DNA from: a virus
Length of the DNA: 64,000 nt
IMG/VR virus record: IMGVR_UViG_3300045988_154953
Direction: 5' to 3' (one strand)
The first letter of the stretch is position 1. Every line of letters begins with the position of its first letter. A program made the position numbers and the translations under genes. The notes beneath the pieces are model-generated. The model did no database searches and had not been told where the DNA came from. It saw only the letters and a program-made list of their open reading frames with translations. Of the stretch, positions 1 through 64,000 are shown one piece after another.

Positions 1-2
1 AA

Positions 3-530
3 GGCTTAGATAACTTAGAGGAAGAAATAAAGAAAAATAATTGTAATTGGGTATCTATCTCTGGTGGCGGTGATCCACTGTGGAATTTCGAACGAAATAG
101 ATTTTGGTATTATAAATTTGCTGCGATTATTACTGGATTGGATGTTAATATTGAACTGCATACAAGTATTATTAATCCGCCTTCTTACATTGCATTATTT
201 AAAAGAATAGTTTACCATTTACATAATTTTGAACAATTATCATTAATTTATCGTTTGAATGATGAAATAGTTAGAGTTGTATTCGTAGTCACAGAAGACT
301 TTACAGAAGAATTAATCGACAAAATAGCAGCATTTTGTAAAGAATCTAAACAAATTGATGAACTCAGTTTTAGACAAATGGTTGATGATAACTATCAGAA
401 CACAGATTATTACAGAGATTATTTACGAGCTGGCCATCAAAAGGATTGGTGGTACATAGAACAATGTGATTACAATTTATATTACTGTGAGAACAAAATA
501 TATACAGAATACAGAATGATTGGAGAGTAA
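3..530 (+). CDS. radical-SAM-like protein, C-terminal part (5' end lies outside the window)
   Basis: The reading frame is open from nt 3 straight into the 138..530 ORF (..NCNWVSISGGGDPLWNF..). GGGDPL resembles the GGE/SAM-binding strand of radical SAM enzymes. Function is tentative. Confidence 0.4.
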   Translation, partial: GLDNLEEEIKKNNCNWVSISGGGDPLWNFERNRFWYYKFAAIITGLDVNIELHTSIINPPSYIALFKRIVYHLHNFEQLSLIYRLNDEIVRVVFVVTEDFTEELIDKIAAFCKESKQIDELSFRQMVDDNYQNTDYYRDYLRAGHQKDWWYIEQCDYNLYYCENKIYTEYRMIGE

Positions 531-532
531 AC

Positions 533-1369
533 ATGATAAAAATTGATGACGAGATTGTACAGATTGAAAAGTTTCCAGATGGTACACCTAGAATTAATAT
601 TGATACGAACGATATTTTAGAAAAGTATAATGTTGGTTGCGGATTTATTATAATCACATGGTTGTATGAAAATGATGCTGAGATGTTCTATCTGTTATTA
701 GTTAAGAAACACCTTGAAAGATTTTTTACTAATGTTGATTACTATTTATATCTTTCATATATACCAAATGCGAGGATGGATAGAACTAAATCAAATGATG
801 AAGTCTTTACATTAAAGTATTTCTGTGACTTTATCAATTGGTTAAAATTTTCTGTTGTTTATGTATTAGATGCTCATAGTGATGTTTCAGTAGCATTAAT
901 TAATAACTGCTTCAATGAAAATCCAAAGACTTATATCAATAATGCGCTTACTATAATCGCAAATAATGATATAATTCTATATTTCCCTGATGCTGGTGCA
1001 GCTAAACGCTACTCTGGATTATTCCCAGAGATTCCTTATTGCTATGGTGAGAAGAATAGAGATTGGAAAACAGGTAAAATCCTTGGACTTAACGTCAGAA
1101 CTAATGGTATTAAGCTTAAAGGAAAAGATATTCTGATTATTGATGATATTTGCAGCTACGGTGGTTCAATATTTTATAGTGCTAAAACATTAAAAGAACT
1201 TGGTGTTAATAAAATTTATGCTTATGCAACACATACTGAAAATTCAGTTCTTGACCATGAGAAAGGTACACTTATTAAATCATTAGAAGATGGTACAGTA
1301 GAATGTCTATTTACAACCAATAGTTTATTTACTGGTAAGCATAACAAAATCAGTGTTATGGAGGTTTAA
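533..1369 (+). CDS. ribose-phosphate pyrophosphokinase (Prs) family protein; candidate ADP-ribose pyrophosphokinase of a NARP1-type NAD+ reconstitution pathway
   Basis: Prs-like motifs are present: LSYIPNARMDR, DAHS and the PRPP-binding loop ILIIDDICSYGGS. It directly abuts the Nampt-family gene. Confidence 0.75.
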   Translation: MIKIDDEIVQIEKFPDGTPRINIDTNDILEKYNVGCGFIIITWLYENDAEMFYLLLVKKHLERFFTNVDYYLYLSYIPNARMDRTKSNDEVFTLKYFCDFINWLKFSVVYVLDAHSDVSVALINNCFNENPKTYINNALTIIANNDIILYFPDAGAAKRYSGLFPEIPYCYGEKNRDWKTGKILGLNVRTNGIKLKGKDILIIDDICSYGGSIFYSAKTLKELGVNKIYAYATHTENSVLDHEKGTLIKSLEDGTVECLFTTNSLFTGKHNKISVMEV

Positions 1370-1370
1370 A

Positions 1371-2840
1371 ATGAATAATATCTCATTTATGTTGATGGCA
1401 GATACATATAAAAATACAAATCCAGATGCAATGCCTCAAGGATTAACAAAATTAACATCATATATTACACCGAGAAAATCTATGTTTAAAAATATTGATA
1501 AAGTAGTTTTCTTTGGTTTACAGGGATTTATTAAAGAATTCTTGATTGATTTGGTGAATGATTCTTTCTTTAATAGAGATAGAAAAGAAGTTCTTAATGA
1601 ATATAAAACATACCTTGATGCACAGATTGGTTCTCATAGTTATGATATCCAACGAATCGCAGATTTATATGATTTGGGATATCTACCAATTGAGATGAAG
1701 GCGCTGCCAGAAGGTTCATTAGTATCAATGGGTGTTCCATGTATCGAACTTACAAATACTCATCCAGATTTTGCTTGGGTTGTGCAATGGATCGAATGTA
1801 TATGTCAGTCAGAAACTTTTGGTACATGTAATTGGGCTACTATGGCTCATGAGTATCGTAAATTAGCAAATGTATTCTACAACAAAACAACAGACTCTAA
1901 TCCTGCAATGGCAATGGCCGATTTTGGATTTAGAGGACTTGGTGTAGATAATGGTATTAGAGCTAGTAGTTCATGGTTGCTGTCATTTAACAAAACTTCT
2001 ACAATCCCGGCAATGCAGTATATTGATAAAATGTATTCTGCAGAATGCGCTAAAAATCATATTGGTATTGGTGCTGTAAGTCTTGAACATGCAACAGTTT
2101 GTGCTAATCTTGCTGTATGTGAAACAGAAGAAAATCTATTAAGAAGATTACTTACAACAGTTTATAAAGATACTTCGTTTAGTTACGTTTCTGATACATT
2201 CGATTACTGGTCTCTTATCAATGATACTCTCCCTAAACTTCGAAAAGAAATTGAAGAACATAATGGTAAATTCCTTGTTCGTCCAGATAGCGGTGATATT
2301 GTAGATATTTCTGTTAAAACAGTACAGAGATTATGGAAAATTTTTGGTGGAACAGTCAATCTAAAAGGTTATAAAGAATTAGATCCTAAAGTTGGCATCA
2401 TTTATGGTGATGGTTGTCAATATGAGAAAATTAAAGAAATTTGGACAAAGCTTGAAAGTTTAGGTTTTGCTGCAAATACAATTCTTTTTGGTGTTGGTGC
2501 ATTCTCATTTACAGCTATGTGTACTCCAGATGATGGTATGGTTTGTCTCACAAGAGATACATTTGGTTTCGCAATGAAAAGTACAGATTGTGTAATAGAT
2601 GATCGTGAACATACTATCCAAAAAAATCCTAAAACTGATCAGAATCATCTAAAAAAATCGCATAAAGGTTTATGTTGTGTAACAAAAGAAGATGATAAAT
2701 TTGTTTGTCATGATGGTTACACATCCGAAACCATTCCAGAAGATAATCTTCTTACAACAGTATTTAAAGATGGAAAACTTGTACGAGAAGATATATTTAT
2801 AAATATTCGTAATAGATTAAATGGAGAAAATGATGATTAA
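1371..2840 (+). CDS. nicotinamide phosphoribosyltransferase (Nampt/NadV) family protein; possibly the Namat partner of NARP1
   Basis: Nampt-family motifs are present: GFRG, LVRPDSGD and IIYGDG. A GGAGG RBS lies 8 nt upstream of the ATG at 1371; the track ORF starts at 1353. Confidence 0.8.
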   Translation: MNNISFMLMADTYKNTNPDAMPQGLTKLTSYITPRKSMFKNIDKVVFFGLQGFIKEFLIDLVNDSFFNRDRKEVLNEYKTYLDAQIGSHSYDIQRIADLYDLGYLPIEMKALPEGSLVSMGVPCIELTNTHPDFAWVVQWIECICQSETFGTCNWATMAHEYRKLANVFYNKTTDSNPAMAMADFGFRGLGVDNGIRASSSWLLSFNKTSTIPAMQYIDKMYSAECAKNHIGIGAVSLEHATVCANLAVCETEENLLRRLLTTVYKDTSFSYVSDTFDYWSLINDTLPKLRKEIEEHNGKFLVRPDSGDIVDISVKTVQRLWKIFGGTVNLKGYKELDPKVGIIYGDGCQYEKIKEIWTKLESLGFAANTILFGVGAFSFTAMCTPDDGMVCLTRDTFGFAMKSTDCVIDDREHTIQKNPKTDQNHLKKSHKGLCCVTKEDDKFVCHDGYTSETIPEDNLLTTVFKDGKLVREDIFINIRNRLNGENDD

Positions 2841-3360
2841 AATTATAGACGGTGATTTATTTAATACGAATGCTAAGTTCATCTGTCATCAAGTAAATTG
2901 TCAAGGACAGATGAATTCCGGTGTAGCTTTACAAATTAAACAGAAATATCCACATGCATACGAAGAATATATAAAACTTTTAAATCAAACATCTGGTGAT
3001 GTACTTAGTAAGATTCAAATCATACCAGTTAAATCAGAATATTTAGAATATGATTGTGGTAGTCTTGCGGTTCCATATACTGAGCAGTGGATTTGTAATA
3101 TGTTTGCTCAAGATAAATATGGTTATGATGGAAAAATGTATACATCTCTAGAAGCATTACAGAATTGTTTTACTCAATTGTATTGGCTTACATGTGAGAG
3201 GAATAATAATTTCAATGCTAAAATTGCTATGCCTTATGGGATTGGTTGCGTAAGAGGCGGAGCTGATTGGAACGTAGTATATAAAATGATAGAGGATACG
3301 TTCGTTAATAGAGAAGTAGAATTGTGGAGGTATGATAAAGATAATAGTAACAGAAGATGA
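2821..3360 (+). CDS. macrodomain protein (TARG1/OARD1-like ADP-ribose binding or hydrolase)
   Basis: IIDGDLFNT..FICHQVNCQGQMNSGVALQIKQKYP matches the GDLF / HC.s.d..MGaGIA..FK.kfP pattern of TARG1-like macrodomains. The start is ambiguous (2821, 2830 or 2833). Confidence 0.7.
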   Translation: MEKMMIKIIDGDLFNTNAKFICHQVNCQGQMNSGVALQIKQKYPHAYEEYIKLLNQTSGDVLSKIQIIPVKSEYLEYDCGSLAVPYTEQWICNMFAQDKYGYDGKMYTSLEALQNCFTQLYWLTCERNNNFNAKIAMPYGIGCVRGGADWNVVYKMIEDTFVNREVELWRYDKDNSNRR

Positions 3361-3967
3361 AATTGGAAAAATATATGGATGTTATAAAGTAATAGGTATT
3401 GCTAACGATAGAATTTCTCCTCAAGGTCAAATTAAAAAGTATTATAAATGTAAATGCATAAATTGTGGAAATACAAAAGAACTTAATGCTTATAAGGTTC
3501 GCCATAACAATTATAAATATTGTGAAAAATGCAGACCGAAACATAAAGAAACAAAAACTAAAATTGGGAAAAAATTTGGTCATTTAACTGTAGTTGAACG
3601 AGCAGATAATTATATTCAACCAAACGGTTCTATAAAAGTTGTATGGAAATGTTTATGCGAGTGTGGAAATACAATTAATGTTACGGATACACATTTAAAA
3701 TCTGGCCATACAACAAGTTGTGGTTGTTTTCACAAAAAGATAATGCAGGATTTTTTAATAAAAGATATTAGCGGTCAAAAATTTGGCAAATTGACAGTAT
3801 TGGAAAAAGCATATATAAAAAACGGGAGACAGTATTGGCATTGTAAATGTGATTGTGGGAAAACTTGCATTGCATATACGACATCTTTGTTATCTGGGAA
3901 AAGAAAATCCTGTGGTTGCCTCATATCTAAAGCAGAATATGAATTAAGTTTATATTTAGACAAATAA
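3332..3967 (+). CDS. zinc-ribbon repeat protein, probable N-terminal part of a frameshifted homing-endonuclease-like gene
   Basis: There are three repeats of FG.LTV....W.C.C.CGN....L.SG...SCGC (YKCKCINCGN, WKCLCECGN, WHCKCDCGK). The ORF ends at a TAA that one nt shift would bypass. Confidence 0.6.
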   Translation: MIKIIVTEDEIGKIYGCYKVIGIANDRISPQGQIKKYYKCKCINCGNTKELNAYKVRHNNYKYCEKCRPKHKETKTKIGKKFGHLTVVERADNYIQPNGSIKVVWKCLCECGNTINVTDTHLKSGHTTSCGCFHKKIMQDFLIKDISGQKFGKLTVLEKAYIKNGRQYWHCKCDCGKTCIAYTTSLLSGKRKSCGCLISKAEYELSLYLDK

Positions 3968-4064
3968 TATTCCATATGAATCACAATATAAATTTGACGA
4001 TTGTAAAGATATAAGATGTTTACCTTTTGATTTTGTTATATTTGATAAAAATAAAAATATAACA

Positions 4065-4298
4065 ATGGCTATCGAATTAAATGGTGCACAACATTATCAT
4101 CCTTTTACATATTCCAATGAAGATAAAGTAACTCAAATATTGAATTTAAAAGACAGGCAGAAAAAAGATAAAATTAAACGAGATTATTGTCTCAAAAATA
4201 ATATTCCGTTATTAGTAGTTAAATACACAAACTTTAATAAAAAAGAAGAACTTTTTGATAATTTCTATAAAAATATTGTAGGGGAAAAATATGCATAA
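4065..4298 (+). CDS. PD-(D/E)XK (DUF559/Vsr-like) nuclease domain, probable C-terminal part of the same split gene
   Basis: The frame is open from 3960 (..NNIPYESQYKFDDCKDIRCLPFDFVIFDK..AIELNGAQHY). The PFDF..AIE.nG.QH pattern is typical of restriction-endonuclease-fold domains. The first ATG is at 4065. Confidence 0.55.
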   Translation: MAIELNGAQHYHPFTYSNEDKVTQILNLKDRQKKDKIKRDYCLKNNIPLLVVKYTNFNKKEELFDNFYKNIVGEKYA

Positions 4299-5037
4299 CT
4301 TTAACGTAAAAAATGTGACAGATGATGTTGTTAAATGGGTTAAAAATTTATTTGAAAAAAACTTTCCTGAAAAAAATTGTTGCATTGCTTTATCTGGAGG
4401 GAAAGATTCTAGTGTTGTAGCCGCTATTAGTGTGAATGCATTAGGGAGAGATAAGGTTAAAGCTATAATGTTGCCGCAGCACGAACAAGCAGATATTGAT
4501 TATAGTATTTTATGTGCAGAACATTTAGGAATTGAATACAAAATTATTAATATTGGAGAAACTGTAGATTCTATTATATCTGAAATGAAATCCAACGGAG
4601 TAAATATTACAGAACAAGCAATTACTAATGTTCCTGCAAGAATACGAATGGCAGAATTGTACTTCTATGCTCAATGTAACAACGGCATTCCCAGTTGTAA
4701 TTGCAATCTTTCAGAAGATTGGGTTGGATATGCAACTTATGGTGGTGATGGATTTGGATCTTTTGCACCATTGTCAAATCTTACTGTAACAGAAGTCAAA
4801 GCAATTGGCAGAGAGCTTGGACTTCCAAAAGAACTGATTGAAAAAATACCAACAGATGGCTTATGCGGGAAAACAGATGAAGATAACCTTGGATTTACAT
4901 ACGATGTACTGGATAAATATATCAGAACCGGTAAAATTGACGATTTGTCAGTAAAAGAAAAGATTGATTCTATGCATGAAAAGAATCTGTTTAAGTTACA
5001 ACCAATGCCATACTTTAAATATACGCCAAATAATTAG
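4291..5037 (+). CDS. nadE: NH3-dependent NAD+ synthetase
   Basis: It has the PP-loop ALSGGKDSSVVAA. The 248-aa size and overall layout are typical of NadE. Confidence 0.8.
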   Translation: MHNFNVKNVTDDVVKWVKNLFEKNFPEKNCCIALSGGKDSSVVAAISVNALGRDKVKAIMLPQHEQADIDYSILCAEHLGIEYKIINIGETVDSIISEMKSNGVNITEQAITNVPARIRMAELYFYAQCNNGIPSCNCNLSEDWVGYATYGGDGFGSFAPLSNLTVTEVKAIGRELGLPKELIEKIPTDGLCGKTDEDNLGFTYDVLDKYIRTGKIDDLSVKEKIDSMHEKNLFKLQPMPYFKYTPNN

Positions 5038-5052
5038 TCCAGGTAGTTTATT

Positions 5053-5253
5053 ATGACAGAAGAAAAGTTTAAGAAATGTAAAGATTTAGACAATGATATA
5101 AGAATAATGAACAAACTTTTCGAAGAAAGAAACTATTCAAATTATGATCTTCTTGTGAACATTGCACATTTTTCTTCGAGGTTTAAAGATGAATTTTTCG
5201 AGTGGTTAGATGAAACACAACGAAAATATATGAAAGAATTCAAGGAGTTATAA
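5053..5253 (+). CDS. hypothetical protein
   Basis: ORF in the operon, tightly packed with its neighbours. Confidence 0.55.
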   Translation: MTEEKFKKCKDLDNDIRIMNKLFEERNYSNYDLLVNIAHFSSRFKDEFFEWLDETQRKYMKEFKEL

Positions 5254-5445
5254 ATGACTATAACAAATGTATTGTTTGTAATGATTATGACATTGTTCAT
5301 ATCTTCAGGTATCGCAACAATTATTATTGAACTTTTTTATGAAGACGAAAACGTAATCGCGTTGTTTGGCTTTGGAATAACGGGAAATCTCATAGCGTTA
5401 GTTTTATATGTAATAAGAGGAATGTATGAAAGATTTAAAAATTAA
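5254..5445 (+). CDS. small membrane protein (two predicted TM helices)
   Basis: It has two hydrophobic stretches, and its ATG abuts the stop codon of the previous gene. Confidence 0.55.
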   Translation: MTITNVLFVMIMTLFISSGIATIIIELFYEDENVIALFGFGITGNLIALVLYVIRGMYERFKN

Positions 5446-5905
5446 AAAATATGAAAAACCTTTAGATATAATAATTCATAAAATTGATTATTCTGAGGGT
5501 GGAAAAGAATCTGATGTATATTGGATGAATCAAGGATTAGGTAATGCACATACTCATGGAATGGGGCAATATGGTTTTATTGATATATGTTTAGGTATAG
5601 ATTTAGAAGAAAGAAGAACATACTTTATTTTGAATACGATTTGTGAATTAATTTGCGATCCAAATGAAGAATTTGATTTTTCAGTAAAACATATTGTTTA
5701 TGACAAAAATGATGAGATACAATTTGAATTCCATTTAATTCCAGCATTTTGTTATAATGAACCAAGTTTTTTAGTTATACTCGCTGATGAAGATGGTCAT
5801 TATCCAACTGATTTAATCTGTAAAGAACCTTATAATTTACAATACGTAAATCATTGTGATATTGAAATAATCCATAAAAATTACATGTATAGCTGCAATA
5901 ATTGA
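5426..5905 (+). CDS. hypothetical protein (weak DUF4262-like pattern)
   Basis: ORF in the operon. NAHTHGMGQYGFIDICLGIDLEE loosely resembles the DUF4262 core. Confidence 0.5.
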   Translation: MKDLKIKKYEKPLDIIIHKIDYSEGGKESDVYWMNQGLGNAHTHGMGQYGFIDICLGIDLEERRTYFILNTICELICDPNEEFDFSVKHIVYDKNDEIQFEFHLIPAFCYNEPSFLVILADEDGHYPTDLICKEPYNLQYVNHCDIEIIHKNYMYSCNN

Positions 5906-5921
5906 TTACAAGGAGAAGAAT

Positions 5922-6578
5922 ATGATTAAACTATTTACTCATAGTGACAGAGATGGACAAGGGTGCGCTGTTTTAGCTAAATTAGCTTTTGAAGACAATG
6001 TAGACATTGAATATTGTAACTATGACGATATTAATGATAAAGTAAAAGATTTTTGCGCTAATTATTGTAGAGATAGAAACGTTAGAGAAAAATATGAACA
6101 TGTTTATATTACAGACATTTCTATTACAGAAGAATTAGCTAGAAAAATAAATAATTTATCTCTATTTGAACATATCACATTATTAGACCATCATCCCACA
6201 GCTTTAAAATTGAATAAATTCAGTTGGTGCAAAGTTTCTGTTGATAATTCAGAAGGATTAAAGACATCTGGTACAGAATTGTTCTACCAGTGTCTACTTT
6301 CAACAAACTGCTTTTCTGATAAATTAAAAAGCAGTGAATACTTGAAAAGATTCGTTGAATTGACAAGGGATTATGATACCTGGAGATGGACAACTCTTGG
6401 TGAAAACGGGCTTATTTGTAAACAGTTAAATGACCTGATGTACATTTATGGTATGGATAACTTTACTGATTGGTGTATAAAAGGAATATTAAATAAATCA
6501 TTTCCTAGATTATCATTAGAAGATCAAATTGTTCTCAGTATTAGACAGCAGGAGATTGAAAATTTATTTAGGAAATAA
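5922..6578 (+). CDS. DHH-family phosphoesterase, DHH domain only
   Basis: Motifs THSDRDGQG (DHH motif I/II-like) and LLDHHPT (the DHH motif) are present. No DHHA1 domain follows. Confidence 0.6.
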   Translation: MIKLFTHSDRDGQGCAVLAKLAFEDNVDIEYCNYDDINDKVKDFCANYCRDRNVREKYEHVYITDISITEELARKINNLSLFEHITLLDHHPTALKLNKFSWCKVSVDNSEGLKTSGTELFYQCLLSTNCFSDKLKSSEYLKRFVELTRDYDTWRWTTLGENGLICKQLNDLMYIYGMDNFTDWCIKGILNKSFPRLSLEDQIVLSIRQQEIENLFRK

Positions 6579-6637
6579 TGAGTATAAAAATGAAATTATT
6601 CAACAACTGGATTAAAGCCACAGTATAGAGGTGTAAC

Positions 6638-7900
6638 ATGAAAAGTAATATTTTTATTCCAAAAACGATTAATGTTGGATATCAAAATCGAAATGATACA
6701 TATACTGGTAAACTTGCTTATGTTATTTATTACGATGAGAAAGGTAAGTTGAGAAAAGAGACATCTTGGAATAGTTGGCGTAATAAAGATATTCCAAATG
6801 ATGAGTTTGAAAATGTTCCAACTGAAGGTTTTGTTCTCAATAAGAAAGCAGGTGATTACTCTACAGGATGGGATCACAGACATGCATATTGCAGAGTATA
6901 TGACCCAAGAGGATTTGAATTTGAAATTACCATTGAGAATTTATTGTACATTCTTGAAAATGCAACTTGTATTCCAGGCAAAGGATTACAAGGCGAATTT
7001 GTGTATGGATGGGATGGTACAGATTTAGTTCTTATGCCAGTTGTTGCACCTGACTATAAGCAAATCGCAGCTTATAACAAGATTGTGCATAATAACGAAT
7101 CTATAAAGACAAGGGACTTGCTTCTAGGTGCCACATATCTTACGAAAGAAAATACTGAATGGATCTATATGGGACGTTTTGAAACATATGGATATGGATA
7201 CAAATTTGTGCAAGATGGTAAAATTATGAGAACTAAGCGATACAGTGATCTCCCGACAGAAGGAAGTTATATGGGACGCAAAGTAATTTCTCATAAAAGT
7301 ATTAACAATCTTCCATATGGGAAGATGCATTGGTTCGCAATATTATACAATGATAAATATGTATTTGAGCAATTCAAAAGTGTTCCTAAAAATAAACTTA
7401 TCAGTTGTGTTGATGATAAATGCACTTCTAAATATTCTGAAATCTATGATGAAATGGAATCATCTTATCAGTTTTCTCCAATAGATGACAGTAAGGATAA
7501 AATCATAAATATTCCATTTGAAGATTTTTATGCAAAAGCAGTTAATACATACGTATATGACGATGAAACAAGAAAATATGTTGATGTGCAGTTTATGGCT
7601 AATGCTAATGGAGAATACACCAAATATGAAATGAGAACGCCATATAGATCAGAAGATAATGGTAAATATATTGTTTATAAATATAGAAAAACAAATATGT
7701 ATTATGGTGATGAAGAACTTATTGATATCTTCCCGACACAAGAGAAGGAAGTAACAGATTCTTATGGAATAAAGAGAATAGAAACGCATATGATTCCAGT
7801 TTCTATTGAAACAGTTTTTGAAAAATTAAAGCCAGTGTGCAAACAAAAATATTTAGCAAATGGCAGGGAATATAACAAGGAGTTTTTGTTTAATGAGTAA
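6638..7900 (+). CDS. hypothetical protein
   Basis: 420-aa ORF preceded by an AGAGGTG RBS. No motif was recognised. Confidence 0.7.
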   Translation: MKSNIFIPKTINVGYQNRNDTYTGKLAYVIYYDEKGKLRKETSWNSWRNKDIPNDEFENVPTEGFVLNKKAGDYSTGWDHRHAYCRVYDPRGFEFEITIENLLYILENATCIPGKGLQGEFVYGWDGTDLVLMPVVAPDYKQIAAYNKIVHNNESIKTRDLLLGATYLTKENTEWIYMGRFETYGYGYKFVQDGKIMRTKRYSDLPTEGSYMGRKVISHKSINNLPYGKMHWFAILYNDKYVFEQFKSVPKNKLISCVDDKCTSKYSEIYDEMESSYQFSPIDDSKDKIINIPFEDFYAKAVNTYVYDDETRKYVDVQFMANANGEYTKYEMRTPYRSEDNGKYIVYKYRKTNMYYGDEELIDIFPTQEKEVTDSYGIKRIETHMIPVSIETVFEKLKPVCKQKYLANGREYNKEFLFNE

Positions 7901-8309
7901 AAATGATGATAGAATTTTAGAACTAAAGAAGCAGATTGATGAAAAGAAAAAACTATTGGCAGATAAAAATACAAGATTTGTACCAGAGACAAATTGCGTA
8001 TTAACGATGAATAAAAATAGTACAAATATTAATGTGTGTTCTAACGAAGAATTGAAGTTGCTATTAATTTCATTGAATGCATATTTAATGTCCGCAAAAG
8101 ACCTTGGTATGAACGACTTCGAAATCTCTGGATATAGCGTAACATCATGGATCAAAGATATTAAAAATAAATTAGATATTTTTAATTTGAAGAAACAGCA
8201 GTCAGATTTGAAAACAATGGAACAAAAGCTAGATAAACTTCTTTCTGATGATAAGAAAACTGAGCTTGAATTAAATGACATTGCTGCGCTGTTAAAATTG
8301 GAGAAATAA
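7893..8309 (+). CDS. hypothetical coiled-coil protein
   Basis: The ATG at 7893 lies 10 nt after an AAGGAG RBS and overlaps the upstream stop codon. The track start at 7860 is less likely. Confidence 0.6.
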   Translation: MSKNDDRILELKKQIDEKKKLLADKNTRFVPETNCVLTMNKNSTNINVCSNEELKLLLISLNAYLMSAKDLGMNDFEISGYSVTSWIKDIKNKLDIFNLKKQQSDLKTMEQKLDKLLSDDKKTELELNDIAALLKLEK

Positions 8310-8391
8310 TATGACCAAAAATAAAGAAAATTTTATATTCTGATGGAACGATAAAATTATATGAAAGTGGTGATTTGACTTGAATCCTATT

Positions 8392-8547
8392 ATGTATTTA
8401 ATAGTTATTGTGGATGCTATTATAGTTTGGTTTCTATTAACGATTGTGTTTAAACCATTAGGATCAATTATTTCTAAGATATGGGATGACACATCTAAAA
8501 CATTAAATGAAAAAGAAGAGAAAGAAGAGGATAACAAGAATGGCTAA
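8392..8547 (+). CDS. small single-pass membrane protein (below the ORF-track length cutoff)
   Basis: It translates as MYLIVIVDAIIVWFLLTIVFKPLGSIISKIW... An alternative TTG start at 8380 follows GTGGTGA. Its stop overlaps the ATG of the SPFH gene (ATGGCTAA). Confidence 0.4.
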   Translation: MYLIVIVDAIIVWFLLTIVFKPLGSIISKIWDDTSKTLNEKEEKEEDNKNG

Positions 8548-9481
8548 AAGAAAAGGATTAATCGGTGGCGTTGGATTGGCAGTATTAATCATTGGTGGTT
8601 TGTTTGTTGGAATTTCCTGTACAGAGAAAATTCCGGCGGGTTATGTCGGTGTAGTTTATAACTCACTAAACGGTGGTGTTGATGGAGAGGTTATCACACA
8701 GGGATGGCATCTCGTATCACCTACAAAGAAAGTCACTACATATTCAATCGGTATTGAACAGTCTTATCTCACATCAGAAGAGAAAGGTGATTCGCCAGTT
8801 GACGAAAGTTTTTCAACACCAACATCTGACGGTAAATCATTAACAGTTGATTTGGAATTTTCATACAAGTTTGATCAGGATAAGATCGCTGATACATTCA
8901 TAAAATTCAAGGGGCAATCTGGAAACACTGTTAAAGATACATTTATTAAACCTAAGATGAGAGCTTGGACACAGGAAGTTACAGCAAAATATCCTGTTAC
9001 TGATGTTTTTGGTGATAAGAGACAGGAATTAAACGAAGCACTTGATGTGTATCTAAAGCAGAAGTTTGAACCATATGGTATTATTATTGACACTGTGAAC
9101 TTCACAAATATCTCCACTGATTCAGAAACTGCAGAAGCAATTCAGAAGAAAGTTACAGCGCAGCAGGAATTAGAACTGGCAACTATTGAAGCTAAAACAG
9201 CTAAAGTACAGGCAGATAAAGACAAAGAAGTAGCTCTTATTGCAGCTGAACAGGAAAAAGAAAAAGCAGCTATTGTTGCAGAGCAGAAGAAAATTCAGGC
9301 AGAAGGCGAAGCACAGGCTACAAAGATTAAAGCTGATGCAGAAGCAGAAGCAAATGTAAAGATTGCTAAATCACTTACACCGGAGCTGATTGAAAAGCAG
9401 AAGATCGAAAAATGGAATGGTTCTGTTCCTACAGTCCAGGGTAGTTCAACACCTATTGTCAATATGAGTGATGATAAATAG
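8540..9481 (+). CDS. SPFH/band-7 (prohibitin/HflC-like) membrane protein
   Basis: It has an N-terminal TM helix, GYVGVVYNSLNGGV..ITQGWHLVSP typical of SPFH domains, and an Ala/Glu/Lys-rich coiled-coil tail. MAKRKG at 8540 is the likely start; the track starts at 8507. Confidence 0.75.
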   Translation: MAKRKGLIGGVGLAVLIIGGLFVGISCTEKIPAGYVGVVYNSLNGGVDGEVITQGWHLVSPTKKVTTYSIGIEQSYLTSEEKGDSPVDESFSTPTSDGKSLTVDLEFSYKFDQDKIADTFIKFKGQSGNTVKDTFIKPKMRAWTQEVTAKYPVTDVFGDKRQELNEALDVYLKQKFEPYGIIIDTVNFTNISTDSETAEAIQKKVTAQQELELATIEAKTAKVQADKDKEVALIAAEQEKEKAAIVAEQKKIQAEGEAQATKIKADAEAEANVKIAKSLTPELIEKQKIEKWNGSVPTVQGSSTPIVNMSDDK

Positions 9482-9539
9482 TTTTAGAAAACGAATTTGT
9501 TTGGTTATGGATTAAAATTTGATTCATAACCAAACGATA

Positions 9540-9663
9540 AAGTAATCAGTATATTAAGTATTATTACTTGATATCTGCAGGTGATTTTGCACCTGAAAAG
9601 TGAGGTTAATAACACTCACTAAAATCTGTGTAATTAGATTCGAAATGTACATGTGAATTTGAG
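9540..9663 (+). ncRNA. putative tracrRNA-like scaffold, upstream module (U)
   Basis: Stacked hairpins are present: aagtaat/attactt at 9540-9569, caggtg/cacctg at 9578-9595 and gtgag/ctcac at 9600-9619. A 14-nt block cactcactaaaatc (9613-9626) is identical to one in the downstream scaffold. It is followed by an 11-nt anti-repeat tctgtgtaatt (9625-9635). The 5' boundary is uncertain. Confidence 0.5.
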
Positions 9664-9765
9664 GTTTTAGAGATATATTAAATTACATAGATACAAAACT
9701 CATGGACTCTATAAGATAAGTATGGTGTGGTTTTAGAGATATATTAAATTACACAGGTACATAAA
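9664..9765 (+). CRISPR. mini CRISPR array U: 2 repeats, 1 spacer
   Basis: The repeat is GTTTTAGAGATATATTAAATTACATAGATACAAAAC (9664-9699). The second copy (9730-9765) is identical for 24 nt and then degenerate. The spacer is 30 nt (9700-9729) and the period is 66 nt. Confidence 0.6.
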
Positions 9766-9825
9766 TAAGTCTATAGATTTACATAATTATAAAATAATTA
9801 TAAATATGAAGGATAACAAATAGCA

Positions 9826-11556
9826 ATGAATACAATAAAAAATACATATATACGAACATTAAAATTTAATTTAAATTTAACACCAAAATTCGAAACAGAA
9901 GAAGATAATAAAAAATATATAAATGATGTGTATTCATATCTAAGAGATGCTATATGGGCACAAAATAGAGCTATGAATATTGTTCTTGATCGAACTAAAG
10001 AAGCTTATACACTTGGACGAGGGATGAACAGGGTTAAAGAAATATATTATTCATATTCCCATCAAAAACCAATTAGTAATGACAAAAAAGAAAGCTTCTT
10101 AGAATCATTGTTGCAGTATGCACCTATAGACGATCAATTTGTAAAAAATGAAGTTAAAAAATTACGTAAATTCTATGAATCTAAAAAGAAACCACCAAAA
10201 GAAGAAACTGTTTCTAAAAATTGTGAAGCTTTAAAAAATAAGTACATAAAATATGTTGGTAAATCAAAAGATGATGTCAAACGAGAATTAGATTTACTTG
10301 AAAATTATTGTGCATATCCAGAAGATATTTATGAAAAATTTGCTAACGGATTAAGCACACCTGCATATATAAAACAGAAAGTAGAATCTTATTGGAAACA
10401 GGATGGAATAAAAACAAAAGTTATTTACTCGATGGATGAAAATCTCAGACGAATAAAAGATGCTCCATTGTTCATACCACCAAATGTTTTTTACAATAAA
10501 AAAGATGAATTAATCGGTTTGGTATATGATTATACTGACTATATATCTTTTTTAGAAGATTTAGAAAATAAACGAAATGTAAATATATATTTAAGTATTC
10601 CATATAAAAAAGGTGAAGATAAATTAAAATTCAAATTAGTTCTAGGGAATCCACATAAGTCTCGTGATTCTAGATTATCCATAAAAAGAATTTTTGAAGA
10701 AGAATATAGAATTAAAGGCAGCAGTATTGGATTTACGAAGAATAAAGAAACTGGCAAAAATACAAATTTAACTTTATATCTTACTGTTGAAGTCCCACAA
10801 AATAAAGATAATACTCTTGATGAGAATGTAGTTGTTGGAGTAGATGTCGGCATCGCTATTCCATGTGTATGTGCTTTAAATAACGATAAATATACAAGAG
10901 AAAATATTGGAAGTTATGATACTTTATTTGCTAAAAGAACCCAGTTTAAAATGCAGAGAAGTAGATTGAATAGTCAATTAAAATTATCAAAGGGTGGACA
11001 TGGAAGAAAAAGAAAGTTAAAGAAATTAGAATTACTTTCAGGAAAAGAGAAAAATTACGTTGATACAGAATGTAGAAAGTATGCAAGTGATGTAATTAAA
11101 TTTTGTTTAAAACATCATGCTAAATATATTAATTTAGAGCACCTAAAAGGATATCGAGAGAATCCTAAAGTATTAGCTGGATGGAGTTTTTATAAAATCC
11201 AAACATATATTGAACAAGCAGCTGAAAAACATGGAATTATTGTAAGGAAAATTAATCCATGTTATACATCACAGATTTGTAGCGTATGTGGAAATTGGCA
11301 TCCAGAGAATAGACCAAAGGGTAAATTAGGGCAAGCATATTTTAATTGTCATAATATTGATTGTAAAACTCATAATACAGATTTGTATAAATATGGTATT
11401 AATGCAGACTTTAATGCTGCTAGGAATATAGCAATGTCAACATTATTTATTACCGATTCTGATGAGATCACAAAGAAACATTGGAAAGAAGCCAGAGAAT
11501 ATTATGGTATAGATGAATCGGATGATAAAGAAGAAAAATTAAATAAAGTAGCCTAA
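9826..11556 (+). CDS. cas12f: Cas12f (Cas14)-like / TnpB-derived RuvC nuclease, 576 aa
   Basis: The split RuvC triad is intact: VVVGVD340VG, INLE438HL and NAD528FNAARNIA. A zinc ribbon is present (C485xxC488 ... C508x4C513). GHGRKRKLKKL and the motif order are collinear with Cas14a1/Un1Cas12f1 as I recall it. Confidence 0.8.
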   Translation: MNTIKNTYIRTLKFNLNLTPKFETEEDNKKYINDVYSYLRDAIWAQNRAMNIVLDRTKEAYTLGRGMNRVKEIYYSYSHQKPISNDKKESFLESLLQYAPIDDQFVKNEVKKLRKFYESKKKPPKEETVSKNCEALKNKYIKYVGKSKDDVKRELDLLENYCAYPEDIYEKFANGLSTPAYIKQKVESYWKQDGIKTKVIYSMDENLRRIKDAPLFIPPNVFYNKKDELIGLVYDYTDYISFLEDLENKRNVNIYLSIPYKKGEDKLKFKLVLGNPHKSRDSRLSIKRIFEEEYRIKGSSIGFTKNKETGKNTNLTLYLTVEVPQNKDNTLDENVVVGVDVGIAIPCVCALNNDKYTRENIGSYDTLFAKRTQFKMQRSRLNSQLKLSKGGHGRKRKLKKLELLSGKEKNYVDTECRKYASDVIKFCLKHHAKYINLEHLKGYRENPKVLAGWSFYKIQTYIEQAAEKHGIIVRKINPCYTSQICSVCGNWHPENRPKGKLGQAYFNCHNIDCKTHNTDLYKYGINADFNAARNIAMSTLFITDSDEITKKHWKEAREYYGIDESDDKEEKLNKVA

Positions 11557-11713
11557 GTGCTACTAAACCAGTCGAAAGACTGCGGTGTGTTTTGGTGTGT
11601 TTATATAGCCTCAAATATAAACACCGCTATTGTGGATACAATAGTACGCCGAAAGGTGAGGATTCGTCACTCACTAAAATCCATGTTAAAACTTGTATCT
11701 ATGGTAATTTGGG
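11557..11713 (+). ncRNA. putative tracrRNA-like scaffold, downstream module (D)
   Basis: It starts right after the cas stop codon. Hairpins: cagtc-GAAA-gactg (11569-11582), a roughly 10-bp stem at 11597-11624, ctattgt/acaatag (11627-11644), and gtgag..UUCG..ctcac (11656-11674). Then come the conserved cactcactaaaatc (11668-11681) and the anti-repeat tccatgttaaa (11680-11690). Confidence 0.55.
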
Positions 11714-11881
11714 GATTAAGAAGTATATCATTTAACATGGGTACAAAACTCTATAGAGATACACTGTATATTTAGTTATGATTAAGAAGTATATCATTTA
11801 ACATGGGTACAAAACTCAGCACTGCATTTATTTTTAGGCAGGCACGATTAAGAAGTATATCATTTAACACGAATATAAAAA
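11714..11881 (+). CRISPR. mini CRISPR array D: 3 repeats (last one degenerate), 2 spacers
   Basis: The repeat GATTAAGAAGTATATCATTTAACATGGGTACAAAAC occurs at 11714 and 11780, with a degenerate copy at 11846. The period is 66 nt. The 30-nt spacers are at 11750-11779 and 11816-11845. Confidence 0.7.
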
Positions 11882-11899
11882 TGAAACGGAGACAACTAA

Positions 11900-12448
11900 T
11901 TGATTATTATTATTGGTAAAACCGCATCTGGTAAAGACACAATTGTAAAAGAGTTATGTCTAAATCATAATTTCAAAAAGATTGTTACATATACAACCAG
12001 ACCAATGCGAGAAAATGAAATTGATGGCACTACATACCATTATATATCAAATGAAGAATTTAAGGGAAAAATTAATGAAGGATTTTTTGTAGAATATAAA
12101 TCCTACCAATCTGAATTCGGTGAATGGTTCTATGGAACATCTGAAGAGAGCATTCTAAATTCTGATGACAAATCTATTATAATTCTTACACCTCAAGGGT
12201 ACAAAGATATCTTATCTAAATATCCCAATCTTAATTATAAATCCATTTATTTATATGCAAGTAATAGAACAATTAGAAAACGTTTAATACAGCGTGGAGA
12301 CGATGAGGCAGAAGCAAAGCGAAGAGTTAGACATGATAAGAAAGATTTTAGAGGTATTTATAAAATAGTAGATAAAGTTATTTGTAATAATCAAAATAAA
12401 CAATTTGAGAAGGTAATAAAAGAAATATTGGATGTGATTAAAGAATGA
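11900..12448 (+). CDS. gmk: guanylate kinase
   Basis: It has the P-loop GKTASGKDT and TTRPMRENEIDGTTYHYIS. The TTG start lies 7 nt after a GGAGA RBS. Confidence 0.75.
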   Translation: MIIIIGKTASGKDTIVKELCLNHNFKKIVTYTTRPMRENEIDGTTYHYISNEEFKGKINEGFFVEYKSYQSEFGEWFYGTSEESILNSDDKSIIILTPQGYKDILSKYPNLNYKSIYLYASNRTIRKRLIQRGDDEAEAKRRVRHDKKDFRGIYKIVDKVICNNQNKQFEKVIKEILDVIKE

Positions 12449-12882
12449 TAAATAAAATGACAAATAGAATAAACGTATATCTTTCTGGAGCAATTAAGAA
12501 TACAGACTATAAATTCCAAGATTGGAGAGAATATTGTTCTGATTCCATTTTAGCTGGTTTTTATCCACATTTAAATATTATTGATCCCAATAAATTTTTC
12601 AATTATACCGATAAACAACCAAAAACAGATAAACAATGTATGGATTTGTTTATGTATCTATTAAAGAAAAGTGATGTTTTATTGGTTAATTTGGATCAAT
12701 CGAATAGTAGCGTAGGTACCGGCATGGAAGTAGAATATGCAATTTGTAATAACATTCCTATTATTGCATTTGGTAATAAACCAGAGACTTGGTATAAGTG
12801 GGTTGAGATAAGTGCAGCAGTTATATTAGAAGATGCAGAGGAAGCATTAGAGTATATTGATAACTCATACGGAGTTATTTAG
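12445..12882 (+). CDS. nucleoside 2-deoxyribosyltransferase-like protein
   Basis: VYLSGAI...W and GTGMEVEYA match the family pattern. Confidence 0.55.
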   Translation: MINKMTNRINVYLSGAIKNTDYKFQDWREYCSDSILAGFYPHLNIIDPNKFFNYTDKQPKTDKQCMDLFMYLLKKSDVLLVNLDQSNSSVGTGMEVEYAICNNIPIIAFGNKPETWYKWVEISAAVILEDAEEALEYIDNSYGVI

Positions 12883-12930
12883 TATAAATGAAACATGATG
12901 ATTATAAATAAATTAAGAAAGGATGATTAA

Positions 12931-13806
12931 ATGAAAGTAGTCAAGAGAGATTGTACGCTGGTAGATTTTGATAAAAATAAAATTTACACAGCGATAATGA
13001 AAGCGATGAAGGATGGATCAGGAATTGTGAAGCCGAAGGTAGCAGAAGACATCTCAAATGAGATATATGAAATGCACAAAAATGACGATGAAATCGACAT
13101 TTCAACCATCGAATCAGAGGTCTTCGATAAATTGATTACAAAAAAACAAAGACTTACTGCCAGAGCTTATGAAGGATATAGAAGTAAACGAGAGCTGCAA
13201 CGAGAATATAACACTATAGATGATGAAATAATCGGCCTTGTCGAAGATAAAAATGAATATTGGAAAGATGAAAATGCAAACAAAAATCCAATATTAAATC
13301 CAACGAAAAGAGATTATATTGCCGGTTCAGTAAGTACAGATGCAACAAAAAGATATTTATTATCACCAGAAATAGTACAAGCTCATATGGATGGTATTAT
13401 TCACTTTCATGATGCAGATTATTTTATTCAACATATGCATAATTGTGATCTAGTTAATCTTGAAGATATGTTACAAAATAACACTGTAATTAGTGGAGTA
13501 TTAATTGAAAAACCACATTCTTTTTCTACTGCTTGTAATATAGCTACACAAGCCATTTCACAAATAGCAAGTAATCAATATGGGGGTCAAAGTGTTTCTT
13601 TGGCACATCTCGCTCCTTTCGTAGATATTTCAAGACAAAAAATAAGAGAAGAATTAGTAGAAGAATTTTCTTTATTGGGTTTCTCTAAGGGTGGAATTAT
13701 AGACGAAGATTTTAATGCAGTTGTAGAAAAACGTTTAAAGAAAGAAATTGAAAAAGGTGTTCAGACTATTCAATATCAATTAGTTACACTTATGACAACA
13801 AACGGT
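12931..13806 (+). CDS. nrdD: anaerobic ribonucleoside-triphosphate reductase, exon 1 (ATP-cone and N-terminal part)
   Basis: MKVVKRDCTLVDFDKNKIYTAIMKA is an ATP-cone. The ORF ends ..LMTTNG, directly before an intron-like sequence. Confidence 0.85.
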
Positions 13807-14861
13807 TAATTTTGGCTGTTGTAAAATCTTGTGAACCATGCCAATGGGTGTCTAATAAATTAGGCTAACGGTCAACTAACCTCAAGGGTAAGGTGGTAAG
13901 AGAACCTAAGTCCTGTAATAAGGATATGGTAATACCGTGTTAAGCGTTTTGTTTATAAAAATAAAAAAAGAAAGGGGGGGAATGAAAAATGTATGGATAT
14001 ATATATTTAACTACAAATCTAATCAACGATCGAAAATATATAGGAAAACATAAAAGTGAATTTTATGACGATAAATATTATGGGAGTGGAAAGATTCTTT
14101 TGCAGGCTATATCAAAATATGGTATTGAAAATTTTACGAATGAAATATTATACGAAGCGGATTACGCAGAAGAATTAAATAAAAAAGAAAAAGAATATAT
14201 TTCATTATATAGAGGAAAATATGGAAAACAAATGTATAATATAGCGTCTGGAGGAGACGGGGGAGATACATACTCATCTAAATCTGAAGAAGAAAAAGAA
14301 GATTTTGTTAAGAAAATGGAGAAAATAAATAGAGACAGATGTTCTTCGAAAGAATTTAAGATACAAGCTTCTGAACGTTTAACTAAAAAATATTCCAACA
14401 TTGAAGAAAGAAAATTACAATCCGAAAGAATTAAAAAAGCTTGGGATAATGAGCAATTAAAGGAAGATCAGAGCGAGCGATTAAAAAATTATTATAAAAC
14501 ACATAAAAAAGAAAATTCATATAATAACATTCCATGTGGGATTAAATTTAATGGGGTAAAATATGAATTTGAAAGTGTTAAGCAATTAAAAAAATTCATA
14601 AAAGAAGAGTTTAATTTTGTCCCAGGAAATTCAAAGATAAAACAGATGATGATTGATGGGACTAATGGTATTCCATATGTTTCTTTCTTTAAAAAATACA
14701 GTAATTTGAATGGCGCGTTACTTTATTATAAACAAAACGAAAATGTAGAGACTATGGGTGATGAATGTAGCCCAGTAGAGCATGAGATAGGCACATGCTC
14801 CAAGTGCAAGACTGAAATAGAAGAGATAGTCCGCTCTGCATAGAAATATGCAGATGGGGTG
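13807..14861 (+). mobile_element. group I intron in nrdD carrying a GIY-YIG homing endonuclease gene
   Basis: The last exon nt is T (ggT|taatttt) and the last intron nt is G (ggggtG|caagcc). Joining gives ..TTNG|QAPFITIF.. in frame. Structured GC-richer segments flank the ORF. Confidence 0.8.
13989..14843 (+). CDS. GIY-YIG homing endonuclease (intron-encoded)
   Basis: MYGYIYLTTNLINDRKYIGKH..YYGSG is the GIY-YIG motif. The gene lies inside the nrdD interruption. Confidence 0.85.
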   Translation: MYGYIYLTTNLINDRKYIGKHKSEFYDDKYYGSGKILLQAISKYGIENFTNEILYEADYAEELNKKEKEYISLYRGKYGKQMYNIASGGDGGDTYSSKSEEEKEDFVKKMEKINRDRCSSKEFKIQASERLTKKYSNIEERKLQSERIKKAWDNEQLKEDQSERLKNYYKTHKKENSYNNIPCGIKFNGVKYEFESVKQLKKFIKEEFNFVPGNSKIKQMMIDGTNGIPYVSFFKKYSNLNGALLYYKQNENVETMGDECSPVEHEIGTCSKCKTEIEEIVRSA

Positions 14862-16229
14862 CAAGCCCCTTTTATTACAATTTTCATGTATCTTAATGAA
14901 GCCAAAAACGAACAAGAAAAACACGATTTAGCTTTATTAATCGAAGAAATGCTTCATCAAAGAATCAAAGGAGTAAAAAATAAAGAAGGAGTTTATGTAG
15001 CACCTGCATTTCCTAAACTAATTTATGTTTTGGAAGAAGATAATATTCATGAAGATTCAAAATATTGGTATTTGACAAAATTAGCTGCGGAGTGTTCTTC
15101 TAAACGTTTAGTTCCAGATTATATTTCAGAAAAAATTATGCTTGAAACAAAAGGTGATGTATACACCTGTATGGGATGTAGATCATTTTTAACAGTAGAT
15201 AGATTTTCTGATAAAGTTTCTAACATTGCCAATGCGAAAAATTACGAACCTGACAAACACAAATATTACGGACGCTTCAATCAAGGTGTAGTTACACTTT
15301 CACTACCAGATATTGCTTTATCTTCAGAAGGTGATTTCGATACATTTTGGAAAATTTTTGAAGAAAGAACTGAATTGTGTCATAAAGCACTTAGAATCAG
15401 ACATGAAAGATTGCGCGGTACATTATCTGATGTTGCTCCTATATTGTGGCAAGATGGTGCTCTTGCTCGATTAAAAGAACATGAAAAAATCGATAAACTT
15501 CTTTATGATGGTTATTCAACTATATCTTTGGGATATGCCGGTTTATATGAATGTGTAAAATATATGACTGGACATTCTCATTCTGATGAAGGTATTGGCG
15601 AAGAGTTTGGATTAAAAGTTATGCAAGCTCTTAATGATAAGTGTGCTCAGTGGAAAAATGCTGAAAATATAGATTATAGTTTGTATGGTACGCCTCTCGA
15701 AAGTACAACGTATAAATTTGCAAAATGCTTAAAGGCTCGTTTTGGTAAAGATGTATTTATTAGATTGGATGGATTTGATAGAAATTATATAACTAATTCA
15801 TATCATATTCCAGTGTTTGAGCCAATTACAGCGTTTGAAAAACTTAGAATAGAAGCAAAATTCCAATTATTAAGTCCTGGTGGAGCCATTTCTTATGTAG
15901 AAGTACCAAGCATGTCTCATAATATTAATGCTTTGATCGAAGTTATCAAATTCATTTACTATCACATTCAGTATGCAGAAATTAATACTAAAAGTTGCTA
16001 CTGTGAAAAATGTGGCTATGATGGAGATATTCCTCTTGTACTAGATGAAAATGGTAAATATAGATGGGAGTGTCCACAATGTGGCAATATAGATAATACT
16101 ACCATGGATATTGCTTTTAGAGTCTGTGGTTACATTGGTACTGCAAAAAATGGTGGTAATCAAGGACGATATGGTGATGTACATGATCGTGTATATCACT
16201 TAGATGATATAGAATATAATGAGAAATAG
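14862..16229 (+). CDS. nrdD: anaerobic ribonucleoside-triphosphate reductase, exon 2 (C-terminal part with glycyl-radical site)
   Basis: It begins QAPFITIF. It contains the C-terminal Zn site CEKCG..CPQCG and the glycyl radical motif RVCGYIG. Confidence 0.85.
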   Translation, partial: QAPFITIFMYLNEAKNEQEKHDLALLIEEMLHQRIKGVKNKEGVYVAPAFPKLIYVLEEDNIHEDSKYWYLTKLAAECSSKRLVPDYISEKIMLETKGDVYTCMGCRSFLTVDRFSDKVSNIANAKNYEPDKHKYYGRFNQGVVTLSLPDIALSSEGDFDTFWKIFEERTELCHKALRIRHERLRGTLSDVAPILWQDGALARLKEHEKIDKLLYDGYSTISLGYAGLYECVKYMTGHSHSDEGIGEEFGLKVMQALNDKCAQWKNAENIDYSLYGTPLESTTYKFAKCLKARFGKDVFIRLDGFDRNYITNSYHIPVFEPITAFEKLRIEAKFQLLSPGGAISYVEVPSMSHNINALIEVIKFIYYHIQYAEINTKSCYCEKCGYDGDIPLVLDENGKYRWECPQCGNIDNTTMDIAFRVCGYIGTAKNGGNQGRYGDVHDRVYHLDDIEYNEK

Positions 16230-16231
16230 TT

Positions 16232-16705
16232 ATGAATATAAATTATAATTTTAGAAATATACACAATACATACAAAAAATGTTCCATTTTAACATATGAT
16301 GAAGATGAAAATTATGAAGAATATGACGGAAACGAAGAAAATTACGAAACTTTTACAATTACGTCACATCACAGAGAAGTAATCTTAACGAATGAGAAGC
16401 ATCATCAATCTATAATTTTTCATGAATATAGATATAATGACGAGTCTAAATTAGATGATGTTTGTGATATTGCAAATTACATTAATGATAAAGCATATAC
16501 GTATCTTTGTAATGTTTTGAACACAACTGATAGCGTGACTGTATTCTGGAGTCAAATATTTGGAACAACAAGTGATTATACAATTATCTATGATAATTAT
16601 TTTACTGATGGTGAAGAATGTAGAAATTATTTAGAACAAAACTATGATTATTGCTCTTATAAGTATGTTGAAATATTAGGAAATGAACGTAGAAAATGTT
16701 TTTAG
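16232..16705 (+). CDS. hypothetical acidic protein
   Basis: ORF between nrdD and nrdG, rich in Asp, Glu, Tyr and Asn. Confidence 0.6.
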   Translation: MNINYNFRNIHNTYKKCSILTYDEDENYEEYDGNEENYETFTITSHHREVILTNEKHHQSIIFHEYRYNDESKLDDVCDIANYINDKAYTYLCNVLNTTDSVTVFWSQIFGTTSDYTIIYDNYFTDGEECRNYLEQNYDYCSYKYVEILGNERRKCF

Positions 16706-16717
16706 GAGAAAAAGTAA

Positions 16718-17296
16718 ATGAGATTTGCAAGTATCAGATCCATGGACATTAGCAATGGAGAGGGTGTGGGTGTCGCCCTCTTCGTTCAAGGATGTCATTT
16801 GCATTGTTATAATTGTTTCAATCAAGAGACATGGGATTTTAACGGTGGCAAGGAATGGACAGAAGATATAAAAAATAAATTTATAAAACTAATTGATCAT
16901 CCATACATAAGTCGAGTTAGCTTTCTTGGCGGTGAACCATTGGCGGATGAAAATGTAGAAACTGTATTCAAAATTATAGAAGAGATTCAATCTATATATC
17001 CAAACAAGAAAATTTGGATATATACAGGATATACCTTAGAAACTATTAAGCAAACACTTGATAGTTATACTAAAATACCTGATTATTTATCTCTTTGTTT
17101 AGAACCAATACCAGTAAACGCAATTTATGATATCAAACGTTGGAAAACAATCGAATTATGTGATGTATTAGTAGATGGTCAATTTATTGATAGTCAAAAA
17201 AATATGAATTTAAGATTTAAAGGATCATCTAACCAAAGAATTATTGATGTTCAGAAATCATTAAAACAGAATAAAGTAGTTTTATATTACAATTAA
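16718..17296 (+). CDS. nrdG: anaerobic ribonucleotide reductase activating protein (radical SAM)
   Basis: GEGVGVALFVQGCHLHCYNCFNQETW carries the CxxxCxxC cluster. It lies adjacent to nrdD. Confidence 0.85.
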   Translation: MRFASIRSMDISNGEGVGVALFVQGCHLHCYNCFNQETWDFNGGKEWTEDIKNKFIKLIDHPYISRVSFLGGEPLADENVETVFKIIEEIQSIYPNKKIWIYTGYTLETIKQTLDSYTKIPDYLSLCLEPIPVNAIYDIKRWKTIELCDVLVDGQFIDSQKNMNLRFKGSSNQRIIDVQKSLKQNKVVLYYN

Positions 17297-17309
17297 TAGG
17301 GTGATAAAC

Positions 17310-18008
17310 ATGTCAAGATATTTAATGAAATTTGTCGGTAAATATCGTGTAAAAGCCAATCTTGATTTAGAAACAAATGATGTACCAAGAGATGAGCATG
17401 GAGTAATTGATCCAGACTTTGATGACATCTACATCAAGTGTGCTAAAAATGCACAGATATATCATTATGGTGATGATGTCATTATTGGTTATATTCCATC
17501 TCTTGGGCGCGCACATAATATACTTATTGCAATGGCAAAAGATTTACACCTTATTCCAGAAGAGTCTATATCTCGTGATTATGAGGCATTGTACTCTATA
17601 TTAAATCAAGATGGAACAATATATGATATACGTGAGAATTCAGAAGAAATAGAATTTAAATTCAAAGATGAAAATATAGAATTTGTAGCAAAATATTTAC
17701 AACCGCAAACATCTGGCGCTAGTATTTCCCCATTTTCTTCAAAGAACCTTCCTAAAACATCCTATGTAATTCCTACAGAAGATTTAGAAGAATATTTAAA
17801 TATTACAAGTGTAATTCAAAAAGAGGATAAGCTAAAGGTTGGTCGTTTACAAAATCAATTTCTCAGAAATATTCTCTCAAATGAAGAACAGTATAAAGAT
17901 ATTGATTTTAAGTCCGATATGAAGAAGAAGATGTTAAAAGGAAAGGAATATATTCATTCAATTGGTGCATGGGATAAATATCTAAAATATTTGCAGCAGG
18001 AATTATAA
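17310..18008 (+). CDS. hypothetical protein
   Basis: The ATG at 17310 lies 6 nt after AGGGTGA. The track gives a GTG start at 17301. Confidence 0.6.
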   Translation: MSRYLMKFVGKYRVKANLDLETNDVPRDEHGVIDPDFDDIYIKCAKNAQIYHYGDDVIIGYIPSLGRAHNILIAMAKDLHLIPEESISRDYEALYSILNQDGTIYDIRENSEEIEFKFKDENIEFVAKYLQPQTSGASISPFSSKNLPKTSYVIPTEDLEEYLNITSVIQKEDKLKVGRLQNQFLRNILSNEEQYKDIDFKSDMKKKMLKGKEYIHSIGAWDKYLKYLQQEL

Positions 18009-18020
18009 GGGGAAATATTT

Positions 18021-18218
18021 ATGAAAAAGATTTCAAAAATATTTGAGGCGATACTACAAGCATTAATATATTTTGTAATTGTGATGTTCATTGTTGGCTT
18101 TTATTATTTGTTAGTTTATTGCCTTACATTTTTTGTTGGTAAGCTAATAGCGAATATCATTCTCAGCATATTAGTGTTTGTATTTATCGTATGGTGTATA
18201 TATCAAAATAACAAGTGA
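18021..18218 (+). CDS. small membrane protein
   Basis: It has two hydrophobic helices and a GGGGAAA RBS upstream. Confidence 0.55.
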   Translation: MKKISKIFEAILQALIYFVIVMFIVGFYYLLVYCLTFFVGKLIANIILSILVFVFIVWCIYQNNK

Positions 18219-18231
18219 AAGGTGATAAAAT

Positions 18232-18855
18232 TTGAAAACAATTTTTAATTGGATTGGTGATGATTGGAAAAGAGTAAAAAATCATTGCCGTACTACAGAT
18301 AATAAAGAATTTACCGAAAAAGATGCAACTGATACATTTAAGAAAAAGTTACTTATTTCAGAGCATTCACCCATCAGATTACTAGAATTTGATTGGTCTT
18401 GGAAGAATATTTTTTACTGGGTTTCTACAGAATGGAGTCGTCATAAATTTGAAAAGTTTATTAGCACTCAAAGAGATGATCGTTTAAAAGATAATACTCC
18501 AAGAGGAAAGAAAACGCAAGATACATTGGTTAATTTTGATGGATACGCGAATATGCAAAATGCTATTGATGGTTGGCGTAAAAGATTATGCAGAATGGCT
18601 ACTGATGATGCAAGAGAACTAGGAGAAGATTTTAAAATAGAATTACATAAAACACATCCGTATGAATCTGATGTTCTGGTTCCAAATTGTATATATAGAG
18701 CAGGTTGTCCAGAATTTAGTTGTTGTGGCTTTATTTCTGAATTTATTAAATGGGCAAAAGATAGTGGGAAAGAAATTAATTGGTTAAATATTCAGGATAG
18801 ATATGATTTATATAATGAATATTTTTATGAATTACATAAGGAGGAAACATGTTAG
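18232..18855 (+). CDS. thyX: ThyX-like flavin-dependent thymidylate synthase (divergent)
   Basis: EHSPIRLLEFDWSW..STEWSRHKFEKFISTQRD resembles the ThyX core (HxSxxE..RHR..S). It sits directly upstream of dut. The start codon is TTG. Confidence 0.5.
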   Translation: MKTIFNWIGDDWKRVKNHCRTTDNKEFTEKDATDTFKKKLLISEHSPIRLLEFDWSWKNIFYWVSTEWSRHKFEKFISTQRDDRLKDNTPRGKKTQDTLVNFDGYANMQNAIDGWRKRLCRMATDDARELGEDFKIELHKTHPYESDVLVPNCIYRAGCPEFSCCGFISEFIKWAKDSGKEINWLNIQDRYDLYNEYFYELHKEETC

Positions 18856-19382
18856 ATATTACAAAAATAAACTATACACCGACTGGTATACACAATAAAA
18901 GACTACGTGGATTTGAAGTAATTAGTCCAAAAGAATACAATCGTTCATTTGAACCAGACGAAGAAATTCAGGTTAAGTTACCAAAACGTTCTACAAAAAA
19001 GGCAGCAGGATATGATTGTTTTTCTCCATTCGATTTTACTTTGCAGCCAGGAGAAGATATTAATATTCCAACTGGTATAAAGGCTTATATGCAGGATGGA
19101 GAAGTACTTATGGTATTTCCTAGAAGCGGATTGGGATTTAAATATTATACAAGACTTTCAAATTCGACAGGTATTGTGGATGGAGATTACTATTCTAATC
19201 CAAATAATGATGGTCATATTCATGTAAAGATTCGTAATGAAGGTACTAAACCATTAACAGTTAAACAAGGTGAAGCATTTTGTCAGTTTATCTTTATGCC
19301 GTTTCTTATTGCCGATGGAGACAATTTTAATACAGGAGATGATAGAATTGGCGGATTTGGAAGTACAACAAGAGAAAAATAA
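18849..19382 (+). CDS. dut: dUTP diphosphatase
   Basis: Motifs AAGYDCFS, RSGLGFKY, GIVDGDYY and RIGGFGSTT are present, with an AAGGAGG RBS. Confidence 0.85.
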   Translation: MLDITKINYTPTGIHNKRLRGFEVISPKEYNRSFEPDEEIQVKLPKRSTKKAAGYDCFSPFDFTLQPGEDINIPTGIKAYMQDGEVLMVFPRSGLGFKYYTRLSNSTGIVDGDYYSNPNNDGHIHVKIRNEGTKPLTVKQGEAFCQFIFMPFLIADGDNFNTGDDRIGGFGSTTREK

Positions 19383-19578
19383 TTTAATAGAACAAAAGAA
19401 ATTTTTAAGTTTAAATGACCTATATGATGTACTTCCTTTTGGAAAGACTAAAATTTTAAAATTGATCGCTGCCAATGAGTTACCTGTTATGAAAGTTGGT
19501 AAAGATTACATTACAACATATAATATATTAGAAAAATGGGTTGAAGAACATATAGGTGATGAAATATATTTTGAATAA
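19339..19578 (+). CDS. excisionase-like helix-turn-helix DNA-binding protein
   Basis: LSLNDLYDVLPFGKTKILKLIAANELPVMKVGKDYIT resembles the HTH_17/excisionase family. It lies immediately upstream of int. The start is uncertain; the track ORF begins at 19270, inside dut. Confidence 0.55.
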   Translation: MIELADLEVQQEKNNLIEQKKFLSLNDLYDVLPFGKTKILKLIAANELPVMKVGKDYITTYNILEKWVEEHIGDEIYFE

Positions 19579-19586
19579 TTAAGTAA

Positions 19587-19616
19587 TTGTGAATAATGTA
19601 AGGTGTGTGCTATAAT
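19587..19616 (+). promoter_or_regulatory. candidate sigma-70-type promoter upstream of int
   Basis: TTGTGA, an 18-nt spacer, then TGcTATAAT (extended -10) at 19608-19616. Confidence 0.4.
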
Positions 19617-19621
19617 TAAAT

Positions 19622-19641
19622 TATAATTAAGTATGCCCTTG
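19622..19641 (+). repeat. left copy of a 20-bp perfect inverted repeat (tataattaagtatgcccttg)
   Basis: Its exact reverse complement occurs at 21206-21225. The repeat contains a TATAAT hexamer. Confidence 0.9.
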
Positions 19642-19669
19642 CATTATTCTATTTTGGAGGTGTTTTTTA

Positions 19670-20857
19670 TTGAATAATGTGAAAGCAATTATAAAAGGAA
19701 TGACATTATATAAACGCAGCGATGGCCGATATGAAGGCCGTATCACGGTTAATGGCAAGCGTAAGAGTTTTTATGGTACAACGAAAGTTGAGGTGAAGAA
19801 TAAAGCCAAAGAGTATTTAACAAAAGTTGAAAACGGCTATGTTGAGCCTACTAAAATTATATTCAATGAATACATAGAATACTGGCTGAAAACTTATAAG
19901 AAGAATAAGATTCAAGATTCGTCATACAGTCGTCTGTACACAACATATTTACATCAAATTAAACCAACAATAGGTCAAATGAAGATGGGGAACATTAAGA
20001 CGAAAGACATCCAAAATCTGATTGATGAATATGCTAATCCAACCAGTGCTGATGTAAAACCTTTGTCGCTGTCTGGCTTAAAGAAGCTTACGCATCTTAT
20101 AAGGCCATGTATGCAAATGGCTGTTACAGAAGGACTGTTGCAAAAGAATCCCTGTGATAATGTGGTCTTTCCGCAAGAAGACTGTATTCAAGTAGATACA
20201 AAGCAGCAGTACAGTTTGTCAGATGATGAATTGAAAAGAATTAGAATGGCAGCGTTGACGAAGTATAAAAATGGACGGTATCGCAGTCGGGATTGGATTG
20301 TTCTTTTGATTATGTTGAACACAGGTTTACGTGTCGGTGAAATGTTGGCTCTGACATGGAAGGATATTGATTTTGAGAATCGAACAATGCATATCTGTAA
20401 GACGCTTCAAAGTAACATTAGAAACTATGATGATTTAGAACATGTTGTTTATTATTCGAAGATTAAGAAGTCTGCAAAGACAAAGAACGGTGTCAGATAT
20501 ATTTCATTGAATACGCAGGTTCTTCAGTATCTTCAGATGTTAAGGGGCTTTGATGAAGAGAATAAAATCAAATCCGATTATGTTGCATGTACAACTGTAG
20601 GGACTATGAATTGTTCAAGAAATCTACAAAGAAGTCTTGACAGATTAGTAAAATTTGCAGGAATACAACCAGAGTCACATGTATCATTACATACTTTAAG
20701 ACATACGTTTGGATCAACATTATTAAGACATGGGATAGGTATCGAAGTTATTAGCAAACTAATGGGACATGCAAATATTACTATTACATATAACAAATAT
20801 ATCCATGTCATACAGGAAGAGCAGGCCAAAGCAATGAATTTAGTTAATGTGTGCTGA
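19670..20857 (+). CDS. int: tyrosine integrase (phage integrase family)
   Basis: Catalytic pattern: LRVGEMLAL, HTLRHTFGS and LMGHANITITYNKYIH. It has an N-terminal SAM-like/arm-binding region. The TTG start follows GGAGGTG. Confidence 0.9.
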   Translation: MNNVKAIIKGMTLYKRSDGRYEGRITVNGKRKSFYGTTKVEVKNKAKEYLTKVENGYVEPTKIIFNEYIEYWLKTYKKNKIQDSSYSRLYTTYLHQIKPTIGQMKMGNIKTKDIQNLIDEYANPTSADVKPLSLSGLKKLTHLIRPCMQMAVTEGLLQKNPCDNVVFPQEDCIQVDTKQQYSLSDDELKRIRMAALTKYKNGRYRSRDWIVLLIMLNTGLRVGEMLALTWKDIDFENRTMHICKTLQSNIRNYDDLEHVVYYSKIKKSAKTKNGVRYISLNTQVLQYLQMLRGFDEENKIKSDYVACTTVGTMNCSRNLQRSLDRLVKFAGIQPESHVSLHTLRHTFGSTLLRHGIGIEVISKLMGHANITITYNKYIHVIQEEQAKAMNLVNVC

Positions 20858-20879
20858 AAAGGTACATTTTTGTGGTCAA

Positions 20880-20906
20880 AATGTGGTCACGTCAAAATGC
20901 AATGTT
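20880..20906 (+). repeat. arm-type repeats TGTGGTCA(A/C), two copies, left of the attP core
   Basis: tgtggtcaaaa is at 20880-20890 and tgtggtcacgtcaaaa at 20891-20906. The same 11-mer occurs twice at 21088-21110. Confidence 0.6.
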
Positions 20907-20941
20907 TAAAAAATACAGATATTATAAGGGGTTTAAGGGTT

Positions 20942-20975
20942 GGACGGTTATCTCGACTCCCCGCAGGTCCATCGA
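20942..20975 (+). other. attP core candidate: mimic of a tRNA/tmRNA gene 3' end
   Basis: ggacggttatctcgactccccgcaggtccatcga contains tcgactccccgcaggtcca. That reads as T-loop/T-stem (CCCCG), a 7-nt acceptor strand and a discriminator A, and resembles tmRNA 3' ends (GGACG..TTCGACTCC..CCA). Confidence 0.55.
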
Positions 20976-20981
20976 CCTAAA

Positions 20982-21014
20982 CCTCTGTAAATCGCGTATT
21001 TACAGGGGTTTTTC
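20982..21014 (+). terminator. intrinsic terminator directly after the tRNA/tmRNA-like end
   Basis: The stem is cctctgtaaat / atttacagggg with a 5-nt loop, followed by ttttt. Confidence 0.7.
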
Positions 21015-21040
21015 TTTGCTTAAAATGCGAAAAATAGTCG

Positions 21041-21080
21041 TTTTAGACCGTTTTGAACCGTTTCAGACCGTTTCAGACTG
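21041..21080 (+). repeat. four tandem 10-bp repeats (ttttagaccg ttttgaaccg tttcagaccg tttcagactg)
   Basis: Read directly from the sequence. The repeats are phased with the DNA helix and lie between the attP core and the right arm repeats. Confidence 0.8.
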
Positions 21081-21087
21081 CTGGAAG

Positions 21088-21110
21088 TGTGGTCAAAAGT
21101 GTGGTCAAAA
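21088..21110 (+). repeat. arm-type repeats TGTGGTCAAAA, two copies, right of the attP core
   Basis: tgtggtcaaaa is at 21088-21098 and again at 21100-21110. Confidence 0.6.
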
Positions 21111-21205
21111 AATTGAACTATTTTTAGCAGAAAAATCACCCGTTTTACAACTTTTAACTCTTAAATAACAACTTTTTACAAGTTTTTGGACGAAAATGCT
21201 AATTT

Positions 21206-21225
21206 CAAGGGCATACTTAATTATA
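21206..21225 (-). repeat. right copy of the 20-bp perfect inverted repeat
   Basis: caagggcatacttaattata is the reverse complement of 19622-19641. Confidence 0.9.
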
Positions 21226-21556
21226 CATCAATATACATCTTGAATTATACGTTATATTAGCTTTAATGAATTTCCATGGAAAGATTTATCCGGTTATTAA
21301 AATAACATTTTGTAATCATTATATAAGACGTTAATTTATCTATCTCTTCCTGAGAGATGATTTGAGACATTTTAATTATTGATATTATAATTTATTCGAA
21401 TGTAATATAAAAACGTCTCAAGTCGAAGATTAGAAGCCTTGTAATTAATTTTATTGATATTTTATATAATTATTACAATCATTCACAAAGAATATGTTTA
21501 TCTTTTAGATTCTTGGTCATATTACAATTATAAGAATCAAGGAGGCTAATATAATT

Positions 21557-21829
21557 ATGTCTAGAGTAAGACGTACAAAAATAGAAGTTGTACAGCAGAA
21601 GATAGCAGATATTGAATTGAAGATTAAAAGTACGGAAGATAAATTAATTGGTTACAAGAAACAGCTCAACGAATTAAATAACGAGATGAAAAAGATTATA
21701 GCAGCAGAAGAGAAGTCTAAAGAAAAAGAAAAACTCAATGAGATTATGAATCTGATTAAAAATAGTTCTATGAATTTAGATGAAATTAAGATCATGATCA
21801 GTAAAGAAATACACGATGTACAGGAGTAA
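21557..21829 (+). CDS. hypothetical coiled-coil protein
   Basis: Strong AAGGAGG RBS. The ORF is followed by a hairpin terminator. Confidence 0.65.
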   Translation: MSRVRRTKIEVVQQKIADIELKIKSTEDKLIGYKKQLNELNNEMKKIIAAEEKSKEKEKLNEIMNLIKNSSMNLDEIKIMISKEIHDVQE

Positions 21830-21835
21830 AAAAAT

Positions 21836-21861
21836 GGGAGAGTCCGTAATTGGATTCTCCC
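21836..21861. terminator. bidirectional hairpin terminator between convergent genes
   Basis: The stem gggagagtcc / ggattctccc has 10 bp including one G-U pair. An A7 run lies on the left (a U-run for the minus-strand transcript) and a T-rich stretch on the right. Confidence 0.65.
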
Positions 21862-21871
21862 TATAATTATT

Positions 21872-22852
21872 TTATATAATTTCTGCGTAAATATTTTTCC
21901 AGTAATTAAATCTACCTTTTACAGACTGTGAGCTACGTGTACCGCCTTTAGAGTAGATTTCCTTGTATGCTGTATTATCCTTATATGTATCTGAAAATTC
22001 TTTAATTGCTGCTACAAGTTTATCAAAATTTTTTCCATCTCTCAAACACTGTACACCGATGTAAAGAATCATTGGAATAGAAGCATATAGGTAAGGTGTC
22101 TTATCCATCTTTTCATCCAATAAATCGAGAACATCTACTATAGCAGTTGCGTCAGATTCATCAATATTACCTGCATACCAAACTACAAACTTGTCAAGTG
22201 TCGGTTTAGAGAAGCTTAACGTTTCTTTATCATCTGTTATACTAAGTAACATAAGCGTTTCTCGTATAAGATCTCTGTTGTTATCGCCCAATAGTTGTTT
22301 TGGACTCAAAATCTTCTTGAAGAATGGATGTTCAGCAAGTGGAAATACAATATCACTAACTACTTTAGGTTCAATAGCTGTACGTTTCTGAGTAGCGGTG
22401 AGTGCTTTACCGTTGTTTTGTCTTCGGTACATCTCTCTGATTTCTTCGTCAGTTGCATTTGTGAATATGTAAAGTGTGATTTCAAAATTTAATATTTTGT
22501 CTTGGAGTACAGGATCCAATTCAGAAAATTTCTTACCAGCTGTATCATACGGAACATTATCTATAAGAACTGGTAGATTGTTATTGGATAATGCAAATCC
22601 ATCCTCTATATATTCTGCAAAAGACGTACTACGTTGTATACCATCAAATATACACCTAATATCATCTAATACAGCAGCTCTTATTGGATCGATTAAGAAA
22701 TCACGAAAGATAGAATCTATCAAAAGACATTTCTGAGGTTTTGTCCATTGATCTTCTTTTCTCTGCAAATAATGATGTAGATTATATTTCTTTTCATCTC
22801 GAATATCTTTAGTAAAATTTGCTAATAGTCGTTTTTCACTTTTACACTCCAT
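21872..22852 (-). CDS. DUF262 (ParB-like/GmrSD N-terminal) domain protein
   Basis: YLQRKEDQWTKPQKCLLIDSIFRDFLIDPI and DGIQRSTS (the DGQQR motif) are present. No DUF1524/HNH domain follows. Confidence 0.7.
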   Translation of the reverse strand: MECKSEKRLLANFTKDIRDEKKYNLHHYLQRKEDQWTKPQKCLLIDSIFRDFLIDPIRAAVLDDIRCIFDGIQRSTSFAEYIEDGFALSNNNLPVLIDNVPYDTAGKKFSELDPVLQDKILNFEITLYIFTNATDEEIREMYRRQNNGKALTATQKRTAIEPKVVSDIVFPLAEHPFFKKILSPKQLLGDNNRDLIRETLMLLSITDDKETLSFSKPTLDKFVVWYAGNIDESDATAIVDVLDLLDEKMDKTPYLYASIPMILYIGVQCLRDGKNFDKLVAAIKEFSDTYKDNTAYKEIYSKGGTRSSQSVKGRFNYWKNIYAEII

Positions 22853-22889
22853 AGATACACCTCCAAAAATTTTAAAATTTTATAAAATA

Positions 22890-22918
22890 TAAATATCATA
22901 AAATTTTTTAAAAGTCAA
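22890..22918 (-). promoter_or_regulatory. candidate promoter of the DUF262 gene
   Basis: On the minus strand: TTGACT, a 17-nt spacer, then TATTTA preceded by TGa. Confidence 0.3.
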
Positions 22919-22943
22919 TGATCGATTTTACATTTTTTGAGAG

Positions 22944-22985
22944 TAAAAAAATAGGGGAAATAACTGGTTATAGTCATTTCCCCTA
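22944..22985 (-). terminator. intrinsic terminator after the second recombinase gene
   Basis: The stem is taggggaaat / atttccccta, followed on the minus strand by a T-run. Confidence 0.65.
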
Positions 22986-23075
22986 TATGTAATATTCGGT
23001 TTTATAAGTATGAGAACACTAAGCTGAATTAAATAAGTACCTCGTCAAATTTATTGTTTTAAGGAATAATGTACG

Positions 23076-24083
23076 TTAAATGCCAAACATTGAATTTATT
23101 GTATCTTCCGAATGATCTTTTAAATATCCTTGTGTAGTACTTGGATCTGAATGATGTGCAAATATCTGTATCTGCTCTAATGGATATTTTTTAGGATTTC
23201 CATTTTCGTCAAGCAATCTTAAATCAGTTCCTTGCGAAAGACATTCCAATCTACTATGTCGCATTGTATGAGTAAATATATTGCATGGTTCACCACGTAC
23301 TTCTGATAAAATTTTAGATATACTTACGATTCTATCATATAATACATTCGAATTTGAAATAGGCTCTTTGTGATCTCCTGAACCTTTAATCCACAATGAA
23401 TCAATATCATCATCACCACGCCATTCAAGATATTTCTTAATTAATTCTCTTGTATCATCTAAATATACAAGAGGAAATTTTTTCCCACGTTTACCGATAA
23501 CAATATTGGTTTTATTTCCGTCAAGTAACCCATGCTTTTGGATTTGAAATAATTCATTTTTTCGCCCAGCAGAATCAAAACCAATACTCCATAATACGGC
23601 TAGCTGCCATTTTTCTTCAGCAACAAGAATATCTCTAACCTTAACAAATTCATCATATGTAAAAAAGAAATCATCTTCATCATCTTTAACACGAGACTTT
23701 GGAATACCTTTTACCTTTTTCGCATAGTTAATTTCATATTCATAATCATCATCATCTTCACAGAACGTAAGAAGACTATTGATTGCACTTTTGAGTCTAT
23801 TTGTTCTGGCAGCAGACATTTCACATTCTTCTGTGAAATATAAACTAAGATTACGAAAATCCTTCTTTTTTAAATCGAGAATACAACGGTTATCTAACTC
23901 TCGAAGCACATAAATCAAGATGATTCTTAGATCGTTACGATAGCCTGATATCGTTCCTTTGCTCTTTTTTCTCTGTTTATACTCTTGAAGGAAATCGTCC
24001 ATTATTCTTTTATTCTCTTTGTTTACCTGTTCCCACAATTCTTCTGTATAAAAATTATGATAGATACGTCCTCTAGTAGCCAT
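23076..24083 (-). CDS. second tyrosine recombinase (XerC/D-like)
   Basis: Catalytic pattern: DSAGRKNE (Arg), HTMRHSR (H-x-x-R), AHHSD and TQGYL (Tyr). Confidence 0.8.
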   Translation of the reverse strand: MATRGRIYHNFYTEELWEQVNKENKRIMDDFLQEYKQRKKSKGTISGYRNDLRIILIYVLRELDNRCILDLKKKDFRNLSLYFTEECEMSAARTNRLKSAINSLLTFCEDDDDYEYEINYAKKVKGIPKSRVKDDEDDFFFTYDEFVKVRDILVAEEKWQLAVLWSIGFDSAGRKNELFQIQKHGLLDGNKTNIVIGKRGKKFPLVYLDDTRELIKKYLEWRGDDDIDSLWIKGSGDHKEPISNSNVLYDRIVSISKILSEVRGEPCNIFTHTMRHSRLECLSQGTDLRLLDENGNPKKYPLEQIQIFAHHSDPSTTQGYLKDHSEDTINSMFGI

Positions 24084-24107
24084 TAAATCACTGTCCTTTC
24101 AATCAAA

Positions 24108-24144
24108 ATAAAAAAAAGAATAGGAGAGTAATTCATCCTATTCT
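24108..24144 (-). terminator. intrinsic terminator ending the late (structural and lysis) transcript
   Basis: The stem is agaatagga / tcctattct (9 bp), followed on the minus strand by a T8 run. Confidence 0.7.
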
Positions 24145-24217
24145 AAAAATCCTACTGCCAGCTATTACACCGACAGTAGATAAAATTTAATTCCATTAAA
24201 ATTACACTATTTTTACA

Positions 24218-24631
24218 CTATTTTCTCTTCGGTAGCCAGAATAATATCTTTCTATTCAGTAAATGATAATGAGGTCTTTCATTATCAGTTCTCAACACGT
24301 AATAAACCAAACAATCCTGTAATACAATACAAACAATTGATAAAATTGCCCATGCTACACAGAAAAAGACATTACATTGTCCAAAGAAGAATGTACCCCA
24401 AAGATTAGAATAATCCCATATATCTAATCCCAGGAATACATTCAAAATAATACCTGCAACTCCCTCAAACACTGTTGCAAAATATGTTCCAACAAGTATC
24501 TGTAAATCTAATGGCATTTCATACGAGAAAGTATCATTTAACCCACCTATTAAGACCGCGATGATCCCTGTCAAAACAACCATCGCCCAATGACTATATC
24601 CTCTATATAAGATTTCAACACCATAATACAT
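24218..24631 (-). CDS. polytopic membrane protein (CmpB/PF06541-like)
   Basis: It has four hydrophobic segments and the WDYS motif typical of that family. Confidence 0.5.
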   Translation of the reverse strand: MYYGVEILYRGYSHWAMVVLTGIIAVLIGGLNDTFSYEMPLDLQILVGTYFATVFEGVAGIILNVFLGLDIWDYSNLWGTFFFGQCNVFFCVAWAILSIVCIVLQDCLVYYVLRTDNERPHYHLLNRKILFWLPKRK

Positions 24632-24696
24632 TAATCCAAATACAACGAACGTAGAAATGCTTACTAATAATTTTTTTATAATTCATAAAACAAATC

Positions 24697-25005
24697 TTAA
24701 GACTCCTTAGAGCCTCCAAATTGGCCTATAGCTTGTTTAACCTTGTCAAATCCGACCATACTAACAAGACCGCTAGAAAGCCCCATCAGAACCATATAAA
24801 TAATATTATTAGTTGTGAATGGTATGGTATTTAACTGATAATATAAGCCGCAACCAACACCACCAACAATCAAAGCTACGATTAGTGCTAATACGTTATA
24901 TGAAAAGTTTGTTTTCTCTACAATAAGTTTCTTAATTGCTTCTGTAACTAATCCACTAATAACTGAAAAAGCTGTTAATAAAAATAAAAAATCTGTTGTT
25001 GTCAT
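24697..25005 (-). CDS. holin (A118/Hol118-like)
   Basis: It has three TM segments. GLVTEAIKKL resembles the Hol118 VFVQAIKK pattern. The C-terminus is charged. Confidence 0.6.
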   Translation of the reverse strand: MTTTDFLFLLTAFSVISGLVTEAIKKLIVEKTNFSYNVLALIVALIVGGVGCGLYYQLNTIPFTTNNIIYMVLMGLSSGLVSMVGFDKVKQAIGQFGGSKES

Positions 25006-25007
25006 AT

Positions 25008-25358
25008 CTAATTGTCCTCACTTTCATTATTTTCTGTTATATCAATATCATCACTCTGTGTTTCATCACAGCTATCATTTTGTCCAGATTCAATCTGGAA
25101 TTTTTCACGGTCAAATTCTAATTGTTTTTCTGCTTTAGTTTCAAGAAAACTTTTTGCACAATAAACAGCAAACTCAAGTACAAGAGTTAAACAAGAGCCA
25201 ATAGCAGTGGTAATTAATACGTCTAAGGCTTCGAGATTGTCCAATACAAACATTGCGTACATTGCATAGAATTCAATCATTAAGCTATTGACTAAAATAA
25301 ATACCATAAGAATAGCAGCAATAATTTTAGTCGTTTGTATTTTCTTTTTATTGTTCAT
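25008..25358 (-). CDS. membrane protein with an acidic C-terminus
   Basis: It has two or three TM segments and lies in the lysis region. Confidence 0.55.
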   Translation of the reverse strand: MNNKKKIQTTKIIAAILMVFILVNSLMIEFYAMYAMFVLDNLEALDVLITTAIGSCLTLVLEFAVYCAKSFLETKAEKQLEFDREKFQIESGQNDSCDETQSDDIDITENNESEDN

Positions 25359-25359
25359 T

Positions 25360-25938
25360 TTAATCGGCTCCTAAAATTTCTTGATTGTATTTTGCACGAA
25401 TAAATTTAATAGATTCTTCTACAAATCCATTTGTACGGTTTAATTCTTTGATAATTTTTTCATAATCATCATAATCGCGAAACACATTTTCATATCGTTC
25501 CCTGTCAACATAACAACTATTGTGTCTGATTTCATCAGCAAGATTTAAAATATTCCATCTTTTACGTTCCATTTTTTCTTCTAAAATATCTACTTTTATT
25601 TCTGATAATACGTTCGACATAGCCGAAAGATTATCCATTAAATTTTTCTGTATTTCGAAGCTTTGTTCACGATCATGCACACGATTATCAACAAATTGTT
25701 TATCATTTTTTCTAAGTTCTTTTATTTCTTGTTTTAAATCATCAATCTTTTGTTTAAAATCTTTGATATCTTCATCGCGTTTTTTTTCTTTTAGTGTCTG
25801 TTTTGTTTCTATTCCGAAGAAATCATGAATATAACGCAGAGATTGTAATAATCCAATTATAAGAACAATAAGAAAAAGGAATATTACAACAACATTTCCC
25901 CATCCAATATTTGTTAAATTTTGAAATGCTTCTATCAT
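25360..25938 (-). CDS. N-terminally anchored coiled-coil protein
   Basis: It has one N-terminal TM helix followed by Lys/Glu-rich coiled coil. Confidence 0.55.
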   Translation of the reverse strand: MIEAFQNLTNIGWGNVVVIFLFLIVLIIGLLQSLRYIHDFFGIETKQTLKEKKRDEDIKDFKQKIDDLKQEIKELRKNDKQFVDNRVHDREQSFEIQKNLMDNLSAMSNVLSEIKVDILEEKMERKRWNILNLADEIRHNSCYVDRERYENVFRDYDDYEKIIKELNRTNGFVEESIKFIRAKYNQEILGAD

Positions 25939-25970
25939 GTCATAATTCCCGTTCCTTTCTTAATTAGAAT

Positions 25971-26441
25971 TTACGCAAGTTTAACAACACTATAGCCAAC
26001 ATAAGCATTAAGCTTTGTTCCGCTAGTTTGTTTAACGTTAACATAATATGTTGTTGTCGATGTCGGTGTAAGAATTATAGGAAAAGAATTCTTTACTGTG
26101 TCTCCATTTACAGGTGGGAATGTTACTGTATTAAATCTATTCTCATTATGATTTCTTCCAGAAGCATCGCTTATTCCTACGTATCTTATACCAGATGAGT
26201 TATTAGAAAAACCACCAGTTACAATAACTAAATAAATACCTGCCTCCAACGAAAAATCCATAAGTTTAGTCCATGTATTATTTGAGGTCTCAACTGTATC
26301 TGAAGGACTTTGATTTTTTATTAATTTTAATTTAGTATTATATTTATCTTTGAGATTTGTCCCGTTTTCTTGTATAGTAGTAGCAGATAACACATCAGCA
26401 GTTAATGTGCCATCTACAGTTGTATCTTTTAATTGAGCCAT
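25971..26441 (-). CDS. hypothetical tail-fibre-tip-like protein
   Basis: It has an AGGAGGAAG RBS and follows an intrinsic terminator, so it probably has its own transcript. Confidence 0.55.
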   Translation of the reverse strand: MAQLKDTTVDGTLTADVLSATTIQENGTNLKDKYNTKLKLIKNQSPSDTVETSNNTWTKLMDFSLEAGIYLVIVTGGFSNNSSGIRYVGISDASGRNHNENRFNTVTFPPVNGDTVKNSFPIILTPTSTTTYYVNVKQTSGTKLNAYVGYSVVKLA

Positions 26442-26456
26442 AACTTCCTCCTTTTC

Positions 26457-26488
26457 AAATAAAAAGAGTTGTATTAGTCTACAACTCT
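26457..26488 (-). terminator. intrinsic terminator (minus strand)
   Basis: The stem is agagttgta / tacaactct (9 bp), followed by tttttattt on the minus strand. Confidence 0.65.
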
Positions 26489-26621
26489 ATGTCGAATATT
26501 GCGATATATGATTATTTACCATCATTGATTCTCATGGTATGCTATACATGATTTAACATTTTACCTCTCGCAACACGCCCCACGAAAGCAACGTGTGTAT
26601 AATTTTTGTGGGGCGTTTCGA

Positions 26622-27230
26622 CTATCGTAAACATATATTAAAATAACCAGTAAACTTATCTATATATTTTTGCCATCCCATAAAATTATAACGTTTATGA
26701 AAATCTGGTTTTAAAATAGTAGATTCTTCAATAGTTTCCGGTTCTGTTTCGATTACCGTTTCTGATTCAGTTTCCTGTACATCAGATTCTGTTTCTTTCG
26801 CCAAATCAATCGGATGTTCTTCTAACCATTTCTTAGCAGCATTTTCACATGCTTTGTCAATATCTTTACTAGGTTTATATTTAATTTCTGATGGAGGGGT
26901 TAAATCACCCCAAATATTTGAATAATCATACTGCGGTGTACAACCGAATACTGGAGCTGTCGATGCAATCTGAGCTTCTGTTTCAGTTTCGGTTTCGATA
27001 GTTGTTTCAGTTTCTTTTGTTTCTTCAAGTTCTGTTTCTATTTCAGTTTCAGATGATGGACTTGAAATCTTAATATTCTTAGCAGTGTTTTTGCCTGCTT
27101 CATATGCCGCATCATACGCACTTTGAAGATCTGGCATCTTCAAATCAAGTCGTGGGGTACAAGCTAACGCTGGCATCGCAATTGTAACCATAATAGCAGC
27201 AGTTAAAAAAATTCCTATTAATTTTCTCAT
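26622..27230 (-). CDS. secreted or lipoprotein-like protein with acidic TETE repeats
   Basis: It has a signal peptide MRKLIGIFLTAAIMVTIAMPALAC, a duplicated CTP(R/Q) motif and ETETE low-complexity sequence. Confidence 0.6.
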   Translation of the reverse strand: MRKLIGIFLTAAIMVTIAMPALACTPRLDLKMPDLQSAYDAAYEAGKNTAKNIKISSPSSETEIETELEETKETETTIETETETEAQIASTAPVFGCTPQYDYSNIWGDLTPPSEIKYKPSKDIDKACENAAKKWLEEHPIDLAKETESDVQETESETVIETEPETIEESTILKPDFHKRYNFMGWQKYIDKFTGYFNICLR

Positions 27231-27243
27231 AATTCATTCTCCT

Positions 27244-28551
27244 TTATTTCTCTATTAATTCTGTAAATTTAAAATTATTTTTACTAATACTCATTACGCT
27301 TCCTTCGATAAATTCCGGTGCAACTATTGTTCCAGTTGAATAAAAAGCAATTGTATCACCTTCTATAAAATCCATTGCTTTGCATTTTCCAGAAGAATAA
27401 ATCAATATATCAGTATTAGCGTATATGGCATATAAGGTTATGGTTCCTCCATTTTGAATTACATCAAATGAAGACAATGGATAATATGATTTTCCAGTAC
27501 CATCAGATTTTGTATTCCATCTTTTAAAAATATAATTGGTTTTAGTTGGTTTTGTTTCAGGAATTTGGATAGGAATATCACCAGATTTAGTTACACTTGA
27601 TGGAGCACCAGTGCCTCCATTTGCATCAAATGTTAAAGTATAAGTCCAAGGTGTCCATACGGCATACAGAATTAATCCTGCGTCTTTAGAATATGTTGCA
27701 CCAGGATTATAAGCAACTGTTGTCGAAGTAGAAGAGGTTGCCCATCCTTTAAATGTATATCCTGCTCTTGTTGGTTTGGTGTTTGACAAAGTAATAGAAG
27801 TTCCTTCTTTTTTGAATTGAGCAGCAGGAGCACCAGTACCTCCGTTTGCATTATAAGAAATTCTATAAAGAACTACAGTTGTGGTTTTCCTCCATACAGC
27901 ATATAATGTAACAGACTTATTTGCTTTATATATTCCACCGGCTTCATAATTAACAGTCGAACTATCACTAGATTCACTCCAACCGTCAAATGTATAGGTA
28001 TTACCGTTATCATCCTTTGATCTAGTTGGTTTAGTAGTACTCAAAGTAAGATCTACGCCATATTTTTTTGTTTGAGCAGCAGGAGCACCAGTGCCTCCAT
28101 TTGCATTATAAGAAACAGTATAAGTAGCAGTAGAAAGCGCGAGAGTAGATGAAGTTAATGTACCTTGCGGATTATAAGATACAGATGTTTCTTTGAATTG
28201 CCACGAGAATTTTATACTTCTTGCACCATCTGAACCGTGTACAATGTTAACAGTTTTGGTAAATAATTTATAATATGAATTTGTAGATCGTGTATCATAT
28301 TTAGTTTTGAACGAAGCGGAATATTGTGTTTTATTATCTTCATCTATAATTTTTAATGTGTTGGAAGCACCATTTTCTAGGTTATATGCACCATAAGAAC
28401 TATTGATACTTCTTATGTATCCAATCATTTTTACATCTGTTGAATTATTGTCTTTTTTTGTTGTACTAACTTCTAATTTTAATTCATAAGTATTAGATAT
28501 TGTTGAACTACTCGAAACAGCATTAATTTTAGTTGTATAAGTTGTTGCCAA
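27244..28551 (-). CDS. tail-associated protein with three Listeria-Bacteroides (Flg_new) repeats
   Basis: There are three repeats of Y.V.YNANGGTGAPAAQ.K..G....LS.TKPTR.G..F.GW. The TTG start follows AGGAGGTGA. Confidence 0.7.
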   Translation of the reverse strand: MATTYTTKINAVSSSSTISNTYELKLEVSTTKKDNNSTDVKMIGYIRSINSSYGAYNLENGASNTLKIIDEDNKTQYSASFKTKYDTRSTNSYYKLFTKTVNIVHGSDGARSIKFSWQFKETSVSYNPQGTLTSSTLALSTATYTVSYNANGGTGAPAAQTKKYGVDLTLSTTKPTRSKDDNGNTYTFDGWSESSDSSTVNYEAGGIYKANKSVTLYAVWRKTTTVVLYRISYNANGGTGAPAAQFKKEGTSITLSNTKPTRAGYTFKGWATSSTSTTVAYNPGATYSKDAGLILYAVWTPWTYTLTFDANGGTGAPSSVTKSGDIPIQIPETKPTKTNYIFKRWNTKSDGTGKSYYPLSSFDVIQNGGTITLYAIYANTDILIYSSGKCKAMDFIEGDTIAFYSTGTIVAPEFIEGSVMSISKNNFKFTELIEK

Positions 28552-28564
28552 ATTTTTTCACCTC

Positions 28565-28909
28565 CTATACAAAAGAAATTATAAGAGTATTTTCAGAGGA
28601 ATTATAAGTTAAAACAGCATTTCCTACTTTAAATGACGTTGCGGTTAAACGTCCAGCAATTCTATCTAAATAAACACCTGTGTCAAAAATCTGTGTTCCT
28701 GTATTAGTAGAAGAGGAAGTTGTACCTGTAACGTATGCTTTAGTAGTTGTGTTGAGTGTATTTGTTACCTTAGTATCGGCATCTGATTGTTCAGGTGTCA
28801 TATAAATTTCATTTTCGTTGATTTCACCATTTGATAAAGCCGTTTTATAAGCCGATTCAGATAGATAATTTATTTTTAAAGTTGATATATCTGTTTCTGT
28901 TTTTGCCAT
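28565..28909 (-). CDS. short fibre-like protein sharing a module with the 884-aa fibre
   Basis: TKVTNTLNTTTKAYVTGTTSSSTNTGTQIFDTGVYLD is nearly identical to a segment of the 35581..38235 product. Confidence 0.6.
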   Translation of the reverse strand: MAKTETDISTLKINYLSESAYKTALSNGEINENEIYMTPEQSDADTKVTNTLNTTTKAYVTGTTSSSTNTGTQIFDTGVYLDRIAGRLTATSFKVGNAVLTYNSSENTLIISFV

Positions 28910-28933
28910 TTATTAATACTCCTTTTATTCGTT

Positions 28934-30070
28934 TTATGTACCAAATGCATACCATGTATAACCAGAAGAAACAGTAGTACTTCCTTTAAATAATGCATTT
29001 TTTAACTCAGTTGCAGTATATGTTACTGTCCCTCCATTTGTACTAAATGTTCCAGCACTTGAAGAAGGATTTGAAAGATAACTAGATGTACTAATACCAG
29101 ATCCTCTAGCTTTTTCACCGTCCCATATTAAAACATTCGTACCATTAGACCCTGTATTAAAAGAATCTTTTATAATGATTACTTTTTCTACACTTGTAAG
29201 ACCAGTATCAAAACTTACTGGATTAGTTGTCCCAGTTCCTGTTATTTGTCCTGTAGTATATCTTGTAGATTGTACAATACCTGTACCAGTTACTTTAATG
29301 CCTGCGGCAGAAGTAAATGTTTTGCCAGCAGCTACATCAGCAGTTGTTGCATCACCAAGATTGGTCAGAGGTGTTTTTAATGTTTGCCAACTTCCGATGC
29401 GACAAAGAACATCTTCCGTTCGTTTAAAGTTAAATTTAATAACATCAGCACCATCATTTGTTATTGTTGCATTTGATAAAATGTCACTATAATTACTTTT
29501 GACTTCTTTTACTGTACCAGTTATTTTTTTGCCATTTACATAGCTTGTTTTACCTTCAGCTATATCGCTAGATGTTGCTGTTGCATCAGAAGTATCAACA
29601 CCTGACCCAGATCCACTTCCGACATATGTACCAGTTACACCAAATATAGAAGTTCCATTTTTAATATTTTCGGCTATTAAATTTGAGTCACCTTTGATTG
29701 TTTGAGTTCCGGTAAGATATGTTCCAGATGCGATAGTTTGAGAAAATGTAGAAGGAGTAATAGTTGTGGTAGATTTTGTTGTAAGTTGTTTTGTACTATT
29801 TTTCGTACCAGATGTAACGTAGCCAGCTGATTGAGTGGAAGATGCTGTGATTAATCCAGAATTAGAAATAGAAATGGATGGAGTTGCTTGAGTAACAGTG
29901 TTAATTGCGTTAACAGTAACACTAGACAAGCCGTCATAATTATTATCTGCTTTTATGGTTTGTATACTTGTTGATGGAGTAACAGTTTTATCTTGTAATG
30001 ATATATCACTTAGTAATACTTTTGTGCCACCTTTCGTACAAACTTTATTTTCACCTAAGTAAACTGCCAT
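28934..30070 (-). CDS. tail fibre or receptor-binding protein
   Basis: The ATG at 30070 overlaps the upstream stop codon (TAATG), 8 nt after GAGGTGG. The protein is Thr/Ser/Gly-rich. Confidence 0.65.
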   Translation of the reverse strand: MAVYLGENKVCTKGGTKVLLSDISLQDKTVTPSTSIQTIKADNNYDGLSSVTVNAINTVTQATPSISISNSGLITASSTQSAGYVTSGTKNSTKQLTTKSTTTITPSTFSQTIASGTYLTGTQTIKGDSNLIAENIKNGTSIFGVTGTYVGSGSGSGVDTSDATATSSDIAEGKTSYVNGKKITGTVKEVKSNYSDILSNATITNDGADVIKFNFKRTEDVLCRIGSWQTLKTPLTNLGDATTADVAAGKTFTSAAGIKVTGTGIVQSTRYTTGQITGTGTTNPVSFDTGLTSVEKVIIIKDSFNTGSNGTNVLIWDGEKARGSGISTSSYLSNPSSSAGTFSTNGGTVTYTATELKNALFKGSTTVSSGYTWYAFGT

Positions 30071-31575
30071 TAATTCCACCTCACAATCTTTACCCCTGTA
30101 CTAGGCATTGTAATTTTACCTGTTGTATCATTACCTTTTGTATACGTAATATCTTGTCCATTTACAGATAAATTTTTAATATATGTAGAAGAAATTGTTT
30201 GATTTTTATCATCTTTACTTGCTTTCCCGGCAAGAATATTACTAGTAGATATTGATCCTAATTCATAACCATTCCAAGATGCTAACCAAGAAGTTGATGT
30301 TTGAGCAGCTTTAGAATATGTAATAGAAATGTCTTTATTGTTATTTGAATCCTTAACTTTTATAGCTCTATCAGAAAGACTTGCACTTTGAACGAAACCA
30401 GCATCAGATCCAGCAACGATATTCGTATAATCTTGAGAGTGAATAGCAGTACCAGCAGCTGCAATTGTTGCATAACATTCTGTAGACGTTTTTGCGTCAG
30501 ATGTCGTTGTATTATTTGCTTCTGATGAATTAACTAGAACTATTTTATTTCTCCCTATATTCGCACGTTTTCCCTCTAAAGCTCTAACGCTAAAGCCTGC
30601 GTATGTACCGTCGGATTTATAGAAAATATCTGCATATGTTGCACCGTTAACGTTATATAAACCCACTTGTATAGAATCCGTAGCTAATCCTTTTCTGATC
30701 AACCATTCTGCATTTGCGGTAGATACATTAGATCCACTATTTGTTCTAATTGAAACTCTAATTAATCCAAAACCACCACCAACATAATCTTGTGTTACAT
30801 AAAATAGAGCGGTATTATCTTCAAAATTATTTGTAATTACATCTGTTTTAGCAATCCTATGATAAGGATAGTTGTTGGTATTGTTGACACTTGCTGTACA
30901 ATTATAAATATAACTATTAACTGTAATGTCTTTACTTCCATCAAAAGAATAAGATCCCGTTAAATCGCCGCTATTTGAAATAGTTCTGGCTGTAGCTAAT
31001 TTTGTTGTGGTTGCTGCTTTTCCGTTATAATCTGAAGCTGTTAAACCTAAAACACTACTTATTTTATTTTTTATATAATCCCATAATGCTGTCATTGAAC
31101 GTCTGTGATAAGTTGTAGTTGTAGTTCCACCACCAGCATATTGAGATATATAATAATCGTTATCAGTTGGAGTAGCACTAGCTGTATCTAAACTATTGAT
31201 AAAGTAATTAGCACTATCTTTAGCATTTGTATGTCCTGTACCACCATTGAAAATTGGAAGAGTACCAGTTATACCAGGTGTGATATTAGCAGAACCATCA
31301 AATGAAGCAGTAGATGTAGAACTTAAATTTGTTTGTATTGTCCGTGCTGTAGCTAATGTGGTAGCAGTGGCTGAATTGCCAGTGCAGCTAGAAGCATTAT
31401 TCGCATTGTTGTAATACAATTTACTCCATTTTGTTGATCCATCACCAATTTTAAAAGCTCGTTTGTCGCTGCTAATGGCAATTTCTCCAAGTAACAGTAC
31501 TGGATCAACTGATTTCCAATTGGCTTCGGTATCAGTTTTTTGTTTAATTTGTACATTTAAAACATTATTCGCCAT
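30070..31575 (-). CDS. tail fibre protein with an Mtd_N-like N-terminus
   Basis: LNVQIKQKTDTEANWKSVDPVLLLGEIAISSDKRAFKIGDGSTKW matches the R.DT.ANW...NP.L..GE.....D....KiGDG pattern. Confidence 0.7.
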   Translation of the reverse strand: MANNVLNVQIKQKTDTEANWKSVDPVLLLGEIAISSDKRAFKIGDGSTKWSKLYYNNANNASSCTGNSATATTLATARTIQTNLSSTSTASFDGSANITPGITGTLPIFNGGTGHTNAKDSANYFINSLDTASATPTDNDYYISQYAGGGTTTTTYHRRSMTALWDYIKNKISSVLGLTASDYNGKAATTTKLATARTISNSGDLTGSYSFDGSKDITVNSYIYNCTASVNNTNNYPYHRIAKTDVITNNFEDNTALFYVTQDYVGGGFGLIRVSIRTNSGSNVSTANAEWLIRKGLATDSIQVGLYNVNGATYADIFYKSDGTYAGFSVRALEGKRANIGRNKIVLVNSSEANNTTTSDAKTSTECYATIAAAGTAIHSQDYTNIVAGSDAGFVQSASLSDRAIKVKDSNNNKDISITYSKAAQTSTSWLASWNGYELGSISTSNILAGKASKDDKNQTISSTYIKNLSVNGQDITYTKGNDTTGKITMPSTGVKIVRWN

Positions 31576-31608
31576 TTACAAACCTCCTTTTATTGTTTTT
31601 ACATAATT

Positions 31609-31632
31609 AAAAAAGAGAGCACTAGGCTCTCT
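31609..31632 (-). terminator. intrinsic terminator after the depolymerase-like gene
   Basis: The stem is agagagc / gctctct with a 5-nt loop, followed on the minus strand by a T-run. Confidence 0.6.
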
Positions 31633-31672
31633 TACATTGCGTATTTCATATGCGATGTTTTTACATCATTCT

Positions 31673-34336
31673 TTATTTTTTTTGAATTAATTGGTACAGG
31701 GCATTTCCAAATTCTTCTGGAGATCCGGTATAACCAGCCTTGGCAGCACCAATGTAGATGCTTCCAGCAATATCTACTTTCACACCTTTCAAATCATAAC
31801 AGTACATTCCACCTTTTTCAGTTATATATAAAGCGTTTCGCATCTTCGATGGGGTAAGTTCTTCCTGCTTCTCGTTAATTCTGCAAAGACGCAATGATGC
31901 ATTGGTAGAATCTTTTCCTCGTATAGATACTTCTTCTCCCAGATCATACATATACACATCTTTGAGGGATAGCGTCACTGTAGTCGCAAATCCGTAGCTT
32001 TGAAAACCTATAACCAAGCTGGTCGCATCATTTGGAATCGTATACTTCAAACAGCATATTTTTTCGCCATCCCAAACCGCTGATTTATTCTGAGTATTCG
32101 CATACAACCGTACCGTATTAGGGTTATCGGTATTTACGCCAATTCCAAACGCATAGTTTACCCATCCATTTGCAGTATTTCCCACACCTGTCTGTCCATT
32201 TGAAAATGCCATTGACGTACAGCCAAGCTCTATCGTATGTCCTCTTAAGGCTATTAATTCATCACCTGTATATTTATATTTTGTCCATCCCCATGCATTT
32301 GTATGAGATACCAGAAAATCATATACCTTCCATCCCTGCTTTTCGGCAACCGTCATTTTTGCAGTCATGGCTGATGAATTATTAAAATTTGTCGGGAATA
32401 TATTCGTATACCATTTCTTCGATATCTCGTCCGAGTGTTCCCCTAGATCAATCAGATATACATTTTTAAGCGTAACAGTGCCGTTAAAATACTTTCCTTC
32501 TGGCGCATGAAACCAAACTCGGATATTATAAGAAGTAAATATATCTTTGGAAGTTTTCGTATAATGCCCGGTTGACGTGCCGAGGTCGCTGCCTATGCCG
32601 TCAATTTTATATTCCGCAACTGTTTCCCCATTTAACGGCGACTTTTCTGTATAAATATAAAAAGATGGTGTTGACCACAACCATTTTGCATCATAGACGG
32701 TACCATTAGGAAGTGTCCAACTGTCGTCAGACATATCAAATATGACGTCCGAAAAACCAAACTCCAGGCCTTCTCCTGTTTGTTCAAAATCCTCATAATT
32801 CGAAGGACGTATCACACTCAGGTAGATTCCGCCCTGGCTTAATTCTGTATAAGTACATACGATATCACACGTTCCATCAGAATTACGCACTAATCGCATG
32901 GTTCCTCCAGAAATATCATGTATCTCCGGATCTACTGGTATCAAGTTTGTGTAATCAGAAAATGTCAGTGATGCGTTCCAGTCATCTATGCTCATTCTCC
33001 AGTAAGAAATTGCATTTTTTCGGTTGTCGTCACTAACTGTATCCAATCGCTCAGATACATTATCAATTCTCTTCGATAATTCCTGCTCGACCACTGGTGC
33101 TGTCAGAAATCCATTATTGAAAACTTTCCCATCCAAAATATAGTAGTTCTTGTCAGCCGTTTCTTTTGATACTTGCCCAGACAGGCTTTTCCACTGATGA
33201 ACTTCTAAGGTATGAGTATTTACCTTTAGTTGATATATGTTGTCATCTATCTTTTTTATAGTTTTCTGATTGCCATTAGAAAATAAATCTACAAATGCCG
33301 GCTTTTCAATGCATTTGAATGCTCCCATTGATACATACCCACCACCACAGGCAAGTGTCATAGCACACAGATACGTAAGAACAATTTCCTTATAATCTTC
33401 CGCATTGCTCGGAAAATAATTCAAAGTCCACAGCTTTGCTTTGCACTTTCCATTGGAATACCAGTTTGCATAATAATCGTATACTTTTTTCTGGCCTGCT
33501 TGCCATGTGAAATCATCTTTATAGTTCACTGATGAAATCAGGCAGGATTCCAGACATATGATGTCATTCTCATCAAGGTATGTATACCAGTCTCCAACGC
33601 TAAAAGGCATACCCCCATTAGTGATAAGAAACAGCCCTCTGTCATGACAGGCATCTATCAACATGATCCATTTTTGATTTAAGGCTACATTTTTATCCGT
33701 ATAGTCATTCAAAGACAGTCCCATCTGGTAACAGATATCTTCCTTTGTGAAGTCATATCCCCAATCATCAAAAAACACTCCATCCGTTCCTGACTCTTTA
33801 AAATAATCCAACCAGTCACATATTTGCTGATAAGTATATATTCTTGTGCATCCAGACAAATCTGCTGTTGATCCTTCCCAAGAACCGTCTGAATTCAGAT
33901 GTGCATGGTCTCCATTATATGTAAAATCTGTACGTCCACTCTCTGACTGGAGATATTCAAATGTTCTTAACTTTGGGTTCAGTTCTTTGGCACGTTTCAA
34001 TATCTTTACAGTATTTTCTGTAAACAGTGGTTTTGAGTCTGCCAGACTGTACAAATTTAACCTCTGCATTCCTACGATGTCATGCTTCGAAAACATAATT
34101 GCATCATTTTCAATACCGTTCCCACGTTCAATATTATTGCTCCATCCCAGCCATGCTAGACCTAATCCTTGATCTTCAGGTTGTTTCGTTCTTAATATAT
34201 CATAATTTAATATTTCATCTAATCTAGTACCTTCATCGTCTGCTTGTACCGAATGTGCTGATATGAGAGGAAAGTCTTGATTATTTGCTGGAGTAATACC
34301 AGAAATTAATTCTATTGAACCTTTGTATTTTGCCAT
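31673..34336 (-). CDS. tailspike-like protein with a TIM-barrel glycoside-hydrolase-like domain (putative polysaccharide depolymerase)
   Basis: 887 aa. GTDGVFFDDWGYDF and the surrounding pattern resemble GH114/GHL-type barrels. The assignment is tentative. Confidence 0.55.
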   Translation of the reverse strand: MAKYKGSIELISGITPANNQDFPLISAHSVQADDEGTRLDEILNYDILRTKQPEDQGLGLAWLGWSNNIERGNGIENDAIMFSKHDIVGMQRLNLYSLADSKPLFTENTVKILKRAKELNPKLRTFEYLQSESGRTDFTYNGDHAHLNSDGSWEGSTADLSGCTRIYTYQQICDWLDYFKESGTDGVFFDDWGYDFTKEDICYQMGLSLNDYTDKNVALNQKWIMLIDACHDRGLFLITNGGMPFSVGDWYTYLDENDIICLESCLISSVNYKDDFTWQAGQKKVYDYYANWYSNGKCKAKLWTLNYFPSNAEDYKEIVLTYLCAMTLACGGGYVSMGAFKCIEKPAFVDLFSNGNQKTIKKIDDNIYQLKVNTHTLEVHQWKSLSGQVSKETADKNYYILDGKVFNNGFLTAPVVEQELSKRIDNVSERLDTVSDDNRKNAISYWRMSIDDWNASLTFSDYTNLIPVDPEIHDISGGTMRLVRNSDGTCDIVCTYTELSQGGIYLSVIRPSNYEDFEQTGEGLEFGFSDVIFDMSDDSWTLPNGTVYDAKWLWSTPSFYIYTEKSPLNGETVAEYKIDGIGSDLGTSTGHYTKTSKDIFTSYNIRVWFHAPEGKYFNGTVTLKNVYLIDLGEHSDEISKKWYTNIFPTNFNNSSAMTAKMTVAEKQGWKVYDFLVSHTNAWGWTKYKYTGDELIALRGHTIELGCTSMAFSNGQTGVGNTANGWVNYAFGIGVNTDNPNTVRLYANTQNKSAVWDGEKICCLKYTIPNDATSLVIGFQSYGFATTVTLSLKDVYMYDLGEEVSIRGKDSTNASLRLCRINEKQEELTPSKMRNALYITEKGGMYCYDLKGVKVDIAGSIYIGAAKAGYTGSPEEFGNALYQLIQKK

Positions 34337-34344
34337 ATTTCCTC

Positions 34345-35085
34345 CTATGTTACTTTAATAGTTTGATTTCCTAAATTACAATTATCTGAACGATAAATTG
34401 CATATGATTCTATATATCCATTTGAATTTTGAAACTCTAACGTTGATATTTTTGAGAATCCACCACTAAATCCACCGACATTAAATACAGGCGTTCCATA
34501 CTTATTTGGGATACCATACCACACATATTGATTTTCTCCACTACTTATAGAAAACGTTTTACTTCTATTCTTTTGTAAAGATTTGGTCAAAGTATTTACA
34601 AAAGCACTGTTTATGTTTTCTGGGATAACTGAAGTACCATAATAAACACCGTTACAAAATATAATGCTTGTATCTTTTTTGTCTATTTTTCCCTTTTCGT
34701 CAGTAACCGATAAAGTAAATATTTTATCTGTATTTAAAGCAGCATTTTTAATTATTGCTGATTGCTCAATTTTTAATTCCATGTTATCTATAGGAACATT
34801 ATTTATATTTACTTTTGTTGGAATTTTATTTAAATTCCACGTTAATAAGACTTCGTTTATAACCCCACCAATTTCAAAAACATTTATATTATTCATAAAT
34901 GACAATATTTTGATTGGTGTATATTCCAAATCAAATAATCTATTTTCTAATTGTTCAATAGATATTTCTAATGAGTTTATATTATTTTCTATTGTATTAA
35001 CACTTGTTCTAACATATTTATCAACAATTTCAAAAATAGGAGAATCATTAATTTGAAATGAGGACATTGTTTTATTTAAACTCAT
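34345..35085 (-). CDS. hypothetical tail-fibre-locus protein (paralogous N-terminus with the next gene)
   Basis: The N-terminus MSLNKTMSSFQINDSPIFEI resembles MALKQMKTFSINNSPIYEI of the 35565 gene. Confidence 0.6.
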   Translation of the reverse strand: MSLNKTMSSFQINDSPIFEIVDKYVRTSVNTIENNINSLEISIEQLENRLFDLEYTPIKILSFMNNINVFEIGGVINEVLLTWNLNKIPTKVNINNVPIDNMELKIEQSAIIKNAALNTDKIFTLSVTDEKGKIDKKDTSIIFCNGVYYGTSVIPENINSAFVNTLTKSLQKNRSKTFSISSGENQYVWYGIPNKYGTPVFNVGGFSGGFSKISTLEFQNSNGYIESYAIYRSDNCNLGNQTIKVT

Positions 35086-35099
35086 AACTATTAATCTCC

Positions 35100-35565
35100 T
35101 TACTCATATTTTAAAATTATATTATTAACCTGCTCTATATTTTCAGCTTTCTTATCAAATTCTGTAGCAACTGGATAAGCTGTACCATCATCGTAACGTT
35201 TATAGTTACAGTAACACCACTCGAATAAAGGATAATGACCATTAAGGTAATCATCCTTTCCTTCCACAGTATCGATTGATGGAACAAATTCTAATCCTGC
35301 ATTATCTAACAGTTTTTCACCTGTTGATGTAGGATTCGTTGCAAATTTCCAAATTTTTGTTTGATACACTTTACCAGTACGTTGCATATTGTAATATTCA
35401 GATGTTGTTGCAACGTGTGGGGGGGTTCTTTTGCATATCACAGATTGCACTAATTGGTGCCTTATCTGTTTGAAGAGATGAGATGGCAGTTCTTGCCACC
35501 TCATCAGTAATTTCATAAATAGGAGAGTTATTGATTGAAAACGTTTTCATTTGTTTCAATGCCAA
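35100..35565 (-). pseudogene. fibre-locus gene split by a frameshift at a C7 homopolymer
   Basis: TTG at 35565, 9 nt after AGGTGA, opens MALKQMKTFSINNSPIYEITDEV..CDMQKNPP. That frame stops shortly after the C7 run (G7 on the plus strand, 35419-35425). The track ORF 35100..35516 continues as ..PPHVATTSEYY.. in the +1 frame. Confidence 0.6.
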
Positions 35566-35580
35566 TTAAATCCATCACCT

Positions 35581-38235
35581 TTACATATGTAAAACAACAT
35601 TACCTCGGCCATCGTCCATTACAGATATATTTTCTCCTAAAATATTTGTTGTTCCATCCGCATCATTTACAGTAGATTCTCTTGTGCTATTTACAACAAC
35701 ATTTCCGTCATTGTTAGATACAAGAGTTGAGACATTGGCAGAAGCTGTACCACAATCAAGAATAAGAACATTATCTCCATTTACAAGATAATCTGTATTA
35801 ACAGAAGATACAGGAATAGATATATCTTTAGTTCCGTCAAATGCCTGAGCAGTACCATTAACACCGCCACTAAGACTAATATTTCTTGCTGTTGTCAACT
35901 GATCTGCCTTTGTCGCTTTTGAGGCTGTAGAAGCATTACCGCTTAAGTTACCCTTGAATGTAGAAGCAACAAGTGTTCCTGCTGTAGTATCCAGGTAAAC
36001 GCCTGTATCAAAAATCTGAGTACCAGTGTTTGTTGTAGCGTTTGTTGTACCTGTAACGTATGCTTTTGTAGTTGTGTTGAGTGTGTTTGTTACCTTAGTA
36101 TCTGTATTAGTATCTGTATTGATATCACCAACTAATTCGTAGTTTGTACCATCATATACAAATTCATAAATTCTCTTAGCAGCAAGAACACCAGTAGAAA
36201 TAATAGCACCTCTGTACATAATTGCCTTAGCACCAGTGTTATTGATGTTTAGAGTTGGAGAAGCAGCAGTATTTGTTACTGTAAACTTAACCATTGCTTT
36301 TGCACCTGTAGCAAGCGTGAAGCCTGTTAAACTAACTACTTTTGCGGCAACAGCAGCCTCAGTGTTACATGTACCATAATGTGTAATAGCATCTGTACCA
36401 TTGAAAGATACGCCATCTATTGTTCGTGCCGTTTGTAATTTAGTTGCACTTCCTGCGTTACCAGTTATGGTAGAAGGAGCAGCAGGCATTGTCATTGTAG
36501 TTGTACCCTTACCTGTAATATGACCCTGAGCATCATATGAAACAGTAGGCACTGTAAATGTTCCACCAAATGCTAAAGTTTTACTAGCATCGCCCTGAGC
36601 TGTACCTGCGGTTACACTATTTGTATGCTTAATAACAGTGCCGTCTACTTTGATACCTGTGTTTGCTGTATAAGTTGTATCTTTTGCGGAGATAGTGATT
36701 TTCTTGTCAGTTGCATCTGGTGTAATTGTAACATTAGAACCTGCAACTACGTTTAAAGTGTCTGTTTTTGTTCCAGCTGAAACAGTAGTGGAGCCAATAG
36801 TTACTTTACTAAAAGCATTTTGATTGACTTCTGCACCTGCTGCAATACCAGAGAGTTTTGTTCTTTCATCAGCTGTAATATGCACATTACTATTACCAAC
36901 ATGATCAGAGATTGTTTTGTTAACAGTTGTAATTTGATCATCAACTAATACTGCAACTGCCTTAGATGTTGGAAGTTTAGTTGAAGTTGAGCCAGATGCA
37001 ATAGAAGAATCAATCTGTTTTGTAGCTGCTTCACCTAAAATAATAGAGCCAGTTTTAGCAGAAGTAGTCAAATTTTGTGTTGTGGTACTATATGAAATTG
37101 TTGTTTCATTTTCATTACCAGATGGTACATAAGCCCAGTTATCTGCAGTTGCTTTTGGAGAACCACTTGTTAATGCAATGATTAAATCACCAACTTTACA
37201 TGCTGAACCAGCATATGTACCGGCTGTAATAATCTTGTATGTATCACCTTTTACAACGTTTGTAGTAGGGACTTCAGTAATTGTACCGTTTGTACCTAAT
37301 GTACCTTTAAATACCATTGCATCAGATGCGGCAATCTTAGATGTAATTTGAGAATCAACATACTGTTTTGTTGCGGCACCAAGATTTGCAGTAGGATCTG
37401 CATTTAACGTAACGTCTCCTGTAAATGTGCCACCAGATTTTGGCATAGCGTTATCTGCTTTTTTACCCTGTGTGGCTGTAGCGTATGCAGAACTATCTGT
37501 GTATGCTGCACTTCTAAGTCCCTTTACAGCAATGTTATCTGTAGCAGTACCATCAACGGTAAGTTTTACTGTACCATTGTTTGTACCAGAAGCTAAAGAT
37601 ACAGAACCAACTTTACTATCAGCGGTTTTCTGAGCCGCAGCAGCTGCTTTGTTTGCAGTATCGGCCAAATCATAGGCTTTCTTAACAGCAGCAGGAGTAG
37701 CAGCAGTTGAAGTTGATGTACTTGCTACACCATCTGTTAACTGAACTAAACCTTTTTCAGATGTAGAACCATTTGCAACACCGATTGTTATTTTATCGTT
37801 TGTGACATCTGGAGTGATTGTTACGTTAGAGCCAGCGAGAGTTAATGTATCTGTAGCTGTATCAGCTTCAATTGTTGTATTTCCAACAACAACTTTGCTA
37901 AATGCGTTCTGGTTAACCTGTGCACCAGCAGAAATACCATTTAACTTATTTAACAGAGCTTCTGTAAACGATGCTGTAGTTGCATCAAGAATAGCTTTGT
38001 TGCTATGAGAGTGTTTAGAATCATTTAATCCCGCAATGATAGTATTGATTTCTTCTGGTGTAAGAGTCATATATTTTAAGTCTTTGTAAGTGTTTACACC
38101 GTCTCCGAGTTTGCATTTTCTAGAATCTTTCTCAATACATAATTCTCCAGCAAGAGGGATTAATGTGCTGGCAGCCCAATTTGCAGCTGTGTCATTTTTT
38201 AATATAATTCTAGTATTAAGAGTATTTGTGGCCAT
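35581..38235 (-). CDS. long tail fibre protein (Mtd_N-like N-terminus, internal repeats)
   Basis: The N-terminus is LNTRIILKNDTAANW..AGELCIEKDSRKCKLGDG. Repeated NQNAFSKV.(V/I)G.TT..A.T.TDTL...AGSNVTITPD units are present. Confidence 0.75.
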   Translation of the reverse strand: MATNTLNTRIILKNDTAANWAASTLIPLAGELCIEKDSRKCKLGDGVNTYKDLKYMTLTPEEINTIIAGLNDSKHSHSNKAILDATTASFTEALLNKLNGISAGAQVNQNAFSKVVVGNTTIEADTATDTLTLAGSNVTITPDVTNDKITIGVANGSTSEKGLVQLTDGVASTSTSTAATPAAVKKAYDLADTANKAAAAAQKTADSKVGSVSLASGTNNGTVKLTVDGTATDNIAVKGLRSAAYTDSSAYATATQGKKADNAMPKSGGTFTGDVTLNADPTANLGAATKQYVDSQITSKIAASDAMVFKGTLGTNGTITEVPTTNVVKGDTYKIITAGTYAGSACKVGDLIIALTSGSPKATADNWAYVPSGNENETTISYSTTTQNLTTSAKTGSIILGEAATKQIDSSIASGSTSTKLPTSKAVAVLVDDQITTVNKTISDHVGNSNVHITADERTKLSGIAAGAEVNQNAFSKVTIGSTTVSAGTKTDTLNVVAGSNVTITPDATDKKITISAKDTTYTANTGIKVDGTVIKHTNSVTAGTAQGDASKTLAFGGTFTVPTVSYDAQGHITGKGTTTMTMPAAPSTITGNAGSATKLQTARTIDGVSFNGTDAITHYGTCNTEAAVAAKVVSLTGFTLATGAKAMVKFTVTNTAASPTLNINNTGAKAIMYRGAIISTGVLAAKRIYEFVYDGTNYELVGDINTDTNTDTKVTNTLNTTTKAYVTGTTNATTNTGTQIFDTGVYLDTTAGTLVASTFKGNLSGNASTASKATKADQLTTARNISLSGGVNGTAQAFDGTKDISIPVSSVNTDYLVNGDNVLILDCGTASANVSTLVSNNDGNVVVNSTRESTVNDADGTTNILGENISVMDDGRGNVVLHM

Positions 38236-38318
38236 ATTTTCCTCCTTATTTTAATTTGTAGTTTCAGAAACAATAGACAATGAACCAAACCTATTTAAAT
38301 ATCAAATAAATTTAAATA

Positions 38319-38600
38319 TTAATCAGTACTATTACCACCATCTATCATGTCAATTTCGTTATAATCAGAACCAATGCAATAATATTTTATTTCATTATCA
38401 TCCCAACGATAGGTTTTATTTGCTGACTTATCTATATAAATATAATTTGAGTTACCAACATTTGGGAAGTTATAGATAGAATCATAATAAGTAATAATTT
38501 CTGAAACTTTTTTGTCAGTATAATCTTTTAAACATTCAACAATTTTATCTTTTAAATAGGAAGTACCGAGCAGATCTAGAAATTTCTTTTCCTCTGCCAT
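38319..38600 (-). CDS. hypothetical small fibre-associated protein
   Basis: The N-terminus KKFLDLLGTSYLKDKI resembles that of the 662-aa protein (IKYLDYVGLRQYDGLI). Confidence 0.55.
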   Translation of the reverse strand: MAEEKKFLDLLGTSYLKDKIVECLKDYTDKKVSEIITYYDSIYNFPNVGNSNYIYIDKSANKTYRWDDNEIKYYCIGSDYNEIDMIDGGNSTD

Positions 38601-38675
38601 TTATAAAAGCCTCCTTTCTTTGGAAAACATTGGAACATTATCTTATTTAATGATTTCTATATAATTTGGATGTTT

Positions 38676-38710
38676 ATATAAAATAAGAGTATAGAAATCT
38701 ATACTCTTAT
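38676..38710 (-). terminator. intrinsic terminator (minus strand)
   Basis: The stem is ataagagtatag / ctatactcttat (12 bp) with a 4-nt loop, followed on the minus strand by ttttatat. Confidence 0.65.
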
Positions 38711-38718
38711 TAAAAATA

Positions 38719-40707
38719 TTATATTTCCGCCGTAAATAAAGCATCGATATCCTCTTTGGTAATTGCTGTAATTGCCCCGACAGATTTCTGAAGTGCACTA
38801 ATGGCATCAGAATTTGATGTGATATTTTTTTCTGCGGTTGCTAATTTTGTATTCAATCCAGATATAGCGGTAGTATTTGTCTTTACTGCACCATTCGCTA
38901 ATGTATCTGTATAAGATTTTGCAGCAGTGAGTGTTTCTGTGTCTTTTCCATCAGCATAATCTTTAGCCTGTTTAAGAATACCAGTCGTTGGATTATTTAT
39001 AGCTGTTATTGCGTCTGTATTCTTTTTGATATCTGCTTTGATTTCTGTATCATTGTATTTGGCAGCTTCTTTAGCCGCATTAGCTTTTGCATCAATATAT
39101 TCAACGATTGTTGTCTCTTCACCAACAGGTGTAAATGTACCAACATATGTTTCAAGTGAATCTACATCTTTCTGTGCAGTGTCAGCAACTTTCTTTGCAT
39201 TATCAGCACTTGTTTTTGCTTCGCTTGCTGCTTTTTTTGCACCATAAACTGTATTTTTATCCGAAGTATCGCTTTCTGAACCTAATACTTCAGCAGCAGC
39301 TCCAGATCTATCATATGCTGAAGATTCTGTATATGCGGCTGAACCTAAGCCTTTAATAGCTACTTCTTCTCCATCCACAGAGATTGTTCCGTTTGTTTTG
39401 CCGGTTTTTATTTCTTGAACAGCACTATTTGCTTTAGTGAGAGATGCTTGAACTGTAGCTTCTAATTTATCTTTGGTTACATTTCCATTAGCAATCTTTG
39501 CTGTAGTAACAACTTCATTACCTAACTCTTTTGTACCGATAGATCCTTCAAGAAGTACAGCACTAATTTCTCTTGTTGAATTATCAACAGTAATTTGCAC
39601 TTGCGTTGCATTTGCTTTAGCGTTGTAAATATCAACTAATGAACCAACATTAATAAATAAAGGTTTTGAAGAATTCGCAATTACAAGTTTAATATACGTA
39701 CCTTCTGGCATATCTTCAGGATTGGTTACAACAGAACCTTCTTGTACAACAAGATCTTTCGGAATATCAATTGTTCCAATTGTATTCTCACCCTGTTTAA
39801 TTGTATAAGATTTTAAATAACCATCTGTTGTTTTACTTGTATCGATAGATATAAGAGCTTCTGTACCACCTGCCGAAACTGCAGCTCGTACCTCATTGAT
39901 AGCACTTACAAGATCAGTCTTTGCATTTGTTGCAAGTTTAGAAAAGTCACCTTCAGCGCCTTTGGCTCTTGTAACTTCTGCTTCAATACTACTTTTGTTT
40001 GCAGCAATACTTGCTTTTATGGCCGTGTCATTATATGTAGCTGCTTTTTGAGCGTCAGAAATCATTTCAACAACTGTTTTTCCTTCAGTTACGTTTCCAA
40101 TTTTTCCACTGATTTCATCCACTCCAGTTTTAGCTGTATTTGCAGTAGATTGTGCTGCTTTAGCGGCTGCTTTTGCACCATATACAGTATTGGCATCTTT
40201 ATCATCCATATCCGTACCAAGAATCGCATCCGCTGCACCTTTGACATCAAATGAATCAACATCTTTATAAGCAGCTGTCCCAAGATTTTTTACTTTAACA
40301 TCTGTACCATCTACAGAAATAGTACCGTTTGCACCACCAGTTGTAATTGTTTGTACAGCTGTATCTGCTTTCTTACCTTGAGCAGTTGTAGCAAAATCTG
40401 AAATTTTCTTTCCTGAATCAACAACCTGTCCATGTGCATCTAATGTAGCAATATTACCAGCTGTAGCTGATTCAACAAGTTTCATTACAGTACTTAAATC
40501 TGTTTCTGGAAGAGTGATTTGATAAGCAGGGGAGAGACCATCTGTAATTGGATCAGCTCTATAAAATTTGAGTACATGACCTTCAATAGATACAGCCTTA
40601 AAAGATTTTGCATCTACTTTAGTATCTGCTTCGTCAATATACTTTTTGATCAAACCATCATATTGTCTTAATCCGACATAATCTAAATATTTAATTGTTT
40701 CTGCCAT
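38719..40707 (-). CDS. fibrous structural protein with an internal duplication of about 140 aa
   Basis: Ala/Lys/Thr-rich coiled or fibre sequence. Two copies of ..NGTISVDG..V..K.LG.AAY....NTVYGAK.A...A.... Confidence 0.7.
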   Translation of the reverse strand: MAETIKYLDYVGLRQYDGLIKKYIDEADTKVDAKSFKAVSIEGHVLKFYRADPITDGLSPAYQITLPETDLSTVMKLVESATAGNIATLDAHGQVVDSGKKISDFATTAQGKKADTAVQTITTGGANGTISVDGTDVKVKNLGTAAYKDVDSFDVKGAADAILGTDMDDKDANTVYGAKAAAKAAQSTANTAKTGVDEISGKIGNVTEGKTVVEMISDAQKAATYNDTAIKASIAANKSSIEAEVTRAKGAEGDFSKLATNAKTDLVSAINEVRAAVSAGGTEALISIDTSKTTDGYLKSYTIKQGENTIGTIDIPKDLVVQEGSVVTNPEDMPEGTYIKLVIANSSKPLFINVGSLVDIYNAKANATQVQITVDNSTREISAVLLEGSIGTKELGNEVVTTAKIANGNVTKDKLEATVQASLTKANSAVQEIKTGKTNGTISVDGEEVAIKGLGSAAYTESSAYDRSGAAAEVLGSESDTSDKNTVYGAKKAASEAKTSADNAKKVADTAQKDVDSLETYVGTFTPVGEETTIVEYIDAKANAAKEAAKYNDTEIKADIKKNTDAITAINNPTTGILKQAKDYADGKDTETLTAAKSYTDTLANGAVKTNTTAISGLNTKLATAEKNITSNSDAISALQKSVGAITAITKEDIDALFTAEI

Positions 40708-40753
40708 TTTTCATCCTTTCCGTTCTATCATCGAGAACTATTTGTTGATATAA

Positions 40754-41353
40754 TTAAAAAAGACCGGTTATATCAGAACTATTTACGTTTGATAAATCAC
40801 CAGACTTTAAATATCCTACATCATTTTCTAAATCAGACATCTTTGTAGGGACGACAATTTCATTTTTTAGTTGTTCGTATAAATTTTTAATAGCTTTGGT
40901 GACATAATCCTCAGAAGTATATCTTTGAGATAACACCCACGATTGAGTTGCATATTTATCAAATTTAACTTCGTTAGAAATAAGATTTATGACATATGTA
41001 TCTATGCCATTCGCACCTAATTTTGTGATATATTTATTATTTTCATCGGATTCAATTAAAAACATTACTTTTTGTGAACTATCAAAAATTGTCTCTAAAT
41101 CACCACCAATTTGATATTGACCAGATATTAAATAAATACCGTTATCTAAATCTGAAAGCATGACAGGAGCTGTAATTTCTCCATGCTTATTAATAAATTG
41201 ACTGTAATATAATCGTTCATCTTTATAATCAAAAGCAATTCTTTCTGAATCTCTGATGAAAATTATTTGACCATTCTTAATATCTAAATTATTAATTCTA
41301 TCGGAGGTAGTAGTACATAGTGATAAAAATGTTTTATTTGTTTCAACTTCCAT
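40754..41353 (-). CDS. hypothetical structural protein
   Basis: ORF in the late operon. Confidence 0.6.
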   Translation of the reverse strand: MEVETNKTFLSLCTTTSDRINNLDIKNGQIIFIRDSERIAFDYKDERLYYSQFINKHGEITAPVMLSDLDNGIYLISGQYQIGGDLETIFDSSQKVMFLIESDENNKYITKLGANGIDTYVINLISNEVKFDKYATQSWVLSQRYTSEDYVTKAIKNLYEQLKNEIVVPTKMSDLENDVGYLKSGDLSNVNSSDITGLF

Positions 41354-41367
41354 ATGAAATACCTCAT

Positions 41368-41751
41368 TTAAAATTCTGCAATCTCAAGAGAAGAATGCAC
41401 TTCTTTAATGGCCGTTTCAAAATTATCTACCTTTTCTTTTATTTCTGTAACATCCGTTGGCTCTGACAATGGAATACATTTACTTTTCTCCTTATCCCAA
41501 ATATATCCATGCTTTTCAAAAATATAAACAACATTTTCATCACCACTCTCAGTTGGTAATTCGTCCACATGAATAATTTGGTCTTTATTTTGAGCTATGA
41601 CTTTATTTCCATCTTTATCAATCCAACCAATCCGAGCAACATCACCGTCTTTTAAAAATAAAATATCATATGCATCAATTTTGCCATCGGCAATTGCCTG
41701 ATCAACATTTGCTAATGACCCAAATGCATGTTTAGCTTTTAAATCCGACAT
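41368..41751 (-). CDS. hypothetical structural protein
   Basis: ORF in the late operon with an AAGGAGG RBS. Confidence 0.6.
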   Translation of the reverse strand: MSDLKAKHAFGSLANVDQAIADGKIDAYDILFLKDGDVARIGWIDKDGNKVIAQNKDQIIHVDELPTESGDENVVYIFEKHGYIWDKEKSKCIPLSEPTDVTEIKEKVDNFETAIKEVHSSLEIAEF

Positions 41752-41779
41752 ATTTTTCCTCCTTGTAAAATTTACAATT

Positions 41780-42469
41780 TTAAAATTCTACAATGTTTTG
41801 AACAGTTTCCAAATCATTAGTTCCATTTTTTGAATCTATATCTACAATTGGATCACCATCTTTATCACATTCGTCTTTAATTCGATTGCCAATTTCTTTT
41901 CCATCTGATGTAAGATAAATCTCATTGGTTTTTGCATCTTTTGCAATATTATCTGCTTTAGTTGATAATATGTTTTGAGTTTCTTCGATCATCTCTTCGT
42001 GAGCTTTCTGACTCATCATGATTTGAATAATTCTTTGATCAACTGCATCTAACATTGAATCTGCGATACTAGAACTCCAATCAGTACTATTTGATATATG
42101 TATTACACCATTAGTTGTTTTTCTCACATATTGAATATCTTTTGATTCTCCGTCCATTTCAACATTATAGAATTTAATTTCAAATTTCACGTCTCCTGCC
42201 TCAGATGTTAACCATGTATCTACAGGAATTAAATATTCAACATATTTATCTTTATAAAGTTCTTCAGATGGTGTTAAATCTTTTGGTTTCCATTCTTTAC
42301 TTATAGGTAATTGATAATACATAATCGCCTGACAATCGGACATATTGATTTCATTATATTTGTTAATAACAAATATCTGAATTGTATTAACCAACTTTGA
42401 TCTTTGTACAATTCGTTCAGAATTTGTCGTAGTTATATAGTTATCTTTGCCAATTAGAAAAGTATACAT
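41780..42469 (-). CDS. BppU_N-like baseplate or fibre attachment protein
   Basis: The N-terminal beta-rich domain resembles the N-termini of the 50190 and 42982 gene products. Confidence 0.55.
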   Translation of the reverse strand: MYTFLIGKDNYITTTNSERIVQRSKLVNTIQIFVINKYNEINMSDCQAIMYYQLPISKEWKPKDLTPSEELYKDKYVEYLIPVDTWLTSEAGDVKFEIKFYNVEMDGESKDIQYVRKTTNGVIHISNSTDWSSSIADSMLDAVDQRIIQIMMSQKAHEEMIEETQNILSTKADNIAKDAKTNEIYLTSDGKEIGNRIKDECDKDGDPIVDIDSKNGTNDLETVQNIVEF

Positions 42470-42490
42470 TTTCAGCCTCCTTCCTAAAGT

Positions 42491-42622
42491 TTATTTATTA
42501 TTGACTATATACTCGTATTCATCTTGATTTATTTTTTTATTACTTAAAAGTTCTTGAATTTTATTTAAATTAATTCGCTTATATTCATATAATCTTTTTA
42601 AACTCTGTACGAAAATACTCAT
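42491..42622 (-). CDS. small hypothetical protein (43 aa, below the track cutoff)
   Basis: It has an AAGGAGG RBS. Its ATG overlaps the TGA of the upstream gene (ATGA). It translates as MSIFVQSLKRLYEYKRINLNKIQELL.. Confidence 0.45.
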   Translation of the reverse strand: MSIFVQSLKRLYEYKRINLNKIQELLSNKKINQDEYEYIVNNK

Positions 42623-42933
42623 AATATTCCTCCTTCAATAAGCGAGAGAGTATAATTATCTATAACTTCTTGATACGTCATAAGATTTAATTTTTTAAGA
42701 TTATTGTATTCATAGATATTTATTTCTTCGATTTCAACCGTATCATATCCATCGACCGGAATAGTATGAAGTGATGTTAAATGCCAAGCATAATCGCCAG
42801 AAGAAGATAATATTGCTTGAGCATTTTCTTCATTAGATAAAAGCATACGATTATGTTTTTTCTGATATTTTAAAAAGACAAGTTTATCAAGAACATCTAT
42901 TACTTTTCCGTCTTTTAAAATTTTGTAATACAT
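42619..42933 (-). CDS. hypothetical protein
   Basis: The ATG at 42933 (MYYKILKDGK) follows GAGAGG. The track start at 42969 is less likely. Confidence 0.55.
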   Translation of the reverse strand: MYYKILKDGKVIDVLDKLVFLKYQKKHNRMLLSNEENAQAILSSSGDYAWHLTSLHTIPVDGYDTVEIEEINIYEYNNLKKLNLMTYQEVIDNYTLSLIEGGIL

Positions 42934-42981
42934 GATAACCTCTCTTTCAAATAATAGAGGCAGAAACATCTGCCTCTATGT

Positions 42982-45900
42982 TTAAATGTTCAATTCTATT
43001 ACAACACCATAAGATTCTGATGGTTGAGCAAATCCACTATAACTACCATCTGCTTTAACATAATAATAATAAGCAGCATAGCCAACATTAGGAGAACGAG
43101 TAATATAATCAACAGCTATATTGTTTGAATCTTTTCGGATTCTATCTTCATCATTGATCATATAATCAATTGGATCGTCTTCGTTAATATATGGTTCAGT
43201 TGATATAGTTGATGATCCCAATTCATAAATGGCTGGTATATACACATAGCAATCTGTTTCAGCAATGTTATTTTTATTATTTTTGTCCATATCAGCATAT
43301 TTCACTTTAACCTTTTTTACGAGTTGTTTAATTTGAACTGGTAAACCTTTGTAAAATCTTGTATTAAGCCAAGTACTTAATTGTGTTCTTCCCCATCCAC
43401 CTTCATTAGTATAAGAGTTATCTATCGATCTCTTAATGTTAAGTGTGTGAGAAGCTAAAAATGTCATGGATGATCGCTTTCCAGAACCATCGGAAAGATA
43501 TTTACGTTTAAAACCACACATTTGTACATTCACTTTTTCATGAATATATTCTGCAAGATTTTTACATGCTTCTTCGCCAAGATCCGTATACCAAAGTTTT
43601 GACCAATGAATAGTACCTTTAGCATAACGTTCATAAGAACCATCATCAGCTTTGACACAACCAAACACTAATGTAGAAGAAGAAATAGTAGATTTATTTC
43701 TTTCTAATTTAACCGTATTAACAGATGTACCGGAAAGATTTGACATGTAAACATGTAAATTATTTTCACCTTTAACATGTCTCAATACTAACATTTCTCG
43801 ATTGGTACTTGTTGCACATTGAGCAGAAGATGTACCCCATTGAATTTTTGGTGTACTGTTATATACTAATTTAAAACCATCACTACCATCTGATTTAAAA
43901 CATTGCATAAGAGTAGAGTTATTTGTATTTCCTGTAGCAAATTCAAAGTCTACTGCAAATACAAAATCTCGGTCAATGTCCATTATAGCAACATTAGTGT
44001 CGATATAATTATTCCCAGTAAACACTGTTTTTTCATTGATGAAAGTTTTACTTTGGATATCATCATAATCATAATCATTTCCGGTTGTAAAATTAAAATC
44101 ATCCATTAATTCAACGATGCTTTGTTCTATTCCAACTTTTGTCAATGCATACATTTCAACAGGTGTCATTTCCGATAAATCCTTATTATCGAAATATCCG
44201 CTTGAATATGAACATATATCAAACACAGCGTTAATCGTTTTATCACCATCTACATATCCAGATTTATCCCAACGATTAAAAAGATAATATTTATACGCAG
44301 TTTCCTCACCGGTATAAGTAGGAATATCACCTGTATAAAATACAGTAGTTCCATAAGGAGCACTTGTTTCTTGCATAACAGTAGATTTAGATACAAATTT
44401 TATCGTGTAATTTCGGATAGTTTTAGAATATGTCGCTGTAAAAATCATGTTCTCAAACATATTAACAAAATTAGTATCCCATCCTTTAAATGTGTAATTA
44501 TATTGAATCGTACTCTTTTGAGTAGGAGTTTCAATAGGATCAATTTCTCGTGTAATAGGATCTACAGGTTTATTACCTTTATCAACATATTGGATATCAA
44601 GAATTGTTCCATCTGTATTTTTGAATGTAGCTGTAAATTGTTCAATAATGGAATCATAAGTTACATCTAAATCATTCCATGCATCATTATATCTTTTAAG
44701 TTCTTGTTGTCTTATAACTGGTACATGAACATTACCTGTCAATACAGATTGATCAGCGTTATATCCATTTTTATCAATACCACCCATTTTATAAATACGT
44801 TCAAGAAGAGAAGTATTATCAAGCTGCCAATCTATACCAATGATTCTTGCTCTGTTAATTCTAGGAGATTTTTCAAGCAAATCTTTTACATTGATTGTGT
44901 TACAGTTTTCTAAGATAACTGTGCTAATTGAATCGTATCCAGCAATAGAAAGATTGGTTAAATAAATTAAGTTTCTCATGTTTATAGAGGTGAGGGTTTC
45001 CGGTAAAAGAGCAGTTCTGATATTACCGCCATTTGCAAATAAAATACCTCTTAATCCTGATCCTGTTGCATAAAATTCTCTAAGATTCATACATTTGGAA
45101 AGATCCAAACTACTTACTAAATTAGGTGTATTTCGAACATCCAATTTTTCAAGAAGTTTATTATTCCCAATGACAAGATTTGTTAAGAATGTATTAGAGT
45201 AACCTGTAGTTGTGTTACCAACAATTAATTCCTTTAATCTTTCTGCTTTTGAGAAATCGTTATCATGGATATAACATGCAGATACATCACCAACAGATTG
45301 AATTCTAGATGCACCATAAATTAATACAGCAGTATCATCCATTGTACTATATGGGCATGTGATATTATATTGTCGACCAGCTTTTGCACGTATCTGAGTA
45401 GGAGATGAGTTACCAAACATAACTGACAAATACATATCAGAGAAAGGTGTTAAATGAAGAGTGTAATCAGGTTTAACAATAGCATCTTTTGGAGTATTAC
45501 ATCTAAACATAATTTGATCAGATGTAATTGTATTACCAATGAACTTAGTAGCCATATAAACTTCTTGGTCACGTTCGAATTGTCGTCTTTGGTATTTCTT
45601 TTTGCCGTTCATCATCTGTTCAAGGAATCGAGTGTTTCCATCTCTATATGGACGTTCGTATTTACGTACATAGTCAATTCGCCATAATTCTTCTGGCCAT
45701 TCATTTTGTATCTCGTCAAATTGATTAATTAACGAAGATGCACTCCAGCAGTTTTTACTTTCGCGTGATATATATGTCTTTTGTAAATCTGATTTCATTA
45801 AATCACGAATTCTACAGAAGAATACTGATTCAGCTGCATTAAATATATATCCAGATGATGGATCTCCATCTGTACGATAGTCAGTATCTTCCTTACCATA

Positions 45901-48900
45901 TGTCATAGTAAGCTCGCCGCTGTTATTGATTCCAAGAGAACTATCGTTATCATAATCCCACAGATCATAGCGATAGCCATTATTAATACTTGCAGCAGTA
46001 TCATCTATTGTATAATAATTTGCTTTTTCACCCATCTCAGCAGCTTCACTTGTAGAAATATAATGTTTAGCCCAATGCCAAAATGTATTTTTACTTCTAT
46101 TATCTATCATCGTATATCTAAGTGTGAACAAATAAAAATACAAAGCCGAATCAACAATAAACCAATCTTGAAGTTTATTTTTGAAATCCTCATCACTAGA
46201 GGTAATTACAAACTCATAAAAATCTCTCCAAATTTGTCTGTTTTTAGTTCTAATCTTTTCTTTCTCTTCATCCGTAGATGTTGGATCACCGTCTTTAGAA
46301 TCTCCGCAACAATCATATCTAAATTCGAATGAGCCATCCCAATTGTTATAAAGATTGTCATATGCTTCGTTTCCAGTTGTCCATTCAGCTTTAGAGATAG
46401 GATATTTCATAGAACTATCTGAATTTGTTACGCCTGTTTGGAAAGTTGAGTTTGGAAGAGTATTGTCACTTATTTCGATACAGAATTCATTCATATCATC
46501 TGGATCATAAGCTCTACTTACATCTGTCTTCTTAGAGTCACCGATGTTACCCAACGCATAATAATGCCATTCACAATCCTGGAATTCTCTATGAGTAGAA
46601 ACATCAGGATCGCTTTCTTTAATAAATACAACACAGTTCACAAATTCCATATCATTTTTAACTCTTGGATCACGTTTCTGAGCAGGAGATGTATATGGAA
46701 GATAGGTATTATAACGTTTCTGTAAGTACGCATTATTGACCATTTCAGATGAAGCCACGTTCACTTTGATATTGAACCAGTTATTTGGAATAGATGTTCT
46801 AGTTAAAGAAATTTTACCTGTTCCATCGTTATATTCTGTTCCATCACCCAAAATTAATTTAGTAATATAATTTGGATCTAAATCTATCTTACTTGTAACT
46901 TGATGTTTACCATCGAATCCACAAATAACATCTATATTACGTCCACTAGCACCATATTCGTTACTAGTCGTACCTTGTCCTGAATGATACGCATTGATAA
47001 ATTTCCAATTATCAAGAATTGGATCACCGTTTTTGTAAATACATTCAACGGAAGTGTCTTTTATGAAATCTTTTTTATTATTTGTAAAGTGAGGAGCTTC
47101 GATTTTAATGACTCTCATATTAGGACATGCGTTTGCAACTGAATCAGGAGTTAAAAGATTATTTTCATCGTAAATTTGATTTCTTGTATAACGATTGATC
47201 ATTTCCGTTGCTGTACGTGCATCTGCAATGAAGTTAGAAAGAATAGCAGAACTCGTAAGACTCGTATTATAAGCCTTCATACGATAGATTGAAACATCAC
47301 AATCAGGAGAACCGATAGTGATTGGAACAGGAGATTCCTGAGTAAATGAATAATCATTTGTATAACTCATTGGTCTACACGGTGTACCATCTTCATACGA
47401 CATAACAATAGGAATATCCGTATCTTTATTAATGTTGAATTCCCACTCGATAATATCTTCTTCACTATATGGAATATAAAGGGATTTTGCGCTAGATTTA
47501 ATATATGCTTCATGAACATTCATTTGAAGACCAATTGAAGTTACATCTCCAGATTGACATGTTAAGAAAGTAGCATTACTTTTAGCAACACTTGTTGTTT
47601 TAAAAATAAATTTAAATTCTTTACCATTTTTTCTAGCATCATCCGCAAATAGATTGTACGAGATAGTAGCAGTGGTGCCAGCTTTTACTCCAAAATATTG
47701 ATCACCATTCCCATCAATCTGATAACCACCATTGACCCAATCAAAGTTTTCAGATACTGTCATCTTAATATCTGGATTATCTTTATCTACCCATAGTCTA
47801 TCTGAATCACTATTAGATTTACCTGTTGGATTAAAGTCAAACATGAGACCAGCTGTTACTGGTTCTACATCTATATCAAGTTTTTCAATTGTAACAGTAA
47901 GAGTTTTGACCGTTTGTCCACAAGTGATAGTCAATGTATGTTGACCAATATCAGATGATTTATATTGCCATGTTTGAGTATTGCTATCAATTGTAAGAGT
48001 AGATGTAACTTTTCCATCGACAGCTAATGTAATTTCTGGTGTTTCTGTCGTTGGATCATAAACAGTATAAACAATGTTTGTTGCATCATATTGTTTAGCT
48101 GTAAATTTTTGCTGTACACAACCAATCACAGGAATTGTACTCTGACTATCATACCAAATAATATCTTTTGTGATATGATTTGATTCAATTGTATTACCAT
48201 TTATTTCAGCTGTCATATATACGTCTAACAAATGTGATCCATGAGATTGAGTCGGAAGAGAATAGGACATTGGAACACCAGATGAAGATGTTGTAACTTT
48301 TCCAATTTCTTTATTGTCAAGAACAAAATGAACATCTTTTACTACAGCACCATATGGAGTATAATCAAATGCTACATTGTCAATTGGATAAGTTAATTTA
48401 TCGTTAAAAGTAGATTCTAAACGAACATCGACTTTTTGTACCGTCCAATTCTTTGATACTAAAGTACCCGCATCGTCTGTAATCTGAAGACTTACCTTTT
48501 GGCTACCAATTGTAATAAAGTCAGTAACATCAAAAGAATTTTCGCCAGAAATAGCTGTATTTGTAGCTACAATAGTACTGCCAACTTTCCATGTAGCCTT
48601 ACCTTCAAGAACTGGATCACCTGAAGAATCTACACCAGAAAAATTGTATTTAATAATAACTTTGTCTGTTAATGTAACAACAAGAGGTGTTTTTGTTACG
48701 TATTCAATTTTTAATGTACTTGTTGTACCTCCACCACCAGATCCGCCAGTAATAACCATTTTTGCTTTAACAGTTCTTTCTTCATTCTCTTTACCTTCAT
48801 TTTTGATTTCGAAAAAAGCTAAAGTGTTTTTACCGACATTTTCATCCTCTTCATCATTGTATTTGATATCGTATGTTAAACGTGGATCTTTATCTATTCC

Positions 48901-50163
48901 ATCTACTTCTGTCTGCAAATTTGAGAGAGTAGTACTTAACTTAGAAATATTTGTTGTATTTGTTTTAATTGATGAATTAAGAGTATTTTCCTTATTATCA
49001 ATTTCATTCTTTGAATAAACATTTTCTGTTTTTGCATAATCAGTTAATTGATCTGTAACATCAATGCTTGATATTTTTTCATCTACTTGGGTCTTAGTAT
49101 AATATTCTTTTAACTGTTCAGATACATCTACCGCGGCCACTGCTTCGTCAACATAAGAAGTTGTAGCCATATTTTCAATATCTGATTTTGTCGCATATGC
49201 AGAAGCTGCGTCAGAAGATTTTAAATAACCTACATCATCAGTAAATTGTGATAATTTTGTCGGTAGATCACTTCTAGTAATATATCCAGAATCATTTGTA
49301 AGTTCGCTTGTTTTCTTTGGAAGCTCTGTTTTGAGAGCATAATTTTTCAACTGACCAGAAATGTCTACTGATTTAATAGCACTGTCTACATAACTTGTTG
49401 TAGCATATCCTTTTGTTGCTAAAACATTTTCAACAGTATTTTTTGCATTGTTTGCTGATGTTTTGGCTTCTTCTGCATATTGTTTGGCTTTATCCACCTG
49501 GTCTCCAATTTGAGCTTGAGCCACTTGTTTTGCAACTTTCTCAGATACACTTTCAACGATTTCTTGAACCCAAGAATCATTTATATTAATAGTTCCACCG
49601 CAATCAGTGCCACATATAGACTGTAATACGTTTAAAGTATCATTTGATTTTGTTTTCCATACATATGCATATGATTTTCCTGAATTATCATAAATAGAAC
49701 CAGCCGCATGTATTTCAAAACTTACTTGTCCTGCAACACCAGTAACACTTCCATCAATTAACCATGCAAACCGAATTTTTTCGTTGTTGTATTCTACATT
49801 AACAGCTTTTGATGAAGCATGTTTTCCATCACTTCTACTGTAATGAATTGATATGGCATAATTTGTTAAATCTATACCATCGTAATATCTCGACATTTCA
49901 AATGGTATAAATTGGGAATTTTCTTCTTGAGTAATATTAATCTGTTTACTATTTAATGAAATATTTTTTTCATCGTTAACCGTAGATATGTTATCATCTC
50001 TATAATCAAACCACTTGTAATTATTATCCCTTGTCCAGGAATCTGAATATGTAGAAATATCATCTAACTCAGATGCTACTACAGGGGTGGCTTCATCCGA
50101 AGAAAAAGTTGATATTTTTTTTGAATCCTGCGTTGCATTTTTTAAGGAATCTGCAAAAGACAT
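42982..50163 (-). CDS. giant (2393 aa) multidomain tail adhesin or receptor-binding protein
   Basis: Domains in order: an N-terminal BppU_N-like domain, fibre repeats (TTSYVD.A..VD.S.QL), a large central domain, BspA-type leucine-rich repeats (LEKLDVRNTPNLVSSLDLSKCMNLREF..), Flg_new-like repeats (YNYTFKGWD) and a DUF6273-like C-terminus. Confidence 0.75.
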   Translation of the reverse strand: MSFADSLKNATQDSKKISTFSSDEATPVVASELDDISTYSDSWTRDNNYKWFDYRDDNISTVNDEKNISLNSKQINITQEENSQFIPFEMSRYYDGIDLTNYAISIHYSRSDGKHASSKAVNVEYNNEKIRFAWLIDGSVTGVAGQVSFEIHAAGSIYDNSGKSYAYVWKTKSNDTLNVLQSICGTDCGGTININDSWVQEIVESVSEKVAKQVAQAQIGDQVDKAKQYAEEAKTSANNAKNTVENVLATKGYATTSYVDSAIKSVDISGQLKNYALKTELPKKTSELTNDSGYITRSDLPTKLSQFTDDVGYLKSSDAASAYATKSDIENMATTSYVDEAVAAVDVSEQLKEYYTKTQVDEKISSIDVTDQLTDYAKTENVYSKNEIDNKENTLNSSIKTNTTNISKLSTTLSNLQTEVDGIDKDPRLTYDIKYNDEEDENVGKNTLAFFEIKNEGKENEERTVKAKMVITGGSGGGGTTSTLKIEYVTKTPLVVTLTDKVIIKYNFSGVDSSGDPVLEGKATWKVGSTIVATNTAISGENSFDVTDFITIGSQKVSLQITDDAGTLVSKNWTVQKVDVRLESTFNDKLTYPIDNVAFDYTPYGAVVKDVHFVLDNKEIGKVTTSSSGVPMSYSLPTQSHGSHLLDVYMTAEINGNTIESNHITKDIIWYDSQSTIPVIGCVQQKFTAKQYDATNIVYTVYDPTTETPEITLAVDGKVTSTLTIDSNTQTWQYKSSDIGQHTLTITCGQTVKTLTVTIEKLDIDVEPVTAGLMFDFNPTGKSNSDSDRLWVDKDNPDIKMTVSENFDWVNGGYQIDGNGDQYFGVKAGTTATISYNLFADDARKNGKEFKFIFKTTSVAKSNATFLTCQSGDVTSIGLQMNVHEAYIKSSAKSLYIPYSEEDIIEWEFNINKDTDIPIVMSYEDGTPCRPMSYTNDYSFTQESPVPITIGSPDCDVSIYRMKAYNTSLTSSAILSNFIADARTATEMINRYTRNQIYDENNLLTPDSVANACPNMRVIKIEAPHFTNNKKDFIKDTSVECIYKNGDPILDNWKFINAYHSGQGTTSNEYGASGRNIDVICGFDGKHQVTSKIDLDPNYITKLILGDGTEYNDGTGKISLTRTSIPNNWFNIKVNVASSEMVNNAYLQKRYNTYLPYTSPAQKRDPRVKNDMEFVNCVVFIKESDPDVSTHREFQDCEWHYYALGNIGDSKKTDVSRAYDPDDMNEFCIEISDNTLPNSTFQTGVTNSDSSMKYPISKAEWTTGNEAYDNLYNNWDGSFEFRYDCCGDSKDGDPTSTDEEKEKIRTKNRQIWRDFYEFVITSSDEDFKNKLQDWFIVDSALYFYLFTLRYTMIDNRSKNTFWHWAKHYISTSEAAEMGEKANYYTIDDTAASINNGYRYDLWDYDNDSSLGINNSGELTMTYGKEDTDYRTDGDPSSGYIFNAAESVFFCRIRDLMKSDLQKTYISRESKNCWSASSLINQFDEIQNEWPEELWRIDYVRKYERPYRDGNTRFLEQMMNGKKKYQRRQFERDQEVYMATKFIGNTITSDQIMFRCNTPKDAIVKPDYTLHLTPFSDMYLSVMFGNSSPTQIRAKAGRQYNITCPYSTMDDTAVLIYGASRIQSVGDVSACYIHDNDFSKAERLKELIVGNTTTGYSNTFLTNLVIGNNKLLEKLDVRNTPNLVSSLDLSKCMNLREFYATGSGLRGILFANGGNIRTALLPETLTSINMRNLIYLTNLSIAGYDSISTVILENCNTINVKDLLEKSPRINRARIIGIDWQLDNTSLLERIYKMGGIDKNGYNADQSVLTGNVHVPVIRQQELKRYNDAWNDLDVTYDSIIEQFTATFKNTDGTILDIQYVDKGNKPVDPITREIDPIETPTQKSTIQYNYTFKGWDTNFVNMFENMIFTATYSKTIRNYTIKFVSKSTVMQETSAPYGTTVFYTGDIPTYTGEETAYKYYLFNRWDKSGYVDGDKTINAVFDICSYSSGYFDNKDLSEMTPVEMYALTKVGIEQSIVELMDDFNFTTGNDYDYDDIQSKTFINEKTVFTGNNYIDTNVAIMDIDRDFVFAVDFEFATGNTNNSTLMQCFKSDGSDGFKLVYNSTPKIQWGTSSAQCATSTNREMLVLRHVKGENNLHVYMSNLSGTSVNTVKLERNKSTISSSTLVFGCVKADDGSYERYAKGTIHWSKLWYTDLGEEACKNLAEYIHEKVNVQMCGFKRKYLSDGSGKRSSMTFLASHTLNIKRSIDNSYTNEGGWGRTQLSTWLNTRFYKGLPVQIKQLVKKVKVKYADMDKNNKNNIAETDCYVYIPAIYELGSSTISTEPYINEDDPIDYMINDEDRIRKDSNNIAVDYITRSPNVGYAAYYYYVKADGSYSGFAQPSESYGVVIELNI

Positions 50164-50189
50164 TCTATTCCTCCTTCCTCTTGTTTATC

Positions 50190-51167
50190 TTAAGAAAAAC
50201 TAATTACTATTTTCTTTTCATCTTCATTGCTATCAAACGTAAAGGTAGCATCGCCTATAACTACTGTATTTAAAGCTTTAACATTTGATGTTTTAATTGT
50301 TTTTGAGTCTGGATTTAATGTAACTCCAGTGTTATAACAAGCACCTTTAAAATCACCAGTTGACGGAGTTTCTGATTTCGCAAAAAAGAGTGGATAATCA
50401 GCACCAGCTGTTCCTTCTATCTGAGTTATAGCATTTACTTTATCAACTGTACTAGAAAATTGCTCACATTTCGCAACAGCAGCATCTGCTTTATCTGCAG
50501 CATCATTTGCTTTTTGAATAGTGCTGCTCAAATTACCCGTTTGATTAACAAGATCTTCAGCTTTTTTTGCAGCCGCATTTGCTTTATCTACGGCAGCATT
50601 ACAATTGCTTTCGCGCTGTTTTTCCGCCTGCTCTCTTTTTGTTTCCGCTTTTTGTCTTTCATCTTCTTTGGTAGTAATAACTGTGACTTTAGCCATTGTA
50701 TTAACTAAAGCTTCATATTCACTTGTTGATGTTATGTTTTCATGTGCAACAGTAGTAGGTAATACATTTACATAAAACCGCATAGTTGAAACAACAGCTG
50801 CACCTAATTTAAAAATATCATCAACATTTGAAATATCATCTATGTCTAAATTTCCAGATGCAACAATTAAAAGATCTGCCGTCTGCATACCAGTTACAGC
50901 CAACATTTGTTGAGTTAACAATATTTGTATTGTTCCATCATCTTGAATTGTTGTATCATTAAAAATATCATTTCCATCAGATTTTTTATACCTAATAAAA
51001 GCAGAAACTTCACTGGAATTTAATGAAACTTTTTTTCCATAATCTGTACATGTTACATTAATATAACGTGATTCTGTATCATATTGTATAGCATTAATTA
51101 CGACTCGATTATTATTGTAAAAATCTAACGAAATGTTTTTTGTTGTTGATAATCCCAAATTATTCAC
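50190..51167 (-). CDS. baseplate upper protein (BppU)-like
   Basis: ISLDFYNNNRVVINAIQYDTESRYINVTCTDYGKKVSL fits the BppU_N pattern. A TTG at 51158, 8 nt after GGAGG, is an alternative start. Confidence 0.65.
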   Translation of the reverse strand: MNNLGLSTTKNISLDFYNNNRVVINAIQYDTESRYINVTCTDYGKKVSLNSSEVSAFIRYKKSDGNDIFNDTTIQDDGTIQILLTQQMLAVTGMQTADLLIVASGNLDIDDISNVDDIFKLGAAVVSTMRFYVNVLPTTVAHENITSTSEYEALVNTMAKVTVITTKEDERQKAETKREQAEKQRESNCNAAVDKANAAAKKAEDLVNQTGNLSSTIQKANDAADKADAAVAKCEQFSSTVDKVNAITQIEGTAGADYPLFFAKSETPSTGDFKGACYNTGVTLNPDSKTIKTSNVKALNTVVIGDATFTFDSNEDEKKIVISFS

Positions 51168-51175
51168 CTCCCAAT

Positions 51176-54100
51176 TTATGTAATACTTACTATGATTCCA
51201 TTTATTATTTTTAACATCTTATCTCCAATTTGATAATCACCTGATAATCCAGTTACAGTTGTACCATCTGTATTATTCAAAGATAAAGTACCGGTTATTG
51301 ATGTATTTGATAAAGTTTTATTTTCTAATATAGTTGATATCTTTGATGATTCGACTGTATCAATCAAATTATTATTTGTTCCTGTTATCTTTGAAGCATC
51401 AATATTTCCATTTATCTTTATAGCATCTATAGATTCGATTTGATCAGACTTAATTTTCCCATTAATATTTTCAGCATTTACACTTCCAATGTTGAAATTA
51501 TCAGGATCCGAAATCTGACTAACAGTAATAGAATCTATTTGATCAGATTTAATTTTCCCATCCATGGTATCAATATTCTGAGCTTTAACGTGAAGATTCT
51601 TAGCTGTAACTCCAACATCCTTTATAGCATCCTCAATAGCAGATGTACGTAAAACTAGACTATCTTTGCCATCATATGTAAATCCTCCACCAGCAAAACT
51701 AAAACTACCATTAGCAAGATCAATGTATGTTCCTTTTTCTTCTCCAGATTTATTACTATAATTATGAGAATAAATTTCCCCACCAACAATTGTTGAACCA
51801 CTTACATGACCAGCTGTAACAAATTCAGCTGTGTTTCCATAACCTGTTTTTTCACCCCAAGATTCAGATTCTTTATCATAAACCATATAGTTGTGATTAC
51901 CAATCATTTGCTTTACAGATTTCCAGTTGTTATCCGTAAATGCAATAGCGTTATGAACTAGTTTAAGTTGATCGTCACTGTATGTGCCTGTTATATCATC
52001 GTAGGCTCTACACAATAAACCATTCTTACCATAAGTAATTTCTTCATTTTTGCCATTTTTAATCTGAATAAGACCACTGTCTAAACCAGATTGTTTCCAA
52101 GATTCTATGTCGTTTTGAGCATTACTACCTTTATCAGCTTGTTTACTTACATATCCGTAGCTTGATGCCATTGATTTTGCTGATTGAATAATTTGTTGAG
52201 CATCAAACGCTACGCTTTTAATTTTTGAAACATTTGAAAATTCAACACTTAATGAATCTAGTGAATTAAAATCAAGACTATAACTGATCAATCGTAATTT
52301 AAATAATTGATTATCAACTTTTAATCTGATCCAATTGCCTAATTTAAAATATTTAATTATTGGTTTAAATTCTGGAAGAATTAATAGATTGTAAAGAGTA
52401 GAAGAGAGTGTCCATTGCTTTTCAGAAGATTTAATTAATTCATTTTTAGCAGTTTCTATAAATTCATTTGCATGTTTTAACATATCGGCATTATCAAGGC
52501 CATCTGATATATAATTCTCATTACTATACTCATCTTCGCGCCTATATGCACAAAATGTAACATATAAATCTCCAAGAAAGTCTTTGAAATTTAACTCTTT
52601 TTGTATTCTTGTAACATTATCCTGAGCTTCATTCAATTCTTTTTGAGCTTGATCTATTTCTGTTTGAATTGAATTTATGGCTTCTTGACAGGCTTGTAAT
52701 TTGTTATAATAAGGAATATACATTGATTCGTATAAATCAGCACTTTCTGTTGCTTGATCCATTTGAACAAGAACATCTAATGCACCTTGAATTGCATCAT
52801 AAAAAGATGTTAACCTATTTTTACAGTATAATTTTAAAGCATCTTTAAACTTATCTAAATCTTCTATGTTTAACACATCGAATATAGAACCTTTTTCATC
52901 TTCATTTTCATCCATTTGAGCAACCTGTTTTAAAACTTTTTGCTTTATGAATTCTTCATAATTATCATTTATTTGAATTGTTAATTTTTCCGTTGCTTTT
53001 ACATCTTCTGAATCAGAATAATTCGTAATTGTGAAACTACCAGTCCATGTACCGTATATAAATCCATCATCGTGCTTTCCATTATATGAAAACGCAGCAT
53101 CATTATTTGTTTCTATTTTTACGTATCCAGATTTTATATATACTTTTGCATAATTTTTTAAGGCGCTATTAACTGTTTCTACAGATGTCGATTCTGTTAA
53201 CTCAGTCAAAGCTGTTGGGCTTAAATTGTCAACTGTCAATTTAGCGGCTTCTGTTTCGGCAGTAATAGGAGATTCTTCAATTGTTGGCATTTTTTCAGAT
53301 GTAAGATTTAATATCTTATCTGTTTGATCGTATATTGTACTCACATATTTTTGATATTCATCTGTTTTGGAATTGTATAATTTGTCATAATCATTTAACT
53401 TTTGTACCAATTCACTAGACATATCAGATTTTTGTTCATCGGAAAAATAATATATATAATCAGAACCATTTTGATTTAACATTCGAATGGTAGCTGTCAT
53501 ATAATCATCACCAGCGACAAGTTTAAAACTATTTTTTATGCTGCTTACATCTGCTTCTAAAGTTATGGAATCAGTTAAGTTCGTTTTGTCAACTAAAATA
53601 GTAGTATCTTCTCCAAAATATTTAAGATTTGTACTTTCACATTTTGGACATTTGTCGTAGTAATCACCACGGTATCCACAATCATTACACGTTGTATATA
53701 AATCATAAACAGATATACTTCTATCAGCTGAATTAAAATCAAATAAACAATTATATTGTTCTGAACATTCCCCTGTCAAGAAGTCATATATGGAGGTTCC
53801 ATCAATGGTAAACTGACGAATGAATGATAAATTCTTTAACGATTCATCAACATATTTAATTGTGTAATGAGGTGCCTTTTCTAAAATTCTATGTAAAAGA
53901 GATGCTTCTGGATGATCTTCTCTATAAAAAGTAGTAGGATAATTTGCATCATAATCATCTCTAGCGATATCATTTTCGGTATTTATTTCTGTATTATACA
54001 ACATGGTTTGGCCCAATTCAGCTTCACACAACGATGTTCCTGTAATATTTTTAACAGTATCAGATGAATCTTCCGTTCTTACGTTTATTTCAAAATATTC

Positions 54101-54373
54101 ATTTAATTCTTTTACCCAAATGAGTTTTAGATCAATAATTTGATTCCATAAAGATTCTTTTACGTTTTTGTATTTATTATCAATCATTTTAAATTTACTT
54201 ATTGTAAAAGAAATTTCATCTGCACTATTTAGATTTTTATTAAGGTTTACATTTTGTATTCCGGTAATTTGACCAAGATGTCTTAAATCTCTTGAGGAAA
54301 GAACAATTGTATAATCTTGAATCATATTATGTATAACTTTTAATCCGTTTATATCATTGATCAGATTTTCCAT
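51176..54373 (-). CDS. tail-associated lysin-like or baseplate hub protein (Tal, prophage-tail family)
   Basis: 1065 aa, directly after the Dit-like gene with an ATGA overlap. The N-terminal region resembles the phage minor structural protein / prophage endopeptidase tail family. Confidence 0.65.
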   Translation of the reverse strand: MENLINDINGLKVIHNMIQDYTIVLSSRDLRHLGQITGIQNVNLNKNLNSADEISFTISKFKMIDNKYKNVKESLWNQIIDLKLIWVKELNEYFEINVRTEDSSDTVKNITGTSLCEAELGQTMLYNTEINTENDIARDDYDANYPTTFYREDHPEASLLHRILEKAPHYTIKYVDESLKNLSFIRQFTIDGTSIYDFLTGECSEQYNCLFDFNSADRSISVYDLYTTCNDCGYRGDYYDKCPKCESTNLKYFGEDTTILVDKTNLTDSITLEADVSSIKNSFKLVAGDDYMTATIRMLNQNGSDYIYYFSDEQKSDMSSELVQKLNDYDKLYNSKTDEYQKYVSTIYDQTDKILNLTSEKMPTIEESPITAETEAAKLTVDNLSPTALTELTESTSVETVNSALKNYAKVYIKSGYVKIETNNDAAFSYNGKHDDGFIYGTWTGSFTITNYSDSEDVKATEKLTIQINDNYEEFIKQKVLKQVAQMDENEDEKGSIFDVLNIEDLDKFKDALKLYCKNRLTSFYDAIQGALDVLVQMDQATESADLYESMYIPYYNKLQACQEAINSIQTEIDQAQKELNEAQDNVTRIQKELNFKDFLGDLYVTFCAYRREDEYSNENYISDGLDNADMLKHANEFIETAKNELIKSSEKQWTLSSTLYNLLILPEFKPIIKYFKLGNWIRLKVDNQLFKLRLISYSLDFNSLDSLSVEFSNVSKIKSVAFDAQQIIQSAKSMASSYGYVSKQADKGSNAQNDIESWKQSGLDSGLIQIKNGKNEEITYGKNGLLCRAYDDITGTYSDDQLKLVHNAIAFTDNNWKSVKQMIGNHNYMVYDKESESWGEKTGYGNTAEFVTAGHVSGSTIVGGEIYSHNYSNKSGEEKGTYIDLANGSFSFAGGGFTYDGKDSLVLRTSAIEDAIKDVGVTAKNLHVKAQNIDTMDGKIKSDQIDSITVSQISDPDNFNIGSVNAENINGKIKSDQIESIDAIKINGNIDASKITGTNNNLIDTVESSKISTILENKTLSNTSITGTLSLNNTDGTTVTGLSGDYQIGDKMLKIINGIIVSIT

Positions 54374-55188
54374 TATGCGCCACCTACCTTACGAATAGGA
54401 GAGTAGTTTATAAAAATTTCACACTTGGACGCTTGATATATGTTAGGACTATATATTTCATCAATCAATATATCAATATATTCATAATTGAAATCATTGG
54501 GAAGTGTAGAACTATGTTCCTCATTATCTGTTGTTATTATTTTATGTTCACCGTCCATAATTATAGTTTCGTTTGCTTTACAATTTTTTATAATTGTAGC
54601 TGTATCAGAAGTTATATTTACTATTTTCATATCTCCATCATATAATGATCGAATAGTGACGGTGGGATAGATGACACCAAGTTCGTCACTCTCTGGATAT
54701 ACTTCAAATGTATCATTATCATTTAAAATCATATATTTTAAATTATTCGGTTCAGAGAATCCATACGGAGCATTAGCTGTAAATGTTAAATGAAGACCAA
54801 AAATTTGATCTCCGAGCTGAACTTGCTTTATATTAAAGCTACCATAATAATATACATCTGATTCATCTGATATTTCGTTAATTGGTCTAAATTTCGCATA
54901 TTCCCGTCTATTTAACCATTTAATTAATTGTCTTACCTCAAGCGATGACAAATATATATTATCGGCATCTCCGCAAATATATTTCATTATTTCAAATTCA
55001 ACTGTATACACATCTTCATAAGATGATGAAGTAATACTGTGTATTGATGAATTTGAATTTGTAATTGTGTTAAATGTTATATTACTTCCAAGTTCAACAT
55101 CATCTACTCCGGCATCAGTATTAATGTGACATACTATACATCCAAAATCTGATAATCGTCTATCTGCATATTCAAAATCAAAAAACAT
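54373..55188 (-). CDS. distal tail protein (Dit)-like
   Basis: The assignment rests on its position between the tape measure and Tal genes, its 271-aa size, and an N-terminus typical of siphovirus tail component proteins. Confidence 0.55.
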   Translation of the reverse strand: MFFDFEYADRRLSDFGCIVCHINTDAGVDDVELGSNITFNTITNSNSSIHSITSSSYEDVYTVEFEIMKYICGDADNIYLSSLEVRQLIKWLNRREYAKFRPINEISDESDVYYYGSFNIKQVQLGDQIFGLHLTFTANAPYGFSEPNNLKYMILNDNDTFEVYPESDELGVIYPTVTIRSLYDGDMKIVNITSDTATIIKNCKANETIIMDGEHKIITTDNEEHSSTLPNDFNYEYIDILIDEIYSPNIYQASKCEIFINYSPIRKVGGA

Positions 55189-55222
55189 TTCTCCACCTCC
55201 CTATAATTCATAATCTATGTGA

Positions 55223-55573
55223 CTACATTGTTTCAATAGCGTGTTTCATATCCCACATTGCTGAAACGATTTTATCCTGGTATTCTTCACGTACATTTTG
55301 TGTTTTTAAGATTTCTTTTTCATATTTCAATTTTAAATTAGATAATTCGCTTATAAGATTGATAAATTCTTCTTGTCTATCTTCTAAATCAACCATCATT
55401 CTTTTTGCTTGTTCATAACCTTCTTTAGGTTTGTTTTTCTCGATTGTTAATTCATCTGTGAGTTTTGCTATCTGATCGTTCAATTCAACAATTTGTTGAT
55501 TTAATTCTTCATTTTCTTTATCCAATCGAAGAAGTTCTTGCTGTTGAATTTCTATCTTTTTATCTTTGTCCAT
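55223..55573 (-). CDS. hypothetical coiled-coil protein
   Basis: The ATG at 55573 (MDKDKKIEIQ) follows GGAGAA. The track start is 55606. Confidence 0.5.
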   Translation of the reverse strand: MDKDKKIEIQQQELLRLDKENEELNQQIVELNDQIAKLTDELTIEKNKPKEGYEQAKRMMVDLEDRQEEFINLISELSNLKLKYEKEILKTQNVREEYQDKIVSAMWDMKHAIETM

Positions 55574-55658
55574 ATTTTCTCCAATAAAATAAAGCGAAAA
55601 ATACATTCCGCTTTAATAAATATTCAATATTTAGCTTATATAATTAGACCAGGTATTT

Positions 55659-56303
55659 CTACTCTGGTCTAACAAATCTTTGTGTATATGTTTCTTTAGA
55701 TTTAGGTTTGATATTTTGAGATCGATGCAAAATATCATCATACAATACAACATGAGAATCTATTATGCCATTATATTTAGCGATAGACTGATGTTGAAAA
55801 TGTGCAATTACAACAGTTTTTCCTATATTATGTAGCGTCTCAATCACTTTAATATAATCTGTATCAGCAGACACAAGTATTGCTATGTCATAAGCATTTT
55901 GAAATCCTTTTGATAACATATGCGTTGCAAGGTTGATATCTGTTTCTTTTTCTATTGTTGTATAAGTATGATAATCATTGATATCCAAAGGTATTCCTTT
56001 TATGGGTCTGATTTCCTGTCGTCCTTCAATGACCTCGAAATATGGCGTATTACGCATAGTTGTTAGCCATGCATAATATTTGGAATAACGTTCTAATTTC
56101 ATCAGTTGTTCACATGGTTTGAACGCAAATAAATATGTTTTCATAACTTGAGAATAGAATGGTAATTTCTTATCTATTTCTCTTGCCAACATGTGATAGT
56201 TAATTGATTTCACAGTAGTTCTATCTATACCATTTTCTTTATAATGATATTGCAAATTGATATTGAAATTTTGATAATCTATGAATACCATTGTCCTTAA
56301 CAT
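55659..56303 (-). CDS. NYN/LabA-like (PIN-fold) putative RNase
   Basis: VFIDYQNFNINL, EKETDINLATHML and ILVSADTDYIKVIETLHNIGKTVVIAHF match the NYN domain acidic motifs. Confidence 0.7.
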   Translation of the reverse strand: MLRTMVFIDYQNFNINLQYHYKENGIDRTTVKSINYHMLAREIDKKLPFYSQVMKTYLFAFKPCEQLMKLERYSKYYAWLTTMRNTPYFEVIEGRQEIRPIKGIPLDINDYHTYTTIEKETDINLATHMLSKGFQNAYDIAILVSADTDYIKVIETLHNIGKTVVIAHFQHQSIAKYNGIIDSHVVLYDDILHRSQNIKPKSKETYTQRFVRPE

Positions 56304-56459
56304 GAATATACCTCACCGTTCATAATAATACATACAGTATATCACATGTTAATTTAAATTGATAGTTTTACCTAATATTGGTAATATCACAATGTTTTTC
56401 CATTTAACATACACCCTCGATAAATTTTTATATCTACCAAAAGTGTATGTTATTTTAGT

Positions 56460-56951
56460 TTAAATTTTAAATTTAGATAAACTATTATTACCCATCATTG
56501 AACCTAACGTCATCTGCTGTACAACTTTTTCAAATCGCTTATTATTTCTAAGTTCAGTTACAAAATCATCAACGTCATGAACGTTTGGAAGTTCAAGATT
56601 TAATACAATATCATTTTTTACCGTTCCAGAATTCTTTAAATAATTTGTCTGAGGAACCTTTACGAGATCTTTTACAAAAGAATCCATCGCAACAAACGTA
56701 TTTTTCATTTCTTTAATTTTATCAAGAGATAAAATTTCTTCACCAGTTTTTGCTAATACAAATCCATCTTCTCCAGATTGCTTAATAAGACTACCTATTG
56801 TACCGCCTGTTTTAAACCCATGAGATCTCATTTGTGAAACCATCCAAGAATTTTGACTTGCGGAACTCGTATATGTATCTTTTTTACCCATAGCTTTATA
56901 ATACTTAGCACGGGCGGAGAAGGATGAGTCAAAATCAAAGTATTTTAATCT
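56460..56951 (-). CDS. tape measure protein, exon 2 (C-terminal part)
   Basis: It begins RLKYFDFDSSFSARAKYYKAMG.., completing the SIVDxLK...DSSFSxR..Y.G.A.QN motif that starts at the end of exon 1. Confidence 0.7.
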   Translation of the reverse strand, partial: RLKYFDFDSSFSARAKYYKAMGKKDTYTSSASQNSWMVSQMRSHGFKTGGTIGSLIKQSGEDGFVLAKTGEEILSLDKIKEMKNTFVAMDSFVKDLVKVPQTNYLKNSGTVKNDIVLNLELPNVHDVDDFVTELRNNKRFEKVVQQMTLGSMMGNNSLSKFKI

Positions 56952-58260
56952 CAATTATACCCTCGGTTTCCCGATATTTATCTAGGGGTTTAGACTATAC
57001 CATATTTTATTTATTATAAATTTACGAAGCATACTCCCACAAATATCCCTCTAAGTATTTATTTTCTTTTTTACAAGCATAGATTATAGAATCAGAAGAT
57101 CTGTTTATGTATTCTGCAGCAGCTTTCACACTATCAAATTTTTGTATTACATTACCATTTTCATCTAATTGATTAACAGGCTTTACGTTTTTAGGTTGTT
57201 TTATAATACATGGTTCACCTTTATAAGCCCAAACATATCCTAACGCACTTGGTTTTTTACCATTACAACAATGCCAAATTAAAGTTGTTCCTTGTTTTTT
57301 ATTAAAAGCAAATTCTGCATCTCGTATACTTGGATATTCTCTTATAAAGTCTCCAGTTTTACTGTATTGTACTACTGGTTTGAAATGTGTGTTTTTTGAA
57401 ACAGCAAACTCTTCATCAATTAATTTTTCTCCATATGTCAATTTATCTGATTTAAATCTAAAAATATACCCACCAATTGACTTTACACGTTTTCTGCATA
57501 CAGAACTAATCGTCTCATTACTAATTCCTAGTTGTCTTTCTGCTTCCATAGCACTACAATATTCGTTTATAAATTCGCCAGTATTTCTATCATATTGATA
57601 TATTGGGCGAGAATTAGCCAATCCAATTTTTCTTTTAAGTTCATCTGTCATTCGGCCAATTGAATTTCCACCATTTTGTATATTGTACCCAAAATCTTGA
57701 TTGGTAGCGTTATATTTGGCAATTAATTCAATTTCTTTTTCTTCTGCCTCTTCCTTTGATAAATGTTCAAATAATATAATATGTTCAAAATTATCCCATT
57801 CATACTTTTTAATAGCATTTTTAAAATGATTATTATGATTATATTTTGCACCATTATGTCCCCACCTATCACTTGGATTTTCTTTGCTTGTAATACCAAT
57901 GTATACTTTATTATTTATTTTATTTTTATGCATATATACAGAATAACAATATGTATCTTTGGCGTTTTCCACACGTTCACCTTCTTTCTTTTTGTAATTT
58001 TTTGCAATAAAAAGAGCCATTAAAATGACTCATAAATTCATATTCATAATAAATAAAATCACCTATTATAGTCGTTGAACGTCTATCCTGTAAATTAATA
58101 ATTTATAGATATTTCGCTGCGTTTGATTACCCAATCCTTAACGATTTTACCATACCGATTCCGTTACTAATCGCCGCTATGTATGTCGCCATCATAGTTT
58201 GGTTGTTAAGGCTCTAAGGGACTTCCCGCAATTTAAGGTGTTTAATGTGGACAATATTCT
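56952..58260 (-). mobile_element. group I intron in the tape measure gene carrying a GIY-YIG homing endonuclease gene
   Basis: On the minus strand, exon 1 ends ..gtg gaT and the intron ends ..ggtataattG. Joining gives ..NNSIVD|RLKYFDFD.. in frame. Structured segments flank the ORF. Confidence 0.7.
57022..58020 (-). CDS. GIY-YIG homing endonuclease with repeated NUMOD/IENR-type DNA-binding modules
   Basis: YCYSVYMHKNKINNKVYIGITS..RWGHNG is the GIY-YIG motif. There are three repeats of the (I/V).QYd..G.fi.eY.S..eA......s.I..cC pattern. Confidence 0.85.
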   Translation of the reverse strand: MALFIAKNYKKKEGERVENAKDTYCYSVYMHKNKINNKVYIGITSKENPSDRWGHNGAKYNHNNHFKNAIKKYEWDNFEHIILFEHLSKEEAEEKEIELIAKYNATNQDFGYNIQNGGNSIGRMTDELKRKIGLANSRPIYQYDRNTGEFINEYCSAMEAERQLGISNETISSVCRKRVKSIGGYIFRFKSDKLTYGEKLIDEEFAVSKNTHFKPVVQYSKTGDFIREYPSIRDAEFAFNKKQGTTLIWHCCNGKKPSALGYVWAYKGEPCIIKQPKNVKPVNQLDENGNVIQKFDSVKAAAEYINRSSDSIIYACKKENKYLEGYLWEYAS

Positions 58261-61200
58261 ATCCACAATAGAATTATTCTTATCCAGTTCAGACTTCGAT
58301 CCAGTGTATTTCTTTTTAATAAACCAACTTCCCCATTTTGATGAACTAGTAGTTGATTTATTAGTTGATGTATGCTTTTTAGTTGAAGTATTAGTTGATG
58401 TATTCTTTTTAGTTGAAGTATTCGACTTGTTAGTTGAACTATCAGAAATCTTCCCTTTGATAGTTTTCTTCATCGTTACTTGTGGTTTTAAAGGATCATT
58501 TTGCACTTCTTGATTATGTGCTTTATTATTGCTATCACTGACCATATCAGAAATGAATTTTTTAATATCATTCAAAGTATTATTTGTGGTAGTTAACTGA
58601 GAAGAGAGATTATTTTGATAACCAGCAACAACAGAAGCATATTTACCGCCAGGAGACCAGATGGCATTCATTTCTTTTGAAAGAGATATACCTACATCTT
58701 GAGTTTCTTTGGATAATGTATCTTTAATGGTTGAAGCATTCTCATTTGTAGAAGCAATTACATCTTTTACAACAGCATCCAAATTATCTAATTTTTTATT
58801 GAAAAATTCTTCAGTGGAATCCTTTAAATTATCAAGGAGTTTGGATTGATCGGATATATACTGTTCATATTCAGTATCTTTCAGATTATCCTGAGCTTCT
58901 TTTAAGGATTCTTTCAACTGCTGAATAGTTGCTTTTGATTCCTCAGATGTATCAGCGCCATAAGCATTTAGCTGTTTCTGTAATTTAGAAATTTCTTTTG
59001 TCTGATCAGAAATATTCTTCTCATAATCATAGATATCTTTTTGTTCGGAGAGCAGGGACTCTCTCTTCTCAATGATTTTATCCATTACATCTAAGAAAGT
59101 ATCATATCCATCAGATACTAGATCCTTAATAGATTGTTTTTCATCTTCAGCGGATTTAATGTTATCTCTCTGTGCTTCTAACAGTTCTTTTCTACGATCA
59201 AGTAAATCCTGATTATATGGGTCATTTGCTAGATCTTTATCAAGATTCTTTATTTCTTTTGCATATTCATCAGCCTGACGCATATAAGCATCATAATTCA
59301 CAGCATGAAGTCCAAGAGTAGCTTGACCTTGTTCAGTAATCTTACCTGTATCTTCATCATACATCTTACCATTAGACATAAGATCAATTAAGAAATCTGA
59401 TTCAGTTTGAACCTGAGAAAGCATGTCCTGTGTCTTGTCAAATATATCCCATTTTAATTGACGAATAGCATTTTGATATTCAACAGTAGCTGCTTTAGAC
59501 TCTAAGATGGATTCTGATACTTCATTGATTGAAATTGTCATTTCATACCATTCATCGCTATATTTCTTAATTGAACCATTTTTAACTAACTGATCCCTAG
59601 TTGTAATAAGATCTTTATATTCAGAACGAAGTTTTACATAATTGTCCTTTTCTTGTTTGAGTAAATTAGAATAAAGATTTTGACTGACTAAATAACCCTT
59701 GCTTTCAATTAAATCAATAGAAGACTCTAAGAGATTCTTTTCATGTTCAATTAAACTAATCTGATTTTCAAACTCTGTGCTTATATTGTTGAATTTAGTT
59801 TGTGCAAGTTCTTTTAATTTATCTTTCAAATCATCAACAGCATCGATACAATCTAAATATTTTTCATACCATTTCTGATAATTTTCTATGTTCGTTTTTA
59901 CATCTTCATCTTTAATGCTTTGAATATTGATTGTTCCTTCACGAACACGTTTCTTGTACTCTGAAGACAAATTTACAGAATCTGCTTCTTTTTTATATCG
60001 TTCTGCAGATTTTTGTTGAGCAACGATTTCTTTTTGAACTTGAGCAATAGCCTTGTTTGTTGAGTTTTGCTTATTTAATAAACCAACTTGTCGCTCAATA
60101 GCATCTATCAGTTTATTAGTGATACGTTCTTGTCTGCTAAGATATATTTCAATCCAATCTATAATTTCTTTTGAATCATCTGACGAAGATGAGCTAGAAG
60201 AGGACTTTGATGAAGAAGATTTGGAAGAAGATGAAGATTTTGACGATGACTTGCTGGATGAACTTGATTTAGAAGATGATGATTTTGAAGAAGAAGAGGA
60301 TGAATCATCATCATAGAATCTGCCACCGGAGCCACCATAATAGCCTCTCATTAGTGTTGAAAGACCATTTAAAGTACCTTCGGCAAAACCATTTCCAATT
60401 AGTTGACCACGACCACCGTTTGAAGTAACGTAACCAGTTTTTTGGAGTTCATCCATCTGAGTACTATTAAAGATGATATCCCCTTTGCGAAGATTCATTG
60501 TATGAGCGCCACCAGGAATTTCATATAATATACCATCACGAAGTAAACCTTCTGTACCAACTTCATTAACAAGAGCAGTTTCATCATGACGTAAAGATAC
60601 ATTTGTGCCAGTAGCATAGCCATGGAATGTACCATTAGCTTGAACGCCAATGCCAGGAATACCACCAACTGTTTTAATATTGTAAGTTAATGTAGCTGTT
60701 TTATTTGCATTCCAATTAGCTACATCATTTTTTGCTTGGGTTAAGTTTGCACCAACTTGAATCTCTCCTGTTGCCGCATTTATATCGGCAATGATATTAT
60801 CAAGTTGTGCTTTTGCTTTATCATCATTGGCATCAATCGCTAATTGTGGATCAACATTAGCAACAGTTGTTTTTATCGTGTTTAAATCGTTCTCGTCTAT
60901 GGAAGCGTGAGCTGTTATTTTAGCTTGGACAGAAGCAGCCTCTTGTTGAATCTCATCTGTGTTGATATTCAAATCAGCAGTTATATCTGGTGATAAATTC
61001 TTTACATCTGCAAGAGCAATACTTAATTCAGATTCTAATTGAGAAGTATCTGCACCAGGTACAACATTCGCCTGTTCAATTTGGTTAATAATTTCTTGAA
61101 CTCGTTGAATCTTCTGAACCGCATCAGCAACTTCACTATCTAGTTCAGACGAATCTAGTTGCATAATGGCCGGTTCTTCAGCTGCTTGTTTTTCTGCAAG

Positions 61201-63666
61201 TAATGCTTGCATTTTCTTTACGGCTTCTTGAACTTCAGAATCATCCATGTTTAACTTTCCGTGATTATTTTGAGATAACTCATTAAGTTTGGACTGTGCT
61301 TTATCAATGTCTGATTCAATTTCCTCTATTGATCTAGCTACAAGTACATCGCCATCTGCTGTAAATACAAATTTTACATTGTATTCTCCCTCATATTGAC
61401 TCATTGCGGATTTAAGTGCAGATTTCTGATCTTCATCAGTTGTACCTTTGTATTGGTCGATTAATGCTTGAGCACCTTCTATGGCACCAGTATCTTTTGG
61501 TTGTTTTTCTTCAGAATTACGTAAATCATCTATACCTTGTTTAAGGTTGTTTACTTGTTCTGTAAGACTCTTTACTTTTTCTTGTTGAGCTTCATATTCA
61601 GTTCCTTGATTTGGATCCATCGTTGCCAATTTGGCTTTAGCTTGAGCCAATTCAAGTGATTTAGAAGAAAGTTTATCTAATCCTTCTTCCATTGTTCCGA
61701 AATATGAATCTGTAAAACCATAAGACTGTAAATTTTGAAGAAGAACTGATACCATCTCTAATGGCATATGTAATTGCTCTGCCATATACTGCATATCTTT
61801 AAGATTTAAATCAAAACCCTCGCCATCGTCACGAAGTTTCGCAAAAGGAGTACCATCAGGATATTCCAGCCCTTGTAATGTTTTTACAAATTCTTTAGCA
61901 CCAGATGAATCTTCTGTAAAATATTTTCCAAGATAAGCAAGATTTTCATTCCAATCATCTATATCATCCATCCCATTTTCAGAGAATGCGATAGCTGCCT
62001 TTTTAAATTCTTCTGTACCAATTTTACCGGCCTTAGCTAATTCTTTAGCGGAATTCATCATCGCAACATATGAATCATAGTCATCAGAAGTAGAACCACC
62101 TTCTTTAGCTGTATTATAAGCATCAAGATTTGTCCTGGCATTAATATCTATTTCGTTTGATGCAATAGCTTGTGTTTCTAAGATTTTGGCCTTCATTTCA
62201 TCGAAAGTCATATCTCCAACGTTTTCAAGTTTGTATGCTATTTCTAATTGATCTTTAGATAAAGTTTTGAGTTTATCTCCAAAACGCGAATATAATTCTT
62301 TATACTGATCAGACTGAATTATACCGACATCTTTTAATTTACTTACAATATAATCAGCAGATACATCATATTGATTTGCAAGTTTTTGTACCTCATCGGT
62401 ACTTTTTACCTGTTCTTCAGTTAAATCACCATATGCTGTTTTAATCTTTTTTAAATCCAAAAGAATAGAAGAAACGTTATTATCAACATCATTATCAAAA
62501 TTCATCTGCTTCATAGCAGTATTAGTGGATTCGAATAAATTTGAAAAATATCTTTTTGTAGAATCAGATGTTGCAATACTATCAATCTGATCATAATATT
62601 TTTTATAATTATTCAAAGATTCTTGTATCGCATTTTTGTCACCAGAAGTCAATGCCTCCTGGTATTTATCTTGAGCATTTGTTAAATCCTGATAGAATTT
62701 TTTTAGATTAGTATTAGAAGGATCAAGTACTTCCTCATAAAATGTATTAGAATCATAAGCATCTTTGTTGTCACTATAAAAATCTTCGGCTTTAGTAAGT
62801 GTATTCTCTACAGATTTTGCCCACTTGTCATATTTCTCAGCATTTCCTGGATCAGTACGTTTCAAGTCATCAACTTTAGCTTTTAAATTTTCGGCCGCTT
62901 GAGCAGCACCTTCTGCATCGCCTTGAAATTTTAAAGTAGCCACACCATAGTCGTCTATTGTTTTTTCAAATCCAAGATTTTCAGCATATTTTGCAATTTT
63001 TATAGGCATTCCAGAATAATCAAGACTCATATCATAGTTTTCAAATTTATTCTTCATCTGGTCAAATTTTGATACGCCAATATTACCAGTGAAGAAGTCA
63101 GAAACATGATCACCCAAATCTTTTTTATTATATTCGTCTTTTTGTTCTTTGAATTCGTTTGCACCAATTTTTTCAAGTATAGCAGCTTGATCTTCCAATG
63201 AACCGTTAAGTAAATCTACACCTTCGGCTTCCGAGCCATATTTATCAATCAATTCATTCTGAATAGATAAAAGTTCTTGCCTAGCACTTGTAACTTCTTC
63301 AATAGTAGAAGACGAATCAGACATTGTTGCTCTAAGAGATTCTATTTTATCTTTATAAGAATCGAGAGTAGATGCACTAGATTTAATATTGTCGGCCATC
63401 TGAGAAGATGCTTTATTCATATTCTCTTCGTAATTTACTGTTTTCTCAATTCCACTTGCGAGTGCTTCCACACCAGCAGAGATAACAGCAGTAGCGAGTG
63501 CATTCCCAGCCATTGCAAGCCCCTTAAGCGCAACTTGCCCGGCTTTTGCACCAAGAGTCATAGATTTTGCATTTGTAATCAAAGTTTCTAATGCTGTAGC
63601 ATCATTTTTACATTCTTTTACATGCTCTTTTGCCGCAACAGAACATTTCTTCATAGTTTTTGCCAA
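58261..63666 (-). CDS. tape measure protein, exon 1 (the frame remains open upstream to 63915)
   Basis: It encodes about 1800 aa that are alpha-helical and Ala/Glu/Lys-rich. It contains a poly(Ser/Lys) tract. Its position is upstream of Dit and Tal. The first candidate start is TTG at 63666. Confidence 0.8.
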
Positions 63667-63905
63667 GGCTTCACCTGTAGAAACACCTGACTTTATTTGT
63701 CTAGTATATTCTTCGATTTGAGGTATATCACTTTTTTTAAAAGTATCTTTGCCACTAAAAAGAGAATATAACGTACCTTGACCAGAATTTAAATCTAGTT
63801 TAATATTATATATACTTTTATCTCGTACAGTTACTTTCTTTTCAACGGCTTGCTTTTTAGTGCCTTTTAGTACAGATTCTTTTGTATCATTAGATAATCC
63901 AAATA

Positions 63906-63934
63906 TTGTTCCGAATATCGTACTGTGTTATAAT
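63906..63934 (+). promoter_or_regulatory. candidate sigma-70-type promoter facing the window end
   Basis: TTGTTC, a 17-nt spacer, then TGtTATAAT (extended -10). Confidence 0.45.
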
Positions 63935-63985
63935 ATATTATATGTTTGATCTATAATATATTTTATTGGGGGATTAAATTAAGAA

Positions 63986-64000
63986 ATGAGAAAAAAAAAT
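63986..64000 (+). CDS. start of an unidentified plus-strand gene (truncated by the window end)
   Basis: ATG AGA AAA AAA AAT lies 12 nt after GGGGGA. Only 5 codons are visible. Confidence 0.3.

Follow-up and report, generated by a model that had tools for sequence, protein, structure and literature searches.

Several phage pathways that rebuild NAD+ have been described. NARP1 consists of Adps and Namat (Osterman et al. 2024, bioRxiv 10.1101/2024.02.11.579819), for both of which structures have been reported (Namat, PMC12774641; Adps, PMC13586617), and since January 2026 a macrodomain protein has been known in NARP1 operons, i.e. Adpp, an ADPR-1''-phosphate phosphatase encoded between Adps and Namat in NARP1-AP (bioRxiv 10.64898/2026.01.28.702374). 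NARP2 combines Nampt with NMNAT, e.g. in Vibrio phage KVP40, and NARP3 combines PnuC with NadR (PMC13464706). Furthermore, gut jumbo phages carry a pncB-nadD-nadE Preiss-Handler cluster (Li et al. 2024, PMC11662467).

The operon analysed here lies at one edge of a 64,000-nucleotide stretch of viral DNA (IMG/VR record IMGVR_UViG_3300045988_154953; hereafter the window), whose source, a 215 kb gut phage contig, exceeds the 200-kb jumbo threshold of the latter study. It shares with NARP1 the adjacent Prs-family and Nampt-family genes and the presumed input, ADPR freed by NADase defences; with NARP1-AP a macrodomain of the Poa1p/TARG1/DarG fold, expected to convert the aRES product ADPR-1''-phosphate (ADPR-1''P) into ADPR; with NARP2 and NARP3 the purpose of restoring NAD+ during infection; and with the Preiss-Handler cluster PncA, NadE and the deamidated branch. 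We lean towards reading it as a five-enzyme phage operon that would rebuild NAD+ after the action of host NADase defences via the nicotinate rather than the nicotinamide branch, i.e. as a deamidated NARP1-AP. If true, this would be a so far undescribed version of NARP1, working via nicotinic acid and deamido-NAD; no paper joining NARP1 with NadE or nicotinamidase was found in the literature.

Layout of the operon and its upstream extension

The four genes that the initial annotation had placed on the plus strand between positions 533 and 5037 were all found there (table 1). The Prs-like gene indeed abuts the Nampt-like gene, with a gap of a single base, and the latter overlaps the macrodomain gene. 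The cluster, which had been noted to reach the window edge, continues beyond it on the source contig with a radical-SAM gene starting 103 nt before the window, preceded by the gene for the nicotinamidase PncA, which opens the operon a short way upstream of the window edge; its D-K-C triad and D/H/H metal site are intact. The radical-SAM protein matches Radical_SAM under the cut-off (E 3.8e-4), its cluster motif being read directly in the sequence; such a small gene between PncA and Adps occurs only in some relatives (about 14 of 97 NadE loci). An NMNAT or NadD gene was found neither in the operon nor in the scanned parts of the window, in line with what had been remarked before, nor in the 10 kb upstream on the source contig; NadR and PnuC are likewise absent from the scanned parts of the window and these 10 kb, which sets the operon apart from NARP2 and NARP3.

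Table 1. Features of the operon within the window (nucleotide positions)
Feature	Position	Strand	Sequence characteristics
Radical-SAM protein, C-terminal ~176 codons of 210 aa	1..530	+	CHYTCPYC cluster motif, GGGDP; phrog_17662
Adps-like protein (NARP1-type ADPR pyrophosphokinase by family), 278 aa	533..1369	+	PHROG 619, SPbetaL1 Adps similarity
Namat-like transferase, Ser/Ala variant type, 489 aa	1371..2840	+	PF04095, PF18127; PHROG 448 E 8.6e-146
Ser210 codon of Namat-like protein	1998..2000	+	corresponds to Asp215 of SPbetaL1 Namat and Asp219 of human NAMPT
10-aa insertion AMCTPDDGMV, Namat-like protein	2514..2543	+	inside 'selectivity clamp helix' motif
Macrodomain protein, candidate Adpp (ADPR-1''-phosphate phosphatase), 179 aa	2821..3360 (alternative start 2833)	+	PF01661, PHROG 335
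HNH-type homing endonuclease, N-terminal part	3332..3967	+	zinc-finger-like repeats; PHROG 374
Homing endonuclease C-terminal (nuclease-domain) remnant, different reading frame	4065..4298	+	PHROG 559, 9084, 7140
NadE, single-domain NH3-dependent NAD+ synthetase, 248 aa	4291..5037	+	SGGKDS P-loop; PF02540 E 6.5e-45

The Adps-like and Namat-like proteins

Profile and structure-database comparison supports the earlier suspicion that the two genes encode a NARP1 pair (Adps/Namat) and not genuine Prs and Nampt. The Adps-like protein matches PHROG 619 'ribose-phosphate pyrophosphokinase' (E 1.3e-64) and aligns over 97% of its length, at 35% identity, with SPbetaL1 Adps, an enzyme of known biochemistry. 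Its Pfam matches to Pribosyltran and Pribosyl_synth both stay under the gathering scores, all NCBIfam models for PRPS score far under cut-off (e.g. TIGR01251, 69.8 vs 113), and the closest solved PRPS is matched at only E 1.5e-14. All acceptor and catalytic residues are kept (F18, R87, H121, D161, K185, D212 and D213 in ICP1 Adps numbering), the PP loop DDICSYGGS resembles that of SPbetaL1 (DDLSSFGGT), and the C-terminus is short as in NARP1; residue-level features do not cleanly split Adps from archaeal-type PRPS. The Namat-like protein finds its top PDB matches in the Namat structures 9w5x/9w5w (322.7 bits) and 9ke8 (274.6 bits), with true NAMPT at about 137 bits; it is nested within the Namat clade, is not of the NadV type, and keeps the catalytic His.

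These comparisons bear on an alternative that we regard as unlikely, i.e. a PRPP-based Preiss-Handler booster, in which a true PRPP synthetase would serve a Ser-variant transferase making NaMN, host NadD would convert this to NaAD and phage NadE would finish, the operon being a deamidated analogue of NARP2 without use of ADPR. Preiss-Handler clusters are already known from gut jumbo phages (PMC11662467) and Namat accepts PRPP in vitro (PMC12774641), but no PRPS is as close to the Prs-like protein as characterised Adps is, and SPbetaL1 Adps yields no PRPP from ribose-5-phosphate (bioRxiv 10.1101/2024.02.11.579819).

Where the Namat-like protein departs from NARP1 is its pocket. Asp215 of SPbetaL1 Namat hydrogen-bonds the nicotinamide amide, and the D215A exchange reduces NAD+ formation from nicotinamide 8.1-fold (PMC12774641); in human NAMPT, D219A abolishes activity (PMC4919578) and D219S 'switches the substrate affinity' (PMC4919578; PMC7096376). 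In the window this residue is Ser210, within a local motif KTST instead of GTDT, and in a profile alignment PncB-type NaPRT (motif GTS) has Ser in the same column. Moreover, Ala242 is changed to Ser, Gly213 to Lys, and His187 is replaced. Unlike NAMPT D219S, the change is a natural one, accompanied by several other pocket substitutions, in a lineage using ADPR-PP rather than PRPP.

A second departure concerns the adenine 'selectivity clamp', in which, in the subclade of the window, Met stands in place of SCL Arg40 and the Tyr396 position is taken up by an insertion of 10 aa (GAFSFT-insertion-CLTRD for the canonical clamp helix motif GSFTYQYNTRD). This could mean that the preference for ADPR-PP has been lost in this subclade, which would speak for the PRPP route. 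However, some Ser/Ala-type proteins lack the insertion, although most have it, and two distant representatives of this type with a fully canonical clamp are also encoded in PncA/Adps-like/Namat/NadE operons.

Co-variation of the pocket with NadE

The genes present, the residue changes and the way in which these follow the gene neighbourhood could be read directly from a comparison of 105 Namat-like loci, sorted by whether NadE is nearby or absent. Residue 215 is Ser (42) or Ala (33) in the 75 NadE-bearing loci, whereas the 30 NadE-free ones have Asp (29) or, once, Glu. Columns 215 and 242, both in contact with nicotinamide, discriminate best between the two types, and 187, 304, 240, 239 and 213 come next; the Ser/Ala type has systematically exchanged two of the seven residues of the nicotinamide pocket, along with several neighbours. 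Of 77 loci with Namat plus NadE, 68 also carry PncA. Counting against our reading, a truncated contig (L139) encodes a Namat of the Ala type, but its remaining 6.4 kb downstream contain no NadE. Since all Ser/Ala-type proteins form one clade, the co-variation reflects one evolutionary event held over deep divergence, not many independent ones.

Because the Asp-to-Ser change goes strictly together with a NadE gene in cis, the base used by the Namat-like protein is probably nicotinate, and the protein is predicted to be a nicotinate ADP-ribosyltransferase whose product is NaAD and not NAD+. The initial annotation, in which ADPR-PP is combined with nicotinamide to give NAD+, would therefore hold for the Adps/Namat type of the pair but probably not for the base. 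A canonical NARP1-AP, in which nicotinamide and ADPR-PP give NAD+, NadE and PncA are mere syntenic boosters of host salvage or de novo flux, while the exchange of Asp for Ser is neutral or tunes affinity, appears quite improbable to us. It could appeal to NadE genes in phages without NARP1, e.g. cyanophages and pelagiphages, and to the single clade of Ser/Ala variants, with which the linkage could be inherited synteny. Yet the linkage is held between Namat-like proteins just 40–45% identical and in genomic surroundings that differ, one contig having bacterial-looking neighbours (an NrtR-like regulator and a chemoreceptor); the pocket changes are systematic and affect a residue whose loss is costly with nicotinamide; and the nicotinamidase encoded alongside would use up the very base that such a pathway needs.

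The NadE protein itself scores well above the cut-off of TIGR00552 (152.6 vs 63.65) and has its best PDB match in the archaeal-type NadE of P. horikoshii (2e18, E 1.6e-36). In about 18 sister loci, PncB and a NadD-type adenylyltransferase stand between PncA and NadE in place of Adps and Namat, in exactly the order PncA-PncB-NadD-NadE; this PncB is bona fide (483 bits vs a cut-off of 379), and NadE is 72–83% identical to that of the window. With the same PncA/NadE frame filled by either pair, both cassettes would have to deliver NaAD to NadE. Since the Namat variant probably uses nicotinate and yields NaAD, NadE is predicted to be the integral last step (NaAD to NAD+) rather than an add-on, and PncA the first. 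The shared frame can also be read in favour of the PRPP route; however, in the loci surveyed the PncB operons bring their own NadD, and the Adps/Namat operons never do.

A Francisella-like order, in which nicotinate gives NaMN, NadE as an NMN synthetase turns this into NMN, and the NMN adenylyltransferase that completes NAD+ is encoded elsewhere, seems highly improbable. NadE is short and also similar to the F. tularensis NMN synthetase 3fiu (E 2.5e-28), and one locus (L021) has a NadR-type rather than a NadD-type NMNAT-like protein. Against this stand the better archaeal-type match, the M. jannaschii enzyme being a true NAD synthetase without NMN synthetase activity (PMC3376133), the NadD-type adenylyltransferase (TIGR00482, 102.7 bits) beside an 80%-identical NadE in L008, and the absence of NMNAT from the operon, the scanned parts of the window and the 10 kb upstream.

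Candidate phosphatase slot and proposed pathway

The macrodomain protein scores just above the PF01661 cut-off (24.0 vs 22) and matches PHROG 335 'phosphatase' (E 8.9e-39), with phage homologues annotated as Poa1p-like or as ADP-ribose 1''-phosphate phosphatase. Its AF2 model (pLDDT 89) matches the DarG, Poa1p and TARG1 macrodomains. The earlier assignment as TARG1-like is therefore right as to fold class, but an invariant Gln97 stands where TARG1/DarG have their catalytic Lys (K80 in DarG), and a role as Adpp fits better than the suggested removal of DarT-type adducts. The gene order Adps-Namat-Macro differs from that of NARP1-AP (Adps-Macro-Namat), and so does the combination with PncA and NadE; in addition, the slot between Namat and NadE holds a macrodomain protein in 37 loci and a small HAD-like protein with a DxDxT motif in about 24. 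A phosphatase at this slot would be of use where ADPR-1''P has to be processed, as in NARP1-AP, and neither type would have a role in a PRPP route; for this reason, and because NadD/NMNAT is absent from the operons, the scanned parts of the window and 10 kb upstream, we favour ADPR over PRPP.

In the deamidated pathway that we propose, PncA would convert released nicotinamide to nicotinate (step 1), and the macrodomain protein would strip the 1''-phosphate where the defence has yielded ADPR-1''-phosphate (step 2). Adps would produce ADPR-PP from ADPR and ATP (step 3), and the remodelled Namat-like enzyme, its pocket brought to the state of a nicotinate phosphoribosyltransferase by the Asp-to-Ser, Ala-to-Ser and Gly-to-Lys exchanges, would join nicotinate and ADPR-PP directly to deamido-NAD (NaAD; step 4), which NadE would convert with ATP and ammonia to NAD+ (step 5). 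Steps 1, 2, 3 and 5 are assigned from family membership, and step 4 from active-site and context arguments. In contrast to the known Preiss-Handler cluster, Adps and the Namat variant (plus phosphatase) would take the place of PncB and NadD, and the ribose-adenylate part would come from ADPR instead of PRPP and ATP. The initial annotation's view of the cluster as a plausible counter-defence island is supported.

Between the macrodomain gene and NadE, which had been noted to follow it, lie two ORFs of a split homing endonuclease. This is a single intact ORF in relatives such as L007, is split by a frameshift in the window, where it is probably a pseudogene, and is missing from the compact operon of L140.

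Gene order and setting of the operon

NAD+ depletion is among the commonest bacterial anti-phage strategies, and NARP1, in which Adps converts ADPR to ADPR-PP and Namat then combines the latter with a base, is the principal counter-measure known from phages. Our data incline us, if by a little, towards the view that the operon studied here encodes an undescribed pathway, 'deamido-NARP1', in which a one-step nicotinate ADP-ribosyltransferase stands between PncA and NadE, the NARP1 cassette having replaced PncB and NadD.

The four genes recognized by the initial annotation, i.e. those for a Prs-like, a Nampt-like and a macrodomain protein and for NadE, are indeed present in a tight run on the + strand (window 1-5037; see table). 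The Adps-family and Namat-family genes are only 1 base apart, close proximity of the two being the operational definition of NARP1 used by Osterman et al., and the macrodomain gene overlaps the 3' end of the Namat gene. The two HNH ORFs in front of NadE are halves of one gene, which is intact as an ORF of approximately 320 aa in locus L007 and its relatives and frameshifted in the window; a single gene read through a recoded stop was rejected because the reading frames differ, so that we regard it as a frameshifted remnant. The same HNH endonuclease precedes NadE in NARP1-type and in PncB/NadD-type operons, and thus seems to have the 5' side of NadE as its homing site. In a compact relative, the Coprococcus catus locus L140, the macrodomain gene and NadE overlap with nothing in between. 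When L140 is aligned to window 2821-5037, the DNA of the macrodomain gene is 88% identical, whereas NadE is only partly alignable (71%), a contrast which indicates that modules are exchanged in mosaic fashion within the operon.

Features of the operon and of the remaining window (positions in the window)
Feature	Position	Strand	Matches and remarks
Radical-SAM gene (5' part outside window)	1-530		minimal, GGGDP; weakly NrdG2-like
Prs-like protein, 278 aa	533-1369	+	PHROG 619, E 1.3e-64; Pfam Prs domains below threshold only
Nampt-like protein, 489 aa	1371-2840	+	PF04095 and PF18127; PHROG 448, E 8.6e-146
Macrodomain protein, 179 aa	2821-3360	+	PF01661, 24.0 bits (cut-off 22); PHROG 335 'phosphatase'
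Two HNH/homing-endonuclease ORFs	3332-3967 and 4065-4298	+	PHROG 374 and 559
NadE, 248 aa	4291-5037	+	PF02540, E 6.5e-45
IS605/TnpB (Cas12f-like) gene, 576 aa	9826-11556
NrdD in two ORFs	12931-13809 and 14859-16229		homing-endonuclease ORF 13989-14843 between
NrdG	16718-17296		after split NrdD
Two tyrosine-integrase-like genes	19670-20857; 23076-24083
Very large ORF, 2393 aa	42982-50163	minus	structural/tail block
NYN-domain protein	55659-56303		between the two large ORFs
GIY-YIG/NUMOD homing endonuclease	57022-58020		between the two large ORFs
Very large ORF, 1824 aa	58192-63666	minus	structural/tail block

The window begins 103 nt inside the gene for a small radical-SAM protein of 210 aa (CHYTCPYC motif), and the 10 kb upstream were read from a 215,394-bp human-gut metagenome contig (ERR589797) that encodes an identical Prs-like protein. 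Directly upstream of the radical-SAM gene lies an isochorismatase-family gene (181 aa; PF00857, 86.4 bits), the best solved relative of whose product is the nicotinamidase 1ilw of P. horikoshii; the Asp-Lys-Cys triad and the Asp/His/His metal site, i.e. all six residues, align with this PncA. An NMNAT gene, which the initial annotation had considered as a possible immediate upstream neighbour, is thus not what is found in this place. Neither the 51 window ORFs scanned nor the 10 kb upstream contain a NadD, NMNAT, NadR, PncB, PnuC or Nudix gene, and tblastn with NadD, NMNAT and NadR queries over the whole window gave nothing below E 0.4. With no NMNAT in the ORFs scanned and the upstream 10 kb, a Francisella-like order of reactions proceeding via NMN is hardly to be expected.

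The radical-SAM gene, with its start at position 9366 of contig L136, is situated between the nicotinamidase and Adps genes in this operon and has the same position in about 14 related loci; in others it is found elsewhere or is absent. Just upstream of PncA, a short ORF is conserved (62-77 aa; 8572-8760 in L136, 6804-7037 in L140), which matches the C-terminal part of peptidyl-tRNA hydrolase PTH2 only. Promoters and terminators were predicted no more often than by chance; the best promoter-like site of the region, a strong one (TTGACA-17-TATAGT with TG), is situated in the gap of 400 nt that precedes this PTH2-like ORF.

The two NARP1-type proteins and a remodelled base pocket

The assignment of the Prs- and Nampt-like proteins to a NARP1 pair, as proposed initially, stands up to comparisons with profiles and PDB entries, which place both proteins nearer to Adps and Namat than to Prs and Nampt and support that they are members of the former families rather than bona fide Prs and Nampt. 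The first protein can be aligned over 97% of its length with SPbetaL1 Adps, at 35% identity; the latter enzyme pyrophosphorylates ADPR and makes no PRPP (bioRxiv 10.1101/2024.02.11.579819). Its best match among solved PRPS structures is archaeal (E 1.5e-14), with B. subtilis PRPS at E 1e-8. It ends approximately 30 residues short of the PRPS C-terminus, has a length within the range of Adps proteins (272-280 aa) and is without the C-terminal alpha11-alpha12 module, the absence of which is a family signature according to the Adps structure paper (PMC13586617). PRPS models are missed by a wide margin (NF002095, 72.6 versus 296; TIGR01251, 69.8 versus 113; Pfam Pribosyl_synth, 19.9 versus 27), with all PRPS NCBIfam models remaining below cut-off, as they also do for SPbetaL1 Adps. 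The window protein and all 75 NadE-linked homologues have kept seven acceptor and catalytic residues of ICP1 Adps (F18, R87, H121, D161, K185, D212 and D213 in ICP1 numbering), but these are largely common to PRPS and thus no proof of ADPR specificity. A residue-level split of Adps from PRPS was dropped, since the ICP1 residues either occur in PRPS too or are not constant among Adps proteins, so that it is family-level and context arguments that hold for Adps. These affinities of the first enzyme already speak against the main rival explanation, in which the Prs-like protein makes PRPP, the Namat variant makes NaMN and NadD of the host supplies NaAD (deamido-NAD), and which we consider rather unlikely overall.

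The Nampt-like protein scores 322.7 and 274.6 bits against Namat-type PDB entries (9w5x, 9w5w and 9ke8), as compared with about 137 bits for NAMPT structures, is nested within canonical Namat in an NJ tree and has kept the catalytic core (Phe189, Arg192, Arg306, Asp308 and the catalytic His). The Namat crystal structure revealed seven nicotinamide contacts, among them Asp215, which hydrogen-bonds the amide and the replacement of which (D215A) cuts NAD+ formation 8.1-fold (PMC12774641). In the window protein, this nicotinamide-specificity Asp is replaced by Ser (KTST versus GTDT), and the Ala242 position is Ser as well. In a profile–profile alignment it is the Ser of phage PncB-type NaPRT (GTS) that shares the Asp215 column. 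If Namat-like proteins are sorted by their residue in this column, the positions that best separate the Ser/Ala type from the Asp type are 215 and 242, followed by 187, 304, 240, 239 and 213, all of them at or beside the listed nicotinamide contacts, and the base-binding pocket therefore is systematically remodelled. Canonical, nicotinamide-using NARP1 with PncA and NadE as unrelated neighbours is hard to square with this pocket and with a co-encoded nicotinamidase, and we regard it as clearly improbable.

The adenine clamp of the window protein is altered too, with Arg40 replaced by Met and a 10-aa insertion (2514-2543) that displaces position 7 (Cys). This alteration in the window's subclade is what speaks for the PRPP route, but other Ser/Ala-type proteins retain the full clamp motif, and two distant representatives with a fully canonical clamp are encoded in PncA/Adps-like/Namat/NadE operons. 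One of these two has genes for an NrtR-like regulator and a chemoreceptor as neighbours, a setting of bacterial appearance.

Since no match to the cluster was obtained when 50,697 phage records were searched by megablast, homologues had to be collected by protein searches. Two IMG/VR scans, with the window NadE and SPbetaL1 Namat as queries, together with phage records yielded 105 full-length Namat-like genes with flanks. Where NadE is found within the flank (n=75), the Asp215 column is occupied by Ser (42) or Ala (33) and never by Asp; where it is not (n=30), the residue is Asp in 29 cases and Glu in one. A set of 150 proteins, each standing for one 50%-identity cluster out of 1.8 billion proteins, comprises 44 of the Ser/Ala and 101 of the Asp type. 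The Ser/Ala type forms a single clade, i.e. one ancient switch was maintained rather than many independent ones having occurred, and its linkage to NadE has been kept across varied contexts and down to about 40% identity. The Ser/Ala module is widespread, with no fewer than 44 clusters at 50% identity and one contig with bacterial-looking neighbours. In Phass-1, a 'code 15' phage, genes for a nicotinamidase, a Prs-like, a Nampt-like and a small HAD-like protein and for NadE stand in a row. On contig L141 (SRR22388207), an NrtR-like regulator, an Adps-like protein, PncA, the Namat variant and NadE adjoin a methyl-accepting chemotaxis protein, which has the appearance of a copy of the module on a bacterial chromosome, controlled as part of the NAD regulon. 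A scan of bacterial genomes with the window Namat yielded one short MAG contig only. The only possible exception to the linkage is L139, a 5'-truncated contig of 8.4 kb with an Ala-type gene and no NadE in its available sequence. In this contig from a Bacilli MAG (JAZNJG010000088.1), the Ala-type Namat operon lies beside genes for a NadR-like protein (NMNAT plus kinase) and PnuC, a NARP3-like arrangement, so that, by gene content, two putative NAD+ restoration systems are found side by side.

Fusions of PncA or Adps with Namat were not seen among the long Namat homologues. The N-terminal extension of one of them (P0254) has weak HNH/AP2 matches, consistent with a read-through gene call, and several others have internal insertions near residues 313-325 with no Pfam annotation. 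Lengths of 540-910 aa are common among the Namat-like proteins of the series P0242-P0390, and these long proteins are matched by the query in 2-4 pieces with a break at about 313-325, near the RPDSGD motif, which suggests that inteins or other insertions are frequent at one hotspot.

The PncA–NadE frame and the proposed route to NAD+

The Namat variant is found in 77 of 97 NadE loci, and 68 of these 77 have PncA in cis. About 18 sister loci are devoid of Adps and Namat and have PncB and a NadD-type adenylyltransferase between PncA and NadE instead, both of which are absent from the window and its upstream flank. The sister PncB is bona fide (NF003704, 483 bits versus 379; TIGR01514, 403 versus 270), the adenylyltransferase stays slightly under cut-off (TIGR00482, 102.7 bits), and NadE of the sister loci is 72-83% identical to that of the window. 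PncB and NadD together convert nicotinate to NaAD. As they do so within the same PncA/NadE frame, the Adps/Namat cassette that takes their place should do likewise, and this slot equivalence is the strongest contextual argument that Ser/Ala-type Namat should join nicotinate and ADPR-PP to give NaAD. It also counts against the PRPP route, since NadD is missing precisely where PncB is missing. NadE itself has an NAD_synthase domain above threshold (also with TIGR00552), an LSGGKDSS P-loop and a single domain, with no glutaminase domain, and an 80% identical orthologue in locus L008 is located downstream of a NadD-type enzyme, from which a preference for NaAD over NaMN can indirectly be predicted. 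In loci of the PncA/NMNAT-like/PncB/NadE type, a NudE/ADPR-pyrophosphatase-like Nudix gene follows NadE (L021, 8739-9317); its product may dispose of ADPR where Adps is absent.

Between Namat and NadE, the 77 loci have a macrodomain gene (37), a gene for a small HAD-like protein (about 24) or neither (about 16). The HAD-like protein has a DxDxT motif and a weak BT0820-family match; in Phass-1 (L083, 7576-7995) a version of 139 aa with an FDFDDTV motif takes the position of the macrodomain gene, as it does in about 24 IMG/VR loci. It may represent a second type of ADPR-1''P phosphatase, not homologous to the macrodomain protein.

With PF01661 within two genes of NARP1, the macrodomain protein falls under the definition of NARP1-AP, for which PF14519 and PF20016 count as well. 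According to Osterman et al. (January 2026), a Poa1p-like macrodomain protein, Adpp, is encoded in 15% of NARP1 operons and turns ADPR-1''-phosphate, the product of aRES defence, into ADPR, the pathway being named NARP1-AP (bioRxiv 10.64898/2026.01.28.702374). By sequence, the window protein is closest to the DarG macrodomain 5m31 (E 2.5e-7) and to 6lfu (E 1.4e-5), the ADPR-1''-phosphate phosphatase Poa1p of yeast, with TARG1 at E 0.16. An AlphaFold2 model based on 46 homologues (pLDDT 89) matches DarG (E 1.8e-10), Poa1p (E 2e-9), TARG1 (E 1.4e-8) and, about equally, BT1257, i.e. the fold search does not discriminate among Poa1p, DarG and TARG1. Phage homologues are annotated as Poa1p-like phosphatases. 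The catalytic lysine of the ADP-ribosyl glycohydrolases DarG (K80) and TARG1 (K84) aligns with Gln97 in a HMMER alignment to T. aquaticus DarG, and this Gln97 is invariant in the 46 homologues. The label 'TARG1-like' given to the protein initially is thus adequate for the fold class but not for the catalytic lysine. The alternation of macrodomain and HAD-like proteins supports a phosphatase role and an ADPR-based rather than PRPP-based pathway, and a phosphatase in the operon is a further point against the PRPP route.

For the nicotinate- and ADPR-based pathway that we favour, the following order of steps is proposed. Host NADase defence, as established in the literature, turns NAD+ into ADPR (or ADPR-1''P) and nicotinamide. 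PncA, to judge from its family and catalytic residues, would deamidate nicotinamide to nicotinate; the macrodomain protein, by homology and context a putative Adpp, would convert ADPR-1''P to ADPR; and Adps, again by homology, would use ADPR and ATP to generate ADPR-PP. The new step, to which pocket residues, co-variation and slot equivalence point, would be the formation of NaAD from nicotinate and ADPR-PP by the Namat variant. NadE would finally make NAD+ from NaAD, ATP and NH3, as suggested by its family and by its orthologue downstream of NadD. It is plausible that a NARP1 cassette was swapped for PncB-NadD inside a phage Preiss-Handler operon (PncA-PncB-NadD-NadE), with Namat adapting to nicotinate because the co-encoded nicotinamidase removes nicotinamide. 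One may speculate that the pathway retains the 'on demand' property of NARP1, because ADPR is needed, and at the same time draws on whichever pyridine predominates where the host has an active nicotinamidase.

NARP1, NARP1-AP, NARP2 and NARP3 have already been described, and so have Preiss-Handler clusters pncB-nadD-nadE in gut jumbo phages (PMC11662467). Compared with these, the window operon is NARP1-AP fused to Preiss-Handler ends, with a predicted change in base specificity. Our literature search, which is incomplete and does not assure priority, found no paper pairing NARP1 with NadE, and NARP1 or Namat nowhere combined with nicotinamidase, NAD synthetase or deamido-NAD; the Namat structure paper (PMC12774641) does not mention nicotinate or NaAD, nor does the jumbo-phage paper (PMC11662467) mention ADPR, Adps or NARP. 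If our proposal is true, nicotinate + ADPR-PP -> NaAD would be a new enzymatic reaction, a few pocket residues would reprogram the base specificity of Namat, and GTDT versus [KNR]T[SA]T, together with A242S, would provide a sequence rule by which hundreds of 'Nampt' genes in metagenomes could be annotated. NARP1 counter-defence would then also be joined to the Preiss-Handler clusters of 'NAD-jumbo phages', i.e. two so far unconnected literatures. It would further suggest that, because nicotinamide is deamidated in gut anaerobes, the phages of these hosts were forced to adapt NAD+ repair to nicotinate. Such phages would be predicted to require ammonia and one more ATP, and to be resistant to any defence or state of the host by which nicotinamide is removed.

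The remaining window and the host

Besides the operon, the window encodes NrdD/NrdG, dUTPase and guanylate kinase, i.e. functions of anaerobic nucleotide metabolism, as well as two integrase-like genes, a TnpB-like gene and tail genes. The split of NrdD is probably due to an intron or intein-type insertion. A Coprococcus catus assembly has the same operon, in near-identical form, on a contig of 931 kb (L140), with a macrodomain protein 85% identical to that of the window, and this copy, together with the TnpB- and integrase-like genes, hints at a temperate lifestyle and a Lachnospiraceae host. A crass-like phage with recoded stops was considered and rejected, given that there are no tRNAs, that long table 11 ORFs are intact and that BppU and DUF6558 tail genes are present; the relative Phass-1 nonetheless belongs to a 'code 15' clade.

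Follow-up and report, generated by a model that had tools for sequence, protein, structure and literature searches.

Introduction

[quoted passage not shown] Phage-borne V-F1/V-U3 nucleases have already been reported (PMC12607003, PMC12297358), and competition with rival elements has been proposed as the role of compact type V systems of phages (bioRxiv 10.1101/2025.01.20.633832; bioRxiv 10.64898/2026.03.27.714800; PMC12607003). Cas12j/CasPhi, CasLambda, Cas12p “hacker”, CauTranC9 and Cas14j/k are miniature phage Cas12 systems of this kind, with short arrays and no adaptation genes. Omega-RNA-like arrays adjoin the Cas12f1-derived V-U40-43 proteins, and a nuclease-dead, RpoE-associated TnpB clade is Cas12f1-derived as well (PMC10691335); each of their units fuses a scaffold to a single guide, and nuclease-dead proteins are frequent among them. 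[quoted passage not shown] In type II-A systems such as Streptococcus thermophilus CRISPR1, 36-bp repeats and 30-bp spacers follow the group-1 leader-repeat junction ATTTGAG/GTTT, and new spacers enter at the leader-proximal repeat (PMC4330368, PMC5382924).

Here we describe a phage locus in which a 576-aa protein of the Cas12f1 type is flanked on both sides by a tracrRNA-like gene and a mini CRISPR array. We regard it with good confidence as a self-contained, adaptation-less type V-F1 (Cas12f1/V-U3-like) CRISPR cassette on a large gut phage, RNA-guided against mobile elements. Because Cas12f1 enzymes have been described, as have miniature Cas12 systems borne by phages, the enzyme alone is a routine new member; its subtype is already on record, and the dual-module layout is usual in a large clade of phages. 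What looks new is that several guide cassettes serve one effector and that they carry a borrowed leader signal.

Locus and genomic setting

The phage was found in the human gut on a contig of 215 kb or more, of which 64 kb (64,000 nt), the whole stretch analysed here, is called the window. All parts of the cassette described below lie on its plus strand. In a related phage (L001) the whole cassette is 92% identical at the nucleotide level, its gene neighbourhood differs and the flanks outside it are unrelated, so that comparison of the two delimits the cassette sharply, at 9544 on one side and at the terminal repeat on the other. The left margin of this conserved unit (9544–9574), just upstream of the first tracrRNA-like gene, possibly has a promoter role; a consensus promoter scan returned sites no more numerous than in shuffled sequences, and an Rfam search of 9300–12100 at E ≤ 10 gave no match. 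Two boundaries in the preliminary description had to be redrawn: the upstream scaffold proper begins near 9575, 9544 being the cassette edge, and the hairpin at 9499–9535 is part of the upstream gene, not of the cassette.

The cassette lies directly between an SPFH gene upstream and a guanylate-kinase-like gene downstream, neither of them a Y1 TnpA. The nucleotide-metabolism setting proposed earlier thus applies downstream (kinase, deoxyribosyltransferase, NrdD) and fails upstream, where the SPFH gene lies. The cas12f-type gene is present in a single copy in the window, and the absence of cas1, cas2 and cas4 from the 64 kb, noted before, was borne out by profile searches of the 67 ORFs of 70 aa or more in the window, none of which matched a Cas1, Cas2 or Cas4 model at E ≤ 1e-5 (64 of 215 kb covered); no cas9-cas1-cas2-csn2 genes were found among these ORFs either. 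A tyrosine integrase at 19670–20857 makes the suggested temperate lifestyle plausible. Classical homing endonucleases are present in the window as well, and one of them interrupts nrdD.

The effector protein

The cas12f1-type gene (9826–11556) encodes a protein with the split RuvC triad D340 (in GVDVG), E438 (in NLEHL) and D528 (in NADFN) and a zinc ribbon formed by C485, C488, C508 and C513. The triad and ribbon had been read as intact from the outset, and in an alignment of 60 homologues the three acidic residues are invariant and the four cysteines invariant or nearly so. Among PADLOC profiles, Cas12u3 is the best match (1.2e-74, residues 32–545), with Cas12f at 2.6e-70, and the Pfam model Cas12f1-like_TNB scores above its cutoff. 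A PDB sequence search retrieved 8hr5 (3e-47) and Al3Cas12f (5e-42). The AlphaFold2 model (pLDDT 87) was compared with known structures by Foldseek: the top 22 matches are all Cas12f structures, led by CnCas12f1 (8hr5_A, 9e-26) and including Al3Cas12f, AsCas12f, SpCas12f1 and Un1Cas12f, and the first TnpB ranks 24th. Profile and structure searches of this kind had been proposed as the way to tell the protein from an IS-borne TnpB, and they place it with Cas12f. By sequence and modelled structure, the protein is an intact RuvC nuclease of the Cas12f1/V-U3 type.

Set beside CnCas12f1 (PDB 8HR5), Al3Cas12f (9NZO/9NZR), AsCas12f and SpCas12f1, it has the same RuvC/TNB fold and domain order, with about 45% identity to CnCas12f1-type nucleases over the C-terminal 300 aa, but it is longer than the known V-F1 enzymes and has a longer helical N-terminal region. 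Two other assignments were discarded. The NCBIfam “exception” model for Cas12f2 gives 85 bits against a cutoff of 450, far too low for the protein to be a Cas12f2. Membership of Cas12p “hacker” was weighed because an AAAC:UUUG pseudoknot is common to both; its structure (9jfs_A) ranks 25th, at E = 1.2e-10 and 13% identity, and is absent from the PDB sequence matches. CasLambda ranks 37th by structure; these other compact phage effectors are separate protein families.

Two guide modules

Both arrays have 36-nt repeats and 30-nt spacers, and hence a 66-nt period, as in V-F1 loci. The upstream (U) module opens with a short-type tracrRNA-like scaffold (9575–9663). Its predicted stem 1 (9578–9583/9590–9595) encloses the loop ATTTTG (9584–9589), which is the candidate pseudoknot strand, and is followed by stem 2 (9599–9620), the anti-repeat ATCTGTGTAATT (9624–9635) and the leader-end motif ATTTGAG (9657–9663). 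The scaffold runs directly into the U mini-array (9664–9765), made up of a repeat (9664–9699), spacer U1 (9700–9729) and a terminal repeat (9730–9765).

Just 3′ of the stop codon, a hairpin with a GNRA loop (11569–11582) may be either the gene terminator or a 5′ element of the downstream (D) scaffold. The latter is of the long type (11583–11713): stem 1 (11583–11588/11646–11651) is predicted to enclose the pseudoknot strand GTTTTG (11589–11594) together with two inserted hairpins, and stem 2 (11655–11675), the anti-repeat ATCCATGTTAAA (11679–11690) and a leader end, ATTTGGG (11707–11713), follow. The D mini-array (11714–11881) has repeats at 11714–11749 and 11780–11815, spacers D1 (11750–11779) and D2 (11816–11845), and a terminal repeat at 11846–11881. 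In each array the terminal repeat is degenerate at its 3′ end. A recount of the repeats gave the same 26 of 36 positions alike between U and D as reported initially, with the common 3′ end TACAAAAC, and the two scaffolds share CACTCACTAAAATC, at 9613 and 11668. The two flanking scaffold-plus-array modules first proposed therefore hold up on the located arrays, the similarity of the scaffolds, and the cognate pairing and covariation described below.

Predicted guide RNA structure

Minimum free energy folds of the U scaffold (−31.3 kcal/mol, z = −3.5) and the D scaffold (−52.7 kcal/mol, z = −4.1) both leave ACAAAAC unpaired. The predicted structure comprises a 12-bp duplex between anti-repeat and repeat and a pseudoknot between UUUUG of the tracrRNA and CAAAA of the repeat. 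Across 44 distinct modules, 91.2% of its paired cells are complementary against 29–46% in slid-partner controls, a contrast that is inflated, because anchored segments were used to build the alignment and the window's own U module supplied the structure under test. Compensatory changes occur in 5 of 6 pairs of stem 1, 4 of 5 of the pseudoknot and 9 of 12 of the anti-repeat duplex, and the covariation score of the real modules was not attained in any of 500 shuffles. On inspection, relatives with the long-type scaffold also show matched pseudoknot variants, GTTTCG with CGAAAC and GTTCTG with CAGAAC. Each of the three helices of the predicted guide RNA is thus backed by compensatory change. Pairing of the repeat 5′ end (GUUUUAG) with its own 3′ end or with a TAAAAT box of the tracrRNA was considered and dropped, since the variants covary inconsistently.

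Within U and within D, the anti-repeat pairs with its own repeat at 12 of 12 positions, whereas crosswise it pairs at 8–9 of 12; over the whole family, the observed cognate pairing was reached by none of 5000 permutations. Such co-diverged pairs argue that each scaffold prefers its own array, and they favour the idea, already put forward in the preliminary description, of one nuclease serving two guide families.

Relatives of the cassette

At least 185 relatives were found on IMG/VR viral contigs, and the tracr core motif in 66 viral stretches. In most of the 78 loci scanned (L010–L087), arrays with the 66-nt period flank the gene on one or both sides, often with several on a side; of 80 loci in all, most bear one to three modules per side, and an intact cas12f gene always accompanies the modules. 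The double-sided layout, at first thought unusual, is therefore the usual arrangement in a large clade of phages and not peculiar to this one. Cellular relatives (L088–L130) differ: nearly all have one array, downstream of the gene and in several cases long, and lack the ATTTGAG junction, whereas in the phage loci several short arrays, every one with a tracrRNA to itself, flank the gene both upstream and downstream. Outside Al-Shayeb et al. 2022 (Cell), the literature searched held nothing relevant on natural loci with multiple tracrRNAs, and the descriptions consulted of other compact type V systems of phages mention no multiplied tracr-plus-array cassettes. Searches of INPHARED returned no match to the locus by megablast, and by tblastn nothing but distant TnpB-like matches.

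A parallel in layout is offered by the V-U40-43 proteins and the RpoE-associated TnpB clade, where a whole scaffold-plus-guide unit is likewise repeated around a Cas12f1-derived protein and the scaffold 3′ end derives from a CRISPR repeat. Unlike those units, the phage cassettes keep true repeat-spacer arrays that show turnover, beside an intact nuclease.

Spacers and their targets

Protospacers of D2 were found in human-gut contigs with 0–2 mismatches, all at the PAM-distal positions 23–24. They form one protospacer family, with TTTA as the 5′ flank in 9 of 9 loci, and lie in a small gene of a prophage-like element, near genes for an Xre-like HTH protein, a DnaD-like replication initiator, phage PHROGs and a serine recombinase, with chromosomal genes beside them. 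This is direct support for the suggested use against competing mobile elements. In one relative (L056), a spacer matches the Waltera intestinalis plasmid LC817946.1 at 30 of 30 positions, with the 5′ flank GTACA, unlike TTTA. As with ICP1, the phage thus carries a CRISPR system with a spacer that matches another resident mobile element; the ICP1 system, however, belongs to class 1 and is complete, adaptation module included. Archaeal viral mini-arrays use host effectors, whereas the effector and tracrRNAs here are encoded by the phage itself, with no adaptation genes in the window.

For U1 and D1 no match was found. Exact 22-nt searches of IMG/VR with U1, D1 and D2 gave none, and the three spacers have no self-target in the window at up to 3 mismatches. 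INPHARED held no match to 73 family spacers, PLSDB one match to about 140, and neither database a match to the D2 target locus. A spacer conserved between L004 and L010 occurs in IMG/VR in its own arrays only. Searches of the gathered related loci with 73 and then 183 family spacers, the latter harvest counting reverse-strand duplicates, yielded no match outside arrays except that of D2.

The leader-repeat junction

The end of the U scaffold and the start of its first repeat read ATTTGAG/GTTT (9657–9667), an exact type II-A leader-repeat junction; the D module has ATTTGGG/GATT. Of 90 unique modules in the family, 42 carry the motif unchanged and 68 carry it with at most one mismatch; conservation sets in sharply at position −7. 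The 66-nt period is seen in 84 of 110 units. Between near-identical related phages, spacer turnover is polarised, with new spacers at the leader-proximal repeat, as in type II-A. Here the “leader” is a Cas12f tracrRNA gene, and the window contains none of cas9, cas1, cas2 and csn2. The junction at the end of the scaffold suggests that spacers are acquired in trans. We infer, tentatively and as rather less than an even prospect, that the tracrRNA gene doubles as a II-A-type leader, and that the phage cassettes hijack the Cas1-Cas2(-Csn2) integrase of a host II-A system for new spacers. If so, tracr-leader-array units would be portable and would evolve independently, which would account for the multiplication and co-divergence of cassettes around a single nuclease gene.

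Alternative explanations

An ordinary IS200/IS605-type TnpB element, with transposon ends as flanks and a downstream omega RNA bearing a single guide, might be read from the NCBIfam guided_TnpB model (126 bits, cutoff 100), from a weak match to Pfam OrfB_IS605, and from the cassette's differing gene surroundings in two phages. Flanks made of arrays whose unique spacers turn over in a polarised way, SPFH and guanylate-kinase-like neighbours with no Y1 TnpA among them, and best HMM and structure matches to Cas12f/V-U3, TnpB structures ranking 24th or lower, largely refute this reading; with one copy only in the window, we find it scarcely credible. A second rival holds that the cassette is mainly a device for RNA-guided homing or marker exclusion, in which guides would cut cassette-free alleles in co-infecting relatives and repair would copy the cassette in. 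The 92% identical cassette, sharply bordered at different intergenic sites of two large phages, and the classical homing endonucleases in the window, one within nrdD, would fit such a process. The known protospacers, in a prophage-like element and a plasmid, are nevertheless unrelated to the insertion site, and the harvested spacers match neither the window nor related loci outside arrays, which leaves homing improbable.

The shared junction raises the further thought that the modules act chiefly as decoys or parasites of a host II-A system, whose Cas9, tracrRNA or Cas1-Cas2 would be soaked up by repeat RNA or leader-repeat DNA. The U repeat agrees at 24 of 36 positions with what we take to be the S. 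pyogenes II-A repeat, including the termini GTTTTAGAG...CAAAAC. Yet the repeats covary with their own adjacent scaffold rather than with an external partner, the modules always go with an intact cas12f gene, and the spacers are diverse, at least two having plausible targets; a chief role as decoys or parasites, with targeting by Cas12f secondary, is accordingly very improbable. Decay might be suspected from the tiny arrays of one or two spacers, the degenerate terminal repeats and the two of three window spacers that lack a known target, in which case the locus would be a relic, or a nuclease-independent regulator like TldR or Cas12m, whose arrays no longer guide cleavage. Against this stand the catalytic triad and zinc ribbon kept in 60 homologues, compensatory changes that maintain the RNA helices, differing spacer content in near-identical phages, and a perfect protospacer match with a conserved PAM-like flank, and we judge it extremely unlikely.

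Proposed mechanism and significance

We thus return to the adaptation-less V-F1 cassette. On each flank, a tracrRNA-like gene runs directly into a mini-array to make one guide cassette. From folding and covariation, its transcript would form stem 1 with a (G)UUUUG loop and a GUGAG...CUCAC hairpin; the anti-repeat would form a 12-bp duplex with the 3′ half of the repeat, and the spacer-adjacent repeat end CAAAA/C would form a pseudoknot with the stem-1 loop, a predicted fold that corresponds to the Cas12f/TnpB guide architecture. For the first spacer, pairing within one molecule would give a natural single guide, and later spacers would pair with the tracrRNA in trans. The loaded nuclease, probably a homodimer by analogy with other Cas12f enzymes, would cut double-stranded DNA next to a T-rich 5′ PAM (TTTA in the one case seen) in other mobile elements of the same host, such as the prophage-like element matched by D2 and, in a relative, a small Lachnospiraceae plasmid. 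With less confidence, we suggest that Cas1-Cas2 provided in trans may insert new spacers at the repeat nearest the tracrRNA gene.

A phage clade with several tracrRNA-plus-mini-array cassettes per effector provides partly orthogonal natural guide scaffolds for one Cas12f, which makes them directly useful where compact nucleases are used for multiplexed editing, and TTTA is a first PAM guess for the 576-aa enzyme. The protospacers in a prophage-like element and a small plasmid indicate the aims of such gut-phage systems. Evidence that polarised acquisition is ongoing with no adaptation genes nearby, together with a junction motif identical to the II-A leader-anchoring sequence, makes cross-type “adaptation piracy” by a virus directly testable.

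Effector protein and genomic setting

The 576-aa ORF at 9826–11556 (plus strand) encodes an effector of the Cas12f1/V-U3 type whose helical N-terminal region is enlarged, an identity we assign because the sequence and structure evidence agree. The Cas12u3 model of PADLOC matches residues 32–545 (1.2e-74), and among the 67 window ORFs of at least 70 aa this is the only protein matched by Cas12u3/Cas12f models; its Pfam match is Cas12f1-like_TNB and its NCBIfam match the generic guided_TnpB subfamily. The top PDB sequence match is 8hr5 (3e-47), followed by Al3Cas12f (9nzo/9nzr), RhCas12f, SpCas12f1, AsCas12f and Un1Cas12f, the identities of these entries being drawn partly from PMC13186708 and partly from the structure search. 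In that search, the AlphaFold2 model (pLDDT 87, pTM 0.73) lies closest to CnCas12f1 (9e-26) and then to Al3, As, Sp and Un1 Cas12f, with TnpB (8iaz, 8h1j), Cas12p (9jfs) and CasLambda far below. An IS-borne TnpB was rejected because both kinds of match favour Cas12f, as was membership in the named phage-specific families Cas12p and CasLambda, whose structure matches are far weaker. The preliminary description had proposed a compact Cas12f/TnpB-like nuclease with an intact RuvC triad and a CCCC zinc ribbon; HMM and structure checks now place it in the Cas12f1/V-U3 type with TnpB far behind, and the catalytic residues are confirmed. RuvC I, II and III contexts are typical around D340, E438 and D528, and the zinc-ribbon cysteines are C485, C488, C508 and C513; an alignment of 60 homologues shows no variation in the triad or the first three cysteines and at least 90% conservation of C513.

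The window is phage DNA, with PHROGs that include tail-fibre and minor-tail families and with genes for NAMPT, a split NrdD, a guanylate-kinase-like protein, a nucleoside deoxyribosyltransferase and a tyrosine integrase; an identical sequence is present on a 215-kb ENA metagenome contig. PADLOC matched no Cas1, Cas2 or Cas4 among the 67 ORFs of at least 70 aa, in line with the reported absence of cas1, cas2 and cas4 from the 64 kb.

At 12931–16229, the gene for anaerobic ribonucleotide reductase, nrdD, comes in two pieces, an N-part (12931–13809) and a C-part (14859–16229), separated by a 284-aa ORF (13989–14843); this looks like a homing-endonuclease or intron insertion, given that two window ORFs match PADLOC homing-endonuclease models. 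Further PADLOC matches, to DarG-like (1.6e-16), NsnA (2.3e-24), HEC-09 (7e-14) and type II restriction enzyme (2e-6) models, are possible phage defence or counter-defence genes. Beyond the tyrosine integrase (19670–20857), the opposite strand encodes a GmrSD_N-domain protein (21872–22852), and a related GmrSD_N gene lies near the Cas12f1 cassette in another phage (L001). The structural region holds two giant ORFs, one of 2393 aa (42982–50163) matching unknown-function PHROGs only and one of 1824 aa (58192–63666) matching no PHROG.

Arrays and scaffold structure

Each side of the effector gene carries a repeat-spacer array with a start-to-start distance of 66 nt throughout. In the upstream (U) array one 30-nt spacer lies between two 36-nt repeats (starting at 9664 and 9730), and in the downstream (D) array three repeats (11714, 11780 and 11846) enclose two spacers, both as originally described. 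On recheck, the two repeat types agreed exactly with the earlier reading, having 26 of 36 positions in common and the same 3′ end, TACAAAAC, which is missing from the terminal repeat of both arrays. No further repeat or scaffold copies occur elsewhere within the 64 kb.

All three window spacers (9700, 11750 and 11816) open with TC, as if the repeat were 2 nt longer in this phage only, a feature not found in its relatives; an acquisition bias may lie behind it, or chance, at odds of about 1 in 250. Possibly a relic of an earlier repeat, a weak repeat-like stretch at 9760–9795 (PWM score 21) runs over the end of the second, degenerate U repeat and does not keep to the 66-nt register.

On both flanks a structured scaffold runs without a gap into its array, both pointing the same way; this bears out the view that a scaffold-array unit lies on each side in the gene's orientation. 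Aligning 105 such modules, taken from the window and 87 related loci, revealed a single plan. Stem 1, whose loop or multiloop bears (G)ATTTTG, is followed by a linker GAAWR, an invariant hairpin GTGAG-loop-CTCAC, TAAAAT with a 12-nt anti-repeat, a variable stretch and finally ATTTGAG directly before the first repeat. The U module is the short form, and the D module a long form whose stem-1 loop contains two inserted hairpins. Predicted folds of scaffold plus first repeat (U, −31.3 kcal/mol, z = −3.5; D, −52.7 kcal/mol, z = −4.1) all recover stem 1, the GUGAG hairpin and a 12-bp anti-repeat:repeat duplex, and leave the seven final repeat bases (ACAAAAC) unpaired.

The stem-1 loop is complementary to this free repeat end, and the two co-vary as a pseudoknot (TTTCG with CGAAA, TTCAG with CTGAA, TTTGA with TCAAA, CTTTG with CAAAG, CCTTT with AAAGG, GTTCTG with CAGAAC). 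Covariation was scored over 44 distinct short-type modules in an ungapped alignment, with the hairpin and the repeat end as anchors for the segments joined into each row. Paired cells amounted to 97.7% for stem 1, 95.9% for the pseudoknot and 82.4% for the anti-repeat duplex, with compensatory change in 5/6, 4/5 and 9/12 pairs, respectively. Over all helices, 91.2% of cells were paired (compensatory change in 18/28 pairs) vs. 29–46% when the 3′ partner was slid by 1–3 columns, an absolute contrast that is somewhat flattering because the U module of the window itself supplied the tested structure and the alignment was anchored by hand. The observed score was reached by 0 of 500 shuffles, and the double-sided changes, of which there are many, are not an artefact of hand anchoring or of the U-derived structure.

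Each window anti-repeat pairs with its own repeat at 12/12 positions and with the other module's at 8–9/12; family-wide, cognate pairing averages 10.2 of 12 vs. 8.8 for non-cognate (0/5000 permutations). The proposal of two guide families is therefore correct.

Distribution and mobility of the cassette

A profile of 17 full-length homologues retrieved at least 185 relatives from IMG/VR, and contigs of 50–215 kb carry most of the 80 loci retained; a stringent version of the scaffold motif was seen in 66 IMG/VR stretches. In GTDB (one genome per species), the best match is partial in coverage, with identity of at most 43%. In nearly all of these cellular loci only one array is present and follows the gene; several of these arrays are long, and their repeats are different. 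Viral loci carry 66-nt-period mini-arrays on one or both gene sides, and a side frequently has two or three distinct arrays, every one preceded by a scaffold of its own. A homologue with 98% protein identity was found in a different gene neighbourhood, and the 92% nucleotide homology to L001 begins at 9544 and ends inside the D array; given these sharp edges and the changed neighbourhood, the cassette behaves as a discrete, movable unit.

A 74%-identical relative (L002, 3775–6470) carries a single-repeat module upstream of the gene and a tandem pair of modules downstream, three in all, so cassette number changes quickly. A phage-family module (ATTTGAG/GTTATGG...ACAAAAC) on L089 (URQL01000274.1, 2.2 kb), binned into an Erysipelotrichaceae MAG, may be a weak hint on host range or a binning artefact.

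Spacer acquisition

Near-identical phages have distal spacers in common and differ at the scaffold-proximal end, as do L004, L010 and L011, and some arrays are nested (L027 within L026; L033 within L032 and within L087). Such scaffold-proximal differences are a signature of polarised Cas1-Cas2 integration, with no adaptation genes nearby. Immediately ahead of the first repeat, the seven bases read ATTTGAG in 42 of 90 unique modules (68 of 90 with at most one mismatch), conservation setting in abruptly at position −7, and the repeat starts with GTTT in 67 of the 90. Compared with the S. pyogenes II-A repeat, the U repeat has the termini GTTTTAGAG...CAAAAC in common and an identity of 24/36. The ATTTGAG/GTTT junction is missing from the cellular Cas12f1 relatives. 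At group-1 type II-A loci, leader and repeat meet in this same conserved sequence (PMC5382924), and in S. thermophilus CRISPR1 (36-bp repeats, 30-bp spacers) adaptation needs sequences within 10 bp of that junction, a leader and one repeat being sufficient (PMC4330368). We tentatively propose, with somewhat less than even confidence, that the scaffold doubles as the leader of its mini-array and that spacers would be written by a putative host type II-A integrase supplied in trans. Cas9-dependent PAM selection alone would not give Cas12f-compatible spacers.

Spacer targets

The spacers U1 (9700–9729), D1 (11750–11779) and D2 (11816–11845) have no match in the window itself and no exact 22-nt match in IMG/VR, and 73 family spacers have none in INPHARED. 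Scanning metagenomes for the first 22 nt of D2 gave three contigs from the human gut, in which non-repeat flanks surround a match to the full 30 nt with 0 or 1 mismatch; six further contigs encode the same target protein, with 2 mismatches at the site. Differences are confined to PAM-distal positions 23–24, and the 5′ flank is ATATTTTA in 9/9 contigs, which suggests TTTA as a candidate PAM from one protospacer family. Several Cas12f enzymes have T-rich PAMs, consistent with TTTA. The site lies within a 110-aa gene lacking assigned function, beside genes for an Xre-type HTH protein, a DnaD-like replication initiator, two unknown-function phage PHROGs and a serine recombinase, and on a 104-kb contig the element adjoins chromosomal genes; it is therefore an integrated, prophage-like or satellite-like element. 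One bacterial contig with the D2 target (L177) also carries, in the 13328–14700 and 16307–16387 region, ordinary IS605 tnpA/tnpB copies and, beside the element, a YoeB/Phd toxin-antitoxin pair.

In the relative L056, the leader-proximal spacer (3642–3671) matches at 30/30 the 5.6-kb Waltera intestinalis (Lachnospiraceae) plasmid LC817946.1 (4496–4525; 2801–2830 in L249, a stretch of that plasmid). This protospacer spans the start and ribosome-binding site of an ORF, unannotated, for a small hydrophobic peptide, and is flanked on its 5′ side by ACAGGTACA, which looks like the 3′ portion of the CRISPR repeat. The D2 and L056 matches point to conflict among mobile elements in gut Firmicutes.

Relation to known systems

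Cas12f1/V-U3 effectors without adaptation genes are already described, as are phage-borne V-F1/V-U3-like nucleases beside arrays (PMC12607003, PMC12297358), miniature Cas12 systems of phages directed against rivals (bioRxiv 10.1101/2025.01.20.633832; 10.64898/2026.03.27.714800) and Cas12f1 derivatives surrounded by repeated scaffold-guide units (PMC10691335). Within a literature survey of incomplete coverage, we found no report of multiple tracrRNA-leader-mini-array cassettes serving one intact Cas12f1 in a phage clade, of their co-evolution with their own repeats, of the type II-A junction motif in Cas12f1 guide cassettes, or of the D2 prophage-like and L056 plasmid targets. The overall reading of a phage RNA-guided nuclease with two guide modules is supported; the effector belongs to known Cas12f1, and the new aspect is the multi-cassette locus architecture. 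The significance of the system rests on this cassette organisation and on the adaptation hypothesis more than on the effector alone.

Follow-up and report, generated by a model that had tools for sequence, protein, structure and literature searches.

A gut phage carries an effector gene with a tiny CRISPR array on either side, and each array comes with a tracrRNA-like scaffold of its own. This locus, which lies in a 64,000-nucleotide stretch of viral DNA (the whole of what was analysed, hereafter the window), is very probably a phage-borne type V-F (Cas12f1-like) CRISPR system in which one effector is served by two same-strand guide-RNA modules, one upstream (U) and one downstream (D) of the gene, whose scaffolds would contact the repeats through a duplex and a pseudoknot-like helix. 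Pairing between tracrRNA and repeat is established Cas12f biology, and the design described here follows a known type, with its modules arranged in an unusual way. The system goes beyond known type V-F loci in three respects: (i) several co-evolving tracrRNA-array modules accompany one effector, in short (~58 nt) and long (~110 nt) forms; (ii) the leader-repeat junction ATTTGAG/GTTT is the same as that of type II-A; (iii) spacers turn over fast, yet cas1 and cas2 were not found in the 64 kb.

Each module appears to be a tracrRNA-like scaffold embedded in the leader of its mini-array (Table 1). The scaffold would be built from a helix (P1), a 4-nt A-rich junction, a conserved bulged hairpin (HP2) GUGAGG..C(A)CUCAC, and the anti-repeat. 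Two contacts with the repeat part of the crRNA are proposed: a 10–12-bp anti-repeat:repeat duplex involving repeat positions 18–29, and a 5–6-bp pseudoknot-like helix in which (A/G)UUUUG from the P1 loop pairs with CAAAAC, the bases that end the repeat and adjoin the spacer. Folding of the U scaffold predicts P1 and HP2 (z = -3.24), and in D, P1 encloses two extra hairpins besides the pseudoknot motif. Elsewhere in the 64 kb the HP2 motif is absent; its two occurrences are those in the modules. The D leader holds a further stretch complementary to the repeat, GTATCTATGG (11695–11704); only 15 of 145 modules have such a stretch, and it was placed outside the core structure. As for size, a duplex of 10–12 bp is short for RNase III processing and the short U scaffold is without two hairpins that D has; both points were counted against the type V-F model.

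Table 1. Features of the U and D modules and of the intervening effector gene, in window coordinates.
Feature	Position	Strand	Basis or remark
U helix P1, CAGGTG / CACCTG	9578..9595	+	folding; arms covary across modules
U P1 loop ATTTTG, 6 nt	9584-9589	+	putative pseudoknot partner of repeat 3′ end; loop covaries with repeat end
U scaffold motif GAAAAGTGAGG	9595-9605	+	read directly
U junction AAAA, 4 nt	9596-9599	+
U hairpin HP2, GTGAGGTT-AAT-AAC(A)CTCAC	9600..9619	+	letters and folding; bulged A
14-nt block CACTCACTAAAATC, U copy	9613-9626	+	identical to D copy
U anti-repeat ATCTGTGTAATT, 12 nt	9624..9635	+	pairing, covariation; partner is repeat positions 29-18
U anti-repeat 11-nt core TCTGTGTAATT	9625-9635	+
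U leader end ATTTGAG	9657..9663	+	directly before first repeat; same sequence as type II-A leader-anchoring motif
U mini-array	9664..9765	+
U repeat 1	9664-9699	+	pairing segment 9681-9692; pseudoknot segment CAAAA 9694-9698
U repeat positions 18-28 AATTACATAGA	9681-9691	+	paired by U anti-repeat
U spacer	9700-9729	+
U terminal repeat	9730-9765	+	degenerate
cas12f1-like effector gene, 576 aa	9826..11556	+	sequence and fold matches, invariant catalytic residues
D scaffold, long form	11569..11655	+	folding, z = -2.45
D opening hairpin CAGTCGAAAGACTG	11569-11582	+
D P1, CGGTGT / ACGCCG	11583-11588 / 11646-11651	+	folding
D pseudoknot motif GTTTTG	11589-11594	+	enclosed by P1
D scaffold motif GAAAGGTGAGG	11651-11661	+	read directly
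D junction AAAG	11652-11655	+
D hairpin HP2, GTGAGGA-TTCG-TC(A)CTCAC	11656..11674	+	letters and folding
14-nt block CACTCACTAAAATC, D copy	11668-11681	+	identical to U copy
D anti-repeat ATCCATGTTAAA, 12 nt	11679..11690	+	pairing, covariation; partner is repeat positions 29-18 (11742-11731)
D anti-repeat 11-nt core TCCATGTTAAA	11680-11690	+
D leader end ATTTGGG	11707-11713	+	variant of ATTTGAG
D mini-array	11714..11881	+
D repeats	11714-11749, 11780-11815, 11846-11881	+	last one degenerate
D repeat positions 18-28 TTTAACATGGG	11731-11741	+	paired by D anti-repeat
D spacers	11750-11779, 11816-11845	+

The two modules of the window already differ in an instructive way. A preliminary description of this DNA had pointed to two scaffold motifs and an identical 14-nt block, all of which can be read directly from the letters. 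It had also placed the anti-repeats in the 11 nt following the block; their complementarity to repeat positions 18–28 holds, but they overlap the block by 2 nt. Its tally of 10 Watson-Crick pairs plus 1 G-U per duplex is likewise read directly in both modules, as are the four two-sided, pairing-keeping changes between U and D that it had listed (U-A to C-G once, A-U/U-A swaps three times) and the differing hairpin apex (AAT in U, TTCG in D) on a retained stem GTGAGG/C(A)CTCAC with its bulged A. Two further changes affect one side only and still allow pairing (U-A to U-G and G-U to A-U), and one additional A-U pair extends each duplex to 12 bp (9624 with 9692 in U, 11679 with 11742 in D). On the + strand of the window, just 1 of 63,989 11-mers pairs 11/11 with each repeat segment, namely the anti-repeat. 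Of the shuffles of each leader, 0.9–1.6% contain a 12-bp run, whatever the register; the real runs share their register in both modules. Cross-pairing is worse, at 8/11 for the U anti-repeat with the D repeat and 7/11 for the D anti-repeat with the U repeat.

The preliminary description had staked its reading on conservation of the pairing in homologous loci, and the pairing is conserved in 126 distinct modules. From ~170 related, mostly gut-phage, loci, 166 distinct scaffold-plus-mini-array modules were taken; 126 distinct modules were aligned in a fixed register (alignment A2). The anti-repeat and pseudoknot registers were fixed without reference to the pairing partner, and a few anti-repeats that the rule mis-anchored (e.g. 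L003_2860) were kept in, which works against the hypothesis. Repeat positions 20–29 are paired in 85–100% of the 126 modules. Across the alignment 88.3% of cells are paired vs 77.0% in shuffled data, a value reached by 0 of 500 shuffles, and the covariation score is 0.377 vs 0.172, statistics that ignore the kinship of modules sharing ancestry; controls slid out of register are 26–47% paired. Two-sided changes occur at 8 of the 12 pairs of the anti-repeat helix. The pseudoknot, TTTTG in the scaffold with CAAAA at the repeat 3′ end, has them at 3 of 5 pairs, with 95.6% of cells paired, and its classes match one for one (TTTTG/CAAAA, TTCAG/CTGAA, TTTCG/CGAAA, TTTGG/CCAAA, TTTGA/TCAAA, TTTTA/TAAAA and CTTTG/CAAAG). 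P1 arms covary among modules as well (CAGGTG/CACCTG, CGGTGT/ACGCCG, TGGCAT/ATGCCA, TGGTAA/TTACCA and others), and HP2 is 99% paired across the 126 modules, although both elements were found by a search that required pairing, so that their paired percentages are partly built in.

Partners also fit each other best. Cognate anti-repeats and repeats form 7.39 pairs vs 6.06 for non-cognate combinations (0 of 5000 permutations reach the observed value), and compared with a sibling repeat from the same locus, an anti-repeat's own repeat is the better partner in 59 cases and the worse one in 6. G-U pairs number 122 and A-C mismatches 12, an excess indicating that the constraint acts on the + strand RNA. 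These counts bear on whether the complementarity might be a DNA-level by-product without RNA function, such as part of the repeat that recombination or module duplication had copied into the leader in inverted form. An inverted repeat fragment would likewise be complementary, and some D-type leaders do carry a second repeat-complementary stretch (GTATCTATGG). However, a strand-symmetric DNA process would not give ten times more G-U than A-C, the pairing persists through many independent two-sided changes, and its register is constant beside a conserved structured scaffold and a tracrRNA-requiring nuclease family, making such an origin very improbable. Homologue covariation, own-repeat preference, the G-U excess and the Cas12f1-type neighbour instead support the functional tracrRNA:crRNA duplex that had first been proposed. 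We infer that what the protein recognises is the conserved hairpin together with the overall geometry, while the sequence of the duplex may drift if both partners change together; this would account for the compensatory differences between U and D and for the best fit of each anti-repeat to its own repeat.

Relatives of 38–99% identity likewise have the scaffold-plus-array layout upstream and downstream of the gene. Among loci with both flanks available (n=143), at least two arrays are present in 84 and arrays lie on both sides in 66. The D layout recurs in 61 long-form modules. Within the window, the possibility arises that only one module works and that the short U module is a decaying remnant: U has one spacer and a degenerate second repeat, its scaffold is without the two P1-enclosed hairpins of D, and in L015, a relative with 99% identity, the 3′ end of the first U repeat is TCAAAC although the loop is still TTTTG, breaking one pseudoknot pair. 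This is improbable, as most modules (84 of 145) are of the short form, which occurs both up- and downstream and exhibits the same anti-repeat and pseudoknot covariation. The U leader, moreover, keeps an exact ATTTGAG, and the U spacers of the window and L015 differ, which points to recent acquisition.

In a different arrangement, scaffold and array would share one transcript, with the scaffold as its 5′ portion pairing in cis to the first repeat. The leader-proximal spacer would then have a natural single-guide molecule resembling an omega RNA, and later spacers would either depend on that RNA once it is cleaved or be poorly served. Scaffold and array do share a strand, the distance to the first repeat being only 17–63 nt in most modules, and the stop codon is followed immediately by the D scaffold, in the position of a TnpB omega RNA. 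The stretch between scaffold and array showed no separate promoter and no terminator, the scan for sigma-70 promoters and terminators returning site counts not above those of shuffled sequence. The arrays are tiny as well, with 2–3 repeats in 130 of 163, and one relative (L004) has a single-repeat module. Arrays of 3–6 repeats nevertheless keep intact, identical internal repeats, as expected if every unit is used, and the pairing evidence by itself does not separate cis from trans. We regard the cis arrangement as possible, if rather unlikely. For the preferred type V-F model, the scaffolds would have to be transcribed, the short and long forms would both be loaded onto one protein, and the predicted nuclease would cleave DNA.

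The protein between the modules belongs, judged from its sequence and predicted fold, to the Cas12f1-type effectors, which are known to depend on a tracrRNA. Its RuvC residues D340, E438 and D528 and its zinc-finger (CxxC) cysteines are invariant among 17 relatives. The best match among solved structures is CnCas12f1 (PDB 8HR5; 3e-47 with the single protein, 5e-90 with a profile), followed by Al3Cas12f/Cas12f-MG119, AsCas12f and Un1Cas12f1, while Foldseek places 8HR5 first (8e-24) and after it only other Cas12f structures. The first ~250 residues have no sequence alignment to any solved Cas12f. Family searches returned guided_TnpB (2e-36) and Cas12f2 (5e-24) in NCBIfam, and Cas12u3 (1e-74) and Cas12f (3e-70) in PADLOC. 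Cas12f acts as a homodimer assembled on one guide RNA, and the matching PDB entries all contain two copies of the chain. Of the features expected of type V-F, the locus has Cas12f homology with a RuvC D-E-D triad and zinc finger; an array adjoining the effector gene, a layout seen in 127 of 143 related loci; and, as sequence and covariation suggest, a tracrRNA anti-repeat pairing with the repeat. Among genomes, the effector's nearest relatives come from Firmicutes (36–43% identity), and 185,579 species genomes contained no close relative of this phage-borne branch. Comparison with GenBank phages found nothing at the DNA level and, for proteins, distant matches only. In Rfam, the window was without a match at the gathering score and 9400–12000 without one at E up to 10; a tRNA search of the window found none.

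Arrays of this family resemble those of type II-A. The leader-anchoring motif ATTTGAG described for II-A (PMC5382924), and the Group 1 junction ATTTGAG/GTTT (PMC5382924, PMC4330368), recur here directly before the first repeat, together with 36-nt repeats beginning GTTTTAGA and ending CAAAAC and spacers of ~30 nt. Across the family, TTTGAG directly precedes 83 of 142 distinct first repeats vs 0 of 280 later repeats. The alternative that ATTTGAG is a Bacteroidetes -7 promoter box (TAnnTTTG) was set aside; the window's own leaders do not fit the pattern. Unlike in type II-A, the effector is Cas12f rather than Cas9, the interior of the repeats is of unrelated sequence, and their 3′ half pairs with a Cas12f-type scaffold. 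Neither cas9 nor csn2 was detected in the 64-kb window with PADLOC, cas1, cas2 and cas4 were not among the PADLOC families listed for its 53 ORFs of 75–900 aa, and no adaptation proteins were found among neighbour genes in relatives.

Spacer content changes rapidly, with no spacers in common between phages whose effectors are 97–99% identical and new spacers appearing at the leader end. The window's three spacers had no exact 22-nt match in IMG/VR. One relative's spacer matches a cas12f-like gene of rival phages at 27–30 of 30 positions in full-length matches, and this protospacer family, the only one, is preceded by TTTG; type V-F PAMs are 5′ T-rich or C-rich. The II-A-type junction, rapid polarised turnover and absence of cas1/cas2 together raise the case that these arrays are built to be filled by the host's type II-A adaptation machinery, while the scaffold and the repeat 3′ half serve the phage's own Cas12f. 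We hold this proposal to be doubtful, and a bolder version, in which the repeat 5′ half also pairs with the host Cas9 tracrRNA so that one spacer arms both nucleases, is less likely. If true, weapon and guide scaffold would belong to the phage, and spacer acquisition would be borrowed from the host.

These results offer a well-supported guide-RNA model for a large, phage-borne Cas12f1 branch comprising hundreds of loci in gut viromes. One small effector is apparently served by several co-evolving, partly incompatible tracrRNA-repeat pairs, and such pairs are natural evidence that the protein may read the bulged hairpin, junction and geometry while other parts of the guide RNA are free to vary. 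A natural scaffold of ~58 nt is relevant to shortening the long Cas12f guide RNAs used for genome editing. In another vein, the junction, polarised turnover and missing cas1/cas2 make a testable case of a phage borrowing host acquisition.

Among known systems, type V-F1 Cas12f (CnCas12f1) shares the miniature RuvC and zinc-finger effector, by sequence and fold, and a structured tracrRNA with two predicted contacts to the repeat, an anti-repeat duplex and a short helix at the 3′ end of the repeat, as in the R:AR-1/pseudoknot and R:AR-2 layout of Cas12f guide RNAs. Unlike known V-F1 systems, which have one tracrRNA and one array, this one is phage-encoded (576 aa) with at least two tracrRNA-array modules, carries the scaffold within the leader of the array, on the array's own strand, and has a short ~58-nt form. 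The adaptation genes cas1, cas2 and cas4 are present in some V-F loci only, and the present locus differs from those in that none was found in its 64 kb.

TnpB of IS200-IS605 elements uses one omega RNA with a single guide inside the transposon, often with TnpA. The guided_TnpB match and the start of the D scaffold in the omega-RNA (reRNA) position recall TnpB and TranC intermediates, and a scaffold followed directly by repeat and guide resembles a split omega RNA, a proposed route to tracrRNA plus crRNA (cited in 10.64898/2026.03.27.714800). In contrast to TnpB, there are true arrays here, with 36-nt repeats, ~30-nt spacers and spacer turnover. A TnpB/IS200-IS605 element was rejected on the presence of repeats and changing spacers and on the absence of TnpA among the neighbouring genes.

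Cas12p (‘Cas12 hacker’) is likewise a phage-borne miniature Cas12, of 500–700 aa, tracrRNA-dependent, with a ~37-nt repeat (bioRxiv 10.1101/2025.01.20.633832; PDB 9JFS). The accessible text of that preprint describes a pseudoknot with the 3′ end of the repeat as typical of Cas12 tracrRNAs, and the conserved AAAC:UUUG pseudoknot at the repeat end is common to Cas12p and the present family. The same text has Cas12p acting with thioredoxin, as a monomer in its authors' account, and does not report multiple modules (10.1101/2025.01.20.633832). The shared pseudoknot prompted a Cas12p identity, which was rejected: 9JFS gave no sequence match at E up to 10 and ranked 23 by fold (13% identity, TM 0.27–0.29).

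Finally, virus-borne mini-arrays in virus-virus conflict (PMC11656645) also place 1–5 spacers on viral genomes, and here too at least one spacer is directed against related phages. [quoted passage not shown]

The anti-repeat in the upstream (U) and in the downstream (D) module is complementary to positions 18-28 of its own array's first repeat. As the preliminary description had claimed, each duplex comprises 10 Watson-Crick pairs and one G-U, and four pairs are changed on both sides between U and D with pairing kept throughout. One extra A-U pair extends both duplexes to 12 bp, and two further pairs carry one-sided changes that also retain pairing compatibility. The 14-nt block was present in both modules, and the hairpin ahead of it retains stem and bulged A in both, while its loop differs (AAT in U, TTCG in D). 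The anti-repeats had been placed as the 11 nt following this block; the 11-mers exist, but they overlap it by two bases. Across the + strand of the whole window, the only 11-mer pairing at 11/11 positions with each repeat segment is the anti-repeat itself, and mixed partners (anti-repeat of one module, repeat of the other) pair at only 7-8 of 11.

This pairing is also conserved in homologous loci. Effector relatives number 437 at E <= 1e-10, and almost all of the ~170 loci examined, drawn from metagenomes and from IMG/VR viral contigs some 50-230 kb long, contain scaffold-plus-mini-array modules. The last GT 6-13 nt past the hairpin fixed the anti-repeat register, and the repeat consensus fixed that of the repeat; the pairing partner was used in neither case. 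Among 125 distinct modules, repeat positions 20-29 are 85-100% paired, with several pair types per column. Cognate partners form 7.39 of 9 variable pairs versus 6.06 for non-cognate partners, a mean reached in 0/5000 permutations. Comparisons within a locus favoured an anti-repeat's own repeat over the sibling repeat 59 times and the sibling 6 times, with 17 ties. A fixed-register alignment of 126 modules (A2), its segments joined by artificial GCGCGC spacers, has 88.3% of cells paired (77.0% shuffled) and a covariation score of 0.377 (0.172 shuffled); each observed value was reached in 0/500 shuffles, counts that are not probabilities because of relatedness among the modules. Slid controls gave 26-47% paired cells and scores of 0.05-0.08, and two-sided changes occur at 8/12 pairs of the helix. 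The duplexes contain 122 G-U or U-G pairs and 12 A-C or C-A pairs, an asymmetry that is expected only under selection on the + strand RNA and thus argues for it.

Features of the window and of related loci, with coordinates in the sequence named
Feature	Sequence	Coordinates	Strand	Remark
Short scaffold (~58 nt)	Window, U	9578-9635		
Long scaffold (~110 nt)	Window, D	11583-11690		
Scaffold motif GAAAAGTGAGG	Window, U	9595-9605	+	Read from sequence
Scaffold motif GAAAGGTGAGG	Window, D	11651-11661	+	Read from sequence
14-nt block CACTCACTAAAATC	Window, U and D	9613-9626; 11668-11681	+	Read from sequence
Anti-repeat TCTGTGTAATT	Window, U	9625-9635	+	Complementary to 9681-9691
Anti-repeat TCCATGTTAAA	Window, D	11680-11690	+	Complementary to 11731-11741
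Second stretch GTATCTATGG	Window, D	11695-11704		
Leader end ATTTGAG	Window, U	9657-9663	+	Directly 5′ of first repeat
Leader end ATTTGGG	Window, D	11707-11713	+	Directly 5′ of first repeat
Spacers	Window	from 9700; from 11750; from 11816		
cas12f1-type ORF	Window	9826-11556	+	576 aa, between U and D
Ribonucleotide reductase	Window	12931-16229		Anaerobic; seemingly split
Candidate first reductase ORF	Window	12931-13809		
Separating ORF	Window	13989-14843		284 aa
NrdD C-terminal ORF	Window	14859-16229		Profile positions 294-715
Scaffold + array downstream of gene	L173, L174, L175	2990-3400; 1300-1600; 3140-3480		Firmicutes genome contigs
Upstream module	L004	2850-2990		Scaffold + single repeat
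Spacer	L157	3067		
Targets of L157 spacer	L060; L139/L063; others	1260-1287; 1946-1975		

Both arrays lie on the + strand, with 36-nt repeats, 30-nt spacers and a degenerate last repeat. In the scaffold preceding each, a 6-bp helix P1 is joined by a 4-nt A-rich junction to the bulged hairpin, from which a TAAAA linker leads on to the anti-repeat. U P1 (CAGGTG/CACCTG) encloses the 6-nt loop ATTTTG, and in D, GTTTTG and two additional hairpins lie within P1 (CGGTGT/ACGCCG); two scaffold forms, short and long, thereby stand beside one effector. Folding gave -20.4 kcal/mol (z = -3.24) for U, with P1 and the hairpin recovered, and -37.2 kcal/mol (z = -2.45) for D, with its helices recovered. Family-wide, where P1 and the bulged hairpin were found by a search that requires pairing, 84 modules are short (6-nt P1 loop) and 61 long (32-61 nt inserted), and both forms occur upstream and downstream of the gene. 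Past the D anti-repeat and ahead of the leader end, GTATCTATGG is complementary, G-U pairs included, to repeat positions 23-33, overlapping the main anti-repeat's target; a similar motif occurs in 15/145 modules, mostly downstream ones.

A second, predicted contact of the scaffold is marked by covariation of the P1-loop motif with the final repeat bases: TTTTG with CAAAA, TTCAG with CTGAA, TTTCG with CGAAA, TTTGG with CCAAA, TTTGA with TCAAA, TTTTA with TAAAA and CTTTG with CAAAG. This helix is 95.6% paired, with two-sided changes at 3/5 pairs (A2). It corresponds to the R:AR-1 pseudoknot in which Cas12 guide RNAs engage the 3′ end of the repeat, described in 10.1101/2025.01.20.633832.

The 576-aa protein between the modules is predicted to be a Cas12f1-type nuclease. 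It matches guided_TnpB (2e-36) and Cas12f2 (5e-24) in NCBIfam, the Cas12f1-like TNB domain in Pfam, and Cas12u3 (1e-74) and Cas12f (3e-70) in PADLOC. Its best solved relative is CnCas12f1 (8HR5; 3e-47 with the protein, 5e-90 with the family profile), which is also the first fold match of its AlphaFold model (mean pLDDT 82.5), followed by other Cas12f structures only. Across 17 relatives, no variation is seen in RuvC residues D340, E438 and D528 or in the zinc-finger cysteines. Cas12p identity was rejected: its structure (9JFS) came only 23rd in the fold ranking, with 13% identity. The window itself is phage DNA; it also encodes tail fibres, NrdD, nicotinamide phosphoribosyltransferase and guanylate kinase. 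Homing-endonuclease families are among its PADLOC matches; other single-ORF matches in the 53 scanned ORFs are NsnA (1.5e-24), Csx1 'found elsewhere' (3e-17), DarG (1.6e-16) and HEC-09 (5e-14).

Among 143 loci with both flanks available, 16 have no array, 43 one, 66 two, 17 three and one five; arrays flank the gene on both sides in 66/143. The best effector relatives among 185,579 species genomes (Anaerotignum, an Erysipelotrichaceae bacterium, Pseudobutyrivibrio) reach only 36-43% identity, and their genes too are followed by a scaffold and array. The repeats of the three Firmicutes contigs differ, with anti-repeat and loop altered to match; in Anaerotignum, for example, loop TTTCA is matched by repeat end TGAAA. 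In one related locus (L004), the spacer position of a single-repeat module is occupied by the upstream and ribosome-binding region of its own cas12f-like gene, the module possibly being a lone repeat unit that serves in regulation.

Turnover was compared in the upstream arrays of relatives L009, L017 and L018 and the downstream arrays of the window and its near relatives L015 and L020. The latter three share no spacers despite 97-99% identical effectors, and in the other clade the spacer that is first in L009 is preceded in L018 by a new, leader-proximal one. Such near-identical phages differ in leader-proximal or all spacers with the degenerate terminal repeat unchanged, a pattern that indicates recent, polarised acquisition. 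A PADLOC scan of 53 ORFs found no adaptation genes in the 64-kb window; nor were cas1 or cas2 found near the arrays with turnover. One relative's spacer (L157) matches rival phages' cas12f-like gene, agreeing at 27-30/30 positions where the match is full-length, with TTTG on the 5′ flank; such rivals seem to target one another's nuclease gene. All three window spacers start with TC, for which reason repeat search reports a 38-nt repeat; relatives' spacers do not share this start, which may be chance or local acquisition bias.

TTTGAG lies immediately 5′ of 83/142 distinct first repeats and 0/280 later ones (loci L001-L172 and the window). In type II-A Group 1 systems the junction ATTTGAG/GTTT is required for spacer integration (PMC5382924), and the phage arrays share with these systems the ATTTGAG junction, exact in the window's U leader, 36-nt repeats of the form GTTTTAGA...CAAAAC and 30-nt spacers. 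Repeat positions 1-8 are conserved and do not pair with the scaffold; positions 9-16 vary almost freely. Purely as a hypothesis, the phage arrays might borrow host II-A adaptation.

A plain TnpB element was rejected because arrays with spacer turnover are present. Judged from its sequence, the system belongs to type V-F1 and is predicted to work like it. Text searches of the literature turned up no account of multiple tracrRNA modules. This locus differs from described V-F loci in that no adaptation genes were found within 64 kb, its effector is phage-encoded and accompanied by several cognate tracrRNA-array modules, its scaffold lies inside the leader, and a short scaffold form exists.
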